A stretch of 64,000 nucleotides of DNA, from positions 3,905 through 67,904 of the forward strand of contig JBLNAX010000068.1 of the NCBI GenBank assembly GCA_050259595.1. Direction: 5' to 3'. Shown piece by piece: positions 1-64,000 of the stretch. The notes beneath the pieces were generated by a model. It ran no database searches and had not been told where the DNA came from. It worked only from the letters and a program-made list of their open reading frames with translations. How positions within the stretch are numbered: the first letter of the stretch is position 1; each line of letters starts with the position of its first letter. The position numbers were made by a program, and so were the translations under genes. This DNA comes from Acidobacteriota bacterium (lineage in GTDB: Bacteria; Bacillota; Syntrophomonadia; Syntrophomonadales; DTU052).

Positions 1-1
1 T

Positions 2-403
2 GTTACATATATCCTGCCTTATTTGTTAGTTTTCATTATGGTCGCATTCTTTGCCCTGTCATTACCAGCCTATATGTTTGAGGACATTGGCCCTTTTGAG
101 GCTTTGCGGCGTGGTTTTAGGATTTCTTTTGAGCATCAACTACCCATGTTTGTTCTATTGTTGATAATGGTCGGTCTGATTCTGGTTTTGGTTGAGGGCA
201 TCAAATTCGTGGGCAACTGGTATATTACCAATGCCTACGTCCTGGTATGTTTCAACACCGCGCGTGCTGCAATGCTGCCTTTTGTGCAGGCTCTGCCGGT
301 GGTGGCTATATGCCTTTACTACCGCTATATATTGGGTGAACGACAGAATCTCGCAAATACTGGAACAGTCGAAGAAGCGCTAAGCGAAGCTGTAGCGGAG
401 TAG
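2..403 (+). CDS. integral membrane protein, N-terminus outside the window
   Basis: The frame is open from base 2 with no upstream stop. The product is a run of hydrophobic helices (FALSLPAY, MFVLLLIMVGLILVLV, LPVVAICLYY). Stop codon at 401-403. Confidence 0.45.
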   Translation, partial: VTYILPYLLVFIMVAFFALSLPAYMFEDIGPFEALRRGFRISFEHQLPMFVLLLIMVGLILVLVEGIKFVGNWYITNAYVLVCFNTARAAMLPFVQALPVVAICLYYRYILGERQNLANTGTVEEALSEAVAE

Positions 404-726
404 ACAGCAGCATTTTTCGATAATTAATAATGAGATCCCTGGTTATAGGCTGGGGATTTCTAAATTTTTCTTGATGTTATTACATACAGTCGAAAGATGT
501 CAGTGCTGATCCGTGCCCAATATAGTGGATGTTGGAGAGCTTGTTCAACTAATATTTATGCTAGATAAATCTACTTTTTGTCCTCTTTTGTCGGTGCTAG
601 CTTAATGCCACTTTGACTCTTATGAAGTATATTTGTAAGACAGGATTAAATTTCCTGGGTTTCTACCTCAGTAAGTATTGGGTTAATCACATCTCGAAAA
701 AGAAGAATTTGAAAGGGGTCAGTGCT

Positions 727-2775
727 TTGGTAAAGAGAAAGAATTTATCTTTGTTAGTGATCATTATCACATGCCTAAGTCTTTTAGCTCCGGTGTTCGT
801 AATGCCGCAGGCTGCAGGAGCGGCAAGTACTTATACAGCAATTAATGTGCCTAGTATTGATGTATCTGTTGAACAAAACAATTGTCAGCTTGGAAGGGTT
901 CTGGTCGAGATTGCCCCCGGTTCACTTATAAATGGGGATGCTATGACTATTATTGTACCCGGCCAGGTGACGTTGGGTCCAATCTGTGACAGTATAGGTA
1001 TTGCAAATCCTGGCATCGGCCCATATTACCCGGTAACCACAGAACCAACTGACTTATCAGCGGGTATTTATTTGTATGCTCCGATAACGTATGACGGGGT
1101 TGCTAATGCTATTTATGATAATACCCTTGAGGGCAATGCAAGAGAATTAAGAGCATCACTCTTAGTTGCACAAAAAAGCAGTCCGCAAACTATAGAAGTT
1201 ATGTGGAACCCAAATTTCACTGGTGTTTATCCAATGGACAGAAAAGGTTATCTATATATATATTTCTTGGCCAGTAAGGTCGCCAGTGGATTAAACGGAG
1301 ATATTCGTGCTACATTTATAGCTCCTGCGAACTCGGGATTCAGTTCTGGATCCTTGGTAATAGCCAAAACCAGTGCCCCCGTTACCAACCTGGACCCGTG
1401 GAATCTGGTGAACAGTTATGACCCGAACAGGTTTTTCTATGGAGCGTCTTTTGTTAATGGCAAGTTCATAATATGCGGTTATCAAGATGATGTGTGGTCT
1501 TCAGATGATGGCTTATCCTGGACGAAAATGGCAACTGGCTGCTATCTGCCTACCCGAGTAATTGGTGTACCTGAGAAACCGTTGGTGCTGATTTGCGGAG
1601 ACGGCAGTGTTCTCGCTTCAACTGATGCGGGGGCTTCATGGAGTCTTCAGTATAAAAGTACGGATTGGCTCAATGGTATAGCTTATGGTAACAATCGATT
1701 TGTGACGGTCGGGTATGCCGGCGAGGTTCTGATATCAGTCGATGGTTTGAACTGGAATTCGAGTCGGTTTTCTGGTGATACTTACTTGCATGACGTTGCT
1801 TATGGAGACGGTAAATTTGTAGCTGTTGGCGGTAACCGGGCGATCGAGGTTTCTACAGACGGCTTTAACTGGCAGAAGGTCGATTCAGGAGTTAGCGAAA
1901 CTATTGACGGGTTCGCAGTCGACTTCAACGGAGTTACCTATGCCAACGGTCAGTTCGTAGCAGTAGGGTTCAGAGGTACCACTCTATATTCGCGAGACGG
2001 ATATACGTGGACTCAATCACCTAGGATTGTTAGCAACACATTATTTGACATTACGTATGGGGACAACAAATTTGTTGCGGTTGGTGATTCCGGATCTATA
2101 ATTGCATCCAATAATGGACAGGTATGGAACGAAAAACACACTCCTATAGTCGCTGGTAGTCTTAAAGGAGTAGCCTACGGAAACGGAAGGTTCGTGAGTG
2201 CCGGTGATTGGAACGCACTGCTCTGTTCCACAACAGAGCCGATTAATGTTCCGGTTACCAGCGTAACTCTCAACCAAACATCACTTTCACTAAATACTGG
2301 TTCTACTGCAACTTTGACGGCGACTGTGGCTCCCAGCAATGCAACTAATAAAAATGTATCTTGGAGCAGCAGCAATACTGGGGTAGCTACTGTTGATAAC
2401 GGCATTGTTACAGCCGTAGCAGCGGGTACATCAACCATCACGGTCCAGACAGAAGACGGTGGTTTTACAGCCGATTGCTCAGTGACTGTAACTTCTCCAA
2501 ATGTGCCAGTTACAGGGCTTACCCTTAACAAAAACGGGCTTATGCTTACGGCAGGCGGCCAGCCAGTTGCACTGCAGGCTAATGTAGCTCCAGCTAATGC
2601 AACTAACAAAAATGTCACTTGGAAGTCCAGCAACCCCAAGGTGGCGACAGTTGACAGCAATGGAGTCGTAAAGCCGATCAAACAAGGCTTTGCATTGATA
2701 ACGGCTACTACCCAGGATGCTGGTTTTAAGGCATATTGCTTTGTTACGGTGATCAAACCACGTCACCATAGATAA
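727..2775 (+). CDS. secreted cell-surface protein: N-terminal module shared with the 6124 gene, beta-propeller repeats, two C-terminal Big_2 domains
   Basis: The track ORF is 613-2775. TTG at 727 lies 9 nt after GAAAGGGG and gives MVKRKNLSLLVIIITCLSLLAPVFVMPQAAGA, a signal peptide that aligns with the start of the 6124 paralog. Repeated YG(N/D)xxFV(A/T)VG blades are present. There are two copies of the Big_2 signature (VxPxNATNKNVxWxSSN ... TVxxxGxxTITxxTxDGGF). Confidence 0.8.
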   Translation: MVKRKNLSLLVIIITCLSLLAPVFVMPQAAGAASTYTAINVPSIDVSVEQNNCQLGRVLVEIAPGSLINGDAMTIIVPGQVTLGPICDSIGIANPGIGPYYPVTTEPTDLSAGIYLYAPITYDGVANAIYDNTLEGNARELRASLLVAQKSSPQTIEVMWNPNFTGVYPMDRKGYLYIYFLASKVASGLNGDIRATFIAPANSGFSSGSLVIAKTSAPVTNLDPWNLVNSYDPNRFFYGASFVNGKFIICGYQDDVWSSDDGLSWTKMATGCYLPTRVIGVPEKPLVLICGDGSVLASTDAGASWSLQYKSTDWLNGIAYGNNRFVTVGYAGEVLISVDGLNWNSSRFSGDTYLHDVAYGDGKFVAVGGNRAIEVSTDGFNWQKVDSGVSETIDGFAVDFNGVTYANGQFVAVGFRGTTLYSRDGYTWTQSPRIVSNTLFDITYGDNKFVAVGDSGSIIASNNGQVWNEKHTPIVAGSLKGVAYGNGRFVSAGDWNALLCSTTEPINVPVTSVTLNQTSLSLNTGSTATLTATVAPSNATNKNVSWSSSNTGVATVDNGIVTAVAAGTSTITVQTEDGGFTADCSVTVTSPNVPVTGLTLNKNGLMLTAGGQPVALQANVAPANATNKNVTWKSSNPKVATVDSNGVVKPIKQGFALITATTQDAGFKAYCFVTVIKPRHHR

Positions 2776-2803
2776 TTTAATAGATTATTAACAGATTGCC
2801 AAA

Positions 2804-2831
2804 CCCCTGGCCGTATGGCCAGGGGTTTTTC
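2804..2831 (+). terminator. rho-independent terminator
   Basis: CCCCTGGCC-GTAT-GGCCAGGGG followed by TTTTT, 29 nt after the stop codon. Confidence 0.7.
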
Positions 2832-3127
2832 TCATCCTATGCACAGTCGTTTTTTGTCGGGAGGATTATGCCTTCAAAACCCACTTAATAAAGCATTTAG
2901 TAAACAACTGTCTGTGTTTTGGACAAACCAAAAGAGGTTTTGTGTCTGCTTTTGTCGCTACAAACATAGTGTTTCAAGGTTCTGCCTGCTGTATATTTAA
3001 AATGTAATGCTAATAATGCTTGCACTCCATTCATCGTTGCAGTACTTGCACTCAACCCTGCCGATACTCGGTAGATATATTCATATTTGAACTAATGGTG
3101 ATATGCACAATATTGGGAGGGATCGCA

Positions 3128-5725
3128 GTGGGTTTTAGAAAGAAAAACCTGACCCGTTTTATTGCTCTGTGGCTATGTTTGTCACTAATGCTGACATTAC
3201 TGGCTGGATTCGGTGTGGCATTGGCTGAAGACCCCCCACCGTTTAGAACAGTTGATGCTGTATATCTTAGTGAATGGGCTGTAACGTTAAATATCGGCGA
3301 TGCACCGGTTCGTGTTACTTGTACTATTGTGCCAAGTAATGCAACCAATCAAGAAGTTATCTGGTCGTCTGCAAATAGTTCAATAGCCTCAGTGGAAAAC
3401 GGTGTCATAACACCACACAATCGAGGCGACACCTACATTACAGTTACAACTGTCGATCGGGGATTGTCAAGTGATTGCAGGGTAACAGTAATCGATCCAA
3501 CCATTCACGTTGACAATGTAACGTTGAGTCAAAATTCTTTGCATATGATCGCTAATGGTAATCCCGTGCAGTTGACATGCACTGTTTCTCCCAACGCTGC
3601 TACCAATAAAGAAATAATATGGAGTTCTGACAACCCCTCTGTGGCTATGGTTGTTGGAGGGCTGGTCACACCCAAGAGTGGCGGTACTGCTAACATTAGG
3701 GCTTCCGCTACCGACAATGGGAAATCTGACACTTGTTCAGTAAATGTTGATGGCGCAGGGGTGCCGGTTACCGGTCTTAGTCTTAACAAATCGAGCACAG
3801 TATTGGATGTTGGAAATAGCGAAGCTCTGATGGCCACAGTTATTCCCGACACCGCTAACAATAAGAACATTTCTTGGAGTTCCAACAACAATACGATCGC
3901 CTCGGTGAATGGTTCAGGCGTAGTCACCGCTAAGGCTCCGGGCACAGCAACCATAACTGCCACAGCCAATGATGGAGGCTACGCAAAATCTTGTGAAGTC
4001 ACAGTCGGCGGAATAGTGCTCAACAAGAACTCGCTTTCATTAGCTGCCAATGCATCGGAGAAGCTATCAGCTACAGTCTTGGGTGCTGCTGGTAAGGTAG
4101 TCCAATGGAGCAGTGACAACCCGGCTATAGCATTGGTGGGCTCGGATGGAACAGTCACCGGTCAGAAGTCAGGGTCTACAACAATAAAGGCAAAGATTGA
4201 AGGTACGGAGACATATGCCTCGTGCAGCGTTTCGGTTTTTATTAGGGCTGTCGGCGTAAGCTTGAGTAAAACCAGTGTCGAGCTCCACAAATACGGAAAA
4301 TCGAGCACGATTATTGCTACAATATCACCGACTGAAGCCTCAGCAAATGTGGCTTGGAGATCAGAGAACACATCGATTGCTTCAGTTGATGGCGGCGTTG
4401 TTGCGCCCTATGGAATCGGCACCACTAAAATCTACGCGACTGTAACCAACAGCGACGGGACCAAGGTCGATTCCCTTCCTTGCACAGTTAGCGTATTGGC
4501 TCCTGTGGCACCGACAAGTATTGAAATAGTTCCGACGTCAACGACAGTACAACTCAATAGAACTACATCTTTAAGAGCAGTTGTTCTGCCCGAGGACGCA
4601 GACCAGAGAGTGGTTTGGTCCTCTGAGGACAGCAGCGTAGTGTCAGTCTCCAGTGGGGTTCTGACTGGGAGAAAGTTAGGGAAAACTCAGATAACCGTTA
4701 AGGCCTTGGATAGCAGCTGCACGAAATCGCGCGAGATAACTGTTGAACCGGTAAAAGTTACCGGGGTCAGGCTTAGTTCTGAAAGAATTGACTTGAGTAC
4801 TGGAAGCAGACCGGGACGGCTGACATGTACGGTAGAACCAAGTGATGCCACCAATAGAAACGTATATTGGAATGTTGCGGATACTTCTCATACTATTACA
4901 TTCAGCAGTGCAACGGGTGCTGTCAGCGTTAACCATGCCGGTGAAGCAACGATTTACGTGAAGACTGAAGATGGCGGATATGAAGCTCATTGCTGGGTGA
5001 TAGTGGATGATTACATCAGTGGATCGGGTTACTGGTCCTCAGATACTAGTGGCTTATCGAGTTTCCCGGGGTTGCCAGAGCTCCAGCAATCAACAACCAA
5101 CGGCACCAGCAGCACATCCTCGACAACGAATAATTCGACCGCTAATCCCATTACTATACCCTCAGAGCCGGTGGTTCAAAAGCCTAGTGTCAGCGGATTT
5201 ACTGACATGTCCGGCAACTGGGCAGACGGTACAGTTAAGACTCTGGTTTCCAAAGGTGTTATGAAGGGGTATGCTGACGGATCCTTTAAGCCTAATAAGA
5301 GTATGACTCGATTTGAATTTATTGTAGCTCTATGCAGGTCGGTTGGCCTTAAAGAGGACAATCAAAAAAAGATAACATATTCCGATGCCAAAACCATACC
5401 CGTTTGGGCTAAGGGATATGTTGCGGCAGCCTACAAGGCAGGTATCATCCCCGGTGTGTGGGGGAAACAGATCCAGGGTAACAATGCAGTGACCAGAGCG
5501 GAGGCCTCTTATATGGTGGCCAAAGCATTAAAGGCGCAGATAAGTACAAAGCTTAAGGCTTTATTCAAAGATAAGATCCCGGTGTGGGCTGAGCCGTATG
5601 TGGCATTCGCGGTCCAGAAGGGCCTGGTAAATGGGTATCCGGACAAGACCTTCAAACCCGCTAAAGCATTAACCAGAGCTGAAGCTAGCAATATCTTGAA
5701 CAATTTGATCAAGACGAAAAAATAG
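3128..5725 (+). CDS. S-layer homology (SLH) domain cell-surface protein with multiple Big_2 repeats
   Basis: The track ORF is 3020-5725. GTG at 3128 lies 8 nt after GGGAGGG and gives MGFRKKNLTRFIALWLCLSLMLTLLAGFGVALA, a signal peptide. About 9 Big_2-like repeats follow. An S/T-rich linker leads to three C-terminal SLH repeats (FTDMSGNWADGTVKTLVSKGVMKGYADGSFKPNKSMTR, among others). Confidence 0.85.
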   Translation: MGFRKKNLTRFIALWLCLSLMLTLLAGFGVALAEDPPPFRTVDAVYLSEWAVTLNIGDAPVRVTCTIVPSNATNQEVIWSSANSSIASVENGVITPHNRGDTYITVTTVDRGLSSDCRVTVIDPTIHVDNVTLSQNSLHMIANGNPVQLTCTVSPNAATNKEIIWSSDNPSVAMVVGGLVTPKSGGTANIRASATDNGKSDTCSVNVDGAGVPVTGLSLNKSSTVLDVGNSEALMATVIPDTANNKNISWSSNNNTIASVNGSGVVTAKAPGTATITATANDGGYAKSCEVTVGGIVLNKNSLSLAANASEKLSATVLGAAGKVVQWSSDNPAIALVGSDGTVTGQKSGSTTIKAKIEGTETYASCSVSVFIRAVGVSLSKTSVELHKYGKSSTIIATISPTEASANVAWRSENTSIASVDGGVVAPYGIGTTKIYATVTNSDGTKVDSLPCTVSVLAPVAPTSIEIVPTSTTVQLNRTTSLRAVVLPEDADQRVVWSSEDSSVVSVSSGVLTGRKLGKTQITVKALDSSCTKSREITVEPVKVTGVRLSSERIDLSTGSRPGRLTCTVEPSDATNRNVYWNVADTSHTITFSSATGAVSVNHAGEATIYVKTEDGGYEAHCWVIVDDYISGSGYWSSDTSGLSSFPGLPELQQSTTNGTSSTSSTTNNSTANPITIPSEPVVQKPSVSGFTDMSGNWADGTVKTLVSKGVMKGYADGSFKPNKSMTRFEFIVALCRSVGLKEDNQKKITYSDAKTIPVWAKGYVAAAYKAGIIPGVWGKQIQGNNAVTRAEASYMVAKALKAQISTKLKALFKDKIPVWAEPYVAFAVQKGLVNGYPDKTFKPAKALTRAEASNILNNLIKTKK

Positions 5726-5738
5726 TAAGCATGACACC

Positions 5739-5772
5739 ACCCCGGTTCCGCAAGGGCCGGGGTTTTCTTTTT
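5739..5772 (+). terminator. rho-independent terminator
   Basis: CCCCGG-loop-CCGGGG followed by TTTTCTTTTT, just after the stop codon. The sequence is nearly identical to the hairpin after the 6124 gene. Confidence 0.65.
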
Positions 5773-6123
5773 ATCAGATATTCTTAAGATTCGTTTAGGT
5801 TTTCCTATAAACAACATTTATCGCCCTAATAAGCAACTTGATACGCGCAAAATGTCGAATGGTTTTATACAAGCCACAAGCCGTATCTGCCAGTCTCTCT
5901 GCGGAAACAATGCCAGTAATTAAACGGTTCTGGCTCGAAAAACTACAATCTGTGTCGTTATTATACGTGATGGTTACGGAATTTTTTCTGTATCATTAAT
6001 AGTAATACATTTCACAATTATTCGATGTTTAGATATTCTAGGATTCAGGTTTTTTTGAACCTGCGGATCAAGCCGTCGGTCAATGTTTCTATTTTATTCA
6101 ATAAATGATTTGGGGGGTCTAGA

Positions 6124-9100
6124 GTGATCAAAAGAAGTAGGGTTCTTTCTGTCTTGGTGTCTATCATACTTTGTGTAAGCCTAGTATTGCCCGGTTTTGT
6201 CATGCCGGGAACAGCGCAAGCCGCGACCGCTTATACGGCATTGACGGTTCCGGTTATTAATATCGCTACAAACTCAACCAATGTGGAGTTAGGGCGAGTT
6301 CTGGTGGAAATTTCTGCAGGATCTCTCACGCCCGGAGCCACATTGACGATTTCTGTACCAAATCAAGTTACCTTAGGGCCAGTATATGATAGTGTGTTGA
6401 ATTCGTTCTTGGACAATACTATCAGTAACCTTTATCCAACCACATCCCAACCAACAAATCCTAATCTAGGTATGTATCTGTACACTCCGACTATGTATGA
6501 AGGAGTCGCCAATGCGATTTATGATAGTACCCTGCCTGGTAACAATGGAGCTTTCAATGCATCTCTATTAGTTGCTAAGAAGAGTAGTGCTCAAACATTG
6601 GAAATATGCTGGAACCAGAATTTTAGAGGATCTTATGCTCTAGATAAAAAAGGCTACCTATATATATATTTCTTTGCTAGCCAGCTACAAGCAGGAATCA
6701 ATGGAGATATAAGTGCGTCTTTTACAGCCTCGGCAAACTCAGGATTTACATCCGGCCTTCTAGTAATTGGGAAAGTAGGTGGCGGTTCGGCTAGTGGTGG
6801 TGGCGGCGGTGGTGCTCCCGCACTGCCTGGTTGTTTTGGCTTTGACAAAGACCAGTATCAAGTTACTGAAAATGCGGGTGAAGTCACAGTCAATGTTCAG
6901 AGGACCGGCGGAAGTCAAGGAGTCGTTGGTGTAGCCTATAATGTTGCCAGCAACTCGGCCTGGGAAGGCAGTGATTATGCAGTGACACGAGGAACACTGT
7001 CTTTTGGCAATGGGGAAATGACCAAACAAATCAAGATTCCGATTATTGATGACGCTGTGTATGAAGGGACAGAGTATGCTTCAGTGTTTTTGTTTGACCC
7101 TACAGGTGGAGCAACCATAAGCACAAATGATCATACAGATGTTTATATTCTGGACAACGATGAGCCCAGCTGGTTGGGATCAGGTAGTCCTAATATAGTG
7201 CTTGATAACAAGAATAGCAGGTATGTATCGGTCTATCAGAAAAAGTTTAAAGGTGTTACAAATGATTTCTATCGGGTCTTCGGTCAATTTATCGGTTTAA
7301 ATGGTACCCCGATTGGCCAAGAATTTGCAATCAGTGATACAGATAGCACCGCACCGGTAATTGTTTACGATGATATCCGAGGTTGTTCACTGGTTGTCTG
7401 GACTGAATTTGCAGGTACGGGTTCCAATTCTCTCAAAGCGCGGATTATAAATAGCGATGGGACACTAAATGAAACAAAAGTACTAGCTAGTATTGAATAT
7501 CAGAGGACCGGCAATAATTACCTTCAGCCTTCCGCAGTATGGGACCCAATTAATCAGAGGTACCTTGTAGTATGGCTTGATGTTGGTCACGAACCTGGAT
7601 TATACACTACAGACTTATATGGGCAGCTTATCAATTATAACGGCAATAAAATTGGTTCTAATTTTGTGGTTTGTAGCGCTGCCAATGCTCAGTCAGAACC
7701 CAGTCTGACCTTCGACTCAACCAGTCAACATTATTTCTTAGTGTGGCAAGATGGGCGATTAGGGCAAAACGATATTTATGGACGATTGATTAACAGTGAT
7801 GGTTCTTTGCTTGGAAATGATATTGTTATTTGCAGTGACAGTGGAAATCAGCTTTATCCATGGGTTGCCTGTGACTCGAATACAGGGGCTTTTCTGGTTG
7901 CGTGGCAGGACTTTAATAACAACGACATTTGCGGGCAGGTTTTGGACAAGGCTGGAACACTTGTAAAATCAGAACTCTTGATTAGTGGTGCACCTGGGCA
8001 GCAATATACTCCGACAGTTGCTTGTGATCCTATAACACATAAATTCATGGTCTGCTGGATTGATGATCGAAATAGCTCAAACACAGGTAACGACATATAT
8101 GGTCAGATCATTAACGCCAACGCCTCGCTTAGCGGCAGCAACTTCGAGGTTTTGAAAGATTCCAGTGATCAGATATATCCTTGCTTAATATCCGGGGCTG
8201 GTGGCTTGTTCATGATAGCATATGAAAATGTTAAGAATCCAAATGTTATAGGATATAAGTTGGTTGAACTTGCAACCAGCGGTGGACAAATCAATATAGC
8301 ATCTTCAAGTTATACAGTTAAAGAAAATTCAGCCAGCATAATTGTTTCAATATGCAGGTCGGGTGGTTGTTTGAACGGAGTCAAAGTCGATTATAACACG
8401 GTTGATGATTCTGCCAAGGCGGGCACAGACTATACTTCGAGGACAGGGACACTAACCTTCGGTAATGGTGATACAGAAAAAACTGTGGAAATACCGATAA
8501 TCGATAATTCAAGTTATCAAGGAAATCGGACTTTTAAGCTAGTTATAAGTAACCCTTCAGGCGGCGGCGTTCTTTCTGCTCCACAGCAAGCTGTAATTAC
8601 TATCAAAGATAATGAATTGTCACCAAGCTCCCAACATGGAGGGCCCAAAATGGCCTATGATGACTTGAATGACCAGTATATGTCAGTTTTTGAGGGAGAC
8701 TTTGGTATTGTTGGCGGTCAAATTCTCAATTCCTCAGGGCAAGCAGTTTCTCCGGAGTTTCTTATTTCAGAAAACAGCTATGCCCCTTCGGTGGTTTACG
8801 ATAGCGTATACCATCGGTATTTGGTCGTTTGGCATGATTTCAGGGGGGGCAATGGCTCACAGATATACGGTCAGTTTTATGACTTATCTGGCTCAGCAAC
8901 AGGAAGCGAGTTCCTTATCACACCGCATCTGACATATCAATATCAAGAATATCCGGCAGTTGCTTTCGATAATATTAATAATCAGTTTCTTGTTGTTTTC
9001 GGTAACAGAAATGTTGGAAGCAGTATAAGTGGGCAATTGGTTGGGGCGGACGGCCGGTCCAAGGGATCGTCTTTTATAATTGGTAATTCTAATCCCGACT

Positions 9101-12100
9101 CGAATACCCCATGTGTCAAGTTCGACAGCAACCATCAACGGTATTTGGTCGCATGGGTAGATGATAGATCTAGTAAGGCATATGCCCAGTTGGTTGAAGC
9201 GAATGGGACACTGATTGGTAACAATATTGGGACTGGAGTAACCGCCGGTTATGAGTACACAACATCCATAGGCTACGATTCAAAAAACTTTAGATTCTTG
9301 TGGGTCTGGAGTGAAATCGAATATGGCAAAACAAATGGCTCTGATTTACTAGGGCTAATAGTTGATTCTAACGGCAATATCGAAAAACAAATCAATATCA
9401 ACATACCAGATGACCAAGCATGTTCATCAATTGCATTTGATTATTCTCGAAATAAGTATTTACTTACATGTATGAATGATAGATCAAGTAAGCCAGAAAT
9501 TATCACTCAATATATTTATGCCAATGGTTCATTATGTGATGAGTTCTTTTTCATTACTAATCTTGCCTATGCTAATTGGCCAACGGCTACATTTAATAGT
9601 AAATCAAATACTTTTCTAGTGGGTTATCAAAGTCAGAAAGTGTATCCTCCAATAGTATCCTATTCATCAGTAATTGATTCTGCTGCACGGGTGCATTTAA
9701 CATCGTACAGTTACAATGCTGACTCAGATGGCAAGAATGCAACAATACTAGTCAGCAGGTACGGTGATTTGAATTCCACAGTCTCAGTAGTGTACGCGAC
9801 ATCCAACTATACGGCGTATACGGTTTCTGATTATACAATGGTAAATGGGACTATAACGTTCAACCCCGGTGAGACACTAAAGAGCTTTAAGATCCCGATT
9901 ATTAGGAATTCTAACAGTCAGTTTAAACTGCTTCTCTCTAATCCAACTGGCTGTTTAATGGGGCACTGCAACTATGCGTTGATTACATGCAACCCGACTA
10001 CATCAGGAACACCAGTCAGTGTTACGTCAGTAGCATTGACTCCTAAAACCCTATCCTTGGCCGCGGGTGGAGAGCCAGGCGCGCTGTCGGCTACTGTTCT
10101 GCCGACAAATGCCACTAATAAAAATGTAACCTGGAGTTCAAGTGATACCAGCAAAGCAACGGTGGTCAATGGTATAATCGGACCGGTTGCAACTGGAACG
10201 GCATTGGTTACAGTTACTACGGCAGATGGGGGCTTTACCGATACCTGCACAGTGACTGTTCTTCCTCAGCCCACTTACGGTGTAACGGTTGGGGAAAAGA
10301 CCAAGACCGTTTTATATTCTGGAAGGACTGCTCAAACAATTGGGGACTTTACACTTACAGAATCCTGGCCAGGAAGTCTTCTGAGTGATAGAATGGTGAG
10401 CTTGACTCTACCAGCCGGTGCCCGTTGGCACATGACGAGTGTACAAAGCAATTACGGAAATATATCAACTAATGTCAAGAACGATGGGGTTGGTTCAGTC
10501 GCCTTTGCGACTGCAGCTTTAGCGGATTATAGTACTGATGGTCGTATCTTAAGATATATCGTCGCTAATAGCGGCAGCAGTCAAAACAGCCCTGCGATTG
10601 TTAGGTTCACCGGGTTGCAAATTGATGTGGCACCTAACTTCACTGGCGACATTTCTGTTTCTGTTGCAGGAACAGCCGGAGCAGCGGGTGTTGTTAAAGT
10701 AGCCACAGTTAATCCGCTGTTTACCATTAGTTCTCCAGGGACTGCAACATTGCAGACTAATGCGGCTGATCAAGCGGCTAGCGATATTATCATAAGTGAA
10801 GTATATAAAGCATCTCTTGAACGCACCACCGACAGCGTTTTTGATCGTAATGCCGGAGTCATTACATCCGTCTATTGTGATACGCTGACCCTCAAGGTTC
10901 CTTTGGGAGTGGTTTGGAAGAACTTGCCTACATTTACTGTTGAAGAAGCAGATCTTGCTTTAGACCAATCATCTGCAGTAATAAACGATAGGGAATGCTC
11001 GATTAACGTTAGAAGCACTTCCAGTAAAAGTAGTAGGATCCGGGTTAGCAACATTGTTCTATCTATTGCTAATACCGTACCTCCAGGTGATTTGAACATT
11101 GACGTTTTTGGAAGCGCCACTGCACGTACATACTTGTCATTCCCAAGTGTTACTAAGCTGTGCAGTTGCAAAGTAGGCACTGCGGTGAGTTCAATTCCGG
11201 TGCCAGTTACCGGTATAAGCCTGCCCGAAAAGCAGACTGTTTTGTTAGGACGCACCTTGACCCTTAATTCGACCGTAAACCCGTCCACTGCCACCAATAA
11301 GGGGATTACCTGGAGCTCAGCCGATAGTAAGATTGCCAGTGTATTGAACGGGACTGTGACCGGAAACAAGCTGGGCAAGACTACTATTACCGCTACAACT
11401 GTTGACGGGCATTTTAGTGACAACTGCGAGGTGACTGTCGATCCAGTCCTCGTGAGGAGTATTTCTATAACATCAAGTGTTAGTCTTGGAACAGCTAGCA
11501 ACAACTCCTGTGGGCTGAGTATTACATTCGATCCACCGGATGCGACAAACAAAAATGTATACTGGAGTTCAGATAATACCAGTGTTGCTATTGTCAGCAA
11601 CATTGGAGCGGTCACTGCTCTTAAAGCAGGGTCAGCATCAATAACTGCAAAAACTGAGGATGGCGGATTCGAAGCTCATTGTAATGTCATCGTTACTGAT
11701 AATAGCACTGGTACTTCCAGCGGTGGTGGTGGCGGCGGTGGTGGTGGTGGCGGAGTAGTGGATACTCCACCGGTAACCAGCACCAACGGTGAAGCATCCA
11801 TCAGCAAAGGCGGCGGCGGGACTATAGGCCTGAGTGGCGGAGAAGCCACAGTGGAGATTCCGCGTTACGCTTTTGATAGTTCTCAATTGCTTAAGATTAA
11901 GATCGAAAAGGACATTGATAGTTCCGGCAGTCCAGGGCAAGCGGCTTTGGCCAGTCAGGTTTTTGATTTCTCTGTTGATGGATACCAGAGATATACTTTC
12001 TTAAAGAATGTTACAATCACACTACATTATGACACATCACTTTATGACGCAAATGATAAGCTGGCTATATACTACTTCGATATCAATACTAATACCTGGG

Positions 12101-12768
12101 TCAGGGTGGGCGGCACTATTTCTGGCTCTTCGATCAGTGCGGAGGTCAATCACTTCACCAAGTTTGCCGTGTTCGGACCGAAGAAGGCCAAACAGCCTGT
12201 AACCGTAAACCCGGAGCCGAACGTGGAAGCACCGAAGAAAGTCTTTAGTGATATGTCAGGTAACATTGCTTTGCCACAAGTTAACAGCCTAACTGCCAAG
12301 GCCGTTATCGGCGGATACTCGGATGGAACCTTCAAGCCGAACAAGGGGATGACCAGGATCGAATTTATCGTGGCGCTGGTCAAAGCATCAGGAATAAAGG
12401 TAGACAGCAAGGCAGCCATAGCGTTAAAAGATCAACAAACCATTCCTGCCTGGGCAAGACCATACATAGCAGCAGCCATCAAAGCAGGTATTCTGCCCAC
12501 AGTGTGGGGGAACAAACTTAATGGAAACACACCTGTAAGCAGAGTCGAGGCAGCATACATGCTGGCCAAAGCTTTGAAAATCAAAGTGAACGCCAAATCA
12601 GCTGTAGTGTTCAAGGATAAGATCCCAGTCTGGGCGGCTCCGTATGTAGTTTCCATAACACAAAAGGGCTTGCTGAAGGGCTATAGCGACAAAACCTTTA
12701 AGCCCAACAAACAAATAACTAGAGCAGAGGCGTGTGTGATCCTGTATAACGCCCTGCCAGTAAAATAA
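6124..12768 (+). CDS. giant SLH-anchored cell-surface protein (2214 aa) with Calx-beta, propeller-like repeat blocks and Big_2 domains
   Basis: GTG start lies after a GGGGGG Shine-Dalgarno sequence, with signal peptide MIKRSRVLSVLVSIILCVSLVLPGFVMPGTAQA. The N-terminal module is paralogous to the 727 gene. There are three Calx-beta-like domains (for example FDKDQYQVTENAGEVTVNVQRTGGSQGVVGVAYNV...GSDY...GTLSFGNGEMTKQIKIPIIDD). Two seven-fold repeat blocks, several Big_2 domains, poly-Gly linkers and three C-terminal SLH repeats are also present. Confidence 0.9.
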   Translation: MIKRSRVLSVLVSIILCVSLVLPGFVMPGTAQAATAYTALTVPVINIATNSTNVELGRVLVEISAGSLTPGATLTISVPNQVTLGPVYDSVLNSFLDNTISNLYPTTSQPTNPNLGMYLYTPTMYEGVANAIYDSTLPGNNGAFNASLLVAKKSSAQTLEICWNQNFRGSYALDKKGYLYIYFFASQLQAGINGDISASFTASANSGFTSGLLVIGKVGGGSASGGGGGGAPALPGCFGFDKDQYQVTENAGEVTVNVQRTGGSQGVVGVAYNVASNSAWEGSDYAVTRGTLSFGNGEMTKQIKIPIIDDAVYEGTEYASVFLFDPTGGATISTNDHTDVYILDNDEPSWLGSGSPNIVLDNKNSRYVSVYQKKFKGVTNDFYRVFGQFIGLNGTPIGQEFAISDTDSTAPVIVYDDIRGCSLVVWTEFAGTGSNSLKARIINSDGTLNETKVLASIEYQRTGNNYLQPSAVWDPINQRYLVVWLDVGHEPGLYTTDLYGQLINYNGNKIGSNFVVCSAANAQSEPSLTFDSTSQHYFLVWQDGRLGQNDIYGRLINSDGSLLGNDIVICSDSGNQLYPWVACDSNTGAFLVAWQDFNNNDICGQVLDKAGTLVKSELLISGAPGQQYTPTVACDPITHKFMVCWIDDRNSSNTGNDIYGQIINANASLSGSNFEVLKDSSDQIYPCLISGAGGLFMIAYENVKNPNVIGYKLVELATSGGQINIASSSYTVKENSASIIVSICRSGGCLNGVKVDYNTVDDSAKAGTDYTSRTGTLTFGNGDTEKTVEIPIIDNSSYQGNRTFKLVISNPSGGGVLSAPQQAVITIKDNELSPSSQHGGPKMAYDDLNDQYMSVFEGDFGIVGGQILNSSGQAVSPEFLISENSYAPSVVYDSVYHRYLVVWHDFRGGNGSQIYGQFYDLSGSATGSEFLITPHLTYQYQEYPAVAFDNINNQFLVVFGNRNVGSSISGQLVGADGRSKGSSFIIGNSNPDSNTPCVKFDSNHQRYLVAWVDDRSSKAYAQLVEANGTLIGNNIGTGVTAGYEYTTSIGYDSKNFRFLWVWSEIEYGKTNGSDLLGLIVDSNGNIEKQININIPDDQACSSIAFDYSRNKYLLTCMNDRSSKPEIITQYIYANGSLCDEFFFITNLAYANWPTATFNSKSNTFLVGYQSQKVYPPIVSYSSVIDSAARVHLTSYSYNADSDGKNATILVSRYGDLNSTVSVVYATSNYTAYTVSDYTMVNGTITFNPGETLKSFKIPIIRNSNSQFKLLLSNPTGCLMGHCNYALITCNPTTSGTPVSVTSVALTPKTLSLAAGGEPGALSATVLPTNATNKNVTWSSSDTSKATVVNGIIGPVATGTALVTVTTADGGFTDTCTVTVLPQPTYGVTVGEKTKTVLYSGRTAQTIGDFTLTESWPGSLLSDRMVSLTLPAGARWHMTSVQSNYGNISTNVKNDGVGSVAFATAALADYSTDGRILRYIVANSGSSQNSPAIVRFTGLQIDVAPNFTGDISVSVAGTAGAAGVVKVATVNPLFTISSPGTATLQTNAADQAASDIIISEVYKASLERTTDSVFDRNAGVITSVYCDTLTLKVPLGVVWKNLPTFTVEEADLALDQSSAVINDRECSINVRSTSSKSSRIRVSNIVLSIANTVPPGDLNIDVFGSATARTYLSFPSVTKLCSCKVGTAVSSIPVPVTGISLPEKQTVLLGRTLTLNSTVNPSTATNKGITWSSADSKIASVLNGTVTGNKLGKTTITATTVDGHFSDNCEVTVDPVLVRSISITSSVSLGTASNNSCGLSITFDPPDATNKNVYWSSDNTSVAIVSNIGAVTALKAGSASITAKTEDGGFEAHCNVIVTDNSTGTSSGGGGGGGGGGGVVDTPPVTSTNGEASISKGGGGTIGLSGGEATVEIPRYAFDSSQLLKIKIEKDIDSSGSPGQAALASQVFDFSVDGYQRYTFLKNVTITLHYDTSLYDANDKLAIYYFDINTNTWVRVGGTISGSSISAEVNHFTKFAVFGPKKAKQPVTVNPEPNVEAPKKVFSDMSGNIALPQVNSLTAKAVIGGYSDGTFKPNKGMTRIEFIVALVKASGIKVDSKAAIALKDQQTIPAWARPYIAAAIKAGILPTVWGNKLNGNTPVSRVEAAYMLAKALKIKVNAKSAVVFKDKIPVWAAPYVVSITQKGLLKGYSDKTFKPNKQITRAEACVILYNALPVK

Positions 12769-12792
12769 ATAGATAAGCAGGTCAAGAATCCA

Positions 12793-12826
12793 CCCTGGTC
12801 CCGCAAAGGCCGGGGTTTTTCTTTTG
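12793..12826 (+). terminator. rho-independent terminator
   Basis: CCCTGG-loop-CCGGGG followed by TTTTTCTTTT. It shares the CCGCAA(A/G)GGCCGGGGTTTT core with the terminator at 5739. Confidence 0.65.
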
Positions 12827-12904
12827 CCTTGAAACCTCCATTCGTGTTGTATCTGCTGCCAACAGGCATACTAATTAGGCTATTAAGGATTATAATAAAT
12901 AGTG

Positions 12905-12933
12905 TTGCAATAATATGCATAAATAAGTATAAT
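12905..12933 (+). promoter_or_regulatory. sigma-A type promoter upstream of argC
   Basis: TTGCAA, a 17-nt spacer, then TATAAT, ending 35 nt upstream of the argC ATG. Confidence 0.5.
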
Positions 12934-12967
12934 TATTTAAATAGTATTGGTCGTAGGAGGTTTTACC

Positions 12968-14005
12968 ATGATTAAAATCGGCATTATTGGAGATGGATAT
13001 ACGGCAGCCGATCTTATTAGATTATTCGCCGGACACGACCAGGCCGAAGTAGTTGCGATCACCAGTGTTGATAATATAGGTAAAAAGTTTTCAGATATAT
13101 ATCCGCATCTTAATGGATTCACTGATATAGTTCTGGAGCCGACTAGCATCGATGGCCTGCAGGGCCGTGTCGATGCAGTGTTCCTGGCTGTGCCGCATGG
13201 CCAGTCAGTACCGCTGGTAAAGGGACTGGTAGAGATCGGGATCAAGTGCATCGACCTTGGTGCTGATTTTCGGCTGCAGGACACTGCAGTATATCAGAAG
13301 CACTATCACCTGGAACACAAGGCACCTGATCTGCTGAAGCAGGCGGTGTACGGGATACCGGAATTCTACCGGGAGCAGATCAAGCAAGCCATGGTAGTGG
13401 CTAATCCGGGGTGTTATCCAACCGGAGCTACATTTGCTCTGGCTCCGCTGTTAAGAGGTGGCTTGATCAAAGAAAAAGGAATCATAGTTGACTCCAAGTC
13501 AGGTGTTACAGGTGCCGGGCGTAGTCCGAGCCTTAATTCTCACTTTTGTGAAGTCAACGAAGGCCTTAAGGCATACGGCGTGGGCAGCCACCGCCACCAG
13601 CCGGAGATCGAGCAGGAGCTGAGCCAGGCGGCGGGGAATGATATTCATATTACTTTTACTCCGCACCTTATTCCCATGAATAGGGGGATCCTAACCACAG
13701 CGTATGCGGAACTGAAAGTCGGAGTTGATCCCGAAGCCGTGCGAGCGGTCTTTGAAAAAGAATATGGCCAGGAATCGTTCGTCAAGCTTTTGCCGGAAGG
13801 GATATTCCCACAGACCAAGTGGGTATATGGCAGCAACTATGTCTTTATCGGTCTGCATGTTGATAGTGAAACCGGACGCGTGATCGTGGTCAGCGCTATA
13901 GATAACCTGACTAAAGGAGCTTCCGGGCAGGCAGTACAAAGCTTTAACGTAATGTTTGGATTAGATGAAAACAAGGCTTTGACCGCAGCGGGCATCTACC
14001 CGTAA
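12968..14005 (+). CDS. argC: N-acetyl-gamma-glutamyl-phosphate reductase
   Basis: ATG at 12968 follows AGGAGG (the track ORF starts at 12947). N-terminal Rossmann motif MIKIGIIGDGYTA, active-site region NPGCYPT, and family-typical length (345 aa). Confidence 0.92.
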   Translation: MIKIGIIGDGYTAADLIRLFAGHDQAEVVAITSVDNIGKKFSDIYPHLNGFTDIVLEPTSIDGLQGRVDAVFLAVPHGQSVPLVKGLVEIGIKCIDLGADFRLQDTAVYQKHYHLEHKAPDLLKQAVYGIPEFYREQIKQAMVVANPGCYPTGATFALAPLLRGGLIKEKGIIVDSKSGVTGAGRSPSLNSHFCEVNEGLKAYGVGSHRHQPEIEQELSQAAGNDIHITFTPHLIPMNRGILTTAYAELKVGVDPEAVRAVFEKEYGQESFVKLLPEGIFPQTKWVYGSNYVFIGLHVDSETGRVIVVSAIDNLTKGASGQAVQSFNVMFGLDENKALTAAGIYP

Positions 14006-14045
14006 AGATTAGAATTATTAATATTTATACAGGAGATGAATAAAT

Positions 14046-15248
14046 ATGAAACAAGATAAAGGTGTAACTTATGCTAAAGGGTTTATGGCACAAGGGGTCG
14101 AAGCCGGCATTAAGAAGCTCGATACCAAGGATGTGGCGGTGATCTATTCCGAAGTGCTGTGCAAATCCGCAGCTGTCTATACGACCAACAAAGTTCAGGC
14201 GGCCTGTATCCAGGTGAATATAAAGCACCTGGATAACGGTAAAGCTCAGGCAGTAGTAGTCAACAGCGGCAATGCCAACGCCTGTACTGGAGAGCAGGGT
14301 CTGCAGGATACATTTACAATGGCCGAATTAGTAGCAGCCAAACTCAATATAAATAAGTATGATGTGTTGGTAGCATCGACCGGTGTTATCGGCGTCTATA
14401 TGCCAATGGATCGAGTGGAAGCCGGCATCGTGGCCGCATGCTCCCAGCTCACTCCTGACGGCGGGCACAATGCCTGTCAGGCAATCATGACCACTGATAC
14501 TGTGCCCAAAGAAGCCGGGGTGGAGATCATGGTAGCAGGCAAAGCTGTACACATTGGCGGCATGGCCAAAGGCTCGGGGATGATCCACCCGAATATGGCT
14601 ACAATGCTGGGCTTTATAACTACGGATGCTAATATCAGCATGGAGTGCTTGAATAAAGCTCTTAAAGAATCAGTGGAAATCAGCTATAACATGATCAGTG
14701 TGGATGGTGATACATCTACCAATGATATGGTCCTCGCACTGGCTAACGGCTTGGCGGAAAATGCCGAGATCAACGACCCTAATTCAGCTGAATACCAGGC
14801 ATTTAAGCAGGCTTTGGACGAAGTGAACCTGATTCTGGCCAAAGCTATTGCCCGTGATGGGGAGGGGGCAACCCGCCTCATCGAAGTGGCAGTGGAGGGT
14901 GCGCCAGACGATCTGGAAGCACGGAAGATAGCACGTTCCATAACATCCTCCAGTCTGTTCAAAGCGGCGGTATATGGCGAGGATGCCAACTGGGGGCGTA
15001 TCATATGTGCGGCCGGCTATTCTGGAGCTGAATTTGATCCAAACAAGGTTGACATATATCTTGGTTCCCAGCAGATGGCGGCCAATGGGATGGGCATAGC
15101 ATTCAACGAGGATGCTGCCCGTAAGGATCTAGCCAATGAAGTCGTTAAAGTGAAGCTGGACCTGAAACAAGGCACTGGCCAGGCTACTGCCTGGGGATGT
15201 GACCTTTCATATGATTACGTGAAAATCAACGCCAGCTACCGGAGCTAA
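14046..15248 (+). CDS. argJ: bifunctional ornithine acetyltransferase / N-acetylglutamate synthase
   Basis: ArgJ-family sequence with the self-cleavage site motif HPNMATMLGFITTDA. Its position between argC and argB fits. Confidence 0.92.
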   Translation: MKQDKGVTYAKGFMAQGVEAGIKKLDTKDVAVIYSEVLCKSAAVYTTNKVQAACIQVNIKHLDNGKAQAVVVNSGNANACTGEQGLQDTFTMAELVAAKLNINKYDVLVASTGVIGVYMPMDRVEAGIVAACSQLTPDGGHNACQAIMTTDTVPKEAGVEIMVAGKAVHIGGMAKGSGMIHPNMATMLGFITTDANISMECLNKALKESVEISYNMISVDGDTSTNDMVLALANGLAENAEINDPNSAEYQAFKQALDEVNLILAKAIARDGEGATRLIEVAVEGAPDDLEARKIARSITSSSLFKAAVYGEDANWGRIICAAGYSGAEFDPNKVDIYLGSQQMAANGMGIAFNEDAARKDLANEVVKVKLDLKQGTGQATAWGCDLSYDYVKINASYRS

Positions 15249-15266
15249 ATTAAGGGGGTTAAGAAC

Positions 15267-16139
15267 TTGGTAGTGACAGTTCATGAAAAAGCTAGCATAT
15301 TGATCGAGGCTTTGCCCTATATCAAGGAGTTTTACGGCAAGACGGTAGTGGTAAAGTACGGCGGTTCGGCTATGGGCGATCCAGCTTTGAAAAAGGCCGT
15401 AATGCAAGACTTAGTCCTTATGAAATATGTAGGAATGAACCCCATCGTAGTCCACGGTGGTGGTCCTGATATAACCAATATGCTTAAGCAAATAGGGGTT
15501 GAAAGCCGATTCGTCAACGGCTTGCGGGTCACCGATGAGGAAACGATGAAGATCGTTGAGATGGTACTGGTGGGCAAGATCAACACTGAAATAGTATCCG
15601 GCATCAACCAAATCGGCGGCAAAGCTCTTGGCTTTTCCGGCAAAGATGGCAACCTAATAGAAGCTGAAAAGATGAAGAGTGAATATGATCTAGGCTTTGT
15701 AGGGGAGGTCACACAGATCAATCCCCAGGTGCTGGTACCAATGCTTCATAACGGTTATATTCCAGTAATTGCGCCGGTTGGAATGGGCGAAAATCAGCAG
15801 AGTTATAACATCAATGCTGATCATGTGGCCGGCGAGATCGCGGTCGCGCTGGGAGCCGACAAGCTGGTGCTGTTGACTGATGTACCGGGCATTCTGCGTA
15901 ACCAGGATGACTATGACACACTGATTTCAAGCCTGAAAACTACGGAAATACCTGGCTTGATTGAAGAGGGCATTATCGCTGGAGGTATGATCCCCAAGGT
16001 CGAGTGCTGCATCAAAGCTCTAGAGGGCGGAGTGCGAAGAACCCATATCGTTGATGGCAGGATTCCGCACTCGATTCTGCTGGAGATATTTACTGACGAG
16101 GGCAGCGGCACTATGGTTATAAATGGAGGCGAAGCGTAA
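15267..16139 (+). CDS. argB: acetylglutamate kinase
   Basis: Amino acid kinase fold with [12 protein letters not shown] and VVHGGGP motifs. TTG start follows AAGGGGG. Confidence 0.9.
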
Positions 16140-17332
16140 TGGGAAACCAAACGATAATCGATAAAGGTCAAAAATATGTGATGAATACATACGGGCGGTA
16201 TTCTCTGGCACTGGTCAAGGGCCAGGGCAGCAAGGTATGGGATGCCGACGGTAAGGAATATCTCGACTTTGTCGGGGGGATCGCGGTTTGCGGCTTGGGG
16301 CATGCACATCCTGAACTAGTAAAGGTTTTACAGGAACAGGGTCAGAAGCTGTGGCACGTATCGAACCTGTACTGGATCGAGCCGCAGGTGGAACTAGCTA
16401 AAAAACTATGCCAGGTGACTGGCATGGATAAAGCGTTTTTTGCCAACAGCGGGGCTGAAGTCAACGAAGGTGCCATCAAACTGGCCCGCAAGTATTTCTA
16501 CCGCAAAGGGCAAAACCGATATGAAATAATAGCTATGAAGAACTCCTTCCATGGCCGGACCCTGGGCACTCTGAGCGTGACCGGCCAGACCAAGTACCAG
16601 GAAGGATATGCGCCACTGCTGCCGGGAGTCAAGTTTGCCCAGATCAATGATCTAGATTCAGTGGCCAGCTTGATAACAGAAAACACCGCTGCAGTCATGG
16701 TCGAGCCAGTGCAGGCAGAGGGTGGAGTCAACCCAGCAACCACTGAATTCCTACAGAGACTGCGTAAGCTATGTGATGAAAAAGGGATTCTGCTTATATT
16801 TGACGAAGTTCAGTGCGGCATGGGGCGGACCGGCAAGGTCATGGCCTACCAGCACTATGGCATCAAGCCTGACATTGTGACCCTGGCTAAGGCTCTAGCC
16901 GGAGGCTTCCCGATCGGGGCGCTGCTGGCCACTGATGAAGCTGTGACCGGGTTCGCGCCGGGCGACCACGCATCGACTTTTGGCGGCAATCCGCTGGCCT
17001 GTGCAGTAGCCTGCAAGTCAGTCGAACTGCTAACTGAGCCGGCCTTCCTGCAGAATGTGGTGGAGACTGGCGAATATCTTAAAAAGAAGCTGCAGGAGAT
17101 CGTTGACACCGAGGCCAGCGCGCAGGAGGTGCGGGGTCTGGGTCTACTGATCGGACTGGAGTTTGATACAGAAGTTAAGGATCTAGTGAATCTTTGTATA
17201 GCTGACGGACTGCTCGTAATATCGGCTGGGCCTAATGTATTACGGATGGTGCCTCCGCTCAACATCACCAAGGCGGATGTGGATGCCGCAGTAGAAATAA
17301 TAAAGAAAGCGTTAGGACAATGGAAAGCGTAG
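16139..17332 (+). CDS. argD: acetylornithine aminotransferase
   Basis: Class-III PLP aminotransferase (SGAEVNEGAIKLARK, FDEVQCGMGRTGK, TLAKALAGG). The start overlaps the argB stop. Confidence 0.9.
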   Translation: MGNQTIIDKGQKYVMNTYGRYSLALVKGQGSKVWDADGKEYLDFVGGIAVCGLGHAHPELVKVLQEQGQKLWHVSNLYWIEPQVELAKKLCQVTGMDKAFFANSGAEVNEGAIKLARKYFYRKGQNRYEIIAMKNSFHGRTLGTLSVTGQTKYQEGYAPLLPGVKFAQINDLDSVASLITENTAAVMVEPVQAEGGVNPATTEFLQRLRKLCDEKGILLIFDEVQCGMGRTGKVMAYQHYGIKPDIVTLAKALAGGFPIGALLATDEAVTGFAPGDHASTFGGNPLACAVACKSVELLTEPAFLQNVVETGEYLKKKLQEIVDTEASAQEVRGLGLLIGLEFDTEVKDLVNLCIADGLLVISAGPNVLRMVPPLNITKADVDAAVEIIKKALGQWKA

Positions 17333-17952
17333 CAGAGAAATTACAGCTATCATCAGCGACACTGAGCGATTATCTCAAGGCCTCGGATATCGTTAATTAC
17401 GAGCATAAGTCTATCCAAGTGTTAGCCAATGATTTGGCCAAGAATTGTACCGACGAAGTTGAAACGGTCAAGGCAGTCTATGAGTACGTTCGGGACCTGG
17501 CGGCCCATTCGGCTGATACCAGTGCCGACGGTGTAAGCTGCACGGCCTCCGATGTATTGATCAATGGGCATGGCATTTGTTATGCAAAGGCCCATCTGCT
17601 GGCGGCTATGCTAAGGTATCTCGGGGTTCCTACGGGCTTTTGCTACCAGCGGCTGGTGCTGGATGAGGAGAACCCGGCCCGGCTTTCACTGCACGGGCTC
17701 AATGCCGTATACATAAGCAGCCTCGATAAATGGATCAGAATCGATGCCCGGGGCAACAAACCAGGCGTCAATGCCCAGTTTTCGGTCGATGAGGAGATCT
17801 TGGCCTTTAATATCCGACCGGAATTAGGGGAGCGTGATATTCCATGGATCTTTCACGAACCACTGCCGATAGTGGTCAACGTGCTTAAGAACACCAGCGA
17901 TTTAAAGGAGCTGTGGCAGAATCTGCCGGATGACAGCGGTGAATACAAGTAA
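17320..17952 (+). CDS. transglutaminase-like cysteine peptidase superfamily protein
   Basis: A Cys-His-Asp arrangement typical of the transglutaminase-like core (GHGICYAKAHLLAAMLR ... LHGLNAVY ... IDARGN). The start overlaps the argD 3' end by 13 nt. Confidence 0.65.
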   Translation: MESVAEKLQLSSATLSDYLKASDIVNYEHKSIQVLANDLAKNCTDEVETVKAVYEYVRDLAAHSADTSADGVSCTASDVLINGHGICYAKAHLLAAMLRYLGVPTGFCYQRLVLDEENPARLSLHGLNAVYISSLDKWIRIDARGNKPGVNAQFSVDEEILAFNIRPELGERDIPWIFHEPLPIVVNVLKNTSDLKELWQNLPDDSGEYK

Positions 17953-18032
17953 GCAGCCATCATTGTATTGGGTATTGCGCGATGCGCGAAAGATAGGGCG
18001 GTTTCACAAGTAGGGAAAGGGGAGAGACTATT

Positions 18033-19001
18033 TTGTTCGGGAATAATTTTATGGAAGTGGATCTAAAGCCGGAATTTAAGGGTAGGGACTTCATTTCAAT
18101 CAATGATTTTACCCGGGACGAAGTCTTGTACATAATGGAAGTGGCCGATATTCTGAAGGCCCAACAAAAGTCGGGGGTTCGGAGGGACCCTGGATATCTG
18201 CAGGGCAAGAGCCTGGGTATGATATTTCAAAAGGCCTCCACCAGGACCCGGGTATCTTTTGAAGTGGGGATGTTTCAGTTAGGCGGCTATCCATTGTTCT
18301 TAAGCCCTAATGATATGCAGATGGGCCGGGGGGAGACTATCAAGGATACAGCAATGACCCTTTCCCGGTATCTGGACGGAATTATGATACGGACATTTAG
18401 CCATGATGACGTGCTGGAGCTGGCCCATTGGGCAACGATTCCTGTCATCAATGGCCTGACCGACCTTTTGCATCCCTGTCAGGCGATGGGTGATATGATG
18501 ACGATCCGTGAACACAAAGGCCGCCTGGAGGGCTTGAAATTGGCATTTATCGGTGACGGCAATAATGTGGCTCACTGCCTGCTTTATGGCGGTGCCAAAA
18601 CCGGAATGGATGTAGTCATTGCATGCCCCAAAGGATTTGAACCCGATAACCAGGTGCTGCAGAATGCGCTGAAGGATGCCCAACAGACCGGCTGTAAGCT
18701 GAGGGTGGTCGAGGATCCGATCGAAGCAGTAACTGGGGCGGATGTGGTTTATACCGATGTCTGGGCCAGCATGGGCCAGGAAAAAGATGCTGCAGATAAA
18801 GAAAAGCATTTTGCACGCTACCAGGTCAACGCTGAACTGATGAAGCATGCCAAGCCCGATGCTATTGTTATGCACTGCCTGCCAGCTAAGCGCGGGCGGG
18901 AAGTCACAGACGAAGTAATGGATGGCCCGCAATCAGTGATGTTTGACGAGGCAGAAAACCGTTTACACATGCAAAAAGCCATTATGGCTTTGATAATGTA
19001 A
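18033..19001 (+). CDS. argF: ornithine carbamoyltransferase
   Basis: STRTRVSFE carbamoyl-phosphate motif, plus HPCQ and HCLPAKRG motifs. The start could alternatively be ATG at 18051. Confidence 0.92.
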   Translation: MFGNNFMEVDLKPEFKGRDFISINDFTRDEVLYIMEVADILKAQQKSGVRRDPGYLQGKSLGMIFQKASTRTRVSFEVGMFQLGGYPLFLSPNDMQMGRGETIKDTAMTLSRYLDGIMIRTFSHDDVLELAHWATIPVINGLTDLLHPCQAMGDMMTIREHKGRLEGLKLAFIGDGNNVAHCLLYGGAKTGMDVVIACPKGFEPDNQVLQNALKDAQQTGCKLRVVEDPIEAVTGADVVYTDVWASMGQEKDAADKEKHFARYQVNAELMKHAKPDAIVMHCLPAKRGREVTDEVMDGPQSVMFDEAENRLHMQKAIMALIM

Positions 19002-19031
19002 TAATTCATCGATAGAATTGGAGGAAAACCA

Positions 19032-20237
19032 ATGGCGGACAAGATCGTACTGGCTTATTCTGGAGGGCTTGATACCTCGATCATCATTCCCTGGTTAAAG
19101 GAGAATCACGGCTACGACGTAGTGGCTATGTGTGCCGACCTGGGGCAGGGCGAAGAATTGGAACCGCTCAATGAAAAGGCTATTAAAACCGGTGCTGTAT
19201 CCATACACATCGAAGACTGCCGCCAGGAATTCGTGACCGACTATGTGTGGCCGGTTCTGAAATCCGGTGCTATATATGAGGGCAAGTACCTGCTGGGGAC
19301 CAGTTTTGCCCGGCCATTGATCGCTAAGAAACTAGTAGAGATCGCCCATAAAGAAGGGGCGGTTGCAATTGCGCACGGGGCTACTGGCAAAGGCAATGAC
19401 CAGGTGCGTTTTGAACTGACCATCAAAGCCTTAGACCCGGATCTGAAAATAGTAGCACCCTGGCGGGAATGGAACATTCGCTCCCGTGAAGATGCTATTG
19501 AATATGCAGAAAAGCGTAACATTCCACTAACTGTGACCAAAGAAAAAATCTACAGCCGTGACCGCAATCTGTGGCACCTTAGTCATGAAGGCGGCGAGCT
19601 CGAAGACCCCTGGAACGAGCCCAACGAAGGCATGTATATGCTGACTGTGCCTCCGGAAAAGGCGCCAGACCAGCCGACCTATGTTGAGATCGAATTCGAA
19701 AAGGGCATTCCCGTAGCTGTGGACGGTGTAAAGCTGGGCCCGGTCGAGCTGATCGAAAAGTTGAATGTTATTGGTGGAGCAAACGGTGTCGGCATCGTTA
19801 GCCTGGTGGAAAACCGCCTGGTCGGTATGAAATCGCGCGGTGTTTACGAGACTCCGGGCGGTACAATCCTGTTCTTGGCCCACCGTGAGTTAGAAAACCT
19901 GACCCTGGATCGCCGTACCATGCATTTTAAAGAGCAGGTTTCGGTTCTATATGGTGAGCTGGTTTATGACGGCAACTGGTTCTCAGTGCTAAAAGAGAGT
20001 CTGGATGCATTTATCGATAAGACTCAGGAGACAGTTTCCGGGACGGTAAGGGCCAAGCTTTACAAAGGAAACTGCACACCGGTGGGGGCGAAGTCGGTCT
20101 ACTCACTTTACCGCCATGATCTGGCCACCTTCAGTGCCGATGATATTTATTCGCAGAAGGATGCCGAAGGATTTATTAATTTGTTTGGTCTGCCGCTCAA
20201 AGTTAGAGCACTGTTGGAACGCAGCTTAAAGAAGTAG
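19032..20237 (+). CDS. argG: argininosuccinate synthase
   Basis: [16 protein letters not shown]-binding motif, plus [15 protein letters not shown] and [14 protein letters not shown]. Confidence 0.93.
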
Positions 20238-20307
20238 CAGCAAGTTAAGAAAGACTGCAAACTGTCTGATTCAGGCTAATGACATGAGTAAAGATCAAGG
20301 CATGAGC

Positions 20308-20358
20308 AAAGCCCGTGATTGAGGCGTACTAAGGTACGGTGATTGAACGGGCTTTTCG
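20308..20358 (+). terminator. long hairpin / probable terminator after argG
   Basis: AAAGCCCGT ... ACGGGCTTT is a 9-bp outer stem with an inner CGTAC/GTACG stem, followed by TTTCG. A second weaker hairpin with TTTT lies at about 20368-20406. Confidence 0.4.
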
Positions 20359-20436
20359 AAATAACGCAGAGACTTGCTTTTGTCAACAGCCTGAGAGGTC
20401 TCTTTTGGTATTGTCGTAGTACGGGGGGATGGATAA

Positions 20437-21249
20437 GTGATTTACCAAACTAGTTCAGTACTAACTGTGAAGCGGATGGGCGATCAACTGCTGGCCGAAG
20501 CTACCATGTTAAGCACTGATCATGAAGCAGTAGGATGGATGCATCTGGCCGATGTCAGGACATTTGCCATTAAGGAAGCGGGTTGGGAGATACTGCGGGC
20601 ACCCGGCAAAACGAAAATTGACCAGGGAACGATCCCACAGATGGTGGGCGTGGAAGCCTATTTTGATGCAGGCCGCGAACTGAAAAAATTCCTGCCGGAT
20701 GAGGAACACGAACTGGGCCGGGAGCTGCTAGCTGACTGTATCCGGGGCATCATCCAGGCCGAGACTTATCTGTTCCACGAACGTGGCTATGAATCGGCTC
20801 AGTCTTATGATGCGTTTTGGGACAAGATGTATGTTGATTCTTGCCTGTATTACAGCAACCTGGATAAGATCGAAAAACCCTGGATGGCCTATGCGGCTAT
20901 TGAGATGCGCCGGCATGTTTTGTTCAATCGCTGCCGCAACTGTGAAGTTAGAGAAGGCGAAAATGGACATTTATTGGCTCAGGGCAGTTTTATAGATTCT
21001 TTCCATGAACTAGCTGTACACCTGGAGGTTGACTGTGCTGGTGTGATCATGTCTGCGGATGGTGAGTTCCGTCGGGCACCTGACAAGATATGTTTGGATA
21101 ATCCAAAGAACCTGGCGCTGCTTATAGGGAATAATATTATCACCATGGGTAAAAAGGACATTGCCGGATATACGGGCGGAGCCATGGGCTGCCATCATTT
21201 AGTAGATCTTCTTTTTGATGTTGCTAAGGCTGTAAACGCCGCTCGGTAA
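20437..21249 (+). CDS. hypothetical protein (possibly DUF2889-like)
   Basis: A 270-aa ORF with a GTG start after GGGGGGA. There are no recognisable catalytic motifs, and the family assignment is from memory only. Confidence 0.55.
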   Translation: MIYQTSSVLTVKRMGDQLLAEATMLSTDHEAVGWMHLADVRTFAIKEAGWEILRAPGKTKIDQGTIPQMVGVEAYFDAGRELKKFLPDEEHELGRELLADCIRGIIQAETYLFHERGYESAQSYDAFWDKMYVDSCLYYSNLDKIEKPWMAYAAIEMRRHVLFNRCRNCEVREGENGHLLAQGSFIDSFHELAVHLEVDCAGVIMSADGEFRRAPDKICLDNPKNLALLIGNNIITMGKKDIAGYTGGAMGCHHLVDLLFDVAKAVNAAR

Positions 21250-21295
21250 GTAAGAAAGAAAGAGAGACCATATCCGGCCTCTCTTTGGATGTTAT

Positions 21296-21475
21296 TTACT
21301 TGGTTTTGGGAGTGAAAGTAGCACAGTCGGTATCCTGTGTATCGCCGGCATTAGGGGGCTGGATCTCTATTTTCGAAGCTGTGCAGTGGTCGCCATCCTT
21401 ATAGAAATAGCAGGAGTCGACAACGCATTTTACGCGGCTGATGGCATCATTGCTCTTATCAACACGTCCTTGCAT
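21296..21475 (-). CDS. DUF1540-like small Cys-rich protein
   Basis: ATG (MQGRV...) lies 7 nt after AGGAGG; the track ORF extends to 21556. The pattern VKCVVDSCYFYKDGDHCTASKIEI ... DCATF matches the DUF1540 Cys spacing. Confidence 0.6.
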   Translation of the reverse strand: MQGRVDKSNDAISRVKCVVDSCYFYKDGDHCTASKIEIQPPNAGDTQDTDCATFTPKTK

Positions 21476-21575
21476 GGGCGCACCTCCTTTCATCAGAAAA
21501 TATATTAAGATGATGCGTGTTTGCGCCGGTTTATATACATAACATGGCATAGTCAAGTGGACAAGGAGATCATAT

Positions 21576-22196
21576 ATGAGACTTATCCTGGTACGCCATG
21601 CCGAGTCGGTATGGAATGAGCAAGGTAAATATCAAGGATCGGCAGACATCCCCCTAAGTGAGCGCGGCAAGCGCGAAGCGGGAGCTTTGGCCGAGCGACT
21701 GAAGAGTGAGAAAATTGATGCCGCATATTCCAGCAACCTATCACGAGCCTATGATACGGCTAGGATCATTTCTGAGTCACATGGGCTAAATGTACAGGCT
21801 GTTCCTGAACTAGCCGAGATGAATTTTGGTGAATGGGAAGGGCTCACTTATCTAGAAATCAAGGAACGTTTCGGGGAAGAGAGCTTCCAGACCTGGATGC
21901 ATGACCCGGAACGGGTAGATATACCGGGCGGCGAGAAATTCGCGGATTTCGCGGACCGCATCGAACTGGCCATGGCCTGGATCGTGGCCTTGCATTCGGA
22001 TAATGAGACGATATTGATCGTAGCTCATGGTGCATCACTTATGGTATACGGATGCCGTTTAAACAAAGAAGCATTAAGCTGCTACCGGCGCTATGTCCAT
22101 CGCAATGCAGCATTTAGTATCGTAGAATTCCGGGGTGATAGTATAGTTTTTGAGGTAATCAATGATTTTACCCATCTGGATGGTTTTGAATCATAA
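21576..22196 (+). CDS. histidine phosphatase family protein (phosphoglycerate mutase / alpha-ribazole phosphatase-like)
   Basis: RLILVRHAESVWNEQGKYQG (RHG motif), SSNLSRAYDTA, and IVAHGA (second catalytic His). Confidence 0.8.
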   Translation: MRLILVRHAESVWNEQGKYQGSADIPLSERGKREAGALAERLKSEKIDAAYSSNLSRAYDTARIISESHGLNVQAVPELAEMNFGEWEGLTYLEIKERFGEESFQTWMHDPERVDIPGGEKFADFADRIELAMAWIVALHSDNETILIVAHGASLMVYGCRLNKEALSCYRRYVHRNAAFSIVEFRGDSIVFEVINDFTHLDGFES

Positions 22197-22255
22197 ATGC
22201 CTGTATCTGTAGTGTTATAATAGGCAGTAGGTGTCAAAAGAAAGGAAGATGGCTG

Positions 22256-23644
22256 GTGAAGCTCTGGGGAGGACGCTTTTCTAAAAAAACTGAAGGACTG
22301 GTCGATGATTTCAACGCCTCGATCAGTTTCGATTCCCGTCTGTATCCATATGATATCGAAGGCAGTATTGCCCATGCCTTGATGCTGGCTGAACAGGGTA
22401 TAATCACCCTGGAAGAAGGCGAGCAGATAGTGCAGGGGTTGCGGGCCATCAAAGAGGAAATAGATCACGGAAATATAGAGTTCTCGGTGGATGCCGAGGA
22501 CATCAGCATGAATATCGAAGCCCTGCTCACCGAACGTATCGGTGAGACCGGTAAGAAGCTGCACACTGCGCGTAGTCGCAACGATCAGATCGCTGTCGAT
22601 ACTCGCCTTTTTATGCAGGCTGAGGTGGACGAAGTTCGGCAGTTGTTGTTCTCACTTATGGAGACATTAGTCAAGCTGGCTGAGCAGCATGACGAGACTA
22701 TTATGCCCGGTTATACCCATTTGCAGAAAGCCCAGCCCATCACGCTGGGGCACCATCTGATGGCTTATTTCGAGATGCTGCGCCGAGACTGGGACCGGCT
22801 AAATGACTGCAGCCGTCGCATCGACTTTATGCCACTCGGTTCAGGCGCGCTGGCCGGGACTGGCTTTCCTATCGATCGTGACCTGGTCCGTAAGATGTTG
22901 GGTTTTGGCCACCTTACCCGCAACAGCCTAGATGCCGTTAGCGACCGTGATTACATATTGGATTTCATGGCTTTTGCATCGATCATGATGATGCATCTGA
23001 GTCGGCTCTCGGAAGAGATCATTCTCTGGGCTTCAGATGAGTTCAAGTTTATTGACCTCGACGATGCCTTTAGTACTGGCTCCAGCATCATGCCCCAGAA
23101 AAAGAATCCCGATGTAGCCGAGCTGGCACGCGGCAAAACCGGCCGAGTTTATGGCAATCTGGTAGCCCTGCTCACCACCATGAAAGGGTTGCCCTTGGCC
23201 TACAACAAGGACATGCAGGAGGACAAAGAAGCCTTATTCGATACCATCGATACCATAAAGAAATGCCTGGCAGTCTACACACCGATGCTGGAAAGCACCC
23301 GCTTTGATATAGAGCGGATGCGGGCAGCAGCAGCTTTGGGATTTACCAATGCCACCGATCTAGCCGATTATCTAGTGAACAAAGGCCTGCCCTTCCGCGA
23401 AGCCCATGCAGTAGTAGGGCGGATAGTCGCTCATTGTATCGCTGGATCCAAGGCTTTGGAAGATATGACAGTAGAAGAATACCAGACCTTTTCACCAATA
23501 ATAGACGGTGATGTTTATCAGGACATTGAACTTTCAGCCTGTGTGAACAAGCGCAGCTTGCCCGGTGGACCGGCTCCTTCGACCGTCAATAACGCCATCA
23601 AGGAAGCACGAGGGTTCTTAAAGGAGGCGACTCCTGGTGAATAG
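22256..23644 (+). CDS. argH: argininosuccinate lyase
   Basis: MKLWGGRFSKKT N-terminus, plus the fumarate-lyase signature GSSIMPQKKNPD. Confidence 0.93.
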   Translation: MKLWGGRFSKKTEGLVDDFNASISFDSRLYPYDIEGSIAHALMLAEQGIITLEEGEQIVQGLRAIKEEIDHGNIEFSVDAEDISMNIEALLTERIGETGKKLHTARSRNDQIAVDTRLFMQAEVDEVRQLLFSLMETLVKLAEQHDETIMPGYTHLQKAQPITLGHHLMAYFEMLRRDWDRLNDCSRRIDFMPLGSGALAGTGFPIDRDLVRKMLGFGHLTRNSLDAVSDRDYILDFMAFASIMMMHLSRLSEEIILWASDEFKFIDLDDAFSTGSSIMPQKKNPDVAELARGKTGRVYGNLVALLTTMKGLPLAYNKDMQEDKEALFDTIDTIKKCLAVYTPMLESTRFDIERMRAAAALGFTNATDLADYLVNKGLPFREAHAVVGRIVAHCIAGSKALEDMTVEEYQTFSPIIDGDVYQDIELSACVNKRSLPGGPAPSTVNNAIKEARGFLKEATPGE

Positions 23645-23921
23645 ATCGAAGTTCATGAACCCTGACGGGTCGGTAAATATCGGGCTTTTAGAAGAGTGGG
23701 CAGAGAACTACTATCATCAACTATTGTATATGATGAATCCGTTCCTATCCAAGCTCGATCCGGCTGAGACAATTGAGCGCCTAAAGGCCATGAACTTGGG
23801 TGATTTGGTTCATGAGGCTTTGGAGGATGAACCGGAGGAAGCACAGTTAATGGCAGGTAAGATCATAACTGACCTACTGCATGAGGAAATATCGTACTTC
23901 GAAGCCTATCTGGATAAGTAG
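23637..23921 (+). CDS. hypothetical acidic protein
   Basis: GTG start lies 10 nt after AAGGAGG and overlaps the argH stop. 94 aa, with no recognisable motif. Confidence 0.45.
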   Translation: MNRSKFMNPDGSVNIGLLEEWAENYYHQLLYMMNPFLSKLDPAETIERLKAMNLGDLVHEALEDEPEEAQLMAGKIITDLLHEEISYFEAYLDK

Positions 23922-23994
23922 TATAAACCTTAAAGGAAATAAATTCCTCCCGCAATCATAAGATGTTATATCCGATATGCTGGGAGGGATTTTT

Positions 23995-24276
23995 ATGTCT
24001 CACGAGTACTTCGCAGTGGTTATTATTCCCGTTATCAATGGGCTGGCAGAAGTCATGAAGCGTGCTGGTTTGCCTAATAAGTTTGTGCCGCTACTGGCAG
24101 TAGTAATGGGGTTAGCAGCCGGTATATTCCTCCGAGATATGGGAGAACCTATCGCACCGGCAATTATAGAAGGGTTGGTCATGGGTCTGTCGGCTGTTGG
24201 TATGTACAGCGGTACCCGCAATGTCCTGAATTGGTCCGGCAATGGCGGCTCCGGCAACGACACCGGGTCTATTTAA
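23995..24276 (+). CDS. small membrane protein, holin-like
   Basis: ATG lies after GGGAGGG (the track ORF starts at 23977). Two or three TM helices (FAVVIIPVINGLAEV, FVPLLAVVMGLAAGIF, IIEGLVMGLSAVGMY) and a Gly/Ser-rich tail. The holin call is by resemblance only. Confidence 0.4.
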   Translation: MSHEYFAVVIIPVINGLAEVMKRAGLPNKFVPLLAVVMGLAAGIFLRDMGEPIAPAIIEGLVMGLSAVGMYSGTRNVLNWSGNGGSGNDTGSI

Positions 24277-24341
24277 ATGGCTGGTTCTAACCATTGAACT
24301 TTTCTGTTTAACTTGTTAATATGTAATACGTACAATTTAAT

Positions 24342-24416
24342 GCCGATGTGGCTCAGTGGCAGAGCAGCTGATTCGTAATCAGCAGGTCGGCGGTTCAAAT
24401 CCGCCCATCGGCTCCA
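24342..24416 (+). tRNA. tRNA-Thr(CGT)
   Basis: Cloverleaf GCCGATG/CATCGGC acceptor, TGGCTCAGTGGCAGAGCA D-arm, GCTGA-TTCGTAA-TCAGC anticodon arm (anticodon CGT), GGTTCAAATCC T-arm, encoded CCA. Confidence 0.9.
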
Positions 24417-24427
24417 GTAAAATAGGG

Positions 24428-24457
24428 CCTTCCGAGACTTCGGAGGGTTTTTATTTT
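24428..24457 (+). terminator. rho-independent terminator after tRNA-Thr
   Basis: CCTTCCGAG-ACT-TCGGAGGG followed by TTTTTATTTT. Confidence 0.65.
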
Positions 24458-24517
24458 GGGGTTTGTACCCCAACCGTACCCCAACCGGAAATAAAAATTG
24501 CATTTACTGCAATTAAA

Positions 24518-25669
24518 TCATTTTTTGGTGCTTTCATTTTCATCTGGGATCTTGAGAACTGAACTGAGCCTCTCAACAGCTCGTTTTTTAAGCTTCTCTT
24601 TGACATGGCCATATGTATTTGCAGTGGTGCTCAGTGAGGCATGGCCCATTAGTTCTTGTATTACGCGCATATCCTCACCAGCTTCTAGAAGCAAAGAAGC
24701 ATAAGAATGGCGCAGCGAGTGGAATGTAATGTCTTTGTATTCCGGGTTTTCCTTTTCCAGCTTTTGAAGTAGAGATTTGAAATGCTTTGAGAGGTATTGG
24801 GGATCTACCATTCTGCCGTCTGGCCATGCAAAGACGAACCCTTCGTCAATATAACCGGTGCGGCATAGTTCCTTTTCTGCATCCTGACGGTTCTTATGAT
24901 TCTCTAAGATTGCCACAATATCTGAGGTTAGTGGAACAATCCGTTCGCCTTTTTTAGTCTTTGGGAGTTGATAAATAATCTTTGTCTTGCTAGGTGACTC
25001 AGGATCGTCATTAATGACTCTGCTAGCAGCTTCTCTGATTTCAATAATACCTTTATCCAAATTCACAAACTGCCAGCGGAGAGCTGCCAGCTCACCTACA
25101 CGTAGACCCGAACCAAGATCAAATAAGATCGCAGTGTACCATGGATCTTCTTGAATAGACTTAAGTAATTTGAAAGTCTGTTCAGAATCAAGGAAAGCCG
25201 CTTCCTTCTTTACTGGCCTCGGAGGAGTAGTTGCTAAGCAGGGGTTGCGGTATATTCTATCTTCTAAAACAGCCTGTTTAAGGGCTCCACTAAGTAGAAC
25301 ATGAAGGTACTCAATACTCCGAGCGGATAATGGCTGGCCTGTCTTCTTTGTTTTCTGTGTTTTCTTAGTGTTATAAAACCGTTGGATGTCAGAAGGTTGA
25401 AGATCTTTGAGCGGTATCTTATCGAAGTACGGTCTAATATGTATGCGGATTAATTGTTCGTAACTTCTACTGGTAGTAGGCCTAACATTGGTCTTATATG
25501 TTTCAAACCAGTATTGGACCCAAGCTCCAGCTGAAATTTGGCTAAAATCATGCATGACACCTTGATTATGCTGGTGTAACAAAGTCGTCATTTGTTTTTT
25601 CAACTCAGTTTTACTTTTGTTGTAAAGGGATTTGCGTCTTAGGGCGCCCGTTTCAGCATCTCGAAGCAT
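24518..25669 (-). CDS. tyrosine-type site-specific integrase
   Basis: C-terminal catalytic region [11 protein letters not shown] ... [40 protein letters not shown] (R, HxxR, H, Y), with an N-terminal SAM-like domain. It lies adjacent to tRNA-Thr. Confidence 0.9.
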
Positions 25670-25795
25670 TATCCGGGCTTCATAACGCCCATCTTTGCGC
25701 TGGCGAATAGTGCCTTCGTTCTGTCCGCGCTTGTTTTTCTTATTTTCTTTATCATTTAATGAGTCTTTAATCCCGTGGTAAAAGGGGTCAAAGAA

Positions 25796-26086
25796 ATGGA
25801 AGAACTACGCAATTATTTGCTAGAAAAAGGGCAGATCGACCTATTTGAAAGCATTCTTGCCTTTTTTAATCACCCAACTCAAGCTGGATATGAATTAATT
25901 GCGGAACAAGCGAGTGCAGAAGCTATTTGCTTATACTCAGAGAACTTGCTGCCTTTGATTGATTTGTATAAAAGTGATAAACACAGATTCTATCAAACAG
26001 TGACTATGGGACAGGCTATCATATGGCAGGAAATACTGAAAACATACAATGCACTAAAGTTACTAGAGACCAAGATTATTGTATGA
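25796..26086 (+). CDS. hypothetical protein
   Basis: ATG (MEELRNYL) lies 8 nt after AAAGGGG; the track ORF starts at 25775. The 3' end overlaps the convergent 25993-26397 ORF, so only one of the two may be real over that stretch. Confidence 0.35.
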
Positions 26087-26397
26087 TCTCCTCTTGCAGG
26101 CCTATAAATTGTATCACGTTGGTATAGCTCAAAATGATTTAAGATGATATGACCGAACATGCAGGTTGCTTCCCAACGATCCTCATAAGGTTGGGCTGGG
26201 AAAGCTAGCACAATTGAGTAACCCTCTTCTGTTTTGGTGCAATATGGGGAGGGCGAATCAACGTTGTCGTTGCAGACTAAAGATATCTTTTCTTGTTTGA
26301 TTATCTTCTCAATAGGAACCGGGGCTGCCTTTACATCATAGGTATTTATTAATCTTCTAGCGGTAGCTTTGGCCAAGTCCCTTCTTATAGTAATCAT
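25993..26397 (-). CDS. ImmA/IrrE-like protein with degenerate metallopeptidase motif
   Basis: The layout matches ImmA/IrrE (short N-terminal segment AAPVPIEKIIKQEKISL, then the core), but HExxH is replaced by CMFGHIILNH. The start was set to ATG (MITIRRD) 9 nt after AAAGGTG. Confidence 0.4.
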   Translation of the reverse strand: MITIRRDLAKATARRLINTYDVKAAPVPIEKIIKQEKISLVCNDNVDSPSPYCTKTEEGYSIVLAFPAQPYEDRWEATCMFGHIILNHFELYQRDTIYRPARGDHTIILVSSNFSALYVFSISCHMIACPIVTV

Positions 26398-26565
26398 ATC
26401 TATCATCACCTTTCGGAAGATACAATAACGATTCACTAAATATAAGGTAAATCCTGTAACACTAGTTTAACATCTCAAATTATAACCTTTCGGAAGCAAA
26501 CGTTGAGCTTATCATATTATTGTCTCATGAAGTTTAATGTTTGTGTGAAAATTCAGAAAATAGTA

Positions 26566-26594
26566 TTGACATATTTATGACCAGGGTGTATTTT
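26566..26594 (+). promoter_or_regulatory. candidate sigma-A promoter
   Basis: TTGACA, a 17-nt spacer, then TATTTT. It is followed almost at once by a hairpin with a T-tract at 26603-26637. Confidence 0.3.
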
Positions 26595-26815
26595 AAAGAT
26601 ACAACCTGGCTATTGCGCCGGGTTTCATTGTTTTCTTGGGTTCAAAAAAATGTGCAATTCCAATATCAATATGGTTTAACAGTATGTGGAATAACTTATA
26701 GCATGTGTTGGATGGCGATGAATGCTTTCTTATACCTTAAATATATATGGAGGCGTAAAAAGCCAGTTGCCGAAGAAGACTAAGAATCCAATACAAAATA
26801 ATAATTCAAAAGATA

Positions 26816-26844
26816 TTGACAACATAGGCTAATGGTATTACTAT
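26816..26844 (+). promoter_or_regulatory. candidate sigma-A promoter
   Basis: TTGACA, a 17-nt spacer, then TACTAT. A hairpin AGGCTTCGC-TAATC-GCGAGGCCT with a T-rich tail follows at 26863-26895. Confidence 0.3.
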
Positions 26845-27066
26845 TAAATCAAATATAAGACTAGGCTTCGCTAATCGCGAGGCCTTCTATGTTTATAACA
26901 ATTGAAAAAAATGCTCACTATTTTTTATCATAAATTAATGGATTAAGAACAGGAATAAATCCAGATCAAAATAGATAAAGGAACCAAGAGGCGCTTGCCC
27001 AACCAAAGGGCAGGGGCCTTTTGTCATATATTAAAGGTTGAAAAGTTTGAAGGGAGGTTATGTATT

Positions 27067-27216
27067 ATGCCATTTACTATCATTATTGCTATCATCGCTC
27101 GAAAACAGAGCACCATTTATGTTAATGTAAACATCTTCAAACGCCCAACTGAGTGGGTACAAAAGGCATTAACAGAATATGGTTGTGTACCTACTGCAGC
27201 ATATGTGTATACGTGA
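27067..27216 (+). CDS. small hypothetical protein (49 aa)
   Basis: ATG lies 9 nt after GGGAGG, inside the longer track ORF 26995-27216. The N-terminus is hydrophobic (MPFTIIIAIIA). Confidence 0.3.
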   Translation: MPFTIIIAIIARKQSTIYVNVNIFKRPTEWVQKALTEYGCVPTAAYVYT

Positions 27217-27283
27217 CGAATACTACCCAAATGTATTCAGAACGGTATTAAGTGCCCCGGCAAATTAAGATGGGAGAGGGGAC

Positions 27284-27934
27284 ATGCCGTGTATTGTTGC
27301 TGATATCCTACTCGACGTTAGTAACTGGGAAGTCGTTTCCCATAAAGAATTACGTGAAAAGCATGGATTGAACCGCCGTACACATTTTTGGGCTGGTCTT
27401 GGAAAAGAGGATAGGTTATACACATTGTATCTACTTCAAGAAACTGCTAGGGCTCAAGAAATCGGCAAGATCAAATATGAGATAAAAAATAACGCGGCTG
27501 CTACTTCACTAAACCGAGCAATTGTTTTTGTGCCGAATCGAAGAACTATGGATATCTTTGGCGTCGAGAGTCTTGGCTTGAAAGAACTTCTCTTACTGCC
27601 AGTGAATGCTGCCGCAATACTGAACACCTATAATGAGCCCCCAGTTCAGAATCAAATAAAGTCGATAATCGGACCCGCAAACCAGTGCAAATATATGTTT
27701 GCCCACTATGAAGACGACGAGTATTACTATACCGATTTGACTTTAAACGATCTGGTAAAAAGATACCACCTTGAGGCTTACTTTGGGTCATTGCATAAGC
27801 CAAAGAAAGTAAAAATAATTTGTCTGCCCGGAAATGTTCCGTTTTATAAAATGGAATACCCCGAAGCAGACATAGTATCAGTGCCGCTTGACTTGTTTTT
27901 GGCACCCCACGAGGCAGGTGATGTTTCAGTTTGA
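27284..27934 (+). CDS. hypothetical protein (216 aa)
   Basis: ATG lies after GGGAGAGGGG. No motif was recognised. Confidence 0.55.
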   Translation: MPCIVADILLDVSNWEVVSHKELREKHGLNRRTHFWAGLGKEDRLYTLYLLQETARAQEIGKIKYEIKNNAAATSLNRAIVFVPNRRTMDIFGVESLGLKELLLLPVNAAAILNTYNEPPVQNQIKSIIGPANQCKYMFAHYEDDEYYYTDLTLNDLVKRYHLEAYFGSLHKPKKVKIICLPGNVPFYKMEYPEADIVSVPLDLFLAPHEAGDVSV

Positions 27935-28330
27935 CATATAGAAGGTTAAGTAATAGGTAAACGGAGATATCTCTAAATCCAGCTCACATATTTAAGATCA
28001 TAATTCTTTTAACCAGACCGTCCCGTAACTTGAACCCACAACAGTGCCTAGCTACAATCCTGTTCCACCCTATGGTAATTTGATACCTGCATTTTGGCAT
28101 CCTTGCTTTGTTTAGGGACGCGTGTCTTATGCTGGGCATATTTAAGAAAGGAGATTTTCATTATGGACCACGATCAACTGTGGCGTATCATTATTACTTA
28201 CATAGTGGCAAGAATCCTGCGTTGGCTCGAACAAAACGGTGGGGGAGGGTGACCCTTACATTTTGCCAAGGTCATATCACGTTTAGGAATTATTGATGTA
28301 TATATAATTTTTGAAAGAGGTGCATTGGCG

Positions 28331-28561
28331 ATGACAAACATCAGAAAAGATTTAATAGATGAGTATGCTTTGGTAGATTGGTCTAAGGCCCCGGCGATGC
28401 TCAGGATCGATGAAGCTGCAAAACTTCTTGGCATAGGCAAGAAACAATTATATCAAAAAGCACAATGTAAGGGATTTCCGGTTGTTATTTTCGGGCGTCG
28501 TAAAGTCATTCCAAGAGATGCTCTAATGGAATGGATTTATGCACAGGCTTTTAGTTTCTAG
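28331..28561 (+). CDS. excisionase-family / MerR-like helix-turn-helix DNA-binding protein
   Basis: MLRIDEAAKLLGIGKKQLYQKAQCKGFPVVIFGRRKVIPRDALMEWI is typical of the HTH_17/excisionase fold. ATG lies 7 nt after AAAGAGGTG. Confidence 0.7.
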   Translation: MTNIRKDLIDEYALVDWSKAPAMLRIDEAAKLLGIGKKQLYQKAQCKGFPVVIFGRRKVIPRDALMEWIYAQAFSF

Positions 28562-28726
28562 ATCTGTAAGACAGGCGTCTCAACAAATTGTAGAGGCGCC
28601 TGTCTCGAAAACTATATCAAAAAAAGCAGATGGTACCGTTAACATTTCTTGCAAATTCGATTAACCGCTTGGTATTCGCTATTGCTGTAGTCTGCCACAA
28701 AAATTTAACAGTAATGATCACAAAGA

Positions 28727-29239
28727 TTACTTTTGCTTGGCCTCGAGTCTTTTGAAAGCCTTAGCAACTATAGAATCCGTAATATATTTTGGATTATAGG
28801 TTTTTATCTTTGATATTACTTCCTTTGCGCTATTTACTGGCAGGCCTCCGGATTCTGCCAAAATGCAAATTAGTTCAATCCCCCAAATTAATGGAATCCC
28901 TTCCTCCTCGCATTTTTGTCGTAAAGGCTTGTCATTTGTAACACAGGTCCACCCATTTTGTTTGGCCATAATTAAGCATATTTTATCCTCAAAAGATAAC
29001 GGACTCCGATCTTCTCCTGCAGCCAACGCGACCTGATCTAATTCTGGTTCAATAATCTTTATACCCCATTCGACGAATCGATCTTCGTTAACATCAGTCA
29101 CCTCATCAACGATGGGCGTAGGTAAATATATCTGACCTACATAGTTACATATCAAACTTAGTAATGAAATGTCTGTAACACAGAAATCGATCAGAACATT
29201 AGCATCGAGTATTAATAGAGAACTCACATTTTTCTGCAC
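28727..29239 (-). CDS. PIN-domain nuclease-like protein (DUF4411-like)
   Basis: Acidic PIN tetrad candidates: LILDANVLID, VDEVTD, SFEDKICL, CVTNDKPL. It lies immediately downstream of the XRE-ImmA/IrrE gene with a 4-nt gap. Confidence 0.65.
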   Translation of the reverse strand: MQKNVSSLLILDANVLIDFCVTDISLLSLICNYVGQIYLPTPIVDEVTDVNEDRFVEWGIKIIEPELDQVALAAGEDRSPLSFEDKICLIMAKQNGWTCVTNDKPLRQKCEEEGIPLIWGIELICILAESGGLPVNSAKEVISKIKTYNPKYITDSIVAKAFKRLEAKQK

Positions 29240-29243
29240 TTGC

Positions 29244-30392
29244 CTATACCCATGAAGAGACTAATTCTCTCATTGACCCAAGATTCATTCCTAAAATCTC
29301 CGCCCCTCGACTCATTGTAATTTTGTCTTTTTCGATTGCTTGCCTTACCAGCCTAGCTAAGCGATCTTCAACAAAGTAGGACGGTAAAAGCGAATTAGGT
29401 TCCTTTGAGCGCAGAGCTTCAGGTGAGTGTTGAAATTTATCTTTAGTTAAACCCTCTGGTTCGTCTTTAAACCCAAGGCTTTTGCCAGTTTTCGCTTTTT
29501 GGGCAGCATAAAACTTGCTCCATACCTCATTCCCATATTGCTCAGAAAGTCTATACAACACAGTCTTATAACTTACCTGGAATATGCCCTTAACTTTGTA
29601 TACTCTATTGACCAAAGGTAAGCCATAAGTCCCTTTCCACTCCGAATTAAAAGATTCTTCGGGCATAAGGAAATATGAAGCGAAGATATCAGCTTCCTTT
29701 TCTTCATCCATATTCTCAGTGCTCTCAACAATATTGTAAGAATCTAAATGTAAGAGTAGATGCCCTAATTCATGAGCAGCACTAAAAATCCATCGTTCAA
29801 CCGAAATACGTTCCCAAACATTTACGATAATTGCTGGCCCCCCCTCAACTTGGGCTACTGACAAGCCAAAGAAATCATCAGAGGCCAATACTAGTGGATA
29901 TACTTTTATCCCAGCAGATTCAAGTAAACCGGCAATATCTCGAATAGGGTCTTTGTATGATAAGCCCAATTTATGCCTAGCTTCTTTAGCGGCAAATCTA
30001 GATCGATCTTCACCGGCGGGGATAGAGGATAACTTATCGGCAAGTTCTTGAAGCCCATAATCCTTACTATCATTCAACAGTTCCTCTAAATAACGGAAAT
30101 GATCTAGCCACCGCGCTACCTGAATTAAGATGCTTTCTCTGCTGTTCATTTTCTTCAAGGCTCTAAATCTTACTTTTTCCATAGTTCGGACAGACACGAA
30201 AAGATCTTGTAGCTTGAATCCAGCTCCTGCTGCAATGTTCTGTAAAGTCGAGACTTTTGGAATTGATTTACCACTTTCAATACTACGGTAAGCTACCCTA
30301 GAAATCCCCGCCATATTGGCTATTTCCTCCTGAGTATACCCCTTTGATTCCCGTAGCCGCCTTAGATTCAGCGCAATAATATTTTGATCCAT
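29244..30392 (-). CDS. XRE-family HTH fused to ImmA/IrrE (M78) zinc metallopeptidase
   Basis: N-terminal HTH (LRRLRESKGYTQEEIANMAGISRVAYRSIESGKSIP). The central region has an intact HELGH motif (FSAAHELGHLLLH) plus a downstream EKEADIFASYFLMP segment. ATG is at 30392; the track starts at GTG 30401. Confidence 0.8.
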   Translation of the reverse strand: MDQNIIALNLRRLRESKGYTQEEIANMAGISRVAYRSIESGKSIPKVSTLQNIAAGAGFKLQDLFVSVRTMEKVRFRALKKMNSRESILIQVARWLDHFRYLEELLNDSKDYGLQELADKLSSIPAGEDRSRFAAKEARHKLGLSYKDPIRDIAGLLESAGIKVYPLVLASDDFFGLSVAQVEGGPAIIVNVWERISVERWIFSAAHELGHLLLHLDSYNIVESTENMDEEKEADIFASYFLMPEESFNSEWKGTYGLPLVNRVYKVKGIFQVSYKTVLYRLSEQYGNEVWSKFYAAQKAKTGKSLGFKDEPEGLTKDKFQHSPEALRSKEPNSLLPSYFVEDRLARLVRQAIEKDKITMSRGAEILGMNLGSMRELVSSWV

Positions 30393-30463
30393 ATTCACCA
30401 ACTCTTTAATGTTTTTATTTTATTATATCATAATTTCAGGATTTGAATACATGATAAGCATAC

Positions 30464-30492
30464 TTGCCACAATAAATATTCTTGTATATAAT
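30464..30492 (+). promoter_or_regulatory. sigma-A type promoter facing the Ubl-E2-E1 operon
   Basis: TTGCCA, a 17-nt spacer, then TATAAT. This would give a 5' leader of about 315 nt before the 30813 start. Confidence 0.45.
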
Positions 30493-30812
30493 GGTAAGTG
30501 AGGGATTCTAAATGCATTGTGAAAGGGGTGATGTGATATGAAAGGAGTAAAAAAGTAAGAAGAACATCCTGCCCGATGCTCTTCTTACGATGTCAATTAT
30601 GCAAATGAAAGTTGACAGAAGGTCCAAGGACCTACTATCTCGCCATGTCCATAGGAATTATCTTTGAGGCTTTCCCTAGACAGGCTTGTTTAGATACTTC
30701 GCTTCATTATAAATAATTCCTTCTGGATTTGTGCCTGGCAAAGAAAATTTTATGTTAATTGGGGATTAGGTTACCGCTATCGAAAAATACGTTATTAGGG
30801 GTGAATAGCTTT

Positions 30813-31109
30813 ATGGAAAAGGTCTTAGTTGAAATCGAAGAATATGTAAAGAATGCTCGGGAAATCCCGAAAGAAGATGTGATATATAAATTTAAAGTTG
30901 GTTCCAAGACATGCGAAAGCGAATTTGCCGTTATCAACGGCCGTGAAATTCTTACCAAGGCAAACCTATTGCCGCCGGAGATGTATCAATTAAATCAACA
31001 TCTACGCGGCGGAAATGTTGTGCCGGTTGAACTGGATCAGCAGGTTGATCTTTCTGAGCATGGAATTGAAAGATTCTCATACCTCCGGAAAGATTCGACA
31101 GAAGGTTAG
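30813..31109 (+). CDS. ubiquitin-like beta-grasp protein (multiubiquitin-family, single unit) ending in Gly
   Basis: ATG lies 8 nt after AGGGGTGA; the track ORF starts at 30759. The pattern YKFKVGSKTCESEFAVINGREILTKANLLPPEMYQL resembles the prokaryotic multi-ubiquitin domain. The C-terminus is ...KDSTEG, then stop. Confidence 0.6.
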   Translation: MEKVLVEIEEYVKNAREIPKEDVIYKFKVGSKTCESEFAVINGREILTKANLLPPEMYQLNQHLRGGNVVPVELDQQVDLSEHGIERFSYLRKDSTEG

Positions 31110-31113
31110 TCTT

Positions 31114-31536
31114 ATGAGAAGGGATTTTGAAATATTCACAGATGATGCTAGTTTCCTTGATGCACGGAAATACATATGGGAAACTATTAAAGACAGTACC
31201 AATAATAATAACTGTTGGGTTTTGATTCACGATTATCCAATCCCAATCGGTTATAATGTGAATTCAGCGACAGCAGCCATTCTTTTATCTCCTGCTAATT
31301 ACTTGCATTCGGGTATTGATATGGTGTACTTCAATCCGCATCTGTCTAGGAGCGACGGCGTAATGATTAAGCAGATAGATGGTAGAATGGTTATCGAAGG
31401 TTCCAGTTATCAGCAATGGTCTCGGCACAGACAAGGTGATCCGTGGACGGTAGGTAATGACTCTCTTATTACTCACCTTTCGCTGGTCGACTACTGGTTA
31501 GCACGAGAATTTCAATCACAGGAACTTCGCTCATGA
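31114..31536 (+). CDS. prokaryotic E2-like (Prok-E2 family) protein
   Basis: ATG lies 5 nt after the upstream stop; the track ORF starts at 31015. The segment WVLIHDYPIPIGYN...ILLSPANYLHSGIDMVYFNPHL...QQWSRH...DSLITHLSLVDYWL matches my memory of the Prok-E2_E family. Confidence 0.55.
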   Translation: MRRDFEIFTDDASFLDARKYIWETIKDSTNNNNCWVLIHDYPIPIGYNVNSATAAILLSPANYLHSGIDMVYFNPHLSRSDGVMIKQIDGRMVIEGSSYQQWSRHRQGDPWTVGNDSLITHLSLVDYWLAREFQSQELRS

Positions 31537-32948
31537 TCCGTTACAAATTACGAATGACGGGCCGCCAATATGCGGCCCTGTCTCAACATTTGCTTGCCAA
31601 TGATGGTTGTGAATCTGTCGCTTTGGCTCTGTGCGGAGTTGGTGAAAGAAACGAAAATGGAATAATTGAACGTGTAGTAATGATTCGCGAAGTTATTCCA
31701 GTGCCGATTGATCAATGCATGGTACGTACCGCCGATTGTGTTAAGTGGTCAACCGAAATATTAAACGGTTTATTATCGAGAATAGACAAAGAAAATGCCA
31801 TCCTCTTAAAACTTCATAGCCATCGTTCAGAAACTGATGCCTTTTCAGAAACTGATGATATTTCTGACAATGAATTGGTTGACTCGGTGTCGGGGTATTT
31901 GCAGAGAGATTTTTGTTGTATAAGTGCCATCATGACAGAGAGTCGCCGCATAAAAGCACGAGTGCTTCAGGTGGATGGTAAGGCAATACCGGTAGAATCC
32001 GTCCTCATCGTCGGTGATGATATTCATTTTTGGCTTTACCAAGACATGAATGGGAATCAGGGTTTGGGCCAATTATCCAAACGAACAACGCAGACATTGG
32101 GTAGACATACGACACAAATCCTTTCTAGGCTAAGAATCGGCATAGTTGGCACTTCTGGAACCGGAAGTCCCACGGTTGAAATGTTAAACCGGTTAGGAGT
32201 AGGATATCTTGTTTTAGTGGATGGAGACATTATTAATCATCTTAATGTCGGGCGAATCTATAACTCAACTGTATGGGATGCAGATGAAGGTAGATACAAA
32301 GTTCACATTCTAAAACAAAAAATGCAACAAAACGGACTTCCCACAATTGTTGAGGCTTTTCCCAAAGACCTTTATCATGCGTCTGTTATCCGGGCCCTAG
32401 CACAATGTGATATTATTTTTGGATGCATGGATTCTGTTGATGGTAGGCATCTATTAAATAGGCTTTGTGTTTATTATTCAATACCATATTTCGATATTGG
32501 CATTGGCCTTGATGCAGATGGGCAAGGAGGGGTAGAACTCGTAAGTGGTACTGTTCACTATATCCAAGCTGACGGCTCATCACTTATGAGTCGGGGAGTA
32601 TACAATCCGGAAATGCTCCTTGCTAGTATTACTCAAAGACAAAACCCCGAGTTTTATGAAGATCAGCGACAACGGGGATATTTACGTGGTTCTAATGAGG
32701 ACCGTCCGGCTGTGATTAGTGTAAATACCATGATGGCAAGTATCGCTGTGAACGATTTTCTATCTAGAATACATCCTATTCGATACAGCGACAACAAGGA
32801 CGTTGCCCAGATTAGTTTAAACTGGAGTGGCATGTATATTCAAACTTTTTCAGCTAATGATTTCTCGACTGATCGATTATTTTTCAGAGACGTTGGTCGA
32901 GGCGATGTGCATCCATTGTTGCTTGAATACAATTTAGAAGGAGATTGA
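31533..32948 (+). CDS. JAB/MPN metalloprotease fused to ThiF/E1-like adenylating enzyme
   Basis: The ATGA start overlaps the E2 stop. N-terminal JAMM motif: E (CESVALALCG) ... HSHRSETDAFSETD (HxHx7SxxD). The C-terminal half has a Rossmann E1 signature RIGIVGTSGTGSPTVEMLNRLGVGYLVLVDGDIINHLNVGRIY and FGCMDSVDGRHLLNRLC. Confidence 0.8.
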   Translation: MIRYKLRMTGRQYAALSQHLLANDGCESVALALCGVGERNENGIIERVVMIREVIPVPIDQCMVRTADCVKWSTEILNGLLSRIDKENAILLKLHSHRSETDAFSETDDISDNELVDSVSGYLQRDFCCISAIMTESRRIKARVLQVDGKAIPVESVLIVGDDIHFWLYQDMNGNQGLGQLSKRTTQTLGRHTTQILSRLRIGIVGTSGTGSPTVEMLNRLGVGYLVLVDGDIINHLNVGRIYNSTVWDADEGRYKVHILKQKMQQNGLPTIVEAFPKDLYHASVIRALAQCDIIFGCMDSVDGRHLLNRLCVYYSIPYFDIGIGLDADGQGGVELVSGTVHYIQADGSSLMSRGVYNPEMLLASITQRQNPEFYEDQRQRGYLRGSNEDRPAVISVNTMMASIAVNDFLSRIHPIRYSDNKDVAQISLNWSGMYIQTFSANDFSTDRLFFRDVGRGDVHPLLLEYNLEGD

Positions 32949-33002
32949 AAATGCTTCAACGACTTCATCAACTGTGGCAAGAAGTACTTGGGCTTTTCTT
33001 CG

Positions 33003-33662
33003 TTAAGTACAGGCGCTTCCGCTTTGTATCGTGCGAGGATATCCCTGATAAGTTAGAAGAGCGTGCGCTTTGACTAACTTATAAAAAGTTGTAGGTTTAA
33101 GATTTAATTCATGCATTGCCAGTCTTGCAGTAATATTGCCTTCTTTCCACTTATAATAGACCTTCTCAAAATCACTTGGAAATTCAGCTTTGGGCCTGCC
33201 GAGATGTTTACCTTGAGCCTTGGCTATAGCAATTCCTTCAGCTTGTCGTTGTTTAATGTTCTCCCTCTCTTGTTGTGCCACATAAGCCAATACTTGAAGG
33301 ATTAAATCACTAATAAACGTTCCTAAAAGGTCTTTATGAAGCGTAGTATCAAGAAGTGACATATCCAATACTCTGATATCAGCTTTGGTATCCTGGGTAA
33401 TCTCCTGCCATTCATTGATTATTTCTCTGTAGTTTCGGCCTAGTCTATCAATAGACTTAATGATTAACAGATCGCCTTCACGCAAAGCATTCTTGAGAAT
33501 TTGGTATTGTGGGCGATTAAAATCTTTGCCGCTTTGCTTATCTAGAAGGATGTACCTTTCATCTACTCCTGCATCTACCATTGCTTGGATTTGCCTAGCC
33601 TCATTCTGGTCTTTATCACTAATCCTGCAGTAGCCGTAAGTTCTATTCTGCATTTCGAACAC
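33003..33662 (-). CDS. serine recombinase (resolvase/invertase family)
   Basis: YGYCRISDKDQNEARQ (catalytic Ser), the DLLIIKSIDRLGRN motif, and a C-terminal HTH. Confidence 0.88.
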   Translation of the reverse strand: MFEMQNRTYGYCRISDKDQNEARQIQAMVDAGVDERYILLDKQSGKDFNRPQYQILKNALREGDLLIIKSIDRLGRNYREIINEWQEITQDTKADIRVLDMSLLDTTLHKDLLGTFISDLILQVLAYVAQQERENIKQRQAEGIAIAKAQGKHLGRPKAEFPSDFEKVYYKWKEGNITARLAMHELNLKPTTFYKLVKAHALLTYQGYPRTIQSGSACT

Positions 33663-33866
33663 CCCCTAAGATGCTATACTCTTATTATATCGATGGTGTT
33701 CGTAAAAGTATATATAATTTACGAATATGTACGCTTATTATTTATGGCCTTTACGGTCGCGAATAAGTGTAATTATAGTGGGCATTTGGGATGTTCGCAA
33801 AGGTGTACCTTTATGGTCGTTGTAAGATCTAGTATGTAAAATGAGGATTTATCAAGATAGGGTTAA

Positions 33867-33920
33867 GGCTACCGAACCGTATTATATCTGGTCCGGATCG
33901 CAAGATATGAACTCGGACAT
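33867..33920. repeat. decayed copy of the tRNA-Arg(TCT)/tRNA-Pro(TGG) junction (direct repeat of 34877-34930)
   Basis: GGCTACCGAACCGTATTATATCTGGTCCGGATCGCAAGATATGAACTCGGAC compared with GGCTACCGACCTGTATTTTATCTGGTCCGGGTGGCAAGATTTGAACTCGCAG. About 44 of 54 positions are identical, at an offset of 1010 bp. Confidence 0.7.
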
Positions 33921-34040
33921 CAACGCTACTAGGATTTATTTGTCAGCCATAAAGTAGCCGGTTGCAATTGAATTAATCAAAGTCCATAGAAAACAAAAGC
34001 CGCACCTTGATTAGGTGCGGCGGTGTTGATAATCTTAAAT

Positions 34041-34343
34041 CTATTGATGTTGGGGTAAGAAATCAATTCTAACTCTGGCATCAAGAACCTCCGCAATTCG
34101 GGTTAGGGTTTGCAGGGTGATATTTTGATTACCCTTTTCAATTCTTGCGATTGTTGATTGTTTAGTGCCCAGCGCTTTCGCCAATTGTTCTTGTGTCCAT
34201 CCTTTTTCAATGCGTAAAGCTATGATCTGCCGCGTTATTTGATACTCGGGTTCGCTCTCGGCCCATTCTTTAGCGAATTGCGGGTCTTTAATCAAGTTTT
34301 TCTTAATATAGTTTTTCAAATCACTCATTGGTGTTACCTCCAA
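34041..34343 (-). CDS. XRE-family HTH antitoxin (HigA-like)
   Basis: GWTQEQLAKALGTKQSTIARIEKGNQNITLQTLTRIA helix-turn-helix. It lies directly downstream of the toxin gene with an 8-nt gap. Confidence 0.8.
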   Translation of the reverse strand: MEVTPMSDLKNYIKKNLIKDPQFAKEWAESEPEYQITRQIIALRIEKGWTQEQLAKALGTKQSTIARIEKGNQNITLQTLTRIAEVLDARVRIDFLPQHQ

Positions 34344-34351
34344 ATAGAAGC

Positions 34352-34693
34352 CTATGTATTTGATAAATAGGCTTTAAGTCGTTGTTCCGCTAGTTTCAAT
34401 TCAGCGTCAGGAAGCTTACGTGTTTTCTTAATAAATCCACTTAACAGTAACAGTATTTTACCGGCAACAACTGAGAAGAGGATGCGATATTGATTACCCT
34501 GAAACACGGTTCTTAGTTCCCATATATTTCGACCAATGTTGCTAACTAAGGGAAAACCGAGATCAGGACCAAACTCCTCTAACAAAAGAAGATTTCTCAG
34601 TATTTTAGCCCGAGCCTTAGCGTTTTGAGCATCTAAGAACTCACTAACCGGCTCGTTACGGCCTTCTTGGTAAAATGTTAATTCCCATGCCAT
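34352..34693 (-). CDS. type II toxin, RelE/HigB superfamily (phage Gp49-like)
   Basis: WELTFYQEGRNEPVSEFLD...NIWELRTVFQGNQYRILF...LLLLSGFIKKTRKLPDAELKLAEQR is the typical Gp49/HigB-2 pattern. Confidence 0.8.
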   Translation of the reverse strand: MAWELTFYQEGRNEPVSEFLDAQNAKARAKILRNLLLLEEFGPDLGFPLVSNIGRNIWELRTVFQGNQYRILFSVVAGKILLLLSGFIKKTRKLPDAELKLAEQRLKAYLSNT

Positions 34694-34811
34694 GGTTATA
34701 TTATATCATATATGCTATATTGTCTCCAGATGTACCAATTTGATTCGAGTTCTTGCTGCTCGCGTCACCAATTCGCACTAGTAGGGAAGCAAAGGAGCCG
34801 TTTTTGTATTT

Positions 34812-34888
34812 TGGCAGGCCGGACAGGATTCGAACCTGCATTAGGCAGTTTAGAAGACTGCTGCCTCGATCCATTAGGCTACCGACCT
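34812..34888 (-). tRNA. tRNA-Arg(TCT)
   Basis: Minus-strand cloverleaf with anticodon arm GCAGT-CTTCTAA-ACTGC, T-arm GCAGG-TTCGAAT-CCTGT, and encoded CCA. Confidence 0.8.
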
Positions 34889-34898
34889 GTATTTTATC

Positions 34899-34975
34899 TG
34901 GTCCGGGTGGCAAGATTTGAACTCGCAGTCTCGTGGTCCCAGGCCACGCGGGATACCAAGTTACCCTACACCCGG
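34899..34975 (-). tRNA. tRNA-Pro(TGG), atypical C at position 33
   Basis: Acceptor CGGGTGT.../...CACCCGG-A-CCA. Anticodon arm CGTGG-CCTGGGA-CCACG. The reading is confirmed by the track translation SWSQATR on the plus strand. Confidence 0.75.
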
Positions 34976-34983
34976 AGGAATTA

Positions 34984-35061
34984 TGGTGTCGGAGGCGAGA
35001 GTCGAACTCGCAAAACTGCGGGTTTGAGCCGCATATGTATGCCTGATTCCATCACTCCGAC
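34984..35061 (-). tRNA. tRNA with Leu anticodon CAA but no long variable arm (78 nt)
   Basis: GTCGGAG-TG-ATGGAATCAGGCATACAT-A-TGCGG-CTCAAAC-CCGCA-GTTTT-GCGAG-TTCGACT-CTCGC-CTCCGAC-A-CCA. It has a 3-bp Leu-type D-stem and a 5-nt variable loop. Confidence 0.65.
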
Positions 35062-35062
35062 A

Positions 35063-35147
35063 TGGTAATGGTGGAGAGATTCGAACTCTCATGGCTATGG
35101 CCCCTGGTTTTTAAGACCAGGACGTATACCCGTTCCGTCACACCAGC
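35063..35147 (-). tRNA. tRNA-Leu(TAA)
   Basis: An 85-nt class II tRNA with anticodon arm CTGGT-CTTAAAA-ACCAG and a 13-nt variable arm GGGCCATAGCCAT. There is one 2:71 mismatch in the acceptor stem. Confidence 0.75.
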
Positions 35148-35154
35148 ATAATTA

Positions 35155-35230
35155 TGGAGCCGGTGAGAGGACTTGAACCCCTAATCTACTGATTACAAGT
35201 CAGCCGCTTTTTCCATTGAGCTACACCGGC
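35155..35230 (-). tRNA. tRNA-Thr(TGT)
   Basis: Acceptor GCCGGTG/CACCGGC, anticodon loop CTTGTAA, T-loop TTCAAGT, encoded CCA. Confidence 0.85.
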
Positions 35231-35237
35231 TAAAATA

Positions 35238-35314
35238 TGGTGCGGGAGGGAGGACTTGAACCTCCGATCTACCGGTTCAAAGCCGGTCGCGTTAACCAAT
35301 TACGCTACTCCCGT
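35238..35314 (-). tRNA. tRNA-Gln(TTG)
   Basis: Anticodon arm ACCGG-CTTTGAA-CCGGT and D-arm GCGTAATTGGTTAACGC. The 1:72 pair is weak or mismatched. Confidence 0.8.
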
Positions 35315-35323
35315 ATTTATCAT

Positions 35324-35399
35324 TGGCACGGGGCGAAGGGGTCGAACCTCCAGTCTCCTGGGTCAGAACCAGGCATGTTGCCAATTACACCAGCCCCGT
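35324..35399 (-). tRNA. tRNA-Gln(CTG)
   Basis: Anticodon arm CCTGG-TTCTGAC-CCAGG, an A1:U72 pair, encoded CCA. Confidence 0.8.
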
Positions 35400-35404
35400 A
35401 TTTT

Positions 35405-35480
35405 TGGTGCCCCCAGATGGACTCGAACCATCAACTAACCGGTTATGGGCCGGTAACTCTAACCATTGAGTTATGGGAGC
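35405..35480 (-). tRNA. tRNA(CAT), elongator Met or Ile2 type, atypical C33
   Basis: Acceptor GCTCCCA/TGGGGGC with a G1:C72 pair, so it is not initiator-like. Anticodon arm ACCGG-CCCATAA-CCGGT. The reading is confirmed by the track translation LTGYGPVT. Confidence 0.7.
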
Positions 35481-35484
35481 ATTT

Positions 35485-35562
35485 TGGGGTGACTGACGAG
35501 ACTTGAACTCGTAAAGACCGGGGTCACAGTCCGGCGCGTATACCATTTCCGCCACAGCCACC
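35485..35562 (-). tRNA. tRNA-His(GTG)
   Basis: Anticodon loop CTGTGAC. An encoded extra G(-1) lies opposite C73, the hallmark of bacterial tRNA-His. Confidence 0.88.
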
Positions 35563-35609
35563 GCGTTATTATCTTATCTCAGGGGGAAGATCCTCAAGAG
35601 ATTGTTATC

Positions 35610-35687
35610 TGGCTCCCCGAGCAGGGCTCGATCCTGCGACCCTCCGGTTAACAGCCGGGCGCTACCACCAAACTGAGCTATCGGGGA
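35610..35687 (-). tRNA. tRNA-Asn(GTT)
   Basis: Acceptor TCGGGGA/TCCCCGA, D-arm GCTCAGTTTGGTGGTAGC, anticodon loop CTGTTAA. The T-loop ATCGAGC is atypical. Confidence 0.8.
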
Positions 35688-35691
35688 ATAA

Positions 35692-35769
35692 TGGTGCCTC
35701 CGACAGGGATCGAACCTGTGACCCTTCGATTATCGGTCGAATGCTCTACCAAAACTGAGCTACAGAGGC
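35692..35769 (-). tRNA. tRNA-Ile(GAT), atypical C33
   Basis: Anticodon arm TTCGA-CCGATAA-TCGAA, D-arm GCTCAGTTTTGGTAGAGC, T-loop TTCGATC. Confidence 0.72.
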
Positions 35770-35774
35770 ATTAA

Positions 35775-35850
35775 TGGTGTCCCTGAGAGGACTCGAACCT
35801 CCAACTTACCGGTTAAAAGCCGGTTACTCTGGCCATTGAGTTACAGAGAC
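35775..35850 (-). tRNA. tRNA-Lys(TTT)
   Basis: Anticodon arm ACCGG-CTTTTAA-CCGGT, encoded CCA. Confidence 0.85.
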
Positions 35851-35854
35851 ATAT

Positions 35855-35929
35855 TGGTGCTCCCGGATGGACTTGAACCATCAGCCTCGCGGTTAAGAGC
35901 CGCTTGCTCTGCCATTGAGCCACGGAAGC
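35855..35929 (-). tRNA. tRNA-Lys(CTT)
   Basis: Anticodon loop CTCTTAA, T-arm GATGG-TTCAAGT-CCATC. Confidence 0.82.
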
Positions 35930-35939
35930 AAAACTATCA

Positions 35940-36014
35940 TGGTGCTGCGGGTTGGAATCGAACCAACTACGCCACGGGCTTCAACCGAGCGCTCTACCGG
36001 TGAGCTACCACAGC
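35940..36014 (-). tRNA. tRNA-Phe(GAA)
   Basis: Anticodon loop TTGAAGC with one U:U mismatch in the anticodon stem. D-arm AGCTCACCGGTAGAGC. Confidence 0.78.
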
Positions 36015-36020
36015 ATTATT

Positions 36021-36097
36021 TGGTGGACCTGACAGGACTCGAACCTGCAACCTTCTGCTTGCAAAGCAGTCGTTCTCGCCATTAGAACTACAGGCCC
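36021..36097 (-). tRNA. tRNA-Ala(TGC)
   Basis: Acceptor GGGCCTG with the G3:U70 Ala identity pair. Anticodon loop TTTGCAA. Confidence 0.85.
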
Positions 36098-36100
36098 ACA

Positions 36101-36176
36101 TGGTGCTCCCTGGTGGAATCGAACCACCGGTCTTATGCTTGTAAGGCATCTGCTCTTCTCACTGAGCTAAGGGAGC
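36101..36176 (-). tRNA. tRNA-Val(TAC)
   Basis: Acceptor GCTCCCT/AGGGAGC, anticodon loop CTTACAA, T-arm GGTGG-TTCGATT-CCACC. Confidence 0.85.
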
Positions 36177-36217
36177 CGGATAAATAAGAAGGGGTTGTGA
36201 CTTTAATTCACAACCCC
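36177..36217 (-). terminator. perfect 10-bp hairpin + U-rich tract between the two tRNA blocks
   Basis: GGGGTTGTGA-7 nt-TCACAACCCC. On the minus strand it is followed by TTCTTATTTATCCG, which runs straight into tRNA-Val. Confidence 0.45.
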
Positions 36218-36380
36218 TGGATTGGTCGTATTTTCGGTCACTTTAAGTATTCATGATCGTCTGTTTTGGGCATGTTGAGTTAATACGATAAACGGTTTTA
36301 TCGCTGTATTTCTGAATATTGTGTTCGTAATGCCCAAAGTTTTCACTGATTAATCTCCTATTCTTGTTTAGTATTAAAAC

Positions 36381-36470
36381 TGGCGGAGACGGAAGGACTC
36401 GAACCTTCAAACGCTGTTAACGTCACTGGGTTTCAAAGCCAGGCCCCGCCCCACTGGGGTCAACGTCTCC
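36381..36470 (-). tRNA. tRNA-Ser(TGA)
   Basis: A 90-nt class II tRNA with anticodon loop TTTGAAA, a C:C mismatch closing the stem, a long variable arm and discriminator G. The D-arm is poorly canonical. Confidence 0.65.
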
Positions 36471-36478
36471 TTGATTAA

Positions 36479-36566
36479 TGGAGGAAGAGGAGGGATTCGA
36501 ACCCACGGAACCTCACGGCCCTCCGGTTTTCGAAACCGGCGCATTAATCCTCTCTGCCAATCTTCC
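36479..36566 (-). tRNA. tRNA-Ser(CGA)
   Basis: An 88-nt tRNA with D-arm TGGCAGAGAGGATTAATGC, anticodon arm CCGGT-TTCGAAA-ACCGG and a 16-nt variable arm. There is one T-stem mismatch and one 7:66 mismatch. Confidence 0.72.
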
Positions 36567-36580
36567 TCAATGTTAAGTTC

Positions 36581-36675
36581 TGGCGGAGAGAGTGGGGGTC
36601 GAACCCACGCAGGCTGCTGCTAGCAACCCCTGGTGCCTTTCCAAGACACTCCCTTAGCCTCTTGGGTATCTCTCC
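36581..36675 (-). tRNA. tRNA-Ser(GGA)
   Basis: A 95-nt tRNA with acceptor GGAGAGA/TCTCTCC, anticodon arm GTGTC-TTGGAAA-GGCAC and a very long variable arm. Confidence 0.75.
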
Positions 36676-36682
36676 AAAAACA

Positions 36683-36773
36683 TGGCGGAGGATGTAGGAT
36701 TTGAACCTACGCAGGCGTTACCACCCCTAGCGGTTTAGCAAACCGCCCTCTTCAGCCACTTGAGTAATCCTCC
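36683..36773 (-). tRNA. tRNA-Ser(GCT)
   Basis: A 91-nt tRNA with acceptor GGAGGAT/ATCCTCC, anticodon arm GCGGT-TTGCTAA-ACCGC and a long variable arm. Confidence 0.78.
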
Positions 36774-36780
36774 GTATATT

Positions 36781-36857
36781 TGGTACGGACGAGAGGGGTC
36801 GAACCTCCAAAACTACGGGTCTAAGCCGCATACGTATGCCAGTTCCGTCACGTCCGC
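36781..36857 (-). tRNA. tRNA with Leu anticodon TAG but no long variable arm (77 nt)
   Basis: GCGGACG-TG-ACGGAACTGGCATACGT-A-TGCGG-CTTAGAC-CCGTA-GTTTT-GGAGG-TTCGACC-CCTCT-CGTCCGT-A-CCA. The reading is confirmed by the track translation WYGREGSNLQNYGSKPHTYASSVTSA. Confidence 0.65.
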
Positions 36858-36870
36858 ACGTTTTCAATTT

Positions 36871-36945
36871 TGGTTGCGGGCCCAGGAGTTGAACCAGGTT
36901 AATCCGAGTTATGAGCCCGGCGAAGATGCCGACCTTCCGCCCGCA
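36871..36945 (-). tRNA. initiator-like tRNA-Met(CAT)
   Basis: Anticodon arm CCGGG-CTCATAA-CTCGG with a G29-G31 run. The D-stem has an A11:U24 pair, and the 3' end is ...CCCGCAACCA as in tRNA-fMet. Position 1:72 is a U:A pair, and the T-stem has a U:U mismatch. Confidence 0.7.
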
Positions 36946-36946
36946 A

Positions 36947-37022
36947 TGGCGACCCCGACCGGATTTGAACCGGCGATCTCTGGCGTGACAAGCCAGCATT
37001 CTAGCCCCTGAACTACGGAGTC
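36947..37022 (-). tRNA. tRNA-Asp(GTC)
   Basis: Anticodon arm CTGGC-TTGTCAC-GCCAG, discriminator G, encoded CCA. Confidence 0.85.
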
Positions 37023-37029
37023 ATATTTA

Positions 37030-37116
37030 TGGAGGCGTGGACGGGGTTTGAACCCGCGCGGGCGCTATGCCCATCAGCTTGAAAGGCTGACCTCTGTACC
37101 ATTCGAGTACCACGCC
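37030..37116 (-). tRNA. class II-shaped tRNA (87 nt, long variable arm) carrying Glu anticodon TTC
   Basis: GGCGTGG-TA-CTCGAATGGTACAGAG-G-TCAGC-CTTTCAA-GCTGA-TGGGCATAGCGCCCGC-GCGGG-TTCAAAC-CCCGT-CCACGCC-T-CCA. It has a 3-bp D-stem, a 16-nt variable arm and discriminator U. Confidence 0.6.
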
Positions 37117-37129
37117 ATGCTGTTATATA

Positions 37130-37217
37130 TGGTGCCACCGGAGGGAATCGCACCCACTCGGGTCAATTGACGACGGATTTACAGTCCGCCCCGTCTGCTT
37201 TAACGGTCTACGATGGC
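37130..37217 (-). tRNA. tRNA-Tyr(GTA)
   Basis: An 88-nt class II tRNA with anticodon arm GCGGA-CTGTAAA-TCCGT, a 15-nt variable arm and discriminator A. The T-loop TGCGATT is atypical. Confidence 0.78.
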
Positions 37218-37226
37218 ATATTCATT

Positions 37227-37304
37227 TGGAGAACGGGGTGGGATTCGACCCCACGAGTCCATGGTTTTGCAGACCAGGCCATTAGGCCTCTCTGGCACCC
37301 GTTC
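37227..37304 (-). tRNA. tRNA-Cys(GCA)
   Basis: Anticodon loop CTGCAAA and discriminator U73 (a Cys identity element). Acceptor GAACGGG/CCCGTTC. The T-loop GTCGAAT is atypical. Confidence 0.75.
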
Positions 37305-37312
37305 ATATATTT

Positions 37313-37386
37313 TGGAGCGAGCAGTCAGACTCGAACTGACATCTCTGGCTTGGAAGGCCAGGGCACACCCTTTATACCATACCCGC
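37313..37386 (-). tRNA. tRNA-Gly(TCC)
   Basis: A 74-nt tRNA with anticodon arm CTGGC-CTTCCAA-GCCAG, a 4-nt variable loop and discriminator U73. Confidence 0.82.
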
Positions 37387-37396
37387 TTAATTATCA

Positions 37397-37475
37397 TGGC
37401 ACCGGTGGAGAGATTCGAACTCCCAAAACCTACTGGTTCGTAGCCAGCCGCTCTCTCCAGTTGAGCTACACCGGC
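37397..37475 (-). tRNA. tRNA-Arg(ACG)
   Basis: Anticodon arm GCTGG-CTACGAA-CCAGT, D-arm GCTCAACTGGAGAGAGC and a 7-nt variable loop. Confidence 0.8.
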
Positions 37476-37480
37476 ATTAT

Positions 37481-37571
37481 TGGCACGGGTGGAAGGAGTT
37501 GAACCCTCACAAGCCTTATAGGGGCCTTCGGATTTGGAGTCCGCTGCTCTGCCAGTTGGAGCTACACCCGT
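37481..37571 (-). tRNA. tRNA-Trp(CCA) carrying a 19-nt extra arm in the variable region (91 nt)
   Basis: ACGGGTG-TA-GCTCCAACTGGCAGAGC-A-GCGGA-CTCCAAA-TCCGA-[AGGCC-CCTATAA-GGCTT-GT]-GAGGG-TTCAACT-CCTTC-CACCCGT-G-CCA. The reading is confirmed by the minus-strand track translation CTGVAPTGRAADSKSEGPYKACEGSTPSTRA. Confidence 0.65.
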
Positions 37572-37580
37572 GCATTCGTA

Positions 37581-37618
37581 TATAAAAATAAAACCGAGTG
37601 CGATGTACACACTCGGTT
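37581..37618 (-). terminator. hairpin + U-tract just upstream of the first tRNA of the array
   Basis: AACCGAGTG-9 nt-CACTCGGTT. On the minus strand it is followed by TTATTTTTATA, ending about 10 nt before the tRNA-Trp 5' end. Confidence 0.45.
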
Positions 37619-37937
37619 CGAAAAATCTTCTACTTCGGTTGTTAATCACACGTTACGTTATTCGCTTCCCCCTGTTTGATCCCAGCATTGTATATTGTTT
37701 CGGATCGAATTGGGCGCAGTCTATCGAGCCAGAGAACAGACGCTCTGACCAGCGAATACTGAGACTATTTTGTTGGCTATTCAATAAGTGCCTCAACGCT
37801 GCACCCTCCTCTTGTATACAATATACATTAGCATAATAAAACCAAAACAATACAATGTCAACCACTTTTTAGATATTTGTCCTATATTATCATTTTCAAT
37901 TCAGTTCGGAAAGTCTGTAGAACTGTAGGTGATCGGT

Positions 37938-38951
37938 TCACCATAAATGCGTCCAGAATTCTGGCTCGTATGGCTTAAAATCAATGGCTTTATAGACGAA
38001 GGCATTATCTTTGTATTGATATGTAATGGTAAATGTACCGACATAATTGTCTGTATAATGGGTGCTGGCTTCTATCTTACAAATAATCTCGCCGTTTTTA
38101 TTAACAGCGAACTCATTCACTTCACTTGTAAACTGTTTATCAATATCCATAATTGCACCAGGAGGACAATATTTCTTCATCGGGTAACGCATTGTGTGGT
38201 TGTTGATATGAACCGTAATGTGCTTTTTGCTTAGAGAATTGGAACTGTGCCCAGCCCAAAGCTTGAAAGGGTCGTCAATAGGGATCTCCTTACCTGAGTC
38301 AGGATTCATAATGTGCGCCACATATAATGAACAGCCTGTTCCAGAACCTACAGGGACAAACACAGCAACCTCGGGTTTTTTATCCTGATCCCAATCATTA
38401 ACAGCCAGTTCGGGCATCACACCTCTGGGCAGCCGCGGAATATCAAAATATACTGAGCATGAAGTAGACTTGCTTGTTAGTTTAACCCCTTGATAATAAT
38501 ATTTAAGTGAATCAGCAGTTAATTTAAATCCATCGTCTTTTGAACTTGCTAGAATGTTAGTTTCTGTGGCTAGGGTAGCTGGGTCAAGCCAATATGAAAC
38601 CCTGCTATCATCCTTTCCCTGTGGCGGAGGATATAGGACAACCGCCAAAGGCGGCGTATGGGCAGAAGTATACCCTTCTTGCCAAATCTCGGGCATTTTA
38701 TTAGGATCAGTACTGGTCTTCCACGGAAGCTTACGTAAACGGCCATGTCCCTCAAGGATTAAATCGGTGTAGTAGTTGTTCTCAAGATTGGTTGCATATA
38801 ACGATACGCCTTCATATTGGGCTAAAAGTTTTTTAAAGGAGGAATTTGCAGGCCCTTCAACTTGTTTTTGTGAGTGAGAATCTGAACAGCCTCCGATGAG
38901 AAGAACAAGGATAGATAAAAGCAAGAAGCCGGTAAGATTGAGCTTTCGCAT
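37938..38951 (-). CDS. lipoprotein, function unknown
   Basis: An internal ATG gives MRKLNLTGFLLLSILVLLIGGCSDS, a signal peptide with lipobox L-I-G-G-C. The track ORF extends to 38981. Confidence 0.7.
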   Translation of the reverse strand: MRKLNLTGFLLLSILVLLIGGCSDSHSQKQVEGPANSSFKKLLAQYEGVSLYATNLENNYYTDLILEGHGRLRKLPWKTSTDPNKMPEIWQEGYTSAHTPPLAVVLYPPPQGKDDSRVSYWLDPATLATETNILASSKDDGFKLTADSLKYYYQGVKLTSKSTSCSVYFDIPRLPRGVMPELAVNDWDQDKKPEVAVFVPVGSGTGCSLYVAHIMNPDSGKEIPIDDPFKLWAGHSSNSLSKKHITVHINNHTMRYPMKKYCPPGAIMDIDKQFTSEVNEFAVNKNGEIICKIEASTHYTDNYVGTFTITYQYKDNAFVYKAIDFKPYEPEFWTHLW

Positions 38952-38965
38952 GGCGCCTCCAATAT

Positions 38966-39394
38966 CTAACAACGATTCCACTTGTCATCTTCCATGATTC
39001 TATCAATGATATGATTATCTGCCCAAACAGCTGTTACCTCCAGCCCTTCACAGTCAGCTTTGGTTGATGGCTTTATTTCCCCGCGATAATATACAGAGTA
39101 CTCACCTGATATAGCATCTACAATACATGAAGGTGGCGGCCACTCCTCATCTTCATTGAGAAATGGGCGGTGATCAACTTTTGGCCAATTCCCCGACTTG
39201 AGTACATAATCGTAAACTCCAACCATGAACTGGTATTCCTCGCAGTTAGGTAGGTCTTCCACTGATCCTCCGAGGTGCTTGTAGATTGCAATGGTTGCAT
39301 CCCGAAAAATTCTTCCAAATGCCCATTGCCCATTTGGAAGTGGAATAGCATATACATCTCCAATCTTCTTTCGCTTTCCGAGTTTTCTAGTCAT
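38966..39394 (-). CDS. putative polymorphic-toxin immunity protein (Imm26-like)
   Basis: The N-terminus KRKKIGDVYAIPLPNGQWAFGRIF...IAIYK resembles the Imm26 family as I remember it. It is a small cytoplasmic protein. Confidence 0.4.
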   Translation of the reverse strand: MTRKLGKRKKIGDVYAIPLPNGQWAFGRIFRDATIAIYKHLGGSVEDLPNCEEYQFMVGVYDYVLKSGNWPKVDHRPFLNEDEEWPPPSCIVDAISGEYSVYYRGEIKPSTKADCEGLEVTAVWADNHIIDRIMEDDKWNRC

Positions 39395-39656
39395 GTTAAA
39401 GATAACACCTCAATGCTTCTTCTTATCCTTGGAATGTTTTCTCTACAAGGATAGAAATTCCTACTAGGAAAGGAGATCGTAGTCCTTAATCTGTCATTCC
39501 TGGAACCCAATTCGTATCAATCCCGTCCAATAAATGGGTAAATCACTTATCGCATTTTGGAGTTTAGATAAATCTCTAAGTGTATATGCAGCATGAATGG
39601 CCCGCAATTGGGCCTTTTTTATTTGTTTAGATGGACTTCTGGATGGGAGAACAATT

Positions 39657-40274
39657 ATGAGAAATATTGTTGAAGATGAAAGATATCAAAAAGAACGAAA
39701 AGAAATGGAGAGCTACTTTACTCCAAAATATTTGGTCCCGAATGATACCGAGACCATTGAATCTCCTTATGGTCGCTACTCGCTGACTATTGAGTATTAT
39801 AAACGTGATTTAGATGACCATTATAATAAGTATTCTAAAGGCATAATCAGAGATGGAGACAGGGAGTTAGCAGTAATTAAAAGAAACTATCTGCATTTCC
39901 CATATTGTTGGATTCAAACCGCTGATAAACAGGATTACTTAATTTGTGGAGAGGATTATCAGGGACTTTCAATTGTTAATTTGAAAACTGGTGAAGTACT
40001 CCACTATGTACCCGAAGCTGCCTATGAAGGTAGAGGTTTTTGTTGGGTTGTGATACACCATTTAAATGGCAACGATATAATCGCAGTCGAAGGATGTTAT
40101 TGGGGAAGTGAATACGAAATAGTGTTCTTTGACATCTCAGAAATTATGAAGCTCCCAAATAGAGAGATCTGTAGGGTGTCAGGTCATGGAGATGTAGTTG
40201 GTTGGGTGAATCCAAGAGAATTCGCCTACTATGATGAAGATAAAAACTATAAAACTGTGAAGCTAGACGATTGA
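39657..40274 (+). CDS. hypothetical protein
   Basis: ATG lies 7 nt after GGGAGA; the track ORF starts at 39597. No motif was recognised. Confidence 0.5.
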   Translation: MRNIVEDERYQKERKEMESYFTPKYLVPNDTETIESPYGRYSLTIEYYKRDLDDHYNKYSKGIIRDGDRELAVIKRNYLHFPYCWIQTADKQDYLICGEDYQGLSIVNLKTGEVLHYVPEAAYEGRGFCWVVIHHLNGNDIIAVEGCYWGSEYEIVFFDISEIMKLPNREICRVSGHGDVVGWVNPREFAYYDEDKNYKTVKLDD

Positions 40275-40283
40275 GGATAATGC

Positions 40284-41531
40284 ATGGCTAAACTAGATGA
40301 TTTCAATAACATAAACATCCCGGTGCGGTTTTTCCGGAACCCAGACGTCAAATTTGAGAACAATGCTCTGGATGAACTCAAGAGTTTGCTCAATATATCT
40401 AGTACAATTGAGCACTTAAAAGAGTCAGATAAGGGTTTCTTTTCAAATATTGATGCTTGTGTTGAGGAGGTGGCCATTACCCCCGATTTTCATAAAGGAG
40501 CAGGAATTCCTATTGGGACTGTTATGCTGACCCAGGGATTGATTATACCGCAAGCCATCGGAAACGATGTTAATTGTGGGATGAGACTCTATGTAACTGA
40601 CCTTAATGAAGAAGCGATAAGATCAGTACTGCCGTATTTGGAGAATACAATTCGCCACGTCTTCTTTGAAGGTGGACAGAACATTCCAATGACTCGTATT
40701 CAGAGAGAAGCACTTTTAAAAGAAGGTCTTTTAGGGCTTCTTGAGACATCAAATATAGGCCAGAAAAAAGGCTTATGGCAATATTACCAGCGTGAGCAGC
40801 AGGAGTCCGAGATTGAGAATGTAAGCAGTATGGGGTCAATGATTGCTGATTCAGTGATTGGTCTGGACGATTTCTTAGGGATTAACGAGCTCTCGTACGA
40901 TGGGCAGATTGGTTCAATTGGAGGCGGAAATCACTTTGTTGAAGTCCAGACTGTCTCAAAGATATTGGATAGCCAGGTTGCTAATGCCTGGGGCTTGAAG
41001 AAAGATCAGATAGTGATAATGATTCACACTGGTTCGGTAATGATAGGACACCACAGTGGTTCATATTTTAAGGATATTGTTAAGAGTATCTACCCTAAGA
41101 ATCTTAAACATCCCGATAATGGTATATACATATTGCCGGATTCTGAGCAGTTCATTAATCAGTGGGATATGTTTTGGAACCTGCTGTCAAACGCTGCTAA
41201 CTTTGCGTTTGGTAACCGCCTATTCCTTGGTCTAATGCTTAAAAGGGCATTAGTTGAGACTATTGGGGAGTTTGATTGCAGGTTACTATATGATTCCCCC
41301 CATAACCTGGTTTGGAAAGAGAATATAGATGGCAAGAGCTATTATCTGCACCGGAAGGGTGCCTGCCCGGCTAGGAGCATGAGCCAAATGACAGGAACCA
41401 AGTTCGAGTATTATGGGGAACCTGTATTCCTGCCTGGGTCGATGGGATCATCCAGTTTTGTACTCGCAGGTCTTGGTAATAGGCAGAGCCTTTTTAGTGC
41501 TAGTCATGGTGCCGGGAACCTATCTTGTTGA
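40284..41531 (+). pseudogene. rtcB: RtcB-family RNA ligase, apparently C-terminally truncated
   Basis: RtcB motifs are present: PDFHKGAGIPIGTV, NDVNCGMRL, GGGNHFVEVQ, HTGS, HNLVW, LPGSMGSSSFVL and SHGAGN. The ORF stops 4 codons after HGAG, whereas family members normally continue for about 60-80 aa. Confidence 0.6.
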
Positions 41532-41803
41532 GATGGATAAATTTTAGCAAGAGCAGAGACTGTCTTGGGTATGAAGCAACAATTAAACACTATGAAAAGA
41601 TGCTACAAACTTGCCATCCTACCAATGTTGGACATGTTGAACAACTACTAGCTAACGCTAAAAACCATTCAGGGGCAACACTTCTAGATATAATAATCGA
41701 AATAATCGTGGATACGGACAATTCCGGGCATGACTGCAAGTTGATAACTGATGAGTAAAGGCATTTAACGTCCCATAAGTAAAGGTTGATGTCAAGATCA
41801 ACC

Positions 41804-42013
41804 TTACAACATCATCATCTCCATTTTGTGTCTTGCCTTCTCCTGGTCCGGATTAGTGTAAAGCAAATTGGTATGGATGTTGCTGTGACCGGCCTGGTTG
41901 GCTACTTCATGGATGCTGAAGACCTTTTCAATGGCGTTGGTGCAGAAGAAGTGGTGCAACTGGTGGGGAGCTTTACAACAAATGAAACATCGAGCTGGCC
42001 TGACGGGTCGCAT
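41804..42013 (-). pseudogene. remnant of a tyrosine recombinase C-terminus
   Basis: LHHFFCTNAIEKVFSIHEVANQAGHSNIHTNLLYT parallels the integrase HxxR...GH...Y box (compare [38 protein letters not shown] at 24518-25669). There is no N-terminal domain. Confidence 0.5.
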
Positions 42014-42095
42014 TTAGCGCCTTTTCAAATTCTCTTTCTGTTATGGCTCTGCATATCTCTGGTAAGATTGAATAAAGGGGAGAGGGGGATGCCCA

Positions 42096-43058
42096 ATGGC
42101 AAAAAGTGATAATATGCTGGCGATCCTACGGATGCTTAATTCAGGATCAAAAATAACTGCGAAGCAAATAGCTGAAAAATTAGAGATAAATATACGGACC
42201 GTTTATCGTTATATTGATTCGCTGTGCGCAAGCGGTGTACCGATTATATCAGATACAGGACAGAACGGCGGATATAGTTTACTGAACAACTTTATTCATG
42301 CGCCTTTATTTTTTGATATTGAAGAACAAAAAGCATTGCTTCATGCAGCCGTATTTGCCAACGAAGCAGGATACCCTTTCAGTGAGGCGCTAAACAATGC
42401 GACACAAAAACTGAAAATGTATTCTAACCGGGAACAGGAAAGTATCCTCAAACGCCACTTAGCCGGTTTCGAAGTGATAAACCTTGATATTGCCCCGTCT
42501 GTTAAGTTGACATTGGAAGAACTTGAGCGAGCTATAGCCAACGAATGTTCTGTAGAAATTGAATACCGTACACGCCATGAAGAAAAACCCCAGTCAAGAT
42601 TGATTGACCCTTATGGAATGTTCTTTTGGAACAATAAATGGTATACAGTTGGATTTTGCCATCTTCGAAATGATATAAGAAGCTTTCGAGCCGAACGGAT
42701 TATTCGGATACAACGGACGCAAATGACGTTTAAAAGGCCGGAAGCCTTTTCTGCCAGGAAATATTTTATGCAAAATCTTTTACCGGATTCTAAAAGTGAA
42801 GCTGGTGTGGTGTCATTAATTATTAGTGGCCGATCAGAAGCTCTGGACGATTTGTGCGTTCATTGGTTCTTAGGACATTATTTGAAAGAACGTTCATCTA
42901 ATCAAGCAGTTTTTTTGCTTGACGAAAGAGCACTTCATGCATATGTACCTTCTTTTCTTCTATCTTATGGAGAGGCTTTTCAAGTGATAGAACCGCAGAG
43001 TTTAAAGAAAAAGCTTGTTTCTGTTGCATCGAGATTACTGGAATATTATCAATTATGA
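42096..43058 (+). CDS. YafY-family transcriptional regulator (HTH + WYL domain)
   Basis: N-terminal MLAILRMLNSGSKITAKQIAEKLEINIRTVYRYIDSL. The central WYL-type segment is DPYGMFFWNNKWYTVGFCHLRNDIRSFRAERI. Confidence 0.85.
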   Translation: MAKSDNMLAILRMLNSGSKITAKQIAEKLEINIRTVYRYIDSLCASGVPIISDTGQNGGYSLLNNFIHAPLFFDIEEQKALLHAAVFANEAGYPFSEALNNATQKLKMYSNREQESILKRHLAGFEVINLDIAPSVKLTLEELERAIANECSVEIEYRTRHEEKPQSRLIDPYGMFFWNNKWYTVGFCHLRNDIRSFRAERIIRIQRTQMTFKRPEAFSARKYFMQNLLPDSKSEAGVVSLIISGRSEALDDLCVHWFLGHYLKERSSNQAVFLLDERALHAYVPSFLLSYGEAFQVIEPQSLKKKLVSVASRLLEYYQL

Positions 43059-43171
43059 TAGCTTCACTGACAGTAGTTGTCAGTGAAGCTGTTTTATTAT
43101 GAAGATATACATCGTTCGTTATCACGGATTGATGTCCGATTATTGTTTATAAAATTATAGAATGGGAGGAC

Positions 43172-43804
43172 ATGCCTATGAATAGCGTCGTATATCTTTA
43201 TGTGTTTGATACATTGGCAGATTGGGAAGTAGGTTATTTAACTGCTGAACTGAACTCCGGAAGATACTTTAAGAAAGGATTAACCCCATCAAAAATTGTT
43301 ACGGTGGGAACTAATAAGGCTCCTGTTATTACAATGGGGGGCTTAAAAATATTGCCGGATATTGAGCTTGATGCGTGTCACATCGAAAAAGCAGATGCCT
43401 TGATTTTACCTGGCGGAGATACATGGACGGAGACAATTCATGAACCTATATTATCCAAGGCGGAGCAGTGTTTAAAGGAAGGTATTATTGTAGCTGCTAT
43501 TTGTGGTGCTACAATAGGCCTTGCTCGGAAAGGATTGCTAGATTCAAACTGGCATACCAGCAATAACTTGGAATATCTTAAAATGATCTGCCCGAATTAT
43601 GCGGGAGAAGAGTACTACAAGCAGGAGCCCGCCATAACTGATGAAAAACTGATAACTGCTTCCGGAATCGCTCCATTGGAATTTTCCGCAAATGTGCTGA
43701 GAGCTTTGGACGTGTTTTCTACACAGACATTAGATGCCTGGTATCATCTCTTTAAAACTCATGAATCCAAATATTATTTCGAGTTAATGGATTCAATCCA
43801 ATAA
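43172..43804 (+). CDS. DJ-1/PfpI family (type 1 glutamine amidotransferase-like) protein
   Basis: ALILPGGDTW and the nucleophile-elbow segment VAAICGATIGLARKGLL. Confidence 0.8.
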   Translation: MPMNSVVYLYVFDTLADWEVGYLTAELNSGRYFKKGLTPSKIVTVGTNKAPVITMGGLKILPDIELDACHIEKADALILPGGDTWTETIHEPILSKAEQCLKEGIIVAAICGATIGLARKGLLDSNWHTSNNLEYLKMICPNYAGEEYYKQEPAITDEKLITASGIAPLEFSANVLRALDVFSTQTLDAWYHLFKTHESKYYFELMDSIQ

Positions 43805-44422
43805 AGAAGGTGAAGGTAGAACACCGGCTTTACACTCATTAGTGAAAGCAATTGCCGTAGGTTGTATAAGGGCAATAGGATTTGTAATTATGATAATCGA
43901 GTGGCAATAGGTATCGATTTTAAAGCCGACCCCCTGGGGATCGGCTTAATCCTTTCTTGAAGCCTATCAGTTGTGTTGCATAGCTATGTAATTGATTCTC
44001 TATAAATTGTGTTGCATTCAATGGTTGATTTATTACTATTTCATGGGCTTAACGCAACATAATTTACATTGAGTTGCAGTAGAACTTTTTGATTAGTTAA
44101 GCTGGTAGACTTCCTTTATTTAAAAGTCTTAAAAGCATCCTTTCTAAAGTTTTATTTAGGGCCTATGAACAAGATCTAAAGCCCTTCCTCGGAAAAGCTT
44201 TTTTCCCATAGGGATACACTGTCGTTTCTAAAGAAATCTTGATAATTTACTTAGTTTGAGATGAATCGGCATCAATGAACATATATAGCATTAATTCGAC
44301 ATATAAACTTATTTTACACCCCTTACAACAAATGCAAGATAATGTCATGATGGAGAAAGATTTCACTATCATATTATGGGAATATATGTCATTTATTAAG
44401 TGTAAATAGGGGTGTTGGGAAA

Positions 44423-46975
44423 ATGGGTTTTGGTAAACGGTTAACAAATCTATTAGCGATTATTTTGGCAGTGCTTCTTTTAGCCAATATTCCGGTAATA
44501 GCTAAGACGTACACTTATGATAGTCAGCACAGAATAAAGACTGTAACCTATGACAATGGAATGACGATTGAGTATACATACGATGCTGCCGGTAACATAA
44601 TTAGCGTCAAACAGACCGGCGGAGTTAACATACCGGTAAGCGGGATTACACTCGACAAGCATGAGCTGGCATTTACTACCGGCGATCCTGCGATAACCCT
44701 CAAGCCAACCATCTCTCCCACTAATGCAACAAACAAGAGCGTTTATTGGAACTCAAGTAATGATCAAGTTGCATCAGTAAGTAACGGACTTGTAACACCG
44801 CTGGCTAAAGGAACATCTATTATTACAGTTACAACCACAGATGGCGGCTTCCAGGATAGGTGTACGATAACTGTATCTGACCCGCACATTCCGGTGACAG
44901 GCGTCGCCTTAAATAAGCATTCATTATCATTATTAGTTAATGGGCCTACAGCTTTACTTATTCCCAATGTAATTCCTCAAGAAGCAGTTGATAAAAGTGT
45001 ATATTGGACCTCGAGTAATGAAGTCGTAGCAACTGTATATGATGGAGTTGTATCTCCTCTTGCTCGAGGCATATCGACAATTACGGTGACTAGTTATGAA
45101 GGTGGATTTAAAGATACTTGTGAAGTGAATGTTACTGGACCTGATTCGGACGAAAACACAACACTACTGATACATATGGATGGAGACGAGAACGGCACTG
45201 CGTTTAGTGACCTGAAAGGGAAAGCAATAACCAGAGCCGGAGATACTTCCACTAAGACCGGAGTGAAACAAATCGGAAGTGCAGCCGGGTACTTTGATGG
45301 CTACGGAGACTACCTGAGCATGGTTGACAGTGAAGACTTTAATGTAGGAGCCCAGGATTTCACCTTGGACTTCTGGATGAGGACGAATACCAGCGGCAGG
45401 CAGGTAATCTTCAGTCAAAACGACTACTATTCCAGCAACTCGAGCCGCGGCTTGTATGCAGAAATCACATCTGACAACCGCGTGCAGGCTGGATTTGCCA
45501 GCGAATCAAACTTCAATGGAATCATCTCCAATAACCAGGTAACCTGGGGCAGATTCTATCACTTAGCGCTGGTCAGAAAAGGCAATACCATGATGCTATT
45601 CATAGACGGGAAGCTGGAAGGGACTAGGGATGTAACAGGCTTAACAGCCAACAATTCGACAAACCAATTTGTGATTGGCAGACCTGGTGAAAACACCAAC
45701 TACAGTTTCATGGGCTACATAGATGAGTTCAGGTTGAGTAAAGGAATAGGCAGATGGAACAGTGACTTTACGGTACCCAGCAGTCCATACACCTTGAGTA
45801 CAGTAGAAACAACCGGAGTGAGCTTAGACAAACATACAGTGAATCTAGATGCAGGTCAGATAGACAATCTGACTGCGGCAGTAACGCCGAACACAGCCAG
45901 CAACCAGAACGTAACCTGGAGTTCTAGCAACACATCTGTTGTAGAAGTGGACAGCAATGGCAGACTGACCGCGAAAGCGGCGGGAACAGCTGAGGTTACA
46001 GTCACCACAGCGGCTGGCAACTTTACTTATAAGTGCACGGTTACCGTAACCGGAAGCTCAATAGACGAAAACACAACTCTGTTGATCCACATGGACGGAG
46101 AAGAAAATGCAACCGCATTTAGTGATCTGAAAGGTAAAGCAATAACCCGAGCCGGAGATACTTGCACTAAGACCGGAGTAAAACAGATCGGAAGTGCAGC
46201 CGGGTACTTTGATGGCTACGGAGACTATCTGTCAATGGCCGACAGTGAAGACTTTAACGTGGGAGCCCAGGATTTCACATTGGATTTCTGGTTAAAGATT
46301 AGTACCAGCGGCAGGCAGGTGATCTTTGGTCAAAATGACTATTATTCCAGCAACTCGAGCCGTGGTTTGTATGGGGAAGTAGGGTATGACAATCGAGTGC
46401 AGGCTGGATTTGCCAGCGGATCAAACTTCTATGGAATCATGTCTAGTACCCAGTTAATCACCAGCAAGTTTTATCATTTAGCTCTAGTGAGAAAAGGTAA
46501 CACAATGATGTTGTTCGTGGATGGCAAGTTGGAAGGGATTCGGGATGTAACAGGCTTAACAGCCAACAATTCGACAAACCAGTTTGTGATTGGCAGACCT
46601 GGTGAAAAAGCAGATTACTACCTCATGGGTTACATAGACGAGTTCAGGTTGAGTAAAGGAATAGGCAGATGGAACAGTGACTTTACATTACCTAACAGTC
46701 CGTACACCCTGAGCACAGTAGAAACAACAGGAGTAAGTCTGGACAAACACACTTTGAGTCTTAGTCCCACTCAGACAGACAAACTTACTGCGGTAGTATC
46801 GCCGAACACAGCTAGCAACCAGGCTGTAACTTGGAACTCGAGCAACACATCTGTTGTAGAGGTGGATAGCAATGGCAGGCTGACCGCGAAAGCAGCGGGA
46901 ACAGTTGAGATAACAGTAACCACATCAGCAGGTAACTTCATTGATAAATGTACAGTTACCGTTGTAGCGCCTTAG
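44423..46975 (+). CDS. secreted protein: N-terminal YD repeat, Big_2 domains and two LamG/concanavalin-like modules
   Basis: Signal peptide MGFGKRLTNLLAIILAVLLLANIPVIA, then TYTYDSQHRIKTVTYDNGMTIEYTYDAAGNIISV (YD repeats). Four Big_2 signatures are present. LamG_3-like modules occur twice (FDGYGDYLSM.DSEDFNVGAQDFTLDFW ... YHLALVRKGNTMMLF.DGKL ... IDEFRLSKG). Confidence 0.85.
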   Translation: MGFGKRLTNLLAIILAVLLLANIPVIAKTYTYDSQHRIKTVTYDNGMTIEYTYDAAGNIISVKQTGGVNIPVSGITLDKHELAFTTGDPAITLKPTISPTNATNKSVYWNSSNDQVASVSNGLVTPLAKGTSIITVTTTDGGFQDRCTITVSDPHIPVTGVALNKHSLSLLVNGPTALLIPNVIPQEAVDKSVYWTSSNEVVATVYDGVVSPLARGISTITVTSYEGGFKDTCEVNVTGPDSDENTTLLIHMDGDENGTAFSDLKGKAITRAGDTSTKTGVKQIGSAAGYFDGYGDYLSMVDSEDFNVGAQDFTLDFWMRTNTSGRQVIFSQNDYYSSNSSRGLYAEITSDNRVQAGFASESNFNGIISNNQVTWGRFYHLALVRKGNTMMLFIDGKLEGTRDVTGLTANNSTNQFVIGRPGENTNYSFMGYIDEFRLSKGIGRWNSDFTVPSSPYTLSTVETTGVSLDKHTVNLDAGQIDNLTAAVTPNTASNQNVTWSSSNTSVVEVDSNGRLTAKAAGTAEVTVTTAAGNFTYKCTVTVTGSSIDENTTLLIHMDGEENATAFSDLKGKAITRAGDTCTKTGVKQIGSAAGYFDGYGDYLSMADSEDFNVGAQDFTLDFWLKISTSGRQVIFGQNDYYSSNSSRGLYGEVGYDNRVQAGFASGSNFYGIMSSTQLITSKFYHLALVRKGNTMMLFVDGKLEGIRDVTGLTANNSTNQFVIGRPGEKADYYLMGYIDEFRLSKGIGRWNSDFTLPNSPYTLSTVETTGVSLDKHTLSLSPTQTDKLTAVVSPNTASNQAVTWNSSNTSVVEVDSNGRLTAKAAGTVEITVTTSAGNFIDKCTVTVVAP
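45149..46972 (+). repeat. in-frame tandem duplication, 2 x 915 bp (LamG + Big_2 unit)
   Basis: The unit starting GACGAAAACACAAC at 45149 recurs at 46064. Long identical runs are visible by eye, for example GGAAGTGCAGCCGGGTACTTTGATGGCTACGGAGACTA and AACAGGCTTAACAGCCAACAATTCGACAAACCA. Confidence 0.85.
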
Positions 46976-47011
46976 TTAATAAAAAAATGGGGTTGGAGGG
47001 TTTAATGGAGG

Positions 47012-50000
47012 ATGAGTAGATTAAAGTTTAGGGGAATTGCCATATTGCTGGTTGCATTGATGATGGTATGCACCTGCACTAGTGATTACTTTAGCATTGT
47101 TAGGTCAATAAGCTCAGTATTAATGGCAGATGAGTCGACTCCACCCGATATTGTGCCTGATACTCTGGCGCCATCATCGCCAACTAATTTGACTATTGTT
47201 TCTCAAACATATGACTCTGTATCCTTAACATGGAATGCATCGACCGACGATTCAGGAGTTGTTGGATATATCGTTTATAAAAACGGAATGGAATATGGAG
47301 TAGCAACTGAGACAAACTATACCGATAATGGCTTATCCCCTGCCAATAACTATACCTATAGTGTAAAAGCACTTGACCAGTACGGTAATCTATCCGACGC
47401 CAGCAATGAAGTCTTAATACAAATACCGGAGCAGCCGGTTACCCCGCCAGCTGTTGCTCTTTCCGCACCCTCCAATTTAAGTATAACCTCACAAACATAT
47501 GATTCAGTGTCTTTGTTCTGGTCTGCCTCTACAGGTGGAACAGGTGTCGTTACATATGTTGTATATCGCAATGACGAGCAGATCAGCACAACAAACGATA
47601 CTGCTTATTCAGACAGTGGTTTGGTCTCTGGAACAAGTTATGTTTACTGCGTAAAGGCGGTCGACGCAACTGGGACAGAATCTGAGGCTAGCAACCAAGT
47701 GACCTGGAGTGATCAAAACAACCAGTCGCCTGGCGGGAATGATTCTAACTCGGGTGGTGCCGGTGGCGGGGGCGGAACGATAAGCCCAAATGGGTTAACT
47801 TCCCCAGTAAATCTTGCGGTCTATGAACAAACGAGTAGTTCTGTAACACTGACCTGGGATGCTGCAACTGGGACAGTCAACTATGTAGTATACCGGGATG
47901 GAAATGAAATAGGGACAGTTATCAATAACGCCTATACAGACAGCGGTTTAACAGTTGGGACTACATACAAGTACATTGTCAAAGCCGTCGATGAGGCTGG
48001 AAATGTTTCGCAAGTCAGCAATGAGGTGACCGTACAGATACCTGCGATTGAAACCGTAACGCCGCCATCAAACCTACAAGCGGTCGTTAATTCGTTTAAT
48101 TCTGTTAGCCTGAGTTGGACGGCTCCAAGCAGTGAGAATATTGTCGCATATGTCGTATACCGAAATGGTGAATCAATAACTACTGTAATAGGAACAGCTT
48201 ATGTCGACACGAAGTTGCCAGTGGCAACTACATATTCATATACAGTCAAAGCCGTGGACACTGACGGTAAAATTTCGCTAGGAAGCAATGAAGCATTTGT
48301 AACTCTTCCGGCTCTGCAGATAAAAAAAGTGCCCTTAGCAGCCGGGGATTCACACAGCCTGATAGTGAAGAGTGACGGCAAAGTGTGGTCATGGGGAAGC
48401 AATGGGGGTGGTCAGCTGGGGTCAGGTACCGCACAATCCACTATTCCAGTCAAAGTATTGGACTTGGTGGGAATTCAAGCGGTTTCTGGCGGCTATTATC
48501 ACAGCTTGGCTCTGGATAGTAACGGTTGGGTTTGGGCCTGGGGTGCAAATAGCAGTGGAGAGTTGGGGATCGGGTCTGAACTAGACAGCTCCAAACCTGA
48601 AAAGGTTCAGAACCTGGAAGGTATCATAGCGATTGAGGCAGGCAATTCGTACAGCTTGGCTTTGAAAAATGACGGCACTGTATGGGCATGGGGCTCAAAT
48701 TATAACGGTATATTCGGTAATAATGAATTAGATGAAAGCAATGTGCCAGTTCAAATTAATGGATTGGCTGGGGTTGTAGCAATTGCAGCCGGACAAAGCC
48801 ACTGCCTGGCTCTCATGAATGATGGCACGGTTTGGGGATGGGGATCGAATTCTGAAGGCCAACTTGCAGATAACAATGATGGTCAACCCGCTAGAATTTC
48901 TAATCTTTCGGGAATAACAGCAATTGCTGCAGGGGGATATCATAGCCTGGCGTTGGCTAGTAATGGTGTTGTTTGGTCATGGGGAAACAATGCCAGCGGA
49001 CAATTGGGAATTGGAATGCCGCCTTACTCAGCATATCAACCTACCGCAATGAATATTTCGGGGATAAAAGCTATAGCAGCAGGTGAAGAGTTTAGCCTTG
49101 CCCTTAAAGACAATGGGTCAGTGGTAAGTTTTGGTGCTAACTGGGGCGGTCAACTGGGAAATGATTCGACATACCAGTGGCAGACTTATGGGACAGTATC
49201 TCAAATCAATAATGTGACATCTATAGCATGTGGTGACACCCACGGACTTGCTGTGGAAAGCAGTGGCAAAGTTTGGGCTTGGGGCTGGAATAGTAATGGT
49301 CAATTGGGCAATGGTACTACCACACAAAGCATTGTCCCGGTCACTCTTGTGGACTCCCAACCCCCTACCGCTCCCAAGAATTTAGCGATGACGAACATGA
49401 CGGAATCATCTTTAACACTTGTATGGGAAGAATCCGATGATTTCTTTGGTGTAACTGGCTATGATATTTATCGTAATGGAACCAAAATAGCCAGCACCAG
49501 CTCAACCGGTTATGTTGACACATCAATCAATAAAGACTCTATTTATTCATACACAGTCAAAGCATTTGATGCAGCGGGCAATTATTCTTCTGCCAGCAAT
49601 GTTGCATCAAATGATGTCATGCCGCCGTCTGCACCTACAAACTTGACGGTTCTGGACGTGACCGGTTCCTTGGTGTCTCTGTCGTGGACTGTCAGCACTG
49701 ACAATGGAGCAGTGACAGGATACAAGATATTACGTAACGGAATCGAAATCGATTCATCAGCAACCAACAGTTACATAGATAACAATGTTTTAGCTGGAGA
49801 GACTTACGTTTATTGTGTAAAAGCCTTTGATGCAGCAAGTAACCTGTCTGATTCCAGCAATGAGGTTTCAGTTACCACTGCAGCACTCAACATCAACAAA
49901 GTTTATCTGTCGGCGGGAGGAAACCAGAGCGCCTGGCTGAAAAATAACGGTAGATTATTTATCTGGGGTAGTAATGTAAACGATCTTGATTATTCTGCAG

Positions 50001-53000
50001 GGGATCTTACAATTCCCACAGAATTGCCGATCGATAATGTGGCAGCAGTAGCCGACGGCAGTAATCATATCGTCTACTTAAAAAATAATGGTTCGGTATG
50101 GGTATCAGGTGCCAACTGGGATGGCCAATTAGGAAAACCTGGTGCGGGTGAATCAAGTCCCATTCAGGTACCTGGGGTAGGTGGAATAATAGCAGTCGCA
50201 TCTAACAACAACCATACCTTGGCCCTTAGAGCAACTGGTAAGGTATGCGCCTGGGGTAATAATAGTTATGGTCAGTGTGGAACTGGCGATACCTCCAGTC
50301 CCAGTCTGCCTGCCGATGTAAAGAACCTAACTGATGTTATTAGTATTGCTTGTGGTGAAAGTTTTAGTATTGCTCTTAAAAGTAACGGTGAAGTCGTGGC
50401 CTGGGGCAGAAACGACTATGGTCAGTTGGGCAATGGTACTACTGCACCCAGCTATACCCCGGTCAACGTAAAAACCTCGACCGGCAATTTAACTGGAGTA
50501 ATAGCCATAGCAGCAGGCAGCAAGCATGCTCTGGCTCTGCTGGCCAATGGGACAGTATATGCATGGGGATATAATTACTACTTCCAATTAGGATATAGTG
50601 CCTACAATTACAGTGCACGTGCTCAACAAGTAAGCGGTCTTACAGGTGTGACGGCAATTGCAGCTGGCTACTATCATAGCCTGGCCTTAAAGAGCAACGG
50701 AGAAGTCTGGGGCTGGGGCAGAAACATTGATGGTCAGTTGGGCACTGGCTCCACGTCATGGAATAGCGCACTGGTAAAAGTCAAGGACCTGTCCGGTGTA
50801 ATCGCTATTGCCGCAGGGAACAGCCACAGTTTAGGGCTTAGAAGCGATGAAAAGGTATTTGCATGGGGATATAATGGTTATGGTCAGCTTGGAAACGGCA
50901 CCAAGAGCCCCATCAGCTATCCGGTTCCTGTCGGGGATAGCCAGCCACCAGCAGCTCCTGGTAATTTGGTGGTAAACTCCACGTCTACGACTTCCAGTTT
51001 GAAATGGGATGCTGCACAGGACAATGTGGGTGTTATAGGCTATGAGGTATATCGAAACGGCGAGAAGATTGCTACAGTAAATACTACGATCTATCAGGAC
51101 AATGAGCTGACACCCGAAGGTAATTATGAATACTCTGTTAAAGCTTTTGATGCCGCCGGAAATATTTCGGCTTTTAGTAATTTAGCTGTACGTGATTATG
51201 AGGCTCCCACAGCACCAGGCAATTTAGTTTTTAATAATGCAGACTTTACATCGGTATCAATTAGCTGGGATGCCGCCACAGATAATATGGGGGTTAAAGG
51301 CTATAAAATATATCGTGATGGTGTCGAGGCTGGATCTTCGATTTCGACCACATATACAGATACTGGTTTGATTCCTGGAAAATCATATACATATATCGTT
51401 AAAGCCTTTGACGCCGGCGAAAACTTATCTTCTGCCAGCAATGAGCTTACTTTATCCACTAGTGCCGACCTAGAAAAACCGAGTAAGCCGACCAATCTGA
51501 ATATTTACTTTTACAATACTCAAGCTAAAATATATTGGTCTGAAGCAACAGATAATGTTGGAGTTGTCGGTTATGAAGTATATAAGAATGGCTTGAAGAT
51601 TGCCACTGTTATCGATAATCAATATTACGACAATGCTGCATCCGGTGACAGCTATACGGTTTTCGCATGTGATGCTGCTGGCAATTATTCAGAATCCAGT
51701 GATTCATATCTGTTTATCGATGATTTTGGTAACAAAAAAGAAGATGCAGCAAGCATTGATCTGGGGCAGGAAAAGGTTGGATACATTAACTATAGCGGTG
51801 ATAATGATTATGTCAAATTTACCACTACCGTTGCCGGAAGTTATCTTGTAGATGCTTCAACTGTACCGCCTGGAGGTTATCTGACTGTAGAATTGCTGAG
51901 CAGCAGCGGCAGTCATCTCGCGAGCGATACCTTTAATGAGGAAAGCCCGGCCACACTGACTAGGTCACTCCAAGGGAATAGCACGTACTATGTGTGCATA
52001 TATGAAACGCCAATGTACGGCTTTGACGATCAATCAGAGCCACCTTCTCCCCCGGCTAACTGCCGGGGCGGATATAGGATTAAAATCTATCCGGCGGATA
52101 ACGAACCACCTACTCCGCCCGCCAATCTAACAGCGGTTGATAAGACCGCAACTAGTCTGACATTAACCTGGGATGCCGCAACGGATAATATCGGGGTGGC
52201 AGGCTACAGCATTTATAGGGACGGATTGAAAATTGGTGATACATCAAATCTAAGCTATGCGGTTAATGGGCTTTTACCCAACAATACTTATATATTTGCT
52301 GTGAAGGCTTACGATCTAAAAGGCAATTTCTCAATAGAAAGCACGGTTCAGGTATCTACAGAGACAGACACAGAACCGCCAACCGTTCCTGAGAATCTTG
52401 TGGTCACCGAGAAAAATGGACGCAATACTACGCTGAGCTGGACTGCGTCAACCGATAACAAGGGCTTGGCAGGATACGAGCTTTACCGCAATGGCACCAA
52501 GCTGGTTACTGTAACAGATACCGTTTACAGTGATAATGGGTTGATCAATGGAACATATTCTTATACGGTTAAAGCGATCGACCTGGCTGGTAACACATCC
52601 GATTCAAGCAACCAGGTCGAGGTGATTGTTAATGAAGACATTACACCGCCGACCGCTCCCCAGAATCTGACTGCTTCCCAAATCAAATTAAAGAGTATCT
52701 ACATAACCTGGCAGGCTTCTACTGATAATGTAGGGGTTAAATGGTATTATGTGTATCGTGATGGAAAATTCATTAACGGTGGAACCGGTGCTTTTACCGG
52801 TGCTGAAGATTTTCAAGTAACACCGGGAGCTACTTACCAGTACTATGTACGAGCTGTTGACGCTGCTGGCAATATGTCAGAGCCCAGCAACACCATAACC
52901 GTCACATCACTTCAGGATACTGCAGCCCCCACTGCTCCAACCAATCTTAGAGTAATCGCCAGAGGGGCGGAATCCGTCAGCCTCAAATGGAACACTTCCA

Positions 53001-56000
53001 CTGACGATGTGGGAGTGTTGGAATACAGCATATTCCGAAATGATATTAAGGTTGGGACTTCAACGGGCCTGGAGTTTTATGATACTGGATTCGATAGAAC
53101 AGCGGTAAATACTTATTACGTTAAGGCATTGGATGCAGCGGCTAATCTATCACAACCCAGTAATTCAGTTATTCATGAGATAATTCCACCTTCTATTCCC
53201 CAGAATCTGAGCTTGGTTTCTAAGACCAGCCGGAATATCAATATCACCTGGGACGCTTCCACAGATAATGTTACGGTTAGCGGTTATGAAGTGTTCCGGG
53301 ATGGTACATCCATAGCCCGGACGGTATATACCAGTTTCTCTGATAACGGACTTATTCCGGAACAGACCTACACTTATACGGTAAGATCCTTTGATAGCGT
53401 AGGCAATATATCGAATACTAGCAGTGCCCTAAGTGTGATCACCGATCCTGATACCATTCCGCCGACTATTCCACAGGCTTTGAGTCTGGTGGGATACACC
53501 GGTAGTACCGTTTCTATTAAATGGAACCCATCGACTGATGACTACCAGATGGCCAAATACGAGGTGTTCCGCAACGGCACATCGGTGGGACAGACTGTGT
53601 ATTCTCATTTTACCGATACCGTATTGAATGTCGGCACCGATTATATTTATACCGTAAAAGCAATTGACTCGGCGGGCAATGTTTCGGACGCCAGCAGTAC
53701 GCTGACGGCCGCTCCGCAACTGCCCCAGATTACACGGGTGGAACCGCCCAATAACACTTTGATCGGTGGGTTAAGCAGCCGCAATCTGAGAGTCTATTAT
53801 AAGGATACGGCGGATACCGGAGAGACACTGGGAGCCGAGTATTCCCTGGACAATGCCGTTTGGAATAATACAGGCTTTGCTTTCAACGGTCCTTATCAAT
53901 ACGATGGATCAACTCAATACTTCAACTGCACTTGGTCTTCCCCGCTTACGGCCAGTGGTAAATACACTGTACGATTCACATTAACAGACAGCACCGCGCA
54001 CAGTGTGCAAAAGGTCGTCTACTATCAGATTGATAATGAAGCGCCAATGGTACCCAAGAATCTTACCGCCCAGCCTATAGTAGGCGGCGGAGGTATTCAG
54101 CTGGCCTGGGATCCGCCTATTGATACCGATATCAGCTATTATCAGATCTACCGTTCCGTTTATGCGGAAGAAGGTTATACACCGTTATACAGAATGAGCG
54201 CTGGTATTTGCTCATACACCGATCGTTCGGCCCTGCCTGGGACCAAGTGCTACTACAAGGTTTCAGCGGTTGATGTCAACGGGCAGGAAAGTGCAGCTTC
54301 CGCCAGCGCTAATGCCATTGCACCTTCAGATACCGTATGTCCGGTTGTGACCAGCCTTTATCCGGCCTTTGGTTCAGGGTTGGGCTTAAACCCCGTCTTT
54401 ACGGTAAATTCCCACGATAATTTAGGAATTAAATCAACCAAGCTCCAATATTCACTGAATGATGGAGTAGACTGGACTGATATTGGGAGCACTAATGGTT
54501 ATGCTCAGTTCCCATGGAGCACTCAGGGACTCAGCGGCCAAGTCAAGATTAGAGCCATAGTTACCGACTACTCAGACAATGTCAGTGATGGTACACCTGT
54601 TTATTCGTACTTCATAGATCATGACGGGCCGGCTAAGGTGACAGGACTGGCTGGTACACCTAAGGCGACCGGTGTTCTGCTAAAGTGGCAGGATGTGCCG
54701 GACAATGATTTAGCCTACTTCCAGGTGGAAAAGGCGACTACTCAAGATGGTCAGTTTGTGGTCTACCAAACCACTTCCAGATACCTGGGTATGAATGTTA
54801 CCGGACTAACTGCAAATACCGATTACTGGTTCCGGGTGGTAGCTTTTGATGTCCGCGGCAATGCCGGGACATACTCGGATGTTGTGCAGGTTCGCACTAC
54901 AGAAGATACTGATTCTCCGGTAGTCACAGCCATCAGACCTGGTGCGGGTTATTATGCGGGTGCGATTCCTCTCAGTGCCGATGCCTGGGATGACGTGGGA
55001 GTGACCTCGGTAAAACTCCAGTATTCGCAGGACAAGGTACAGTGGAATGATATAGAAACCATAACCCCCGCAGAAGTTGCCGCTAGGGTAACAGTTAACT
55101 ATAACTGGGATACCACAACCATGGCGGAAGGTTCGTACTTTGTCCGCGCCATTGCGGTGGATACCAACCAGCACGACAACTCTACTCAGAATTCGTGGGT
55201 GGAATACCGCGTAAACCGCAGTGCGCCTACAGATGCTCCGCAAGGACTTACACTGACGGAAGCAGCGGGCAATCTGCGTCTGATATGGCAAAACATTGAT
55301 GATCCTGGACTCGCTGGCTACAAGGTATACCGGGCGCAGGGCATTAATGGACCTTTTAACCAGATATCTTCGGCAGCGTTGATTGGCTACTATGACTATA
55401 ACGTGCAGCCCGGTATTACATATTACTACAAAGTTGCTGCTTACAATGCTGTGGGTCTGGTAGGTCCCGACAGTGAGATTGTCAGCGGTAAGCTGCTGGA
55501 CGACAATGAAGCGCCAAAGATAATTAGTGTGGTTCCGGCTAGCGGTGATACCCTGCCGGGCAATCCGGAAATCAGTGCCCTGGTAAGTGACAACTATAAA
55601 GTAGCCACGGTTGAGCTTAAGTACAAATCAGCCACTGAGGGCGATGACTGGCATTCGATCGCCCAGCGTAGTGTCAACAAATCCAGTGAAGTAGTGGCTT
55701 TCACCTGGAATGCCGATGGACTAAGCGATGGGAGCTATACTCTGAGGCTGGTTGTCGCCGATGCTGGTGGACGGGTAACTGAATCCAGCGACTTGAACTA
55801 TAACCTGAAGGTCTACAAGGTCAGCCCGCCCGTCTTGACGGCGGTGGCTGCCGACTGGAAGGTTAACCTCTCATGGACCGGAGAGAAAGGCGAATACTTT
55901 AAAGAATATCGCATCTATAGGTCAACTGTAACCGGTCAGTTCTACAAGCTAATTAAAACAACCACAGACAACTCTTGTTGTGATGATGTGATTTCGCCAG

Positions 56001-59000
56001 AGAGAGAGTATTTCTATGTGGTAGATTTGATCGATTGGTACGGCAACGCCAGCCGCAGTGCGGAAGTAGCGGTCAGACCACTGGCCAATGACCCATATGC
56101 GCCGACTGCGGAAGCTGATGAAGATCAGATTACTAATGTCGGAATGGACACTCAGTTTGATGGGTCATTGTCACGCGATAATGATGAGATTAGCCGCTAT
56201 ATTTGGGCATTTGGTGATGGAAGTCAGGTGGAGGAAAGCACTCCGGTTCACCGGTATTCGACACCCGGAACTTACGCAGTATCGCTTACTGTATACGACT
56301 CTGCAGGAAACAGTTCAATCGATAGCTGCCTGGTTACTGTTCGACCGGAAGCGGACCTGGGTTATCTGGACATCTATGTCGTTGACGCAGCCAATGGCCT
56401 GCCGCTGGTCGGAGCCAGTGTGGTTGTCGAAGGGGCCAGCGGAACCAGACGTAAAGTGCTCTCCGGAGAAAATGGATATATACATACCACGGTAGAGGTT
56501 GGTTCCTGTAAAGTATATGCCTATATTAAGGATTACCTGCCCGAGCAGTTCAACACTACCATTACCAAAGGCGAAACCACCAATGTCACAGCTAAGATAG
56601 GGAAAGGCCAACTGGTACAGGGCGAAATTACGGTTAAGCGTATGACCCTTGAGGAAATCAGGGATGCCGGTATTGATGTTTATGCACCCGAAAACCAGTA
56701 TGTATATCAATACAATATAAACCTGGCAGTTGATAATACATGTACATACACGTTACAGGCTAATGCCAGGGGTCAAGTCATAAGATGGACAGGCCCGTCA
56801 AATTATACTCCGAGTGTGCTTCCGCATACGGGGCACCCTGGAGTAGCGCCGACCTTATTTATTATGAAGACCCCGCCGCATGGAACAGCTCTATGGCTGA
56901 AGGAGTTCTTTGAAGTGAGCCTGGTTGTTCAAAATATGGCTGATCCCCAGTTTGTTATTGAACAATCTTCAGCCACCCTGGAACTGCCGGCTGGTCTCTC
57001 CCTGGCACCCACCAGAGATGTTCAAAGCTTTATTATTGACATGGGCTCACTGGCGGGTGGCGAAGAAAAGCAGGCCAAGTGGATAATTCGCGGCGATCAA
57101 AAGGGTGACAATTACCACGTCTCGGCTAATTTCAAGGGTGTTCTGCAGCCGTTCGGTGATAATGTCGAAGCGCGTTTTCAAAACCAGGAGCCGTTCAGAG
57201 TCTGGGGCGGGGACGCAATTAACATGGTGGTTTATGCCGAGGATTCCGCAGTCAAAGGTCGGCCATATAAGATAGCAGTTTGTTTTGACAATGTTTCAGA
57301 TCATGATGTCTATAATATTACCAATTCACTTCAACTGCCGGAAGCTAGCTGGATTCCGCAATGGTCATGGGCAAATACCATCGAAACACTTAAACCGGGC
57401 AAAAGAGCTGTTTGGTATTACATATTCCTGCCCAAATTTACAGGACGGATCAAGGAAGACCCATTCTCCAATATTGCTTATATGGGTGGTCAATCGGTAA
57501 AATCTCGTTTGGTTTTAGTTCGTGCTTCAAATCGAGATGCCCAAAATGTCATTACAATTGCCGATCCTATAGATCCTGTAACCGGTGCATTCAAATACGA
57601 TATGAGTCTGCTAAGTTTGCAGGGTGTAAGGCCGTTGGAATTTAAAGTGAATTATGATTCCCAATCCAAAACTATAGGTACTATGGGATTAGGATGGGAC
57701 CACGGTTTCACAACCAGATTAGAGCAGACAGGGGACGGGAACCTGATAATACACTGGCCGCAGAACCAATGGAGCGCATTTATCAAGGATACGGACAACA
57801 CTTATAAATGTATTGAACCGTCATTGAAGTTTGACCTGATTGTTAAGAATCCTGATGGGAGCTATACCCTAACCCGTAAGGATTCATCCGTCTACGAATT
57901 TAATGCCCAAGGCCAGTTTACATCCGAGAAGGATGTGAGCGGAGGTGCGCTCCTCTACACTTACGAAGAGAAACAGCTAAAGTCTATCACTGAACCGGTT
58001 TCTGGCTGCAGCTTGACCTTTACATACAACGAACAGGGTCTGCTCTCCCAGGTAACCGATAACTCAGATCGTTCCGTGTCCCTACAATATGACGTCAACA
58101 AGAATCTAACTGTAATTACCGGACTCGGAAATGCCACCACCACCTTCGAATATGATGAGTGTGGTCGCATAGTCAAGGAAATTGATGCTCAGGGACAGCC
58201 GGTGATAATCAATACCTACGATTTAGATGGCCGGGTAACTGCCCAGACAGACCGTGAAGGCAGAGTGACTAACTTAAGTTATGATACCAGCAGTGATACC
58301 GCCAACACTGTCAACTCCACTGACAGGAATGGGCAAGCCAAAACATATAGTTTCGACTTTAATGGAAACTTGGTCAGTCAGCAGGATGGAATAAATCAAG
58401 GTATCAACTTTACATACGATGACGAAGGCAACTGCATCAAGGATACCGATGCAGAAGGTAGTTCAACAGACTATACATACGACAGCCGGGGCAATCTGCT
58501 GACTATCAGCGATGGCGGCTCGATTACCAGTACCATGACTTACGATGAGCGGGATAACCTGCTCACAGATATCGATGCAGCAGGACAGACAACCATTTAT
58601 ACATATAACTCTGATAATACAAGGGCTACGAAAACTGATCCATCGGGAAATACAACTTCATACACCTATAATGAAAATAAGCAGGTAACATCAATTACTG
58701 GACCCGATGGCGGAGTAAAAAGCTTCACCTATGAAAATGGGCTGACTAAGACTATTACAGATGAGACCGGCCGAACGACTACCTACACATATAATCAGAT
58801 TGGCAAGCCAGTCTCAATAACCAATGCTTCGGGTCAGACCAGTACCATGGAATACGATATTCGCGGTAATCTGATCAGTATGACCAATCCCATGGGTAAT
58901 ACCGTTTCTTACACTTACGATGCCATGGGCTGGAAGACATCCGAGACAGACGCTCGTGGAAATACTACAACATTTGAATATGACAGCTATGGTAAAGTAA

Positions 59001-61924
59001 CTGCTATAAAAGATGCGCTGGGCAACATCACGCGCAATGAATACGATGCCGAGGGAAGGCTTCTTAAAACTATAGATGCCAGGGGGAATTGTACTACTCT
59101 TACTTATGATGCCAGGGGGCGCCTGGAGACCACCACAAATGCCCTGGGTTTTTCAATTCGTTACTATTATGATGCTCTGGACCATATTACTGGCATAGAA
59201 GATGCCTTGGGACGCCGGGTTTTTACCCAATCATATGACGGTGACGGTAACCCGGTCACCCTAACCGACTCACTTGGCAATACAACCACCAATCAATACG
59301 ATGAACTAGGCGGCCTTACTCAACAAATAGATGCTACCGGCCACCTCAAATCGTATGGGTACGATCAATTGGGAAATCTAACCTCTAGCTATCAAGCCGG
59401 TGTTTTGGCTTCACGCACTTATGACTCCAGCGGCCGCATATTAACCAGTACCGATCCCAATGACAATAAAACTACCTTTACCTATGATCTGGCTGGGCGG
59501 CTGCTGACTCAAACCAGTGCAGCCGGTGGTGTGATTAGCTATACATATAACCAGGCTGGATTAGTGGCCACCAAGACCAATGCCCGCGGACAGATGACTA
59601 CTTATTCGTACAATGCGGCTGGGCTGTTGACATCTACCACCGATCAGAATGGTACAACAACTTATTCCTATGATGCCAATGGCAATGTCCTTACCAAATC
59701 TGATTCTACCGGAACCATGACCCGGGAGTATGACGTTCTGAACAGGGTGACCAAATACACGGATGTCAGAGGCAACATCATTCGTTACCAGTACGATGCG
59801 GTGGGCAATCTGACCGCCCTCACCTATCCAGATGGCAAACAGGTGCATTATGAATATGATGCCTGCAATCAGTTGATCAGGGTAACGGATTGGGCTAATA
59901 GAGTGACCTCGTATGAGTATGATCCGAATGGTATGCTTGCCAGTACAACACGTCCTGATGGCTCGGTAGAGACCCGCAGCTATGACGCCATGGGCCAGTT
60001 GACGAATATGAAAGATACTGATAAAAACGGCCAGTCGCTCAATGAATACAGTTACGCTTACGATGCCGAAGGAGCTATAACTACAGAGACGGACTCAGCT
60101 CCAGAGGTCAATTACACCATGCCCGAAAAGACCATGTCATATGGACCGGATAACCGTTTGATCACCTATAATGAACAAACCATGACCTATGATGCAGATG
60201 GCAATATGACCAACGGGCCGTTAAAGGGTCAAATGGCCAACTATACTTTTGATTGCCGGAACCGGCTTATAAGCGTAGGAAATACCAGCTATACTTACGA
60301 TGCTGAGGATCATCGCATTACGGTTGCTGAAAATGGTAGTCAGACAGATTATGTTGTCAATCCCAGCAATCTAGATCAGATATTGATGAGGGTCGGTCCA
60401 GATGGACAAAAAACATATTATGTATATGGCTTAGGGCTGCTGGGTCAGGAAAATCCGGACAGCACATACCAGACATATCATTATGATTACCGGGGCAGCA
60501 CAACGGCTATCACCGACCAGGATGGGGCAGTTACTGACCGCTGCCAATACGGCCCATACGGGGAACTGGTCAGCCGTGAAGGAACCACCGATACACCTTT
60601 CCTTTATAATGGCAAGTTCGGAGTTATGACCGACAATAGTGGACTGTATTACATGCAGGCACGATATTATAACCCGGAGATAATGCGCTTTATCAATGCT
60701 GATGTGGTACTGGGCGAAATCGACGATCCAGCCTCTATGAACCGTTACGCTTATGCCAACGGTCAGCCTATTAACAATACCGATCCCTTTGGCCTGTGTT
60801 CTAAGGAAGCTAATGATTTATGGAACCTGTTCAAGCTTTATAAAGAGGGGGAATGGGATGGCTTCTGGCGTTCGTTCAAAGATATGCTTGTAGGTTTATA
60901 TGACCTGAGTAAATACGCCATTAAGGAGGCCTTCACGTCGACAGATATGTACGGCTATCCTGTTTATCCCTGGGAACCGTCTTTTTACATATCCAAGATA
61001 TTGAACGCGATTAATGTCGGCTATGATATATACAAGTGTGTCGATACGGAAGAGGAAAAACGTATCTTATGGGCTAATATTACGAAAGTATGTGACATGG
61101 CCTGGGACAAGTATATGAAATCTACCAAGGAACAGAGGGCATATTGGGCGGGTTTTGTTACTGGATATCTGGAGGGCACACTAACATCAATTGTTATAAC
61201 TGCTGGCGTTGGAGCTGAAGTCAAGGCAGCGTCTCTAGCTGGAAATGTAGCTCGCTTAGGCAGAGGAGGCACCTGGTTCCGCAGAATTATTAGCGCTGTA
61301 AAGAAAGGATTGAAGAAAGGCGGAGCCGCAGGTGAGGCAAGTAGAATTTTTGAGCTTAATCTCGGTAAGTTTTTTAAATTTGTTAGTAAGCTTGATGCCG
61401 AGAGTTGGGGGAATAGAGTCTTTAGAAATTGGGAGGCAGGGCTCACCTCAGTTGAAAGACAAGCGATCTACGATTATACAACAGATGCATATTACCAGAA
61501 TATAAATAATGTGCTTAGGGGTATCGAAACTGACTTTGCTCCGGGCAATGCTGCCAGGGTAGCGGAGATAACCAATGCATTAGATAAGGCACTGATAACG
61601 GATGACATTGTAGTTTATCGAGGGGTCACAAGGGAGGCTCTAGGTGCCTACAAGAGTTTACCCAATGATAAACTTGTTGGTAAACTACTAGAAGAGAAAG
61701 CTTTTTTGAGTACAAGTTTAATTCCCGAAGGAGCTTTTGATACGCCAATAACTTACATAATAAAAGTTCCGAAGGGGATTAAGGGTGCATTTATTGAAAA
61801 TATAAGTATGTTCGGTTCTCAAGAAGTAGAATTATTGATTCAAAGAGGACAGAGAATGATAATTCAACAAGTTGTTGAAAATGGATCAAATTTAATGTTG
61901 GTAATGGAAATAGTTCCGTGGTAA
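47012..61924 (+). CDS. giant RHS/YD-repeat polymorphic toxin (4970 aa) with FN3, RCC1, PPC, PKD and Ig-like domains and a C-terminal ADP-ribosyltransferase
   Basis: N-terminal signal peptide, then more than 20 FN3 units (LxWxASTDNVGVxGYxxYRNG...YxYxVKAxDxAGNxS). Two RCC1 blocks (GxxHSLALxxxGxVWxWGxNxxGQLG). A PPC-like segment (GDNDYVKFT) and a PKD domain (WAFGDGS...HRYSTPGTYAVSLTVYDSAGN). The RHS shell runs from DPIDPVTGAF (about 57560), with dozens of YD repeats and the core end YYMQARYYNPEIMRFINADV...NRYAYANGQPINNTDPFGL. Confidence 0.92.
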   Translation: MSRLKFRGIAILLVALMMVCTCTSDYFSIVRSISSVLMADESTPPDIVPDTLAPSSPTNLTIVSQTYDSVSLTWNASTDDSGVVGYIVYKNGMEYGVATETNYTDNGLSPANNYTYSVKALDQYGNLSDASNEVLIQIPEQPVTPPAVALSAPSNLSITSQTYDSVSLFWSASTGGTGVVTYVVYRNDEQISTTNDTAYSDSGLVSGTSYVYCVKAVDATGTESEASNQVTWSDQNNQSPGGNDSNSGGAGGGGGTISPNGLTSPVNLAVYEQTSSSVTLTWDAATGTVNYVVYRDGNEIGTVINNAYTDSGLTVGTTYKYIVKAVDEAGNVSQVSNEVTVQIPAIETVTPPSNLQAVVNSFNSVSLSWTAPSSENIVAYVVYRNGESITTVIGTAYVDTKLPVATTYSYTVKAVDTDGKISLGSNEAFVTLPALQIKKVPLAAGDSHSLIVKSDGKVWSWGSNGGGQLGSGTAQSTIPVKVLDLVGIQAVSGGYYHSLALDSNGWVWAWGANSSGELGIGSELDSSKPEKVQNLEGIIAIEAGNSYSLALKNDGTVWAWGSNYNGIFGNNELDESNVPVQINGLAGVVAIAAGQSHCLALMNDGTVWGWGSNSEGQLADNNDGQPARISNLSGITAIAAGGYHSLALASNGVVWSWGNNASGQLGIGMPPYSAYQPTAMNISGIKAIAAGEEFSLALKDNGSVVSFGANWGGQLGNDSTYQWQTYGTVSQINNVTSIACGDTHGLAVESSGKVWAWGWNSNGQLGNGTTTQSIVPVTLVDSQPPTAPKNLAMTNMTESSLTLVWEESDDFFGVTGYDIYRNGTKIASTSSTGYVDTSINKDSIYSYTVKAFDAAGNYSSASNVASNDVMPPSAPTNLTVLDVTGSLVSLSWTVSTDNGAVTGYKILRNGIEIDSSATNSYIDNNVLAGETYVYCVKAFDAASNLSDSSNEVSVTTAALNINKVYLSAGGNQSAWLKNNGRLFIWGSNVNDLDYSAGDLTIPTELPIDNVAAVADGSNHIVYLKNNGSVWVSGANWDGQLGKPGAGESSPIQVPGVGGIIAVASNNNHTLALRATGKVCAWGNNSYGQCGTGDTSSPSLPADVKNLTDVISIACGESFSIALKSNGEVVAWGRNDYGQLGNGTTAPSYTPVNVKTSTGNLTGVIAIAAGSKHALALLANGTVYAWGYNYYFQLGYSAYNYSARAQQVSGLTGVTAIAAGYYHSLALKSNGEVWGWGRNIDGQLGTGSTSWNSALVKVKDLSGVIAIAAGNSHSLGLRSDEKVFAWGYNGYGQLGNGTKSPISYPVPVGDSQPPAAPGNLVVNSTSTTSSLKWDAAQDNVGVIGYEVYRNGEKIATVNTTIYQDNELTPEGNYEYSVKAFDAAGNISAFSNLAVRDYEAPTAPGNLVFNNADFTSVSISWDAATDNMGVKGYKIYRDGVEAGSSISTTYTDTGLIPGKSYTYIVKAFDAGENLSSASNELTLSTSADLEKPSKPTNLNIYFYNTQAKIYWSEATDNVGVVGYEVYKNGLKIATVIDNQYYDNAASGDSYTVFACDAAGNYSESSDSYLFIDDFGNKKEDAASIDLGQEKVGYINYSGDNDYVKFTTTVAGSYLVDASTVPPGGYLTVELLSSSGSHLASDTFNEESPATLTRSLQGNSTYYVCIYETPMYGFDDQSEPPSPPANCRGGYRIKIYPADNEPPTPPANLTAVDKTATSLTLTWDAATDNIGVAGYSIYRDGLKIGDTSNLSYAVNGLLPNNTYIFAVKAYDLKGNFSIESTVQVSTETDTEPPTVPENLVVTEKNGRNTTLSWTASTDNKGLAGYELYRNGTKLVTVTDTVYSDNGLINGTYSYTVKAIDLAGNTSDSSNQVEVIVNEDITPPTAPQNLTASQIKLKSIYITWQASTDNVGVKWYYVYRDGKFINGGTGAFTGAEDFQVTPGATYQYYVRAVDAAGNMSEPSNTITVTSLQDTAAPTAPTNLRVIARGAESVSLKWNTSTDDVGVLEYSIFRNDIKVGTSTGLEFYDTGFDRTAVNTYYVKALDAAANLSQPSNSVIHEIIPPSIPQNLSLVSKTSRNINITWDASTDNVTVSGYEVFRDGTSIARTVYTSFSDNGLIPEQTYTYTVRSFDSVGNISNTSSALSVITDPDTIPPTIPQALSLVGYTGSTVSIKWNPSTDDYQMAKYEVFRNGTSVGQTVYSHFTDTVLNVGTDYIYTVKAIDSAGNVSDASSTLTAAPQLPQITRVEPPNNTLIGGLSSRNLRVYYKDTADTGETLGAEYSLDNAVWNNTGFAFNGPYQYDGSTQYFNCTWSSPLTASGKYTVRFTLTDSTAHSVQKVVYYQIDNEAPMVPKNLTAQPIVGGGGIQLAWDPPIDTDISYYQIYRSVYAEEGYTPLYRMSAGICSYTDRSALPGTKCYYKVSAVDVNGQESAASASANAIAPSDTVCPVVTSLYPAFGSGLGLNPVFTVNSHDNLGIKSTKLQYSLNDGVDWTDIGSTNGYAQFPWSTQGLSGQVKIRAIVTDYSDNVSDGTPVYSYFIDHDGPAKVTGLAGTPKATGVLLKWQDVPDNDLAYFQVEKATTQDGQFVVYQTTSRYLGMNVTGLTANTDYWFRVVAFDVRGNAGTYSDVVQVRTTEDTDSPVVTAIRPGAGYYAGAIPLSADAWDDVGVTSVKLQYSQDKVQWNDIETITPAEVAARVTVNYNWDTTTMAEGSYFVRAIAVDTNQHDNSTQNSWVEYRVNRSAPTDAPQGLTLTEAAGNLRLIWQNIDDPGLAGYKVYRAQGINGPFNQISSAALIGYYDYNVQPGITYYYKVAAYNAVGLVGPDSEIVSGKLLDDNEAPKIISVVPASGDTLPGNPEISALVSDNYKVATVELKYKSATEGDDWHSIAQRSVNKSSEVVAFTWNADGLSDGSYTLRLVVADAGGRVTESSDLNYNLKVYKVSPPVLTAVAADWKVNLSWTGEKGEYFKEYRIYRSTVTGQFYKLIKTTTDNSCCDDVISPEREYFYVVDLIDWYGNASRSAEVAVRPLANDPYAPTAEADEDQITNVGMDTQFDGSLSRDNDEISRYIWAFGDGSQVEESTPVHRYSTPGTYAVSLTVYDSAGNSSIDSCLVTVRPEADLGYLDIYVVDAANGLPLVGASVVVEGASGTRRKVLSGENGYIHTTVEVGSCKVYAYIKDYLPEQFNTTITKGETTNVTAKIGKGQLVQGEITVKRMTLEEIRDAGIDVYAPENQYVYQYNINLAVDNTCTYTLQANARGQVIRWTGPSNYTPSVLPHTGHPGVAPTLFIMKTPPHGTALWLKEFFEVSLVVQNMADPQFVIEQSSATLELPAGLSLAPTRDVQSFIIDMGSLAGGEEKQAKWIIRGDQKGDNYHVSANFKGVLQPFGDNVEARFQNQEPFRVWGGDAINMVVYAEDSAVKGRPYKIAVCFDNVSDHDVYNITNSLQLPEASWIPQWSWANTIETLKPGKRAVWYYIFLPKFTGRIKEDPFSNIAYMGGQSVKSRLVLVRASNRDAQNVITIADPIDPVTGAFKYDMSLLSLQGVRPLEFKVNYDSQSKTIGTMGLGWDHGFTTRLEQTGDGNLIIHWPQNQWSAFIKDTDNTYKCIEPSLKFDLIVKNPDGSYTLTRKDSSVYEFNAQGQFTSEKDVSGGALLYTYEEKQLKSITEPVSGCSLTFTYNEQGLLSQVTDNSDRSVSLQYDVNKNLTVITGLGNATTTFEYDECGRIVKEIDAQGQPVIINTYDLDGRVTAQTDREGRVTNLSYDTSSDTANTVNSTDRNGQAKTYSFDFNGNLVSQQDGINQGINFTYDDEGNCIKDTDAEGSSTDYTYDSRGNLLTISDGGSITSTMTYDERDNLLTDIDAAGQTTIYTYNSDNTRATKTDPSGNTTSYTYNENKQVTSITGPDGGVKSFTYENGLTKTITDETGRTTTYTYNQIGKPVSITNASGQTSTMEYDIRGNLISMTNPMGNTVSYTYDAMGWKTSETDARGNTTTFEYDSYGKVTAIKDALGNITRNEYDAEGRLLKTIDARGNCTTLTYDARGRLETTTNALGFSIRYYYDALDHITGIEDALGRRVFTQSYDGDGNPVTLTDSLGNTTTNQYDELGGLTQQIDATGHLKSYGYDQLGNLTSSYQAGVLASRTYDSSGRILTSTDPNDNKTTFTYDLAGRLLTQTSAAGGVISYTYNQAGLVATKTNARGQMTTYSYNAAGLLTSTTDQNGTTTYSYDANGNVLTKSDSTGTMTREYDVLNRVTKYTDVRGNIIRYQYDAVGNLTALTYPDGKQVHYEYDACNQLIRVTDWANRVTSYEYDPNGMLASTTRPDGSVETRSYDAMGQLTNMKDTDKNGQSLNEYSYAYDAEGAITTETDSAPEVNYTMPEKTMSYGPDNRLITYNEQTMTYDADGNMTNGPLKGQMANYTFDCRNRLISVGNTSYTYDAEDHRITVAENGSQTDYVVNPSNLDQILMRVGPDGQKTYYVYGLGLLGQENPDSTYQTYHYDYRGSTTAITDQDGAVTDRCQYGPYGELVSREGTTDTPFLYNGKFGVMTDNSGLYYMQARYYNPEIMRFINADVVLGEIDDPASMNRYAYANGQPINNTDPFGLCSKEANDLWNLFKLYKEGEWDGFWRSFKDMLVGLYDLSKYAIKEAFTSTDMYGYPVYPWEPSFYISKILNAINVGYDIYKCVDTEEEKRILWANITKVCDMAWDKYMKSTKEQRAYWAGFVTGYLEGTLTSIVITAGVGAEVKAASLAGNVARLGRGGTWFRRIISAVKKGLKKGGAAGEASRIFELNLGKFFKFVSKLDAESWGNRVFRNWEAGLTSVERQAIYDYTTDAYYQNINNVLRGIETDFAPGNAARVAEITNALDKALITDDIVVYRGVTREALGAYKSLPNDKLVGKLLEEKAFLSTSLIPEGAFDTPITYIIKVPKGIKGAFIENISMFGSQEVELLIQRGQRMIIQQVVENGSNLMLVMEIVPW
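60797..61921 (+). other. C-terminal toxin cassette of the RHS protein: linker with hydrophobic segment + R-S-E ADP-ribosyltransferase domain (about 61454-61921)
   Basis: It begins directly after DPFGL. The ART triad is VVYRGV (Arg), AFLSTSL (STS) and GSQEVELL (ExE), preceded by YDYTTDAYYQNINNVLRG, as in C3/VIP2-type toxins. Confidence 0.75.
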
Positions 61925-61940
61925 GGAGGAATGAAGGAAT

Positions 61941-62147
61941 ATGGTTAGGCCAAGTAAGCCAAGTAGAGTGGACAGATTCAATTACACTAGGCCTGAGGAA
62001 ATAATAATAATAACTTTGCAATGTGAGAGCTGTAAAAACAAGTTGGATGACCCCATGATATGCACTGAATATGTGGAGAGAAAGCCAAATGGTGTTTTGA
62101 GAGCTGAATCCGATTGTCCAAAGTATAGTCCAATTGAACAGAGGTAA
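61941..62147 (+). CDS. small Cys-rich hypothetical protein
   Basis: A 68-aa ORF 12 nt after AAGGAGG. The spacing CESC...C...DCPKY suggests a zinc-ribbon-like fold. It sits between the toxin and the ARH gene. Confidence 0.4.
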   Translation: MVRPSKPSRVDRFNYTRPEEIIIITLQCESCKNKLDDPMICTEYVERKPNGVLRAESDCPKYSPIEQR

Positions 62148-62150
62148 TTT

Positions 62151-63089
62151 GTGAGTAACCGCGTTTTGGAAGGCTTCTTAGGCTTATGTGTAGGCGATGC
62201 ATTAGGGGTCCCCGTCGAATTTGTTTCCAGGGACCAGTTGTTGAAATTGCCAGTAACTAACATGACGGGATTTGGTACCCACAATCAACCGCCGGGAACT
62301 TGGTCTGATGATAGTTCATTGTCTTTCTGTTTGGCAGAGAGTCTATGTAATGGCTTTGACATTGTAGATATTTCGCAAAGATTTGTTCGATGGTATGTTG
62401 ACGGTTATTGGACTCCGCATGGAATTGTGTTTGATATTGGAAACGCAACATTACAGGCTATTAATAGAATTATATCAGGATGTAAGCCTGAAGACGCGGG
62501 TGGTAAGACCGATGGTGACAACGGAAATGGTTCATTGATGCGAATATTACCCTTAGCTTACTATTTATTAAGATTCGATGATATTGAGACCCGAATGAAG
62601 ATCGTTCATGATGTTTCTGCGATCACCCATGGTCATATTCGATCAAAGATGGCATGTGTCCTGTTCATTGAATTGGCTATCAGTATACTAAAAGGTAAAA
62701 ATAAAATCGAAGCTTATAATGATGTCATTAAGCAGTTTGAATCAATTTACAGTTATGATTTGTATACAACAGAATTAATACACTTTAAGAATATAATCTC
62801 CGGAAAAATTGATAATCTAGAAAGGTACAAGATTTCATCTTCGGGGTATGTAATCCATACACTTGAGGCTAGTATCTGGTGTCTACTAAATAGTGGCGAT
62901 TATAAAGAAGCTGTTTTAAAGGCTGTTAACCTTGGAGATGACACGGATACTACTGCTGCTGTTACTGGCGGACTAGCTGGAATATATTATGGAATGGGTT
63001 CTATTCCAAAAGAATGGATAGATGTTCTAGCGAGAAAAGATGATATTTTTGCATTATGTGAGCGGTTTGCAAAGAATATGAATACGTGA
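62151..63089 (+). CDS. ADP-ribosylglycohydrolase (ARH/DraG family), candidate immunity protein
   Basis: GLCVGDALGVPVEF, WSDDSSL, GNGSLMRILP and LGDDTDTTAAVTGGLAGIYYG are the conserved ARH motifs. Confidence 0.88.
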   Translation: MSNRVLEGFLGLCVGDALGVPVEFVSRDQLLKLPVTNMTGFGTHNQPPGTWSDDSSLSFCLAESLCNGFDIVDISQRFVRWYVDGYWTPHGIVFDIGNATLQAINRIISGCKPEDAGGKTDGDNGNGSLMRILPLAYYLLRFDDIETRMKIVHDVSAITHGHIRSKMACVLFIELAISILKGKNKIEAYNDVIKQFESIYSYDLYTTELIHFKNIISGKIDNLERYKISSSGYVIHTLEASIWCLLNSGDYKEAVLKAVNLGDDTDTTAAVTGGLAGIYYGMGSIPKEWIDVLARKDDIFALCERFAKNMNT

Positions 63090-63146
63090 AAAGTCATGTA
63101 GCTCACCCTTGGCGGTGTACTATAGTCTCAAGGAGGCTCTGACAAG

Positions 63147-63593
63147 GTGTCAACTGGTAAGATTGCAAGTGATAATACAATCCAAATCTTAAAAGCGGCT
63201 GGATGGTATGAAGGACGCAAGATTGATATTGAAGTTTTTGAATCAAATCTAAACAAATTAGGATATGAAGTGTTTCAACCGGTTAAACAGTTCTTACAGG
63301 AATTTGGCATGTTGAAGTTTCAGGATGCTCTTGAACAAGTTCATGATACATCAAAAATATTTATTGAATACTTCAAACATGGCAAGTTCTCCATTGAAGA
63401 GAATTATTGTGGTGAAAGATTAGTTCCGGTAGGAACTCTGTCAGATGGAGAGTTGCTTTTATTTGTATCGGAAAGTGGAAAAGTTTATTGTAGCACGGGC
63501 AAATTAGGCGATAATCCATGGGAGGCATGGGAATGTTTAATTAATAATACAAGCTTCAAGAGTTGGGGAACTTTGCAGAGAGACAGAGGCTAA
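63147..63593 (+). CDS. SUKH-family (SUKH-3-like) immunity protein
   Basis: ILKAAGWYEGRKIDIEVFESNLNKLGYEVFQPVKQFLQEFGML ... LVPVGTLSDGELLLFVSESGKVY matches the SUKH-3 pattern as I recall it. Confidence 0.6.
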   Translation: MSTGKIASDNTIQILKAAGWYEGRKIDIEVFESNLNKLGYEVFQPVKQFLQEFGMLKFQDALEQVHDTSKIFIEYFKHGKFSIEENYCGERLVPVGTLSDGELLLFVSESGKVYCSTGKLGDNPWEAWECLINNTSFKSWGTLQRDRG

Positions 63594-63609
63594 ACTGGAC
63601 GGTGATTAA

Positions 63610-63852
63610 GTGGCTACTTACGTGTTACTAATTAAGGATTTCGAGGATGATGAAAAAGTTGTATATCGTTTTGGCCCAGATAAAGAAAGAATGGGGAAGA
63701 TTCAGTTAAACAAAAGTGACGGCGAGTATTTAGAAATTGAACCAGTACCAGAAACCGATACCACGTTCTATTTCAATCGAGCAGTATCAAAACTACTGAA
63801 ACATTTGAAAAGTGGCGAGGGATTCCCTGACCGAACTCATTTTGCATCTTGA
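63610..63852 (+). CDS. hypothetical small protein (possible additional immunity gene)
   Basis: An 80-aa ORF with a GTG start after GGACGGTGA. No motif was recognised. Confidence 0.4.
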   Translation: MATYVLLIKDFEDDEKVVYRFGPDKERMGKIQLNKSDGEYLEIEPVPETDTTFYFNRAVSKLLKHLKSGEGFPDRTHFAS

Positions 63853-63901
63853 TTTTGTTGTGAAGTGGATAAGGCGATCAGCTTAGGGATGGGTGGATTA
63901 A

Positions 63902-64000
63902 ATGGGTAGAATGCAATGTAAGTGTGGGAATATACTGTCGGATGCAGAAGTGCCAAATAAGGTTCGGATGTGGGTGCATACCAATGATGAATGGTTAAGT
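63902..64000 (+). CDS. hypothetical protein, 3' end outside the window
   Basis: ATG lies 5 nt after GGGTGGA. The product begins MGRMQCKCGNILSDAEVPNKVRMWVHTNDEWLS and is open to the window edge. Confidence 0.3.
   Translation, partial: MGRMQCKCGNILSDAEVPNKVRMWVHTNDEWLS

Follow-up and report, generated by a model that had tools for sequence, protein, structure and literature searches.

In the best explanation of the 64,000-nt stretch of DNA that we analysed (the window), it is the locus of a Sec-exported, cell-surface RHS polymorphic toxin from a Bacillota-like bacterium. SLH-domain neighbours and relatives from Bacillota MAGs are the grounds for regarding the host as Gram-positive. The toxin starts with a signal-like peptide (MSRLKFRGIAILLVALMMVC), followed by a stalk of Fn3, RCC1-propeller, PKD and Ig domains, DUF6531, an RHS cocoon, a cleavage motif, a pre-toxin module, and an ADP-ribosyltransferase (ART) domain (Table 1). 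The RHS-associated core domain (aa 4513-4595) closes the cocoon and ends in DPFGL (aa 4591-4595, nt 60782-60796). Since the match to the NCBIfam model Rhs_assc_core (TIGR03696; 71.5 bits, cutoff 32.5) ends precisely at L4595, we place the start of the released tail at position 60797. DPFGL is predicted to be an autoproteolytic site by likeness to the RHS family, and cleavage would free a 380-aa tail that has the helical pre-toxin module (about 200 aa) and ends in an R-S-ExE mono-ADP-ribosyltransferase. The RHS-delivered toxin with a DPFGL cleavage site that a first-pass annotation had described is thus found in place, with small corrections.

Table 1. Features of the toxin locus (positions in the window).
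Feature	Position (nt)	Strand	Basis
Secreted polymorphic toxin, 4970 aa	47012..61924	+	ORF call, Pfam architecture
DUF6531 and RHS/YD repeat cocoon	57563..60796	+	PF20148, PF05593, TIGR03696
Pre-toxin region of the putatively released tail, ~200 aa, predicted helical	60797..61396	+	Sequence, profile
R-S-ExE ADP-ribosyltransferase domain	61397..61921	+	PF03496 (E=7.7e-32), PDB matches, invariant columns
68-aa cytoplasmic mini-protein, candidate structural immunity	61941..62147	+	Family conservation, linkage to ART
ADP-ribosylhydrolase, DraG/Tri1 type, 312 aa	62151..63089	+	PF03747 (E=1.4e-79), 8za7_A, Tri1, DraG
SUKH-3 protein	63147..63593	+	PF14433 (E=3.5e-25)
80-aa ORF	63610..63852	+	Same terminator-free gene string

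The pre-toxin region has no Pfam match and almost no matches among 1.8 billion representatives. Residues 26-159 of the tail (nt 60857-61258) form a module common to ART toxins of other scaffolds: a profile of five other toxins reaches 23.4 bits here and no more than 11.4 in 2000 shuffles. Inside this common module lies a Gly/Thr-rich hydrophobic helix (nt 61142-61216), matching the one annotated between the cleavage site and the ART as a possible aid to membrane passage. It contains a Glu and averages at most 1.33 on the Kyte-Doolittle scale over 19 residues, short of the 1.6 usually taken for a transmembrane segment. After the module comes a basic stretch (tail residues 151-205, pI 11.5). Because the Pfam match of the ART begins at tail residue 206, the ART lies about 200 aa past the cleavage site rather than the ~220 aa of the first estimate. 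We speculate that the helical module may serve cell entry.

The Pfam family ADPrib_exo_Tox (PF03496) covers tail residues 206-367. All three parts of the expected R-S-E triad could be located: the catalytic R4870 in YRG (R codon 61619-61621, YRG nt 61616-61624), S4900-T-S4902 (nt 61709-61717), and E4938-V-E4940 (nt 61823-61831), a true ExE motif preceded by Q. Among homologues, these positions show no or almost no variation, and they align with the R, STS, and ExE of VIP2 and Lmo0066. The triad lies in the C-terminal domain as annotated, although this domain measures about 175 aa instead of the last ~155 residues. Matches in the PDB include 8za7_B (E=1e-32), VIP2, Certhrax, C3, CdtA, and Tre1, and the closest characterised enzyme is Lmo0066, followed by VIP2, Certhrax, C3, and CdtA.

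As annotated, the second gene downstream of the toxin encodes a full-length hydrolase of the ARH/DraG family. It matches PF03747 end to end, and its PDB matches are 8za7_A (E=5e-92), Tri1 (6dre_A, E=2e-43), and DraG. The catalytic and metal residues are intact: E23, S52-D53-D54, D95, and D264-x-D266-T267 align with E28, T-D60-D, D97, and the D-x-D-T motif of DraG. Owing to these residues and to its homology with DraG, Tri1, and Lmo0067, the ARH is predicted to hydrolyse ADP-ribosyl-arginine. Since the ARH belongs to the DraG/Tri1 clade and the toxin carries ExE, in contrast to the QxE of the C3 group, arginine is the most likely acceptor, presumably on an essential cytoplasmic bacterial protein. 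Among relatives, FtsZ and EF-Tu are precedents for targets. Residue 8 of the ARH aligns with residue 75 of Tri1, and the protein has no N-terminal extension, whereas Tri1 has one of ~70 aa whose residues 27-33 occlude Tre1. Genes for close ARH relatives (55-60% identity) stand alone in Clostridium, Calothrix, and Leptospiraceae, which suggests that the cassette took up the ARH as a generic enzyme.

Between ART and ARH lies a 68-aa ORF, a genuine gene whose family has no Pfam entry. This family has 12 members and four invariant cysteines (C28, C31, C41, and C59 here). The mini-protein also has a Y-x-E-R-K-P-N-x-V-L motif, and the ORF of equal position in locus L002 is 60% identical (E=2e-25). 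The mini-protein has no relative in Pfam or the PDB, and its AF2 model gives no confident fold (pLDDT 50). Its Shine-Dalgarno sequence is AAGGAGG and shares bases with the stop codon of the toxin, and the ARH starts with GTG just past the mini-protein stop; the genes are arranged as an operon in which the gaps measure 16 nt and 3 nt and no terminator occurs. The mini-protein gene lies directly 3' of the ART in all close relatives, across five or more delivery scaffolds. The 61941 ORF, initially considered a mere alternative to the ARH, is the most constant partner of the ART. From locus to locus, pairwise identities of ART and mini-protein show only a weak correlation (r=0.30, p=0.18), which speaks against the reading favoured below.

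ART, mini-protein, and ARH stand in this order on the RHS scaffold of the window, on an LXG-like/T7SS scaffold (L002, L007, L008), on a short 240-aa toxin (L011-L013), on a 1906-aa S8-peptidase protein (L027/L028), and also in L026. Counted by lineage, ART, small ORF, and ARH follow each other in 5 of 7 distinct related lineages. In the best explanation, the three genes are a mobile cassette carried by at least five delivery scaffolds. ART and mini-protein occur without ARH in L010 and, with an intact toxin, in two independent samples (L003/L016), which are one lineage whose genome may carry an ARH elsewhere. Conversely, L009 has mini-protein and ARH without ART. Because the mini-protein is kept both without the ARH and without the ART, a reading with two immunity proteins fits better than the ARH alone. 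The earlier proposal of an enzymatic immunity is retained for the ARH, given its arginine-specific clade and its linkage to ART in most lineages, but not as the sole immunity.

Specifically, two co-transcribed cytoplasmic proteins would protect the producer, dividing the two functions of Tri1. The mini-protein, a candidate toxin-binding immunity, may bind and occlude the ART as its toxin-specific partner, as linkage suggests, and the ARH would take ADP-ribosyl-arginine off targets that are still modified. We consider this reading as a whole somewhat probable. Pairing of a toxin with an eraser is a design known from elsewhere, and only the small conserved mini-protein is new. The first-pass annotation had regarded an RHS-linked Gram-positive version as uncharacterised; however, Zhang et al. 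2012 (PMC3482391) provide a computational precedent, in which firmicutes combine Tox-ART-RSE with RHS repeats and Imm-ADP-RGHD serves as its enzymatic immunity, and PDB 8ZA7 is the complex of Listeria Lmo0066 (ART) and Lmo0067 (ARH). Tre1/Tri1 is a validated case of immunity by removal of ADP-ribose. The Bxa/Bsi/BAH system (PMC11699363) is an experimental case of separate structural and enzymatic immunity, which the window would resemble, with the mini-protein as putative blocker and the ARH as predicted eraser.

Since the homologous Listeria ARH was crystallised together with its ART, the ARH may be the sole immunity, as the first-pass annotation proposed; it would then bind and inhibit the ART by itself and also reverse the modification, making the mini-protein dispensable for immunity. 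The latter could then be a folding or stabilisation factor of the toxin, a zinc-dependent regulator, or an ARH cofactor. The mini-protein family search gave no Listeria homologue, the ARH follows the ART in most lineages, and hydrolase activity of BAH by itself rescued growth (PMC11699363). We nonetheless think this unlikely: the intact toxin occurs with the mini-protein but no ARH in two independent samples, and the orphan pair without toxin behaves like immunity genes, unlike toxin chaperones. The mini-protein also follows the toxin on scaffolds with different export routes, indicating that its specificity is for the toxin domain rather than for an export route.

The opposite assignment, in which cognate immunity lies with the mini-protein alone and the ARH is a generic housekeeping or broad-defence enzyme that is often co-located but unneeded against the ART, appears improbable. 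It is consistent with the wide, often standalone distribution of the ARH subfamily at 55-60% identity across phyla, with the loci that have no ARH, and with ARH identities that do not follow ART identities across loci (r about 0, n=10). It is at odds with the tight translational coupling of the ARH across the 3-nt gap, with a gene order repeated in five lineages on different scaffolds, and with Tri1 and BAH, both proven protective ARHs.

The toxin might instead act chiefly on eukaryotic cells, as VIP2, C3, or iota toxin do, and the immunity genes would then only shield the producer before export, for which Bxa is a precedent. Once Lmo0066 is set aside, VIP2, Certhrax, C3, and CdtA are the closest characterised enzymes, and Bacillus plasmid matches are VIP2-like. 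We find such a target quite improbable, since the setting is that of interbacterial polymorphic toxins (RHS scaffold, orphan toxin tip, and poly-immunity array downstream), the same cassette is found on LXG/T7SS-type toxins, and an orphan mini-protein and ARH pair points to defence against an incoming toxin.

The SUKH-3 protein belongs to a recognised immunity family and is encoded in the same terminator-free gene string, and it had been named as a candidate cognate immunity. This is very improbable, since SUKH-3 adjoins none of the related ARTs in other loci. The gene probably opens a poly-immunity array as an orphan immunity gene rather than being cognate to the ART. Farther downstream, a deaminase-like orphan toxin tip is immediately followed by two additional SUKH-3 genes, which fits immunity to another toxin class.

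The toxin encoded in the window begins with a hydrophobic, signal-like N-terminus. It is followed, according to Pfam, by many Fn3 domains, propellers of the RCC1 type, PKD and Ig domains, DUF6531 (PF20148) and 14-23 RHS repeats (PF05593); NCBIfam TIGR01643 also matches the RHS/YD repeats. An LXG domain and T7SS accessory genes are absent for this protein, which has the signal-like N-terminus and an Fn3/RCC1 stalk instead. A helical N-terminus and a DUF4176 neighbour occur only in relatives such as P0001 of locus L002, the closest full-length relative of the toxin tip, whose N-terminus is helical and LXG-like and whose gene has a DUF4176 gene upstream, indicating a T7SS context. RHS proteins release their C-terminal tail by autoproteolysis. 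The RHS-associated core domain of the toxin (TIGR03696, 71.5 bits, cutoff 32.5) has as its last residue L4595 of the DPFGL motif (nt 60782-60796); therefore nt 60797, where the first-pass annotation had placed the start of the feature, is the first residue of the tail that is released in RHS proteins. The window toxin is presumably also cut by autoproteolysis at DPFGL, leaving a tail of 380 aa.

Tail residues 206-367 match ADPrib_exo_Tox (PF03496; E=7.7e-32, 110.7 bits, cutoff 23.4). The catalytic residues R4870 (YRG), S4900-T-S4902 and E4938-V-E4940 are in register with those of VIP2 and of Lmo0066 from Listeria, and alignments show them to be invariant or nearly so among homologues. The first-pass annotation had described this R-S-ExE ADP-ribosyltransferase (ART) tip, and our analysis confirms it with corrections to the lengths and to a helix in the spacer: the triad is where it was placed, but the domain spans about 175 aa, not 155, and the spacer that separates it from the cleavage site exists but measures about 200 aa, not 220. 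A word-indexed protein search with the tail gave a single match. The ART motif is ExE, as against QxE in the C3 group. Enzymes of the C3 group modify asparagine, and ExE points to an arginine acceptor; this motif and the clade of the partner ADP-ribosylhydrolase (ARH) together suggest that arginine is the acceptor here. Among about 2200 ART representatives, some relatives are giant proteins with ART domains in tandem: P0016 (4019 aa) consists of eight Pfam ART stretches and nothing else, and in P0076 (3397 aa) and P0060 (1289 aa) a phage MuF domain is accompanied by 2-4 ART domains.

Genes of the toxin locus in the window.
Feature	Position	Description
RHS toxin ORF	47012-61924	4970 aa
Mini-protein ORF	61941-62147	68 aa; starts 16 nt past the toxin stop, behind an AAGGAGG ribosome-binding site
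ARH ORF	62151-63089	312 aa; GTG start 3 nt past the mini-protein stop
SUKH-3 gene	63147-63593	E=3.5e-25; after the ARH, then an 80-aa ORF

The pre-toxin region, upstream of the ART in the tail, is poorly represented in databases: tail residues 1-205 have no Pfam match and almost no homologues among 1.84 billion representative proteins. By Pfam, PT-TG (PF14449) is present in the relatives P0004 and P0006 and not in the window protein. The hydrophobic helix noted earlier as a possible aid to membrane passage is present (61142-61216), but it is not a classical transmembrane segment (19-residue Kyte-Doolittle score 1.33, with a Glu inside). By eye, the segment around it resembles the regions that precede the ART in five other proteins: P0003, P0009 with its Sec signal, the WXG/LXG-like P0012, P0001 and the protein of locus L027. 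BLASTP of the pre-toxin region against P0012 (E=0.076) and P0009 (E=2.5) was not significant. Using a profile of these five segments, picked by eye and with the window sequence excluded, we obtained 23.4 bits on tail residues 26-159, compared with 11.4 for the best of 2000 shuffles of the window sequence; the pre-toxin module is therefore real and common to several scaffolds. The module is followed by a basic stretch with a pI of 11.5. An AF2 model of the 380-aa tail, built from the single sequence (pLDDT 41.8), offers no more than an indication of a helical pre-toxin part. In other Gram-positive toxins, amphipathic or hydrophobic helices have been proposed for membrane crossing (PMC13460014). 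A role of the pre-toxin module in the crossing of the target membrane is possible, if speculative, and as a helical module common to scaffolds it would be a candidate entry device for Gram-positive targets.

The second gene downstream of the toxin encodes an ARH that is full-length with its metal motifs in place, as the first-pass annotation had read it. The protein matches ADP_ribosyl_GH (PF03747) end to end (E=1.4e-79, 268 bits, profile positions 2-287 of 287), and E23, S52-D53-D54, D95 and D264-x-D266-T267 align to the catalytic and metal-binding residues of DraG. Among solved structures, those closest to it are 8za7_A, which is Lmo0067 of Listeria (about 48% identity, E=5e-92), an ARH from Thermus, Tri1 (6dre_A, E=1.9e-43) and DraG. 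The Tre1-Tri1 pair proved the principle of ARH immunity to an ART (PMC8120803, PMC11606950). In this system of Serratia proteamaculans (6DRE/6DRH), an antibacterial R-S-ExE ART, which the window ART matches at E=1.7e-5 (6dre_B), is neutralised by an adjacent DraG-like ADP-ribosylarginine hydrolase. Tre1 is delivered by a T6SS, whereas the window toxin is a Sec/RHS surface protein and a separate 68-aa protein is encoded between toxin and ARH. Tri1 is also a single bifunctional protein, in which residues 27-33 of an N-terminal extension occlude Tre1; residue 8 of the window ARH aligns with Tri1 residue 75, and the window ARH therefore lacks this extension. Its assignment as a Tri1 equivalog (NF041672) was ruled out, at 197 bits against a cutoff of 490.

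The 68-aa protein between toxin and ARH belongs to a family of which a profile search found 12 clusters only, none annotated and none with a Pfam domain (0/12 for each). C28, C31, C41 and C59 are invariant, and the core reads Y-x-E-R-K-P-N-x-V-L. Profile matches of this Cys4 mini-protein in the PDB are weak and zinc-ribbon-like (E of at least 0.1); its profile has no match to the Tri1 chain at E<=10, and none was found in plasmids. AF2 with the 12-sequence alignment gave a model without secondary structure (pLDDT 50). The gene for P0001 is followed by a 63-aa ORF, 60% identical to that of the window (E=2e-25), and then by an ARH gene whose product is 60% identical to the window ARH. We surveyed the contigs carrying mini-proteins, the loci retrieved by an ART alignment and the contigs on which the closest ARHs lie, in a small census to which genome and metagenome scans contributed 4 and 12 close loci. 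Wherever the ART is at least 43% identical and the DNA suffices, the small gene directly follows it: this holds for 7/7 informative lineages, five of which also have the ARH. The three-gene order is conserved over five scaffolds. ARTs of lower identity (22-31%) had no small gene and no ARH nearby. Pairwise identities over these few loci did not correlate significantly, either between ART and mini-protein (r=0.30, p=0.18) or between ART and ARH (r about 0).

Lineages in which the mini-protein gene adjoins the ART.
Locus	Scaffold or source	ARH
Window	RHS	yes
L002/L007/L008	LXG-like	yes
L011-L013	240-aa short toxin	yes
L026	cut off by contig end	yes
L027/L028	1906-aa S8-peptidase/NCTSP protein, ART 74% identical	yes
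L003/L016	Bacillota MAG UBA8347 and sediment metagenome	no
L010	855-aa peptidoglycan-binding protein	no

At L003/L016 the toxin is intact, and the small gene is followed by an orphan toxin cassette. In UBA8347 this orphan module (L003:1898-2593 and L003:2594-2932) duplicates some 90 aa of the pre-toxin segment found in the main toxin and continues with a different tip and a 112-aa gene, a clear footprint of tip-swapping recombination. In the PG_binding_1-ART protein of L010, a TAA takes the place of the Gln of relatives and ends the protein 22 codons early (L010:2560-2640); behind it lie the mini-protein gene, a terminator-like hairpin (read by eye) and a deaminase-like orphan fragment with the motif NCAEV (L010:2990-3089). 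At a further locus (L009:1450-3051) the small gene and an ARH gene stand without an ART, behind a 91-aa fragment with a weak match to TNT, a NADase toxin, and may be an orphan immunity pair.

We slightly favour a mechanism in which an exported RHS toxin with an arginine ART is matched by dual protection through the Cys4 mini-protein and the ARH. The Sec-exported surface protein would release its 380-aa tail, and the ART would attach ADP-ribose to an arginine of some essential protein in the cytoplasm of a competitor, presumably a bacterium. In the producer, the mini-protein would act as a toxin-specific blocker, presumably by binding the ART, and the ARH would hydrolyse the ART's modification where it escapes the blocker. 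Domain identities, motif integrity, operon arrangement and the conserved three-gene order are directly supported. Conserved and unannotated, the mini-protein probably supplies the toxin-specific half of immunity. A stronger version, to which we give somewhat less than even weight, is that it founds a new zinc-ribbon-like family of mini-immunity proteins that specifically block this arginine-ART clade, or act as decoys via the conserved E-R-K-P-N loop, and that the three-gene cassette moves between RHS, LXG/T7SS, S8-peptidase, peptidoglycan-binding and short-toxin scaffolds in Bacillota. If true, the occlusion and the erasure performed by Tri1 would be divided between two genes of the cassette, and the mini-protein, if confirmed, would be a natural scaffold, compact at about 60 aa, for inhibitors of arginine ARTs.

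The main counter-evidence to dual protection comes from the closest solved relatives of the window proteins. The Lmo0066-Lmo0067 pair of Listeria monocytogenes, also Gram-positive, has an ART about 40% identical to that of the window (E=1e-32), and its ARH was crystallised in complex with this ART (PDB 8ZA7; we found no publication describing the structure). The window ARH might accordingly bind and inhibit the ART by itself, a reading that we consider less likely than dual protection. Lmo0066 differs in being a toxin of a T7SS locus and not an RHS protein, and our family profile search of proteins detected no homologue of the mini-protein in Listeria. At least 7993 proteins match the window ARH at E<=1e-40, many of them 55-60% identical and from cyanobacteria, Leptospiraceae and Clostridium, and all three inspected genes among these close relatives stand alone amid unrelated genes. 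Such wide spread and standalone relatives fit an enzyme with a fixed chemical substrate, not a binding protein co-evolving with a toxin. The ARH looks like a conserved enzyme that the cassette has recruited. Enzymatic immunity that erases a modification can also protect against non-cognate toxins, and so shapes who kills whom in microbial communities.

For dual protection by a blocker and an eraser, a close parallel is Bxa-Bsi-BAH from a Bacteroides stercoris prophage, in which the ART of a MuF toxin is neutralised by a separate small binding protein and a separate ARH (PMC11699363). Two adjacent immunity genes, one for a non-enzymatic binder and one for an ARH, follow the same logic that we propose for the window. 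The parallel comes from another phylum and a phage MuF scaffold, Bsi is longer than the mini-protein, since its residues 89-92 matter (PMC11699363), and the function of the mini-protein is putative. If confirmed, the window locus would add to Bxa-Bsi-BAH a second, independent example in which structural and enzymatic immunity are split.

The first-pass annotation had taken a Gram-positive, RHS-linked version of ART toxin and ARH to be uncharacterised, which does not hold: 8ZA7 is a solved Gram-positive pair, and the class was described by Zhang et al. in 2012, who reported Tox-ART-RSE with RHS repeats and T7SS/LXG scaffolds in firmicutes and the ARH as enzymatic immunity (PMC3482391). Their Tox-ART-RSE/Imm-ADP-RGHD class is exactly that of the window: its R-S-E ART tips sit on scaffolds that include RHS and LXG, and the immunity protein is an ARH; the catalogue describes no conserved Cys4 mini-protein between toxin and ARH (PMC3482391). 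Rhs-borne ARTs are also well known, and TreX-TriX, Tre-Tu, RhsP2 and WapA-type Gram-positive Rhs proteins share the RHS cocoon and DPxGL motif carrying an ART tip. TreX, Tre-Tu and RhsP2 are T6SS-delivered toxins of Proteobacteria with single immunity proteins, of which TriX is non-enzymatic and occluding, whereas the window toxin combines a Sec signal with a very long Fn3/RCC1 stalk and is followed by two candidate immunity genes. The system is therefore ordinary in kind, with one component, the mini-protein, that is conserved and uncharacterised; this family and its fixed position between toxin and ARH are the only element that we did not find described in the literature. With this locus, an uncultured Bacillota-like organism contributes an example delivered by Sec/RHS, and the basic picture of polymorphic ART toxins stays as it is.

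We also considered the SUKH-3 gene; no terminator-like site separates it, or the 80-aa ORF beyond it, from the toxin. As cognate immunity of the ART it is very unlikely: among the related loci it occurs only on the window's own contig and lies next to no other related ART. Past the ARH and SUKH-3 genes, the continued contig (L001:3401-7189, about 63900-67690 in window numbering) holds a poly-immunity/orphan array, which explains the SUKH-3 gene of the window as a probable orphan. The small ORFs of the array measure 160, 128, 102 and 118 aa, and with them lie an IS200-like Y1 transposase of 260 aa, an orphan toxin tip of 94 aa that is deaminase-like and has the motifs CGE and CKNC, and two further SUKH-3 genes. 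The 160-aa ORF (L001:3401-3883), with several CxxC pairs and weak zinc-ribbon matches, is a second small Cys-rich protein at the locus. Near the Y1 transposase gene, two copies of a 28-nt palindromic hairpin (TGTAGCTCACC...GGGCTACA) lie in opposite orientation (L001:3890-3917 and L001:4752-4779); the hairpin is possibly a REP-like element with a RAYT-type transposase.

The window is chromosomal, with an arg operon and genes for SLH-domain surface proteins. The named relatives of the cassette all derive from MAGs of Bacillota or Clostridia; for the organism itself the collection contains no close relatives, and the housekeeping proteins that were found there (4/5) are singletons. The stretch from the arg operon to the toxin locus contains genes for a phage-type integrase and an HTH/M78 (IrrE-like) regulator (24518-25669 and 29244-30401, both on the minus strand), which may mark an integrative element or a prophage. 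Several very large surface proteins carry Big_2, Calx-beta and SLH domains, and an 850-aa LamG/Big_2 protein with one RHS repeat is encoded immediately before the toxin gene (613-12768 and 44423-46975, both plus strand). Shortly before the toxin region, a gene for a WYL-HTH regulator lies beside an RtcB RNA ligase gene (42096-43058 and 40284-41531, both plus strand).
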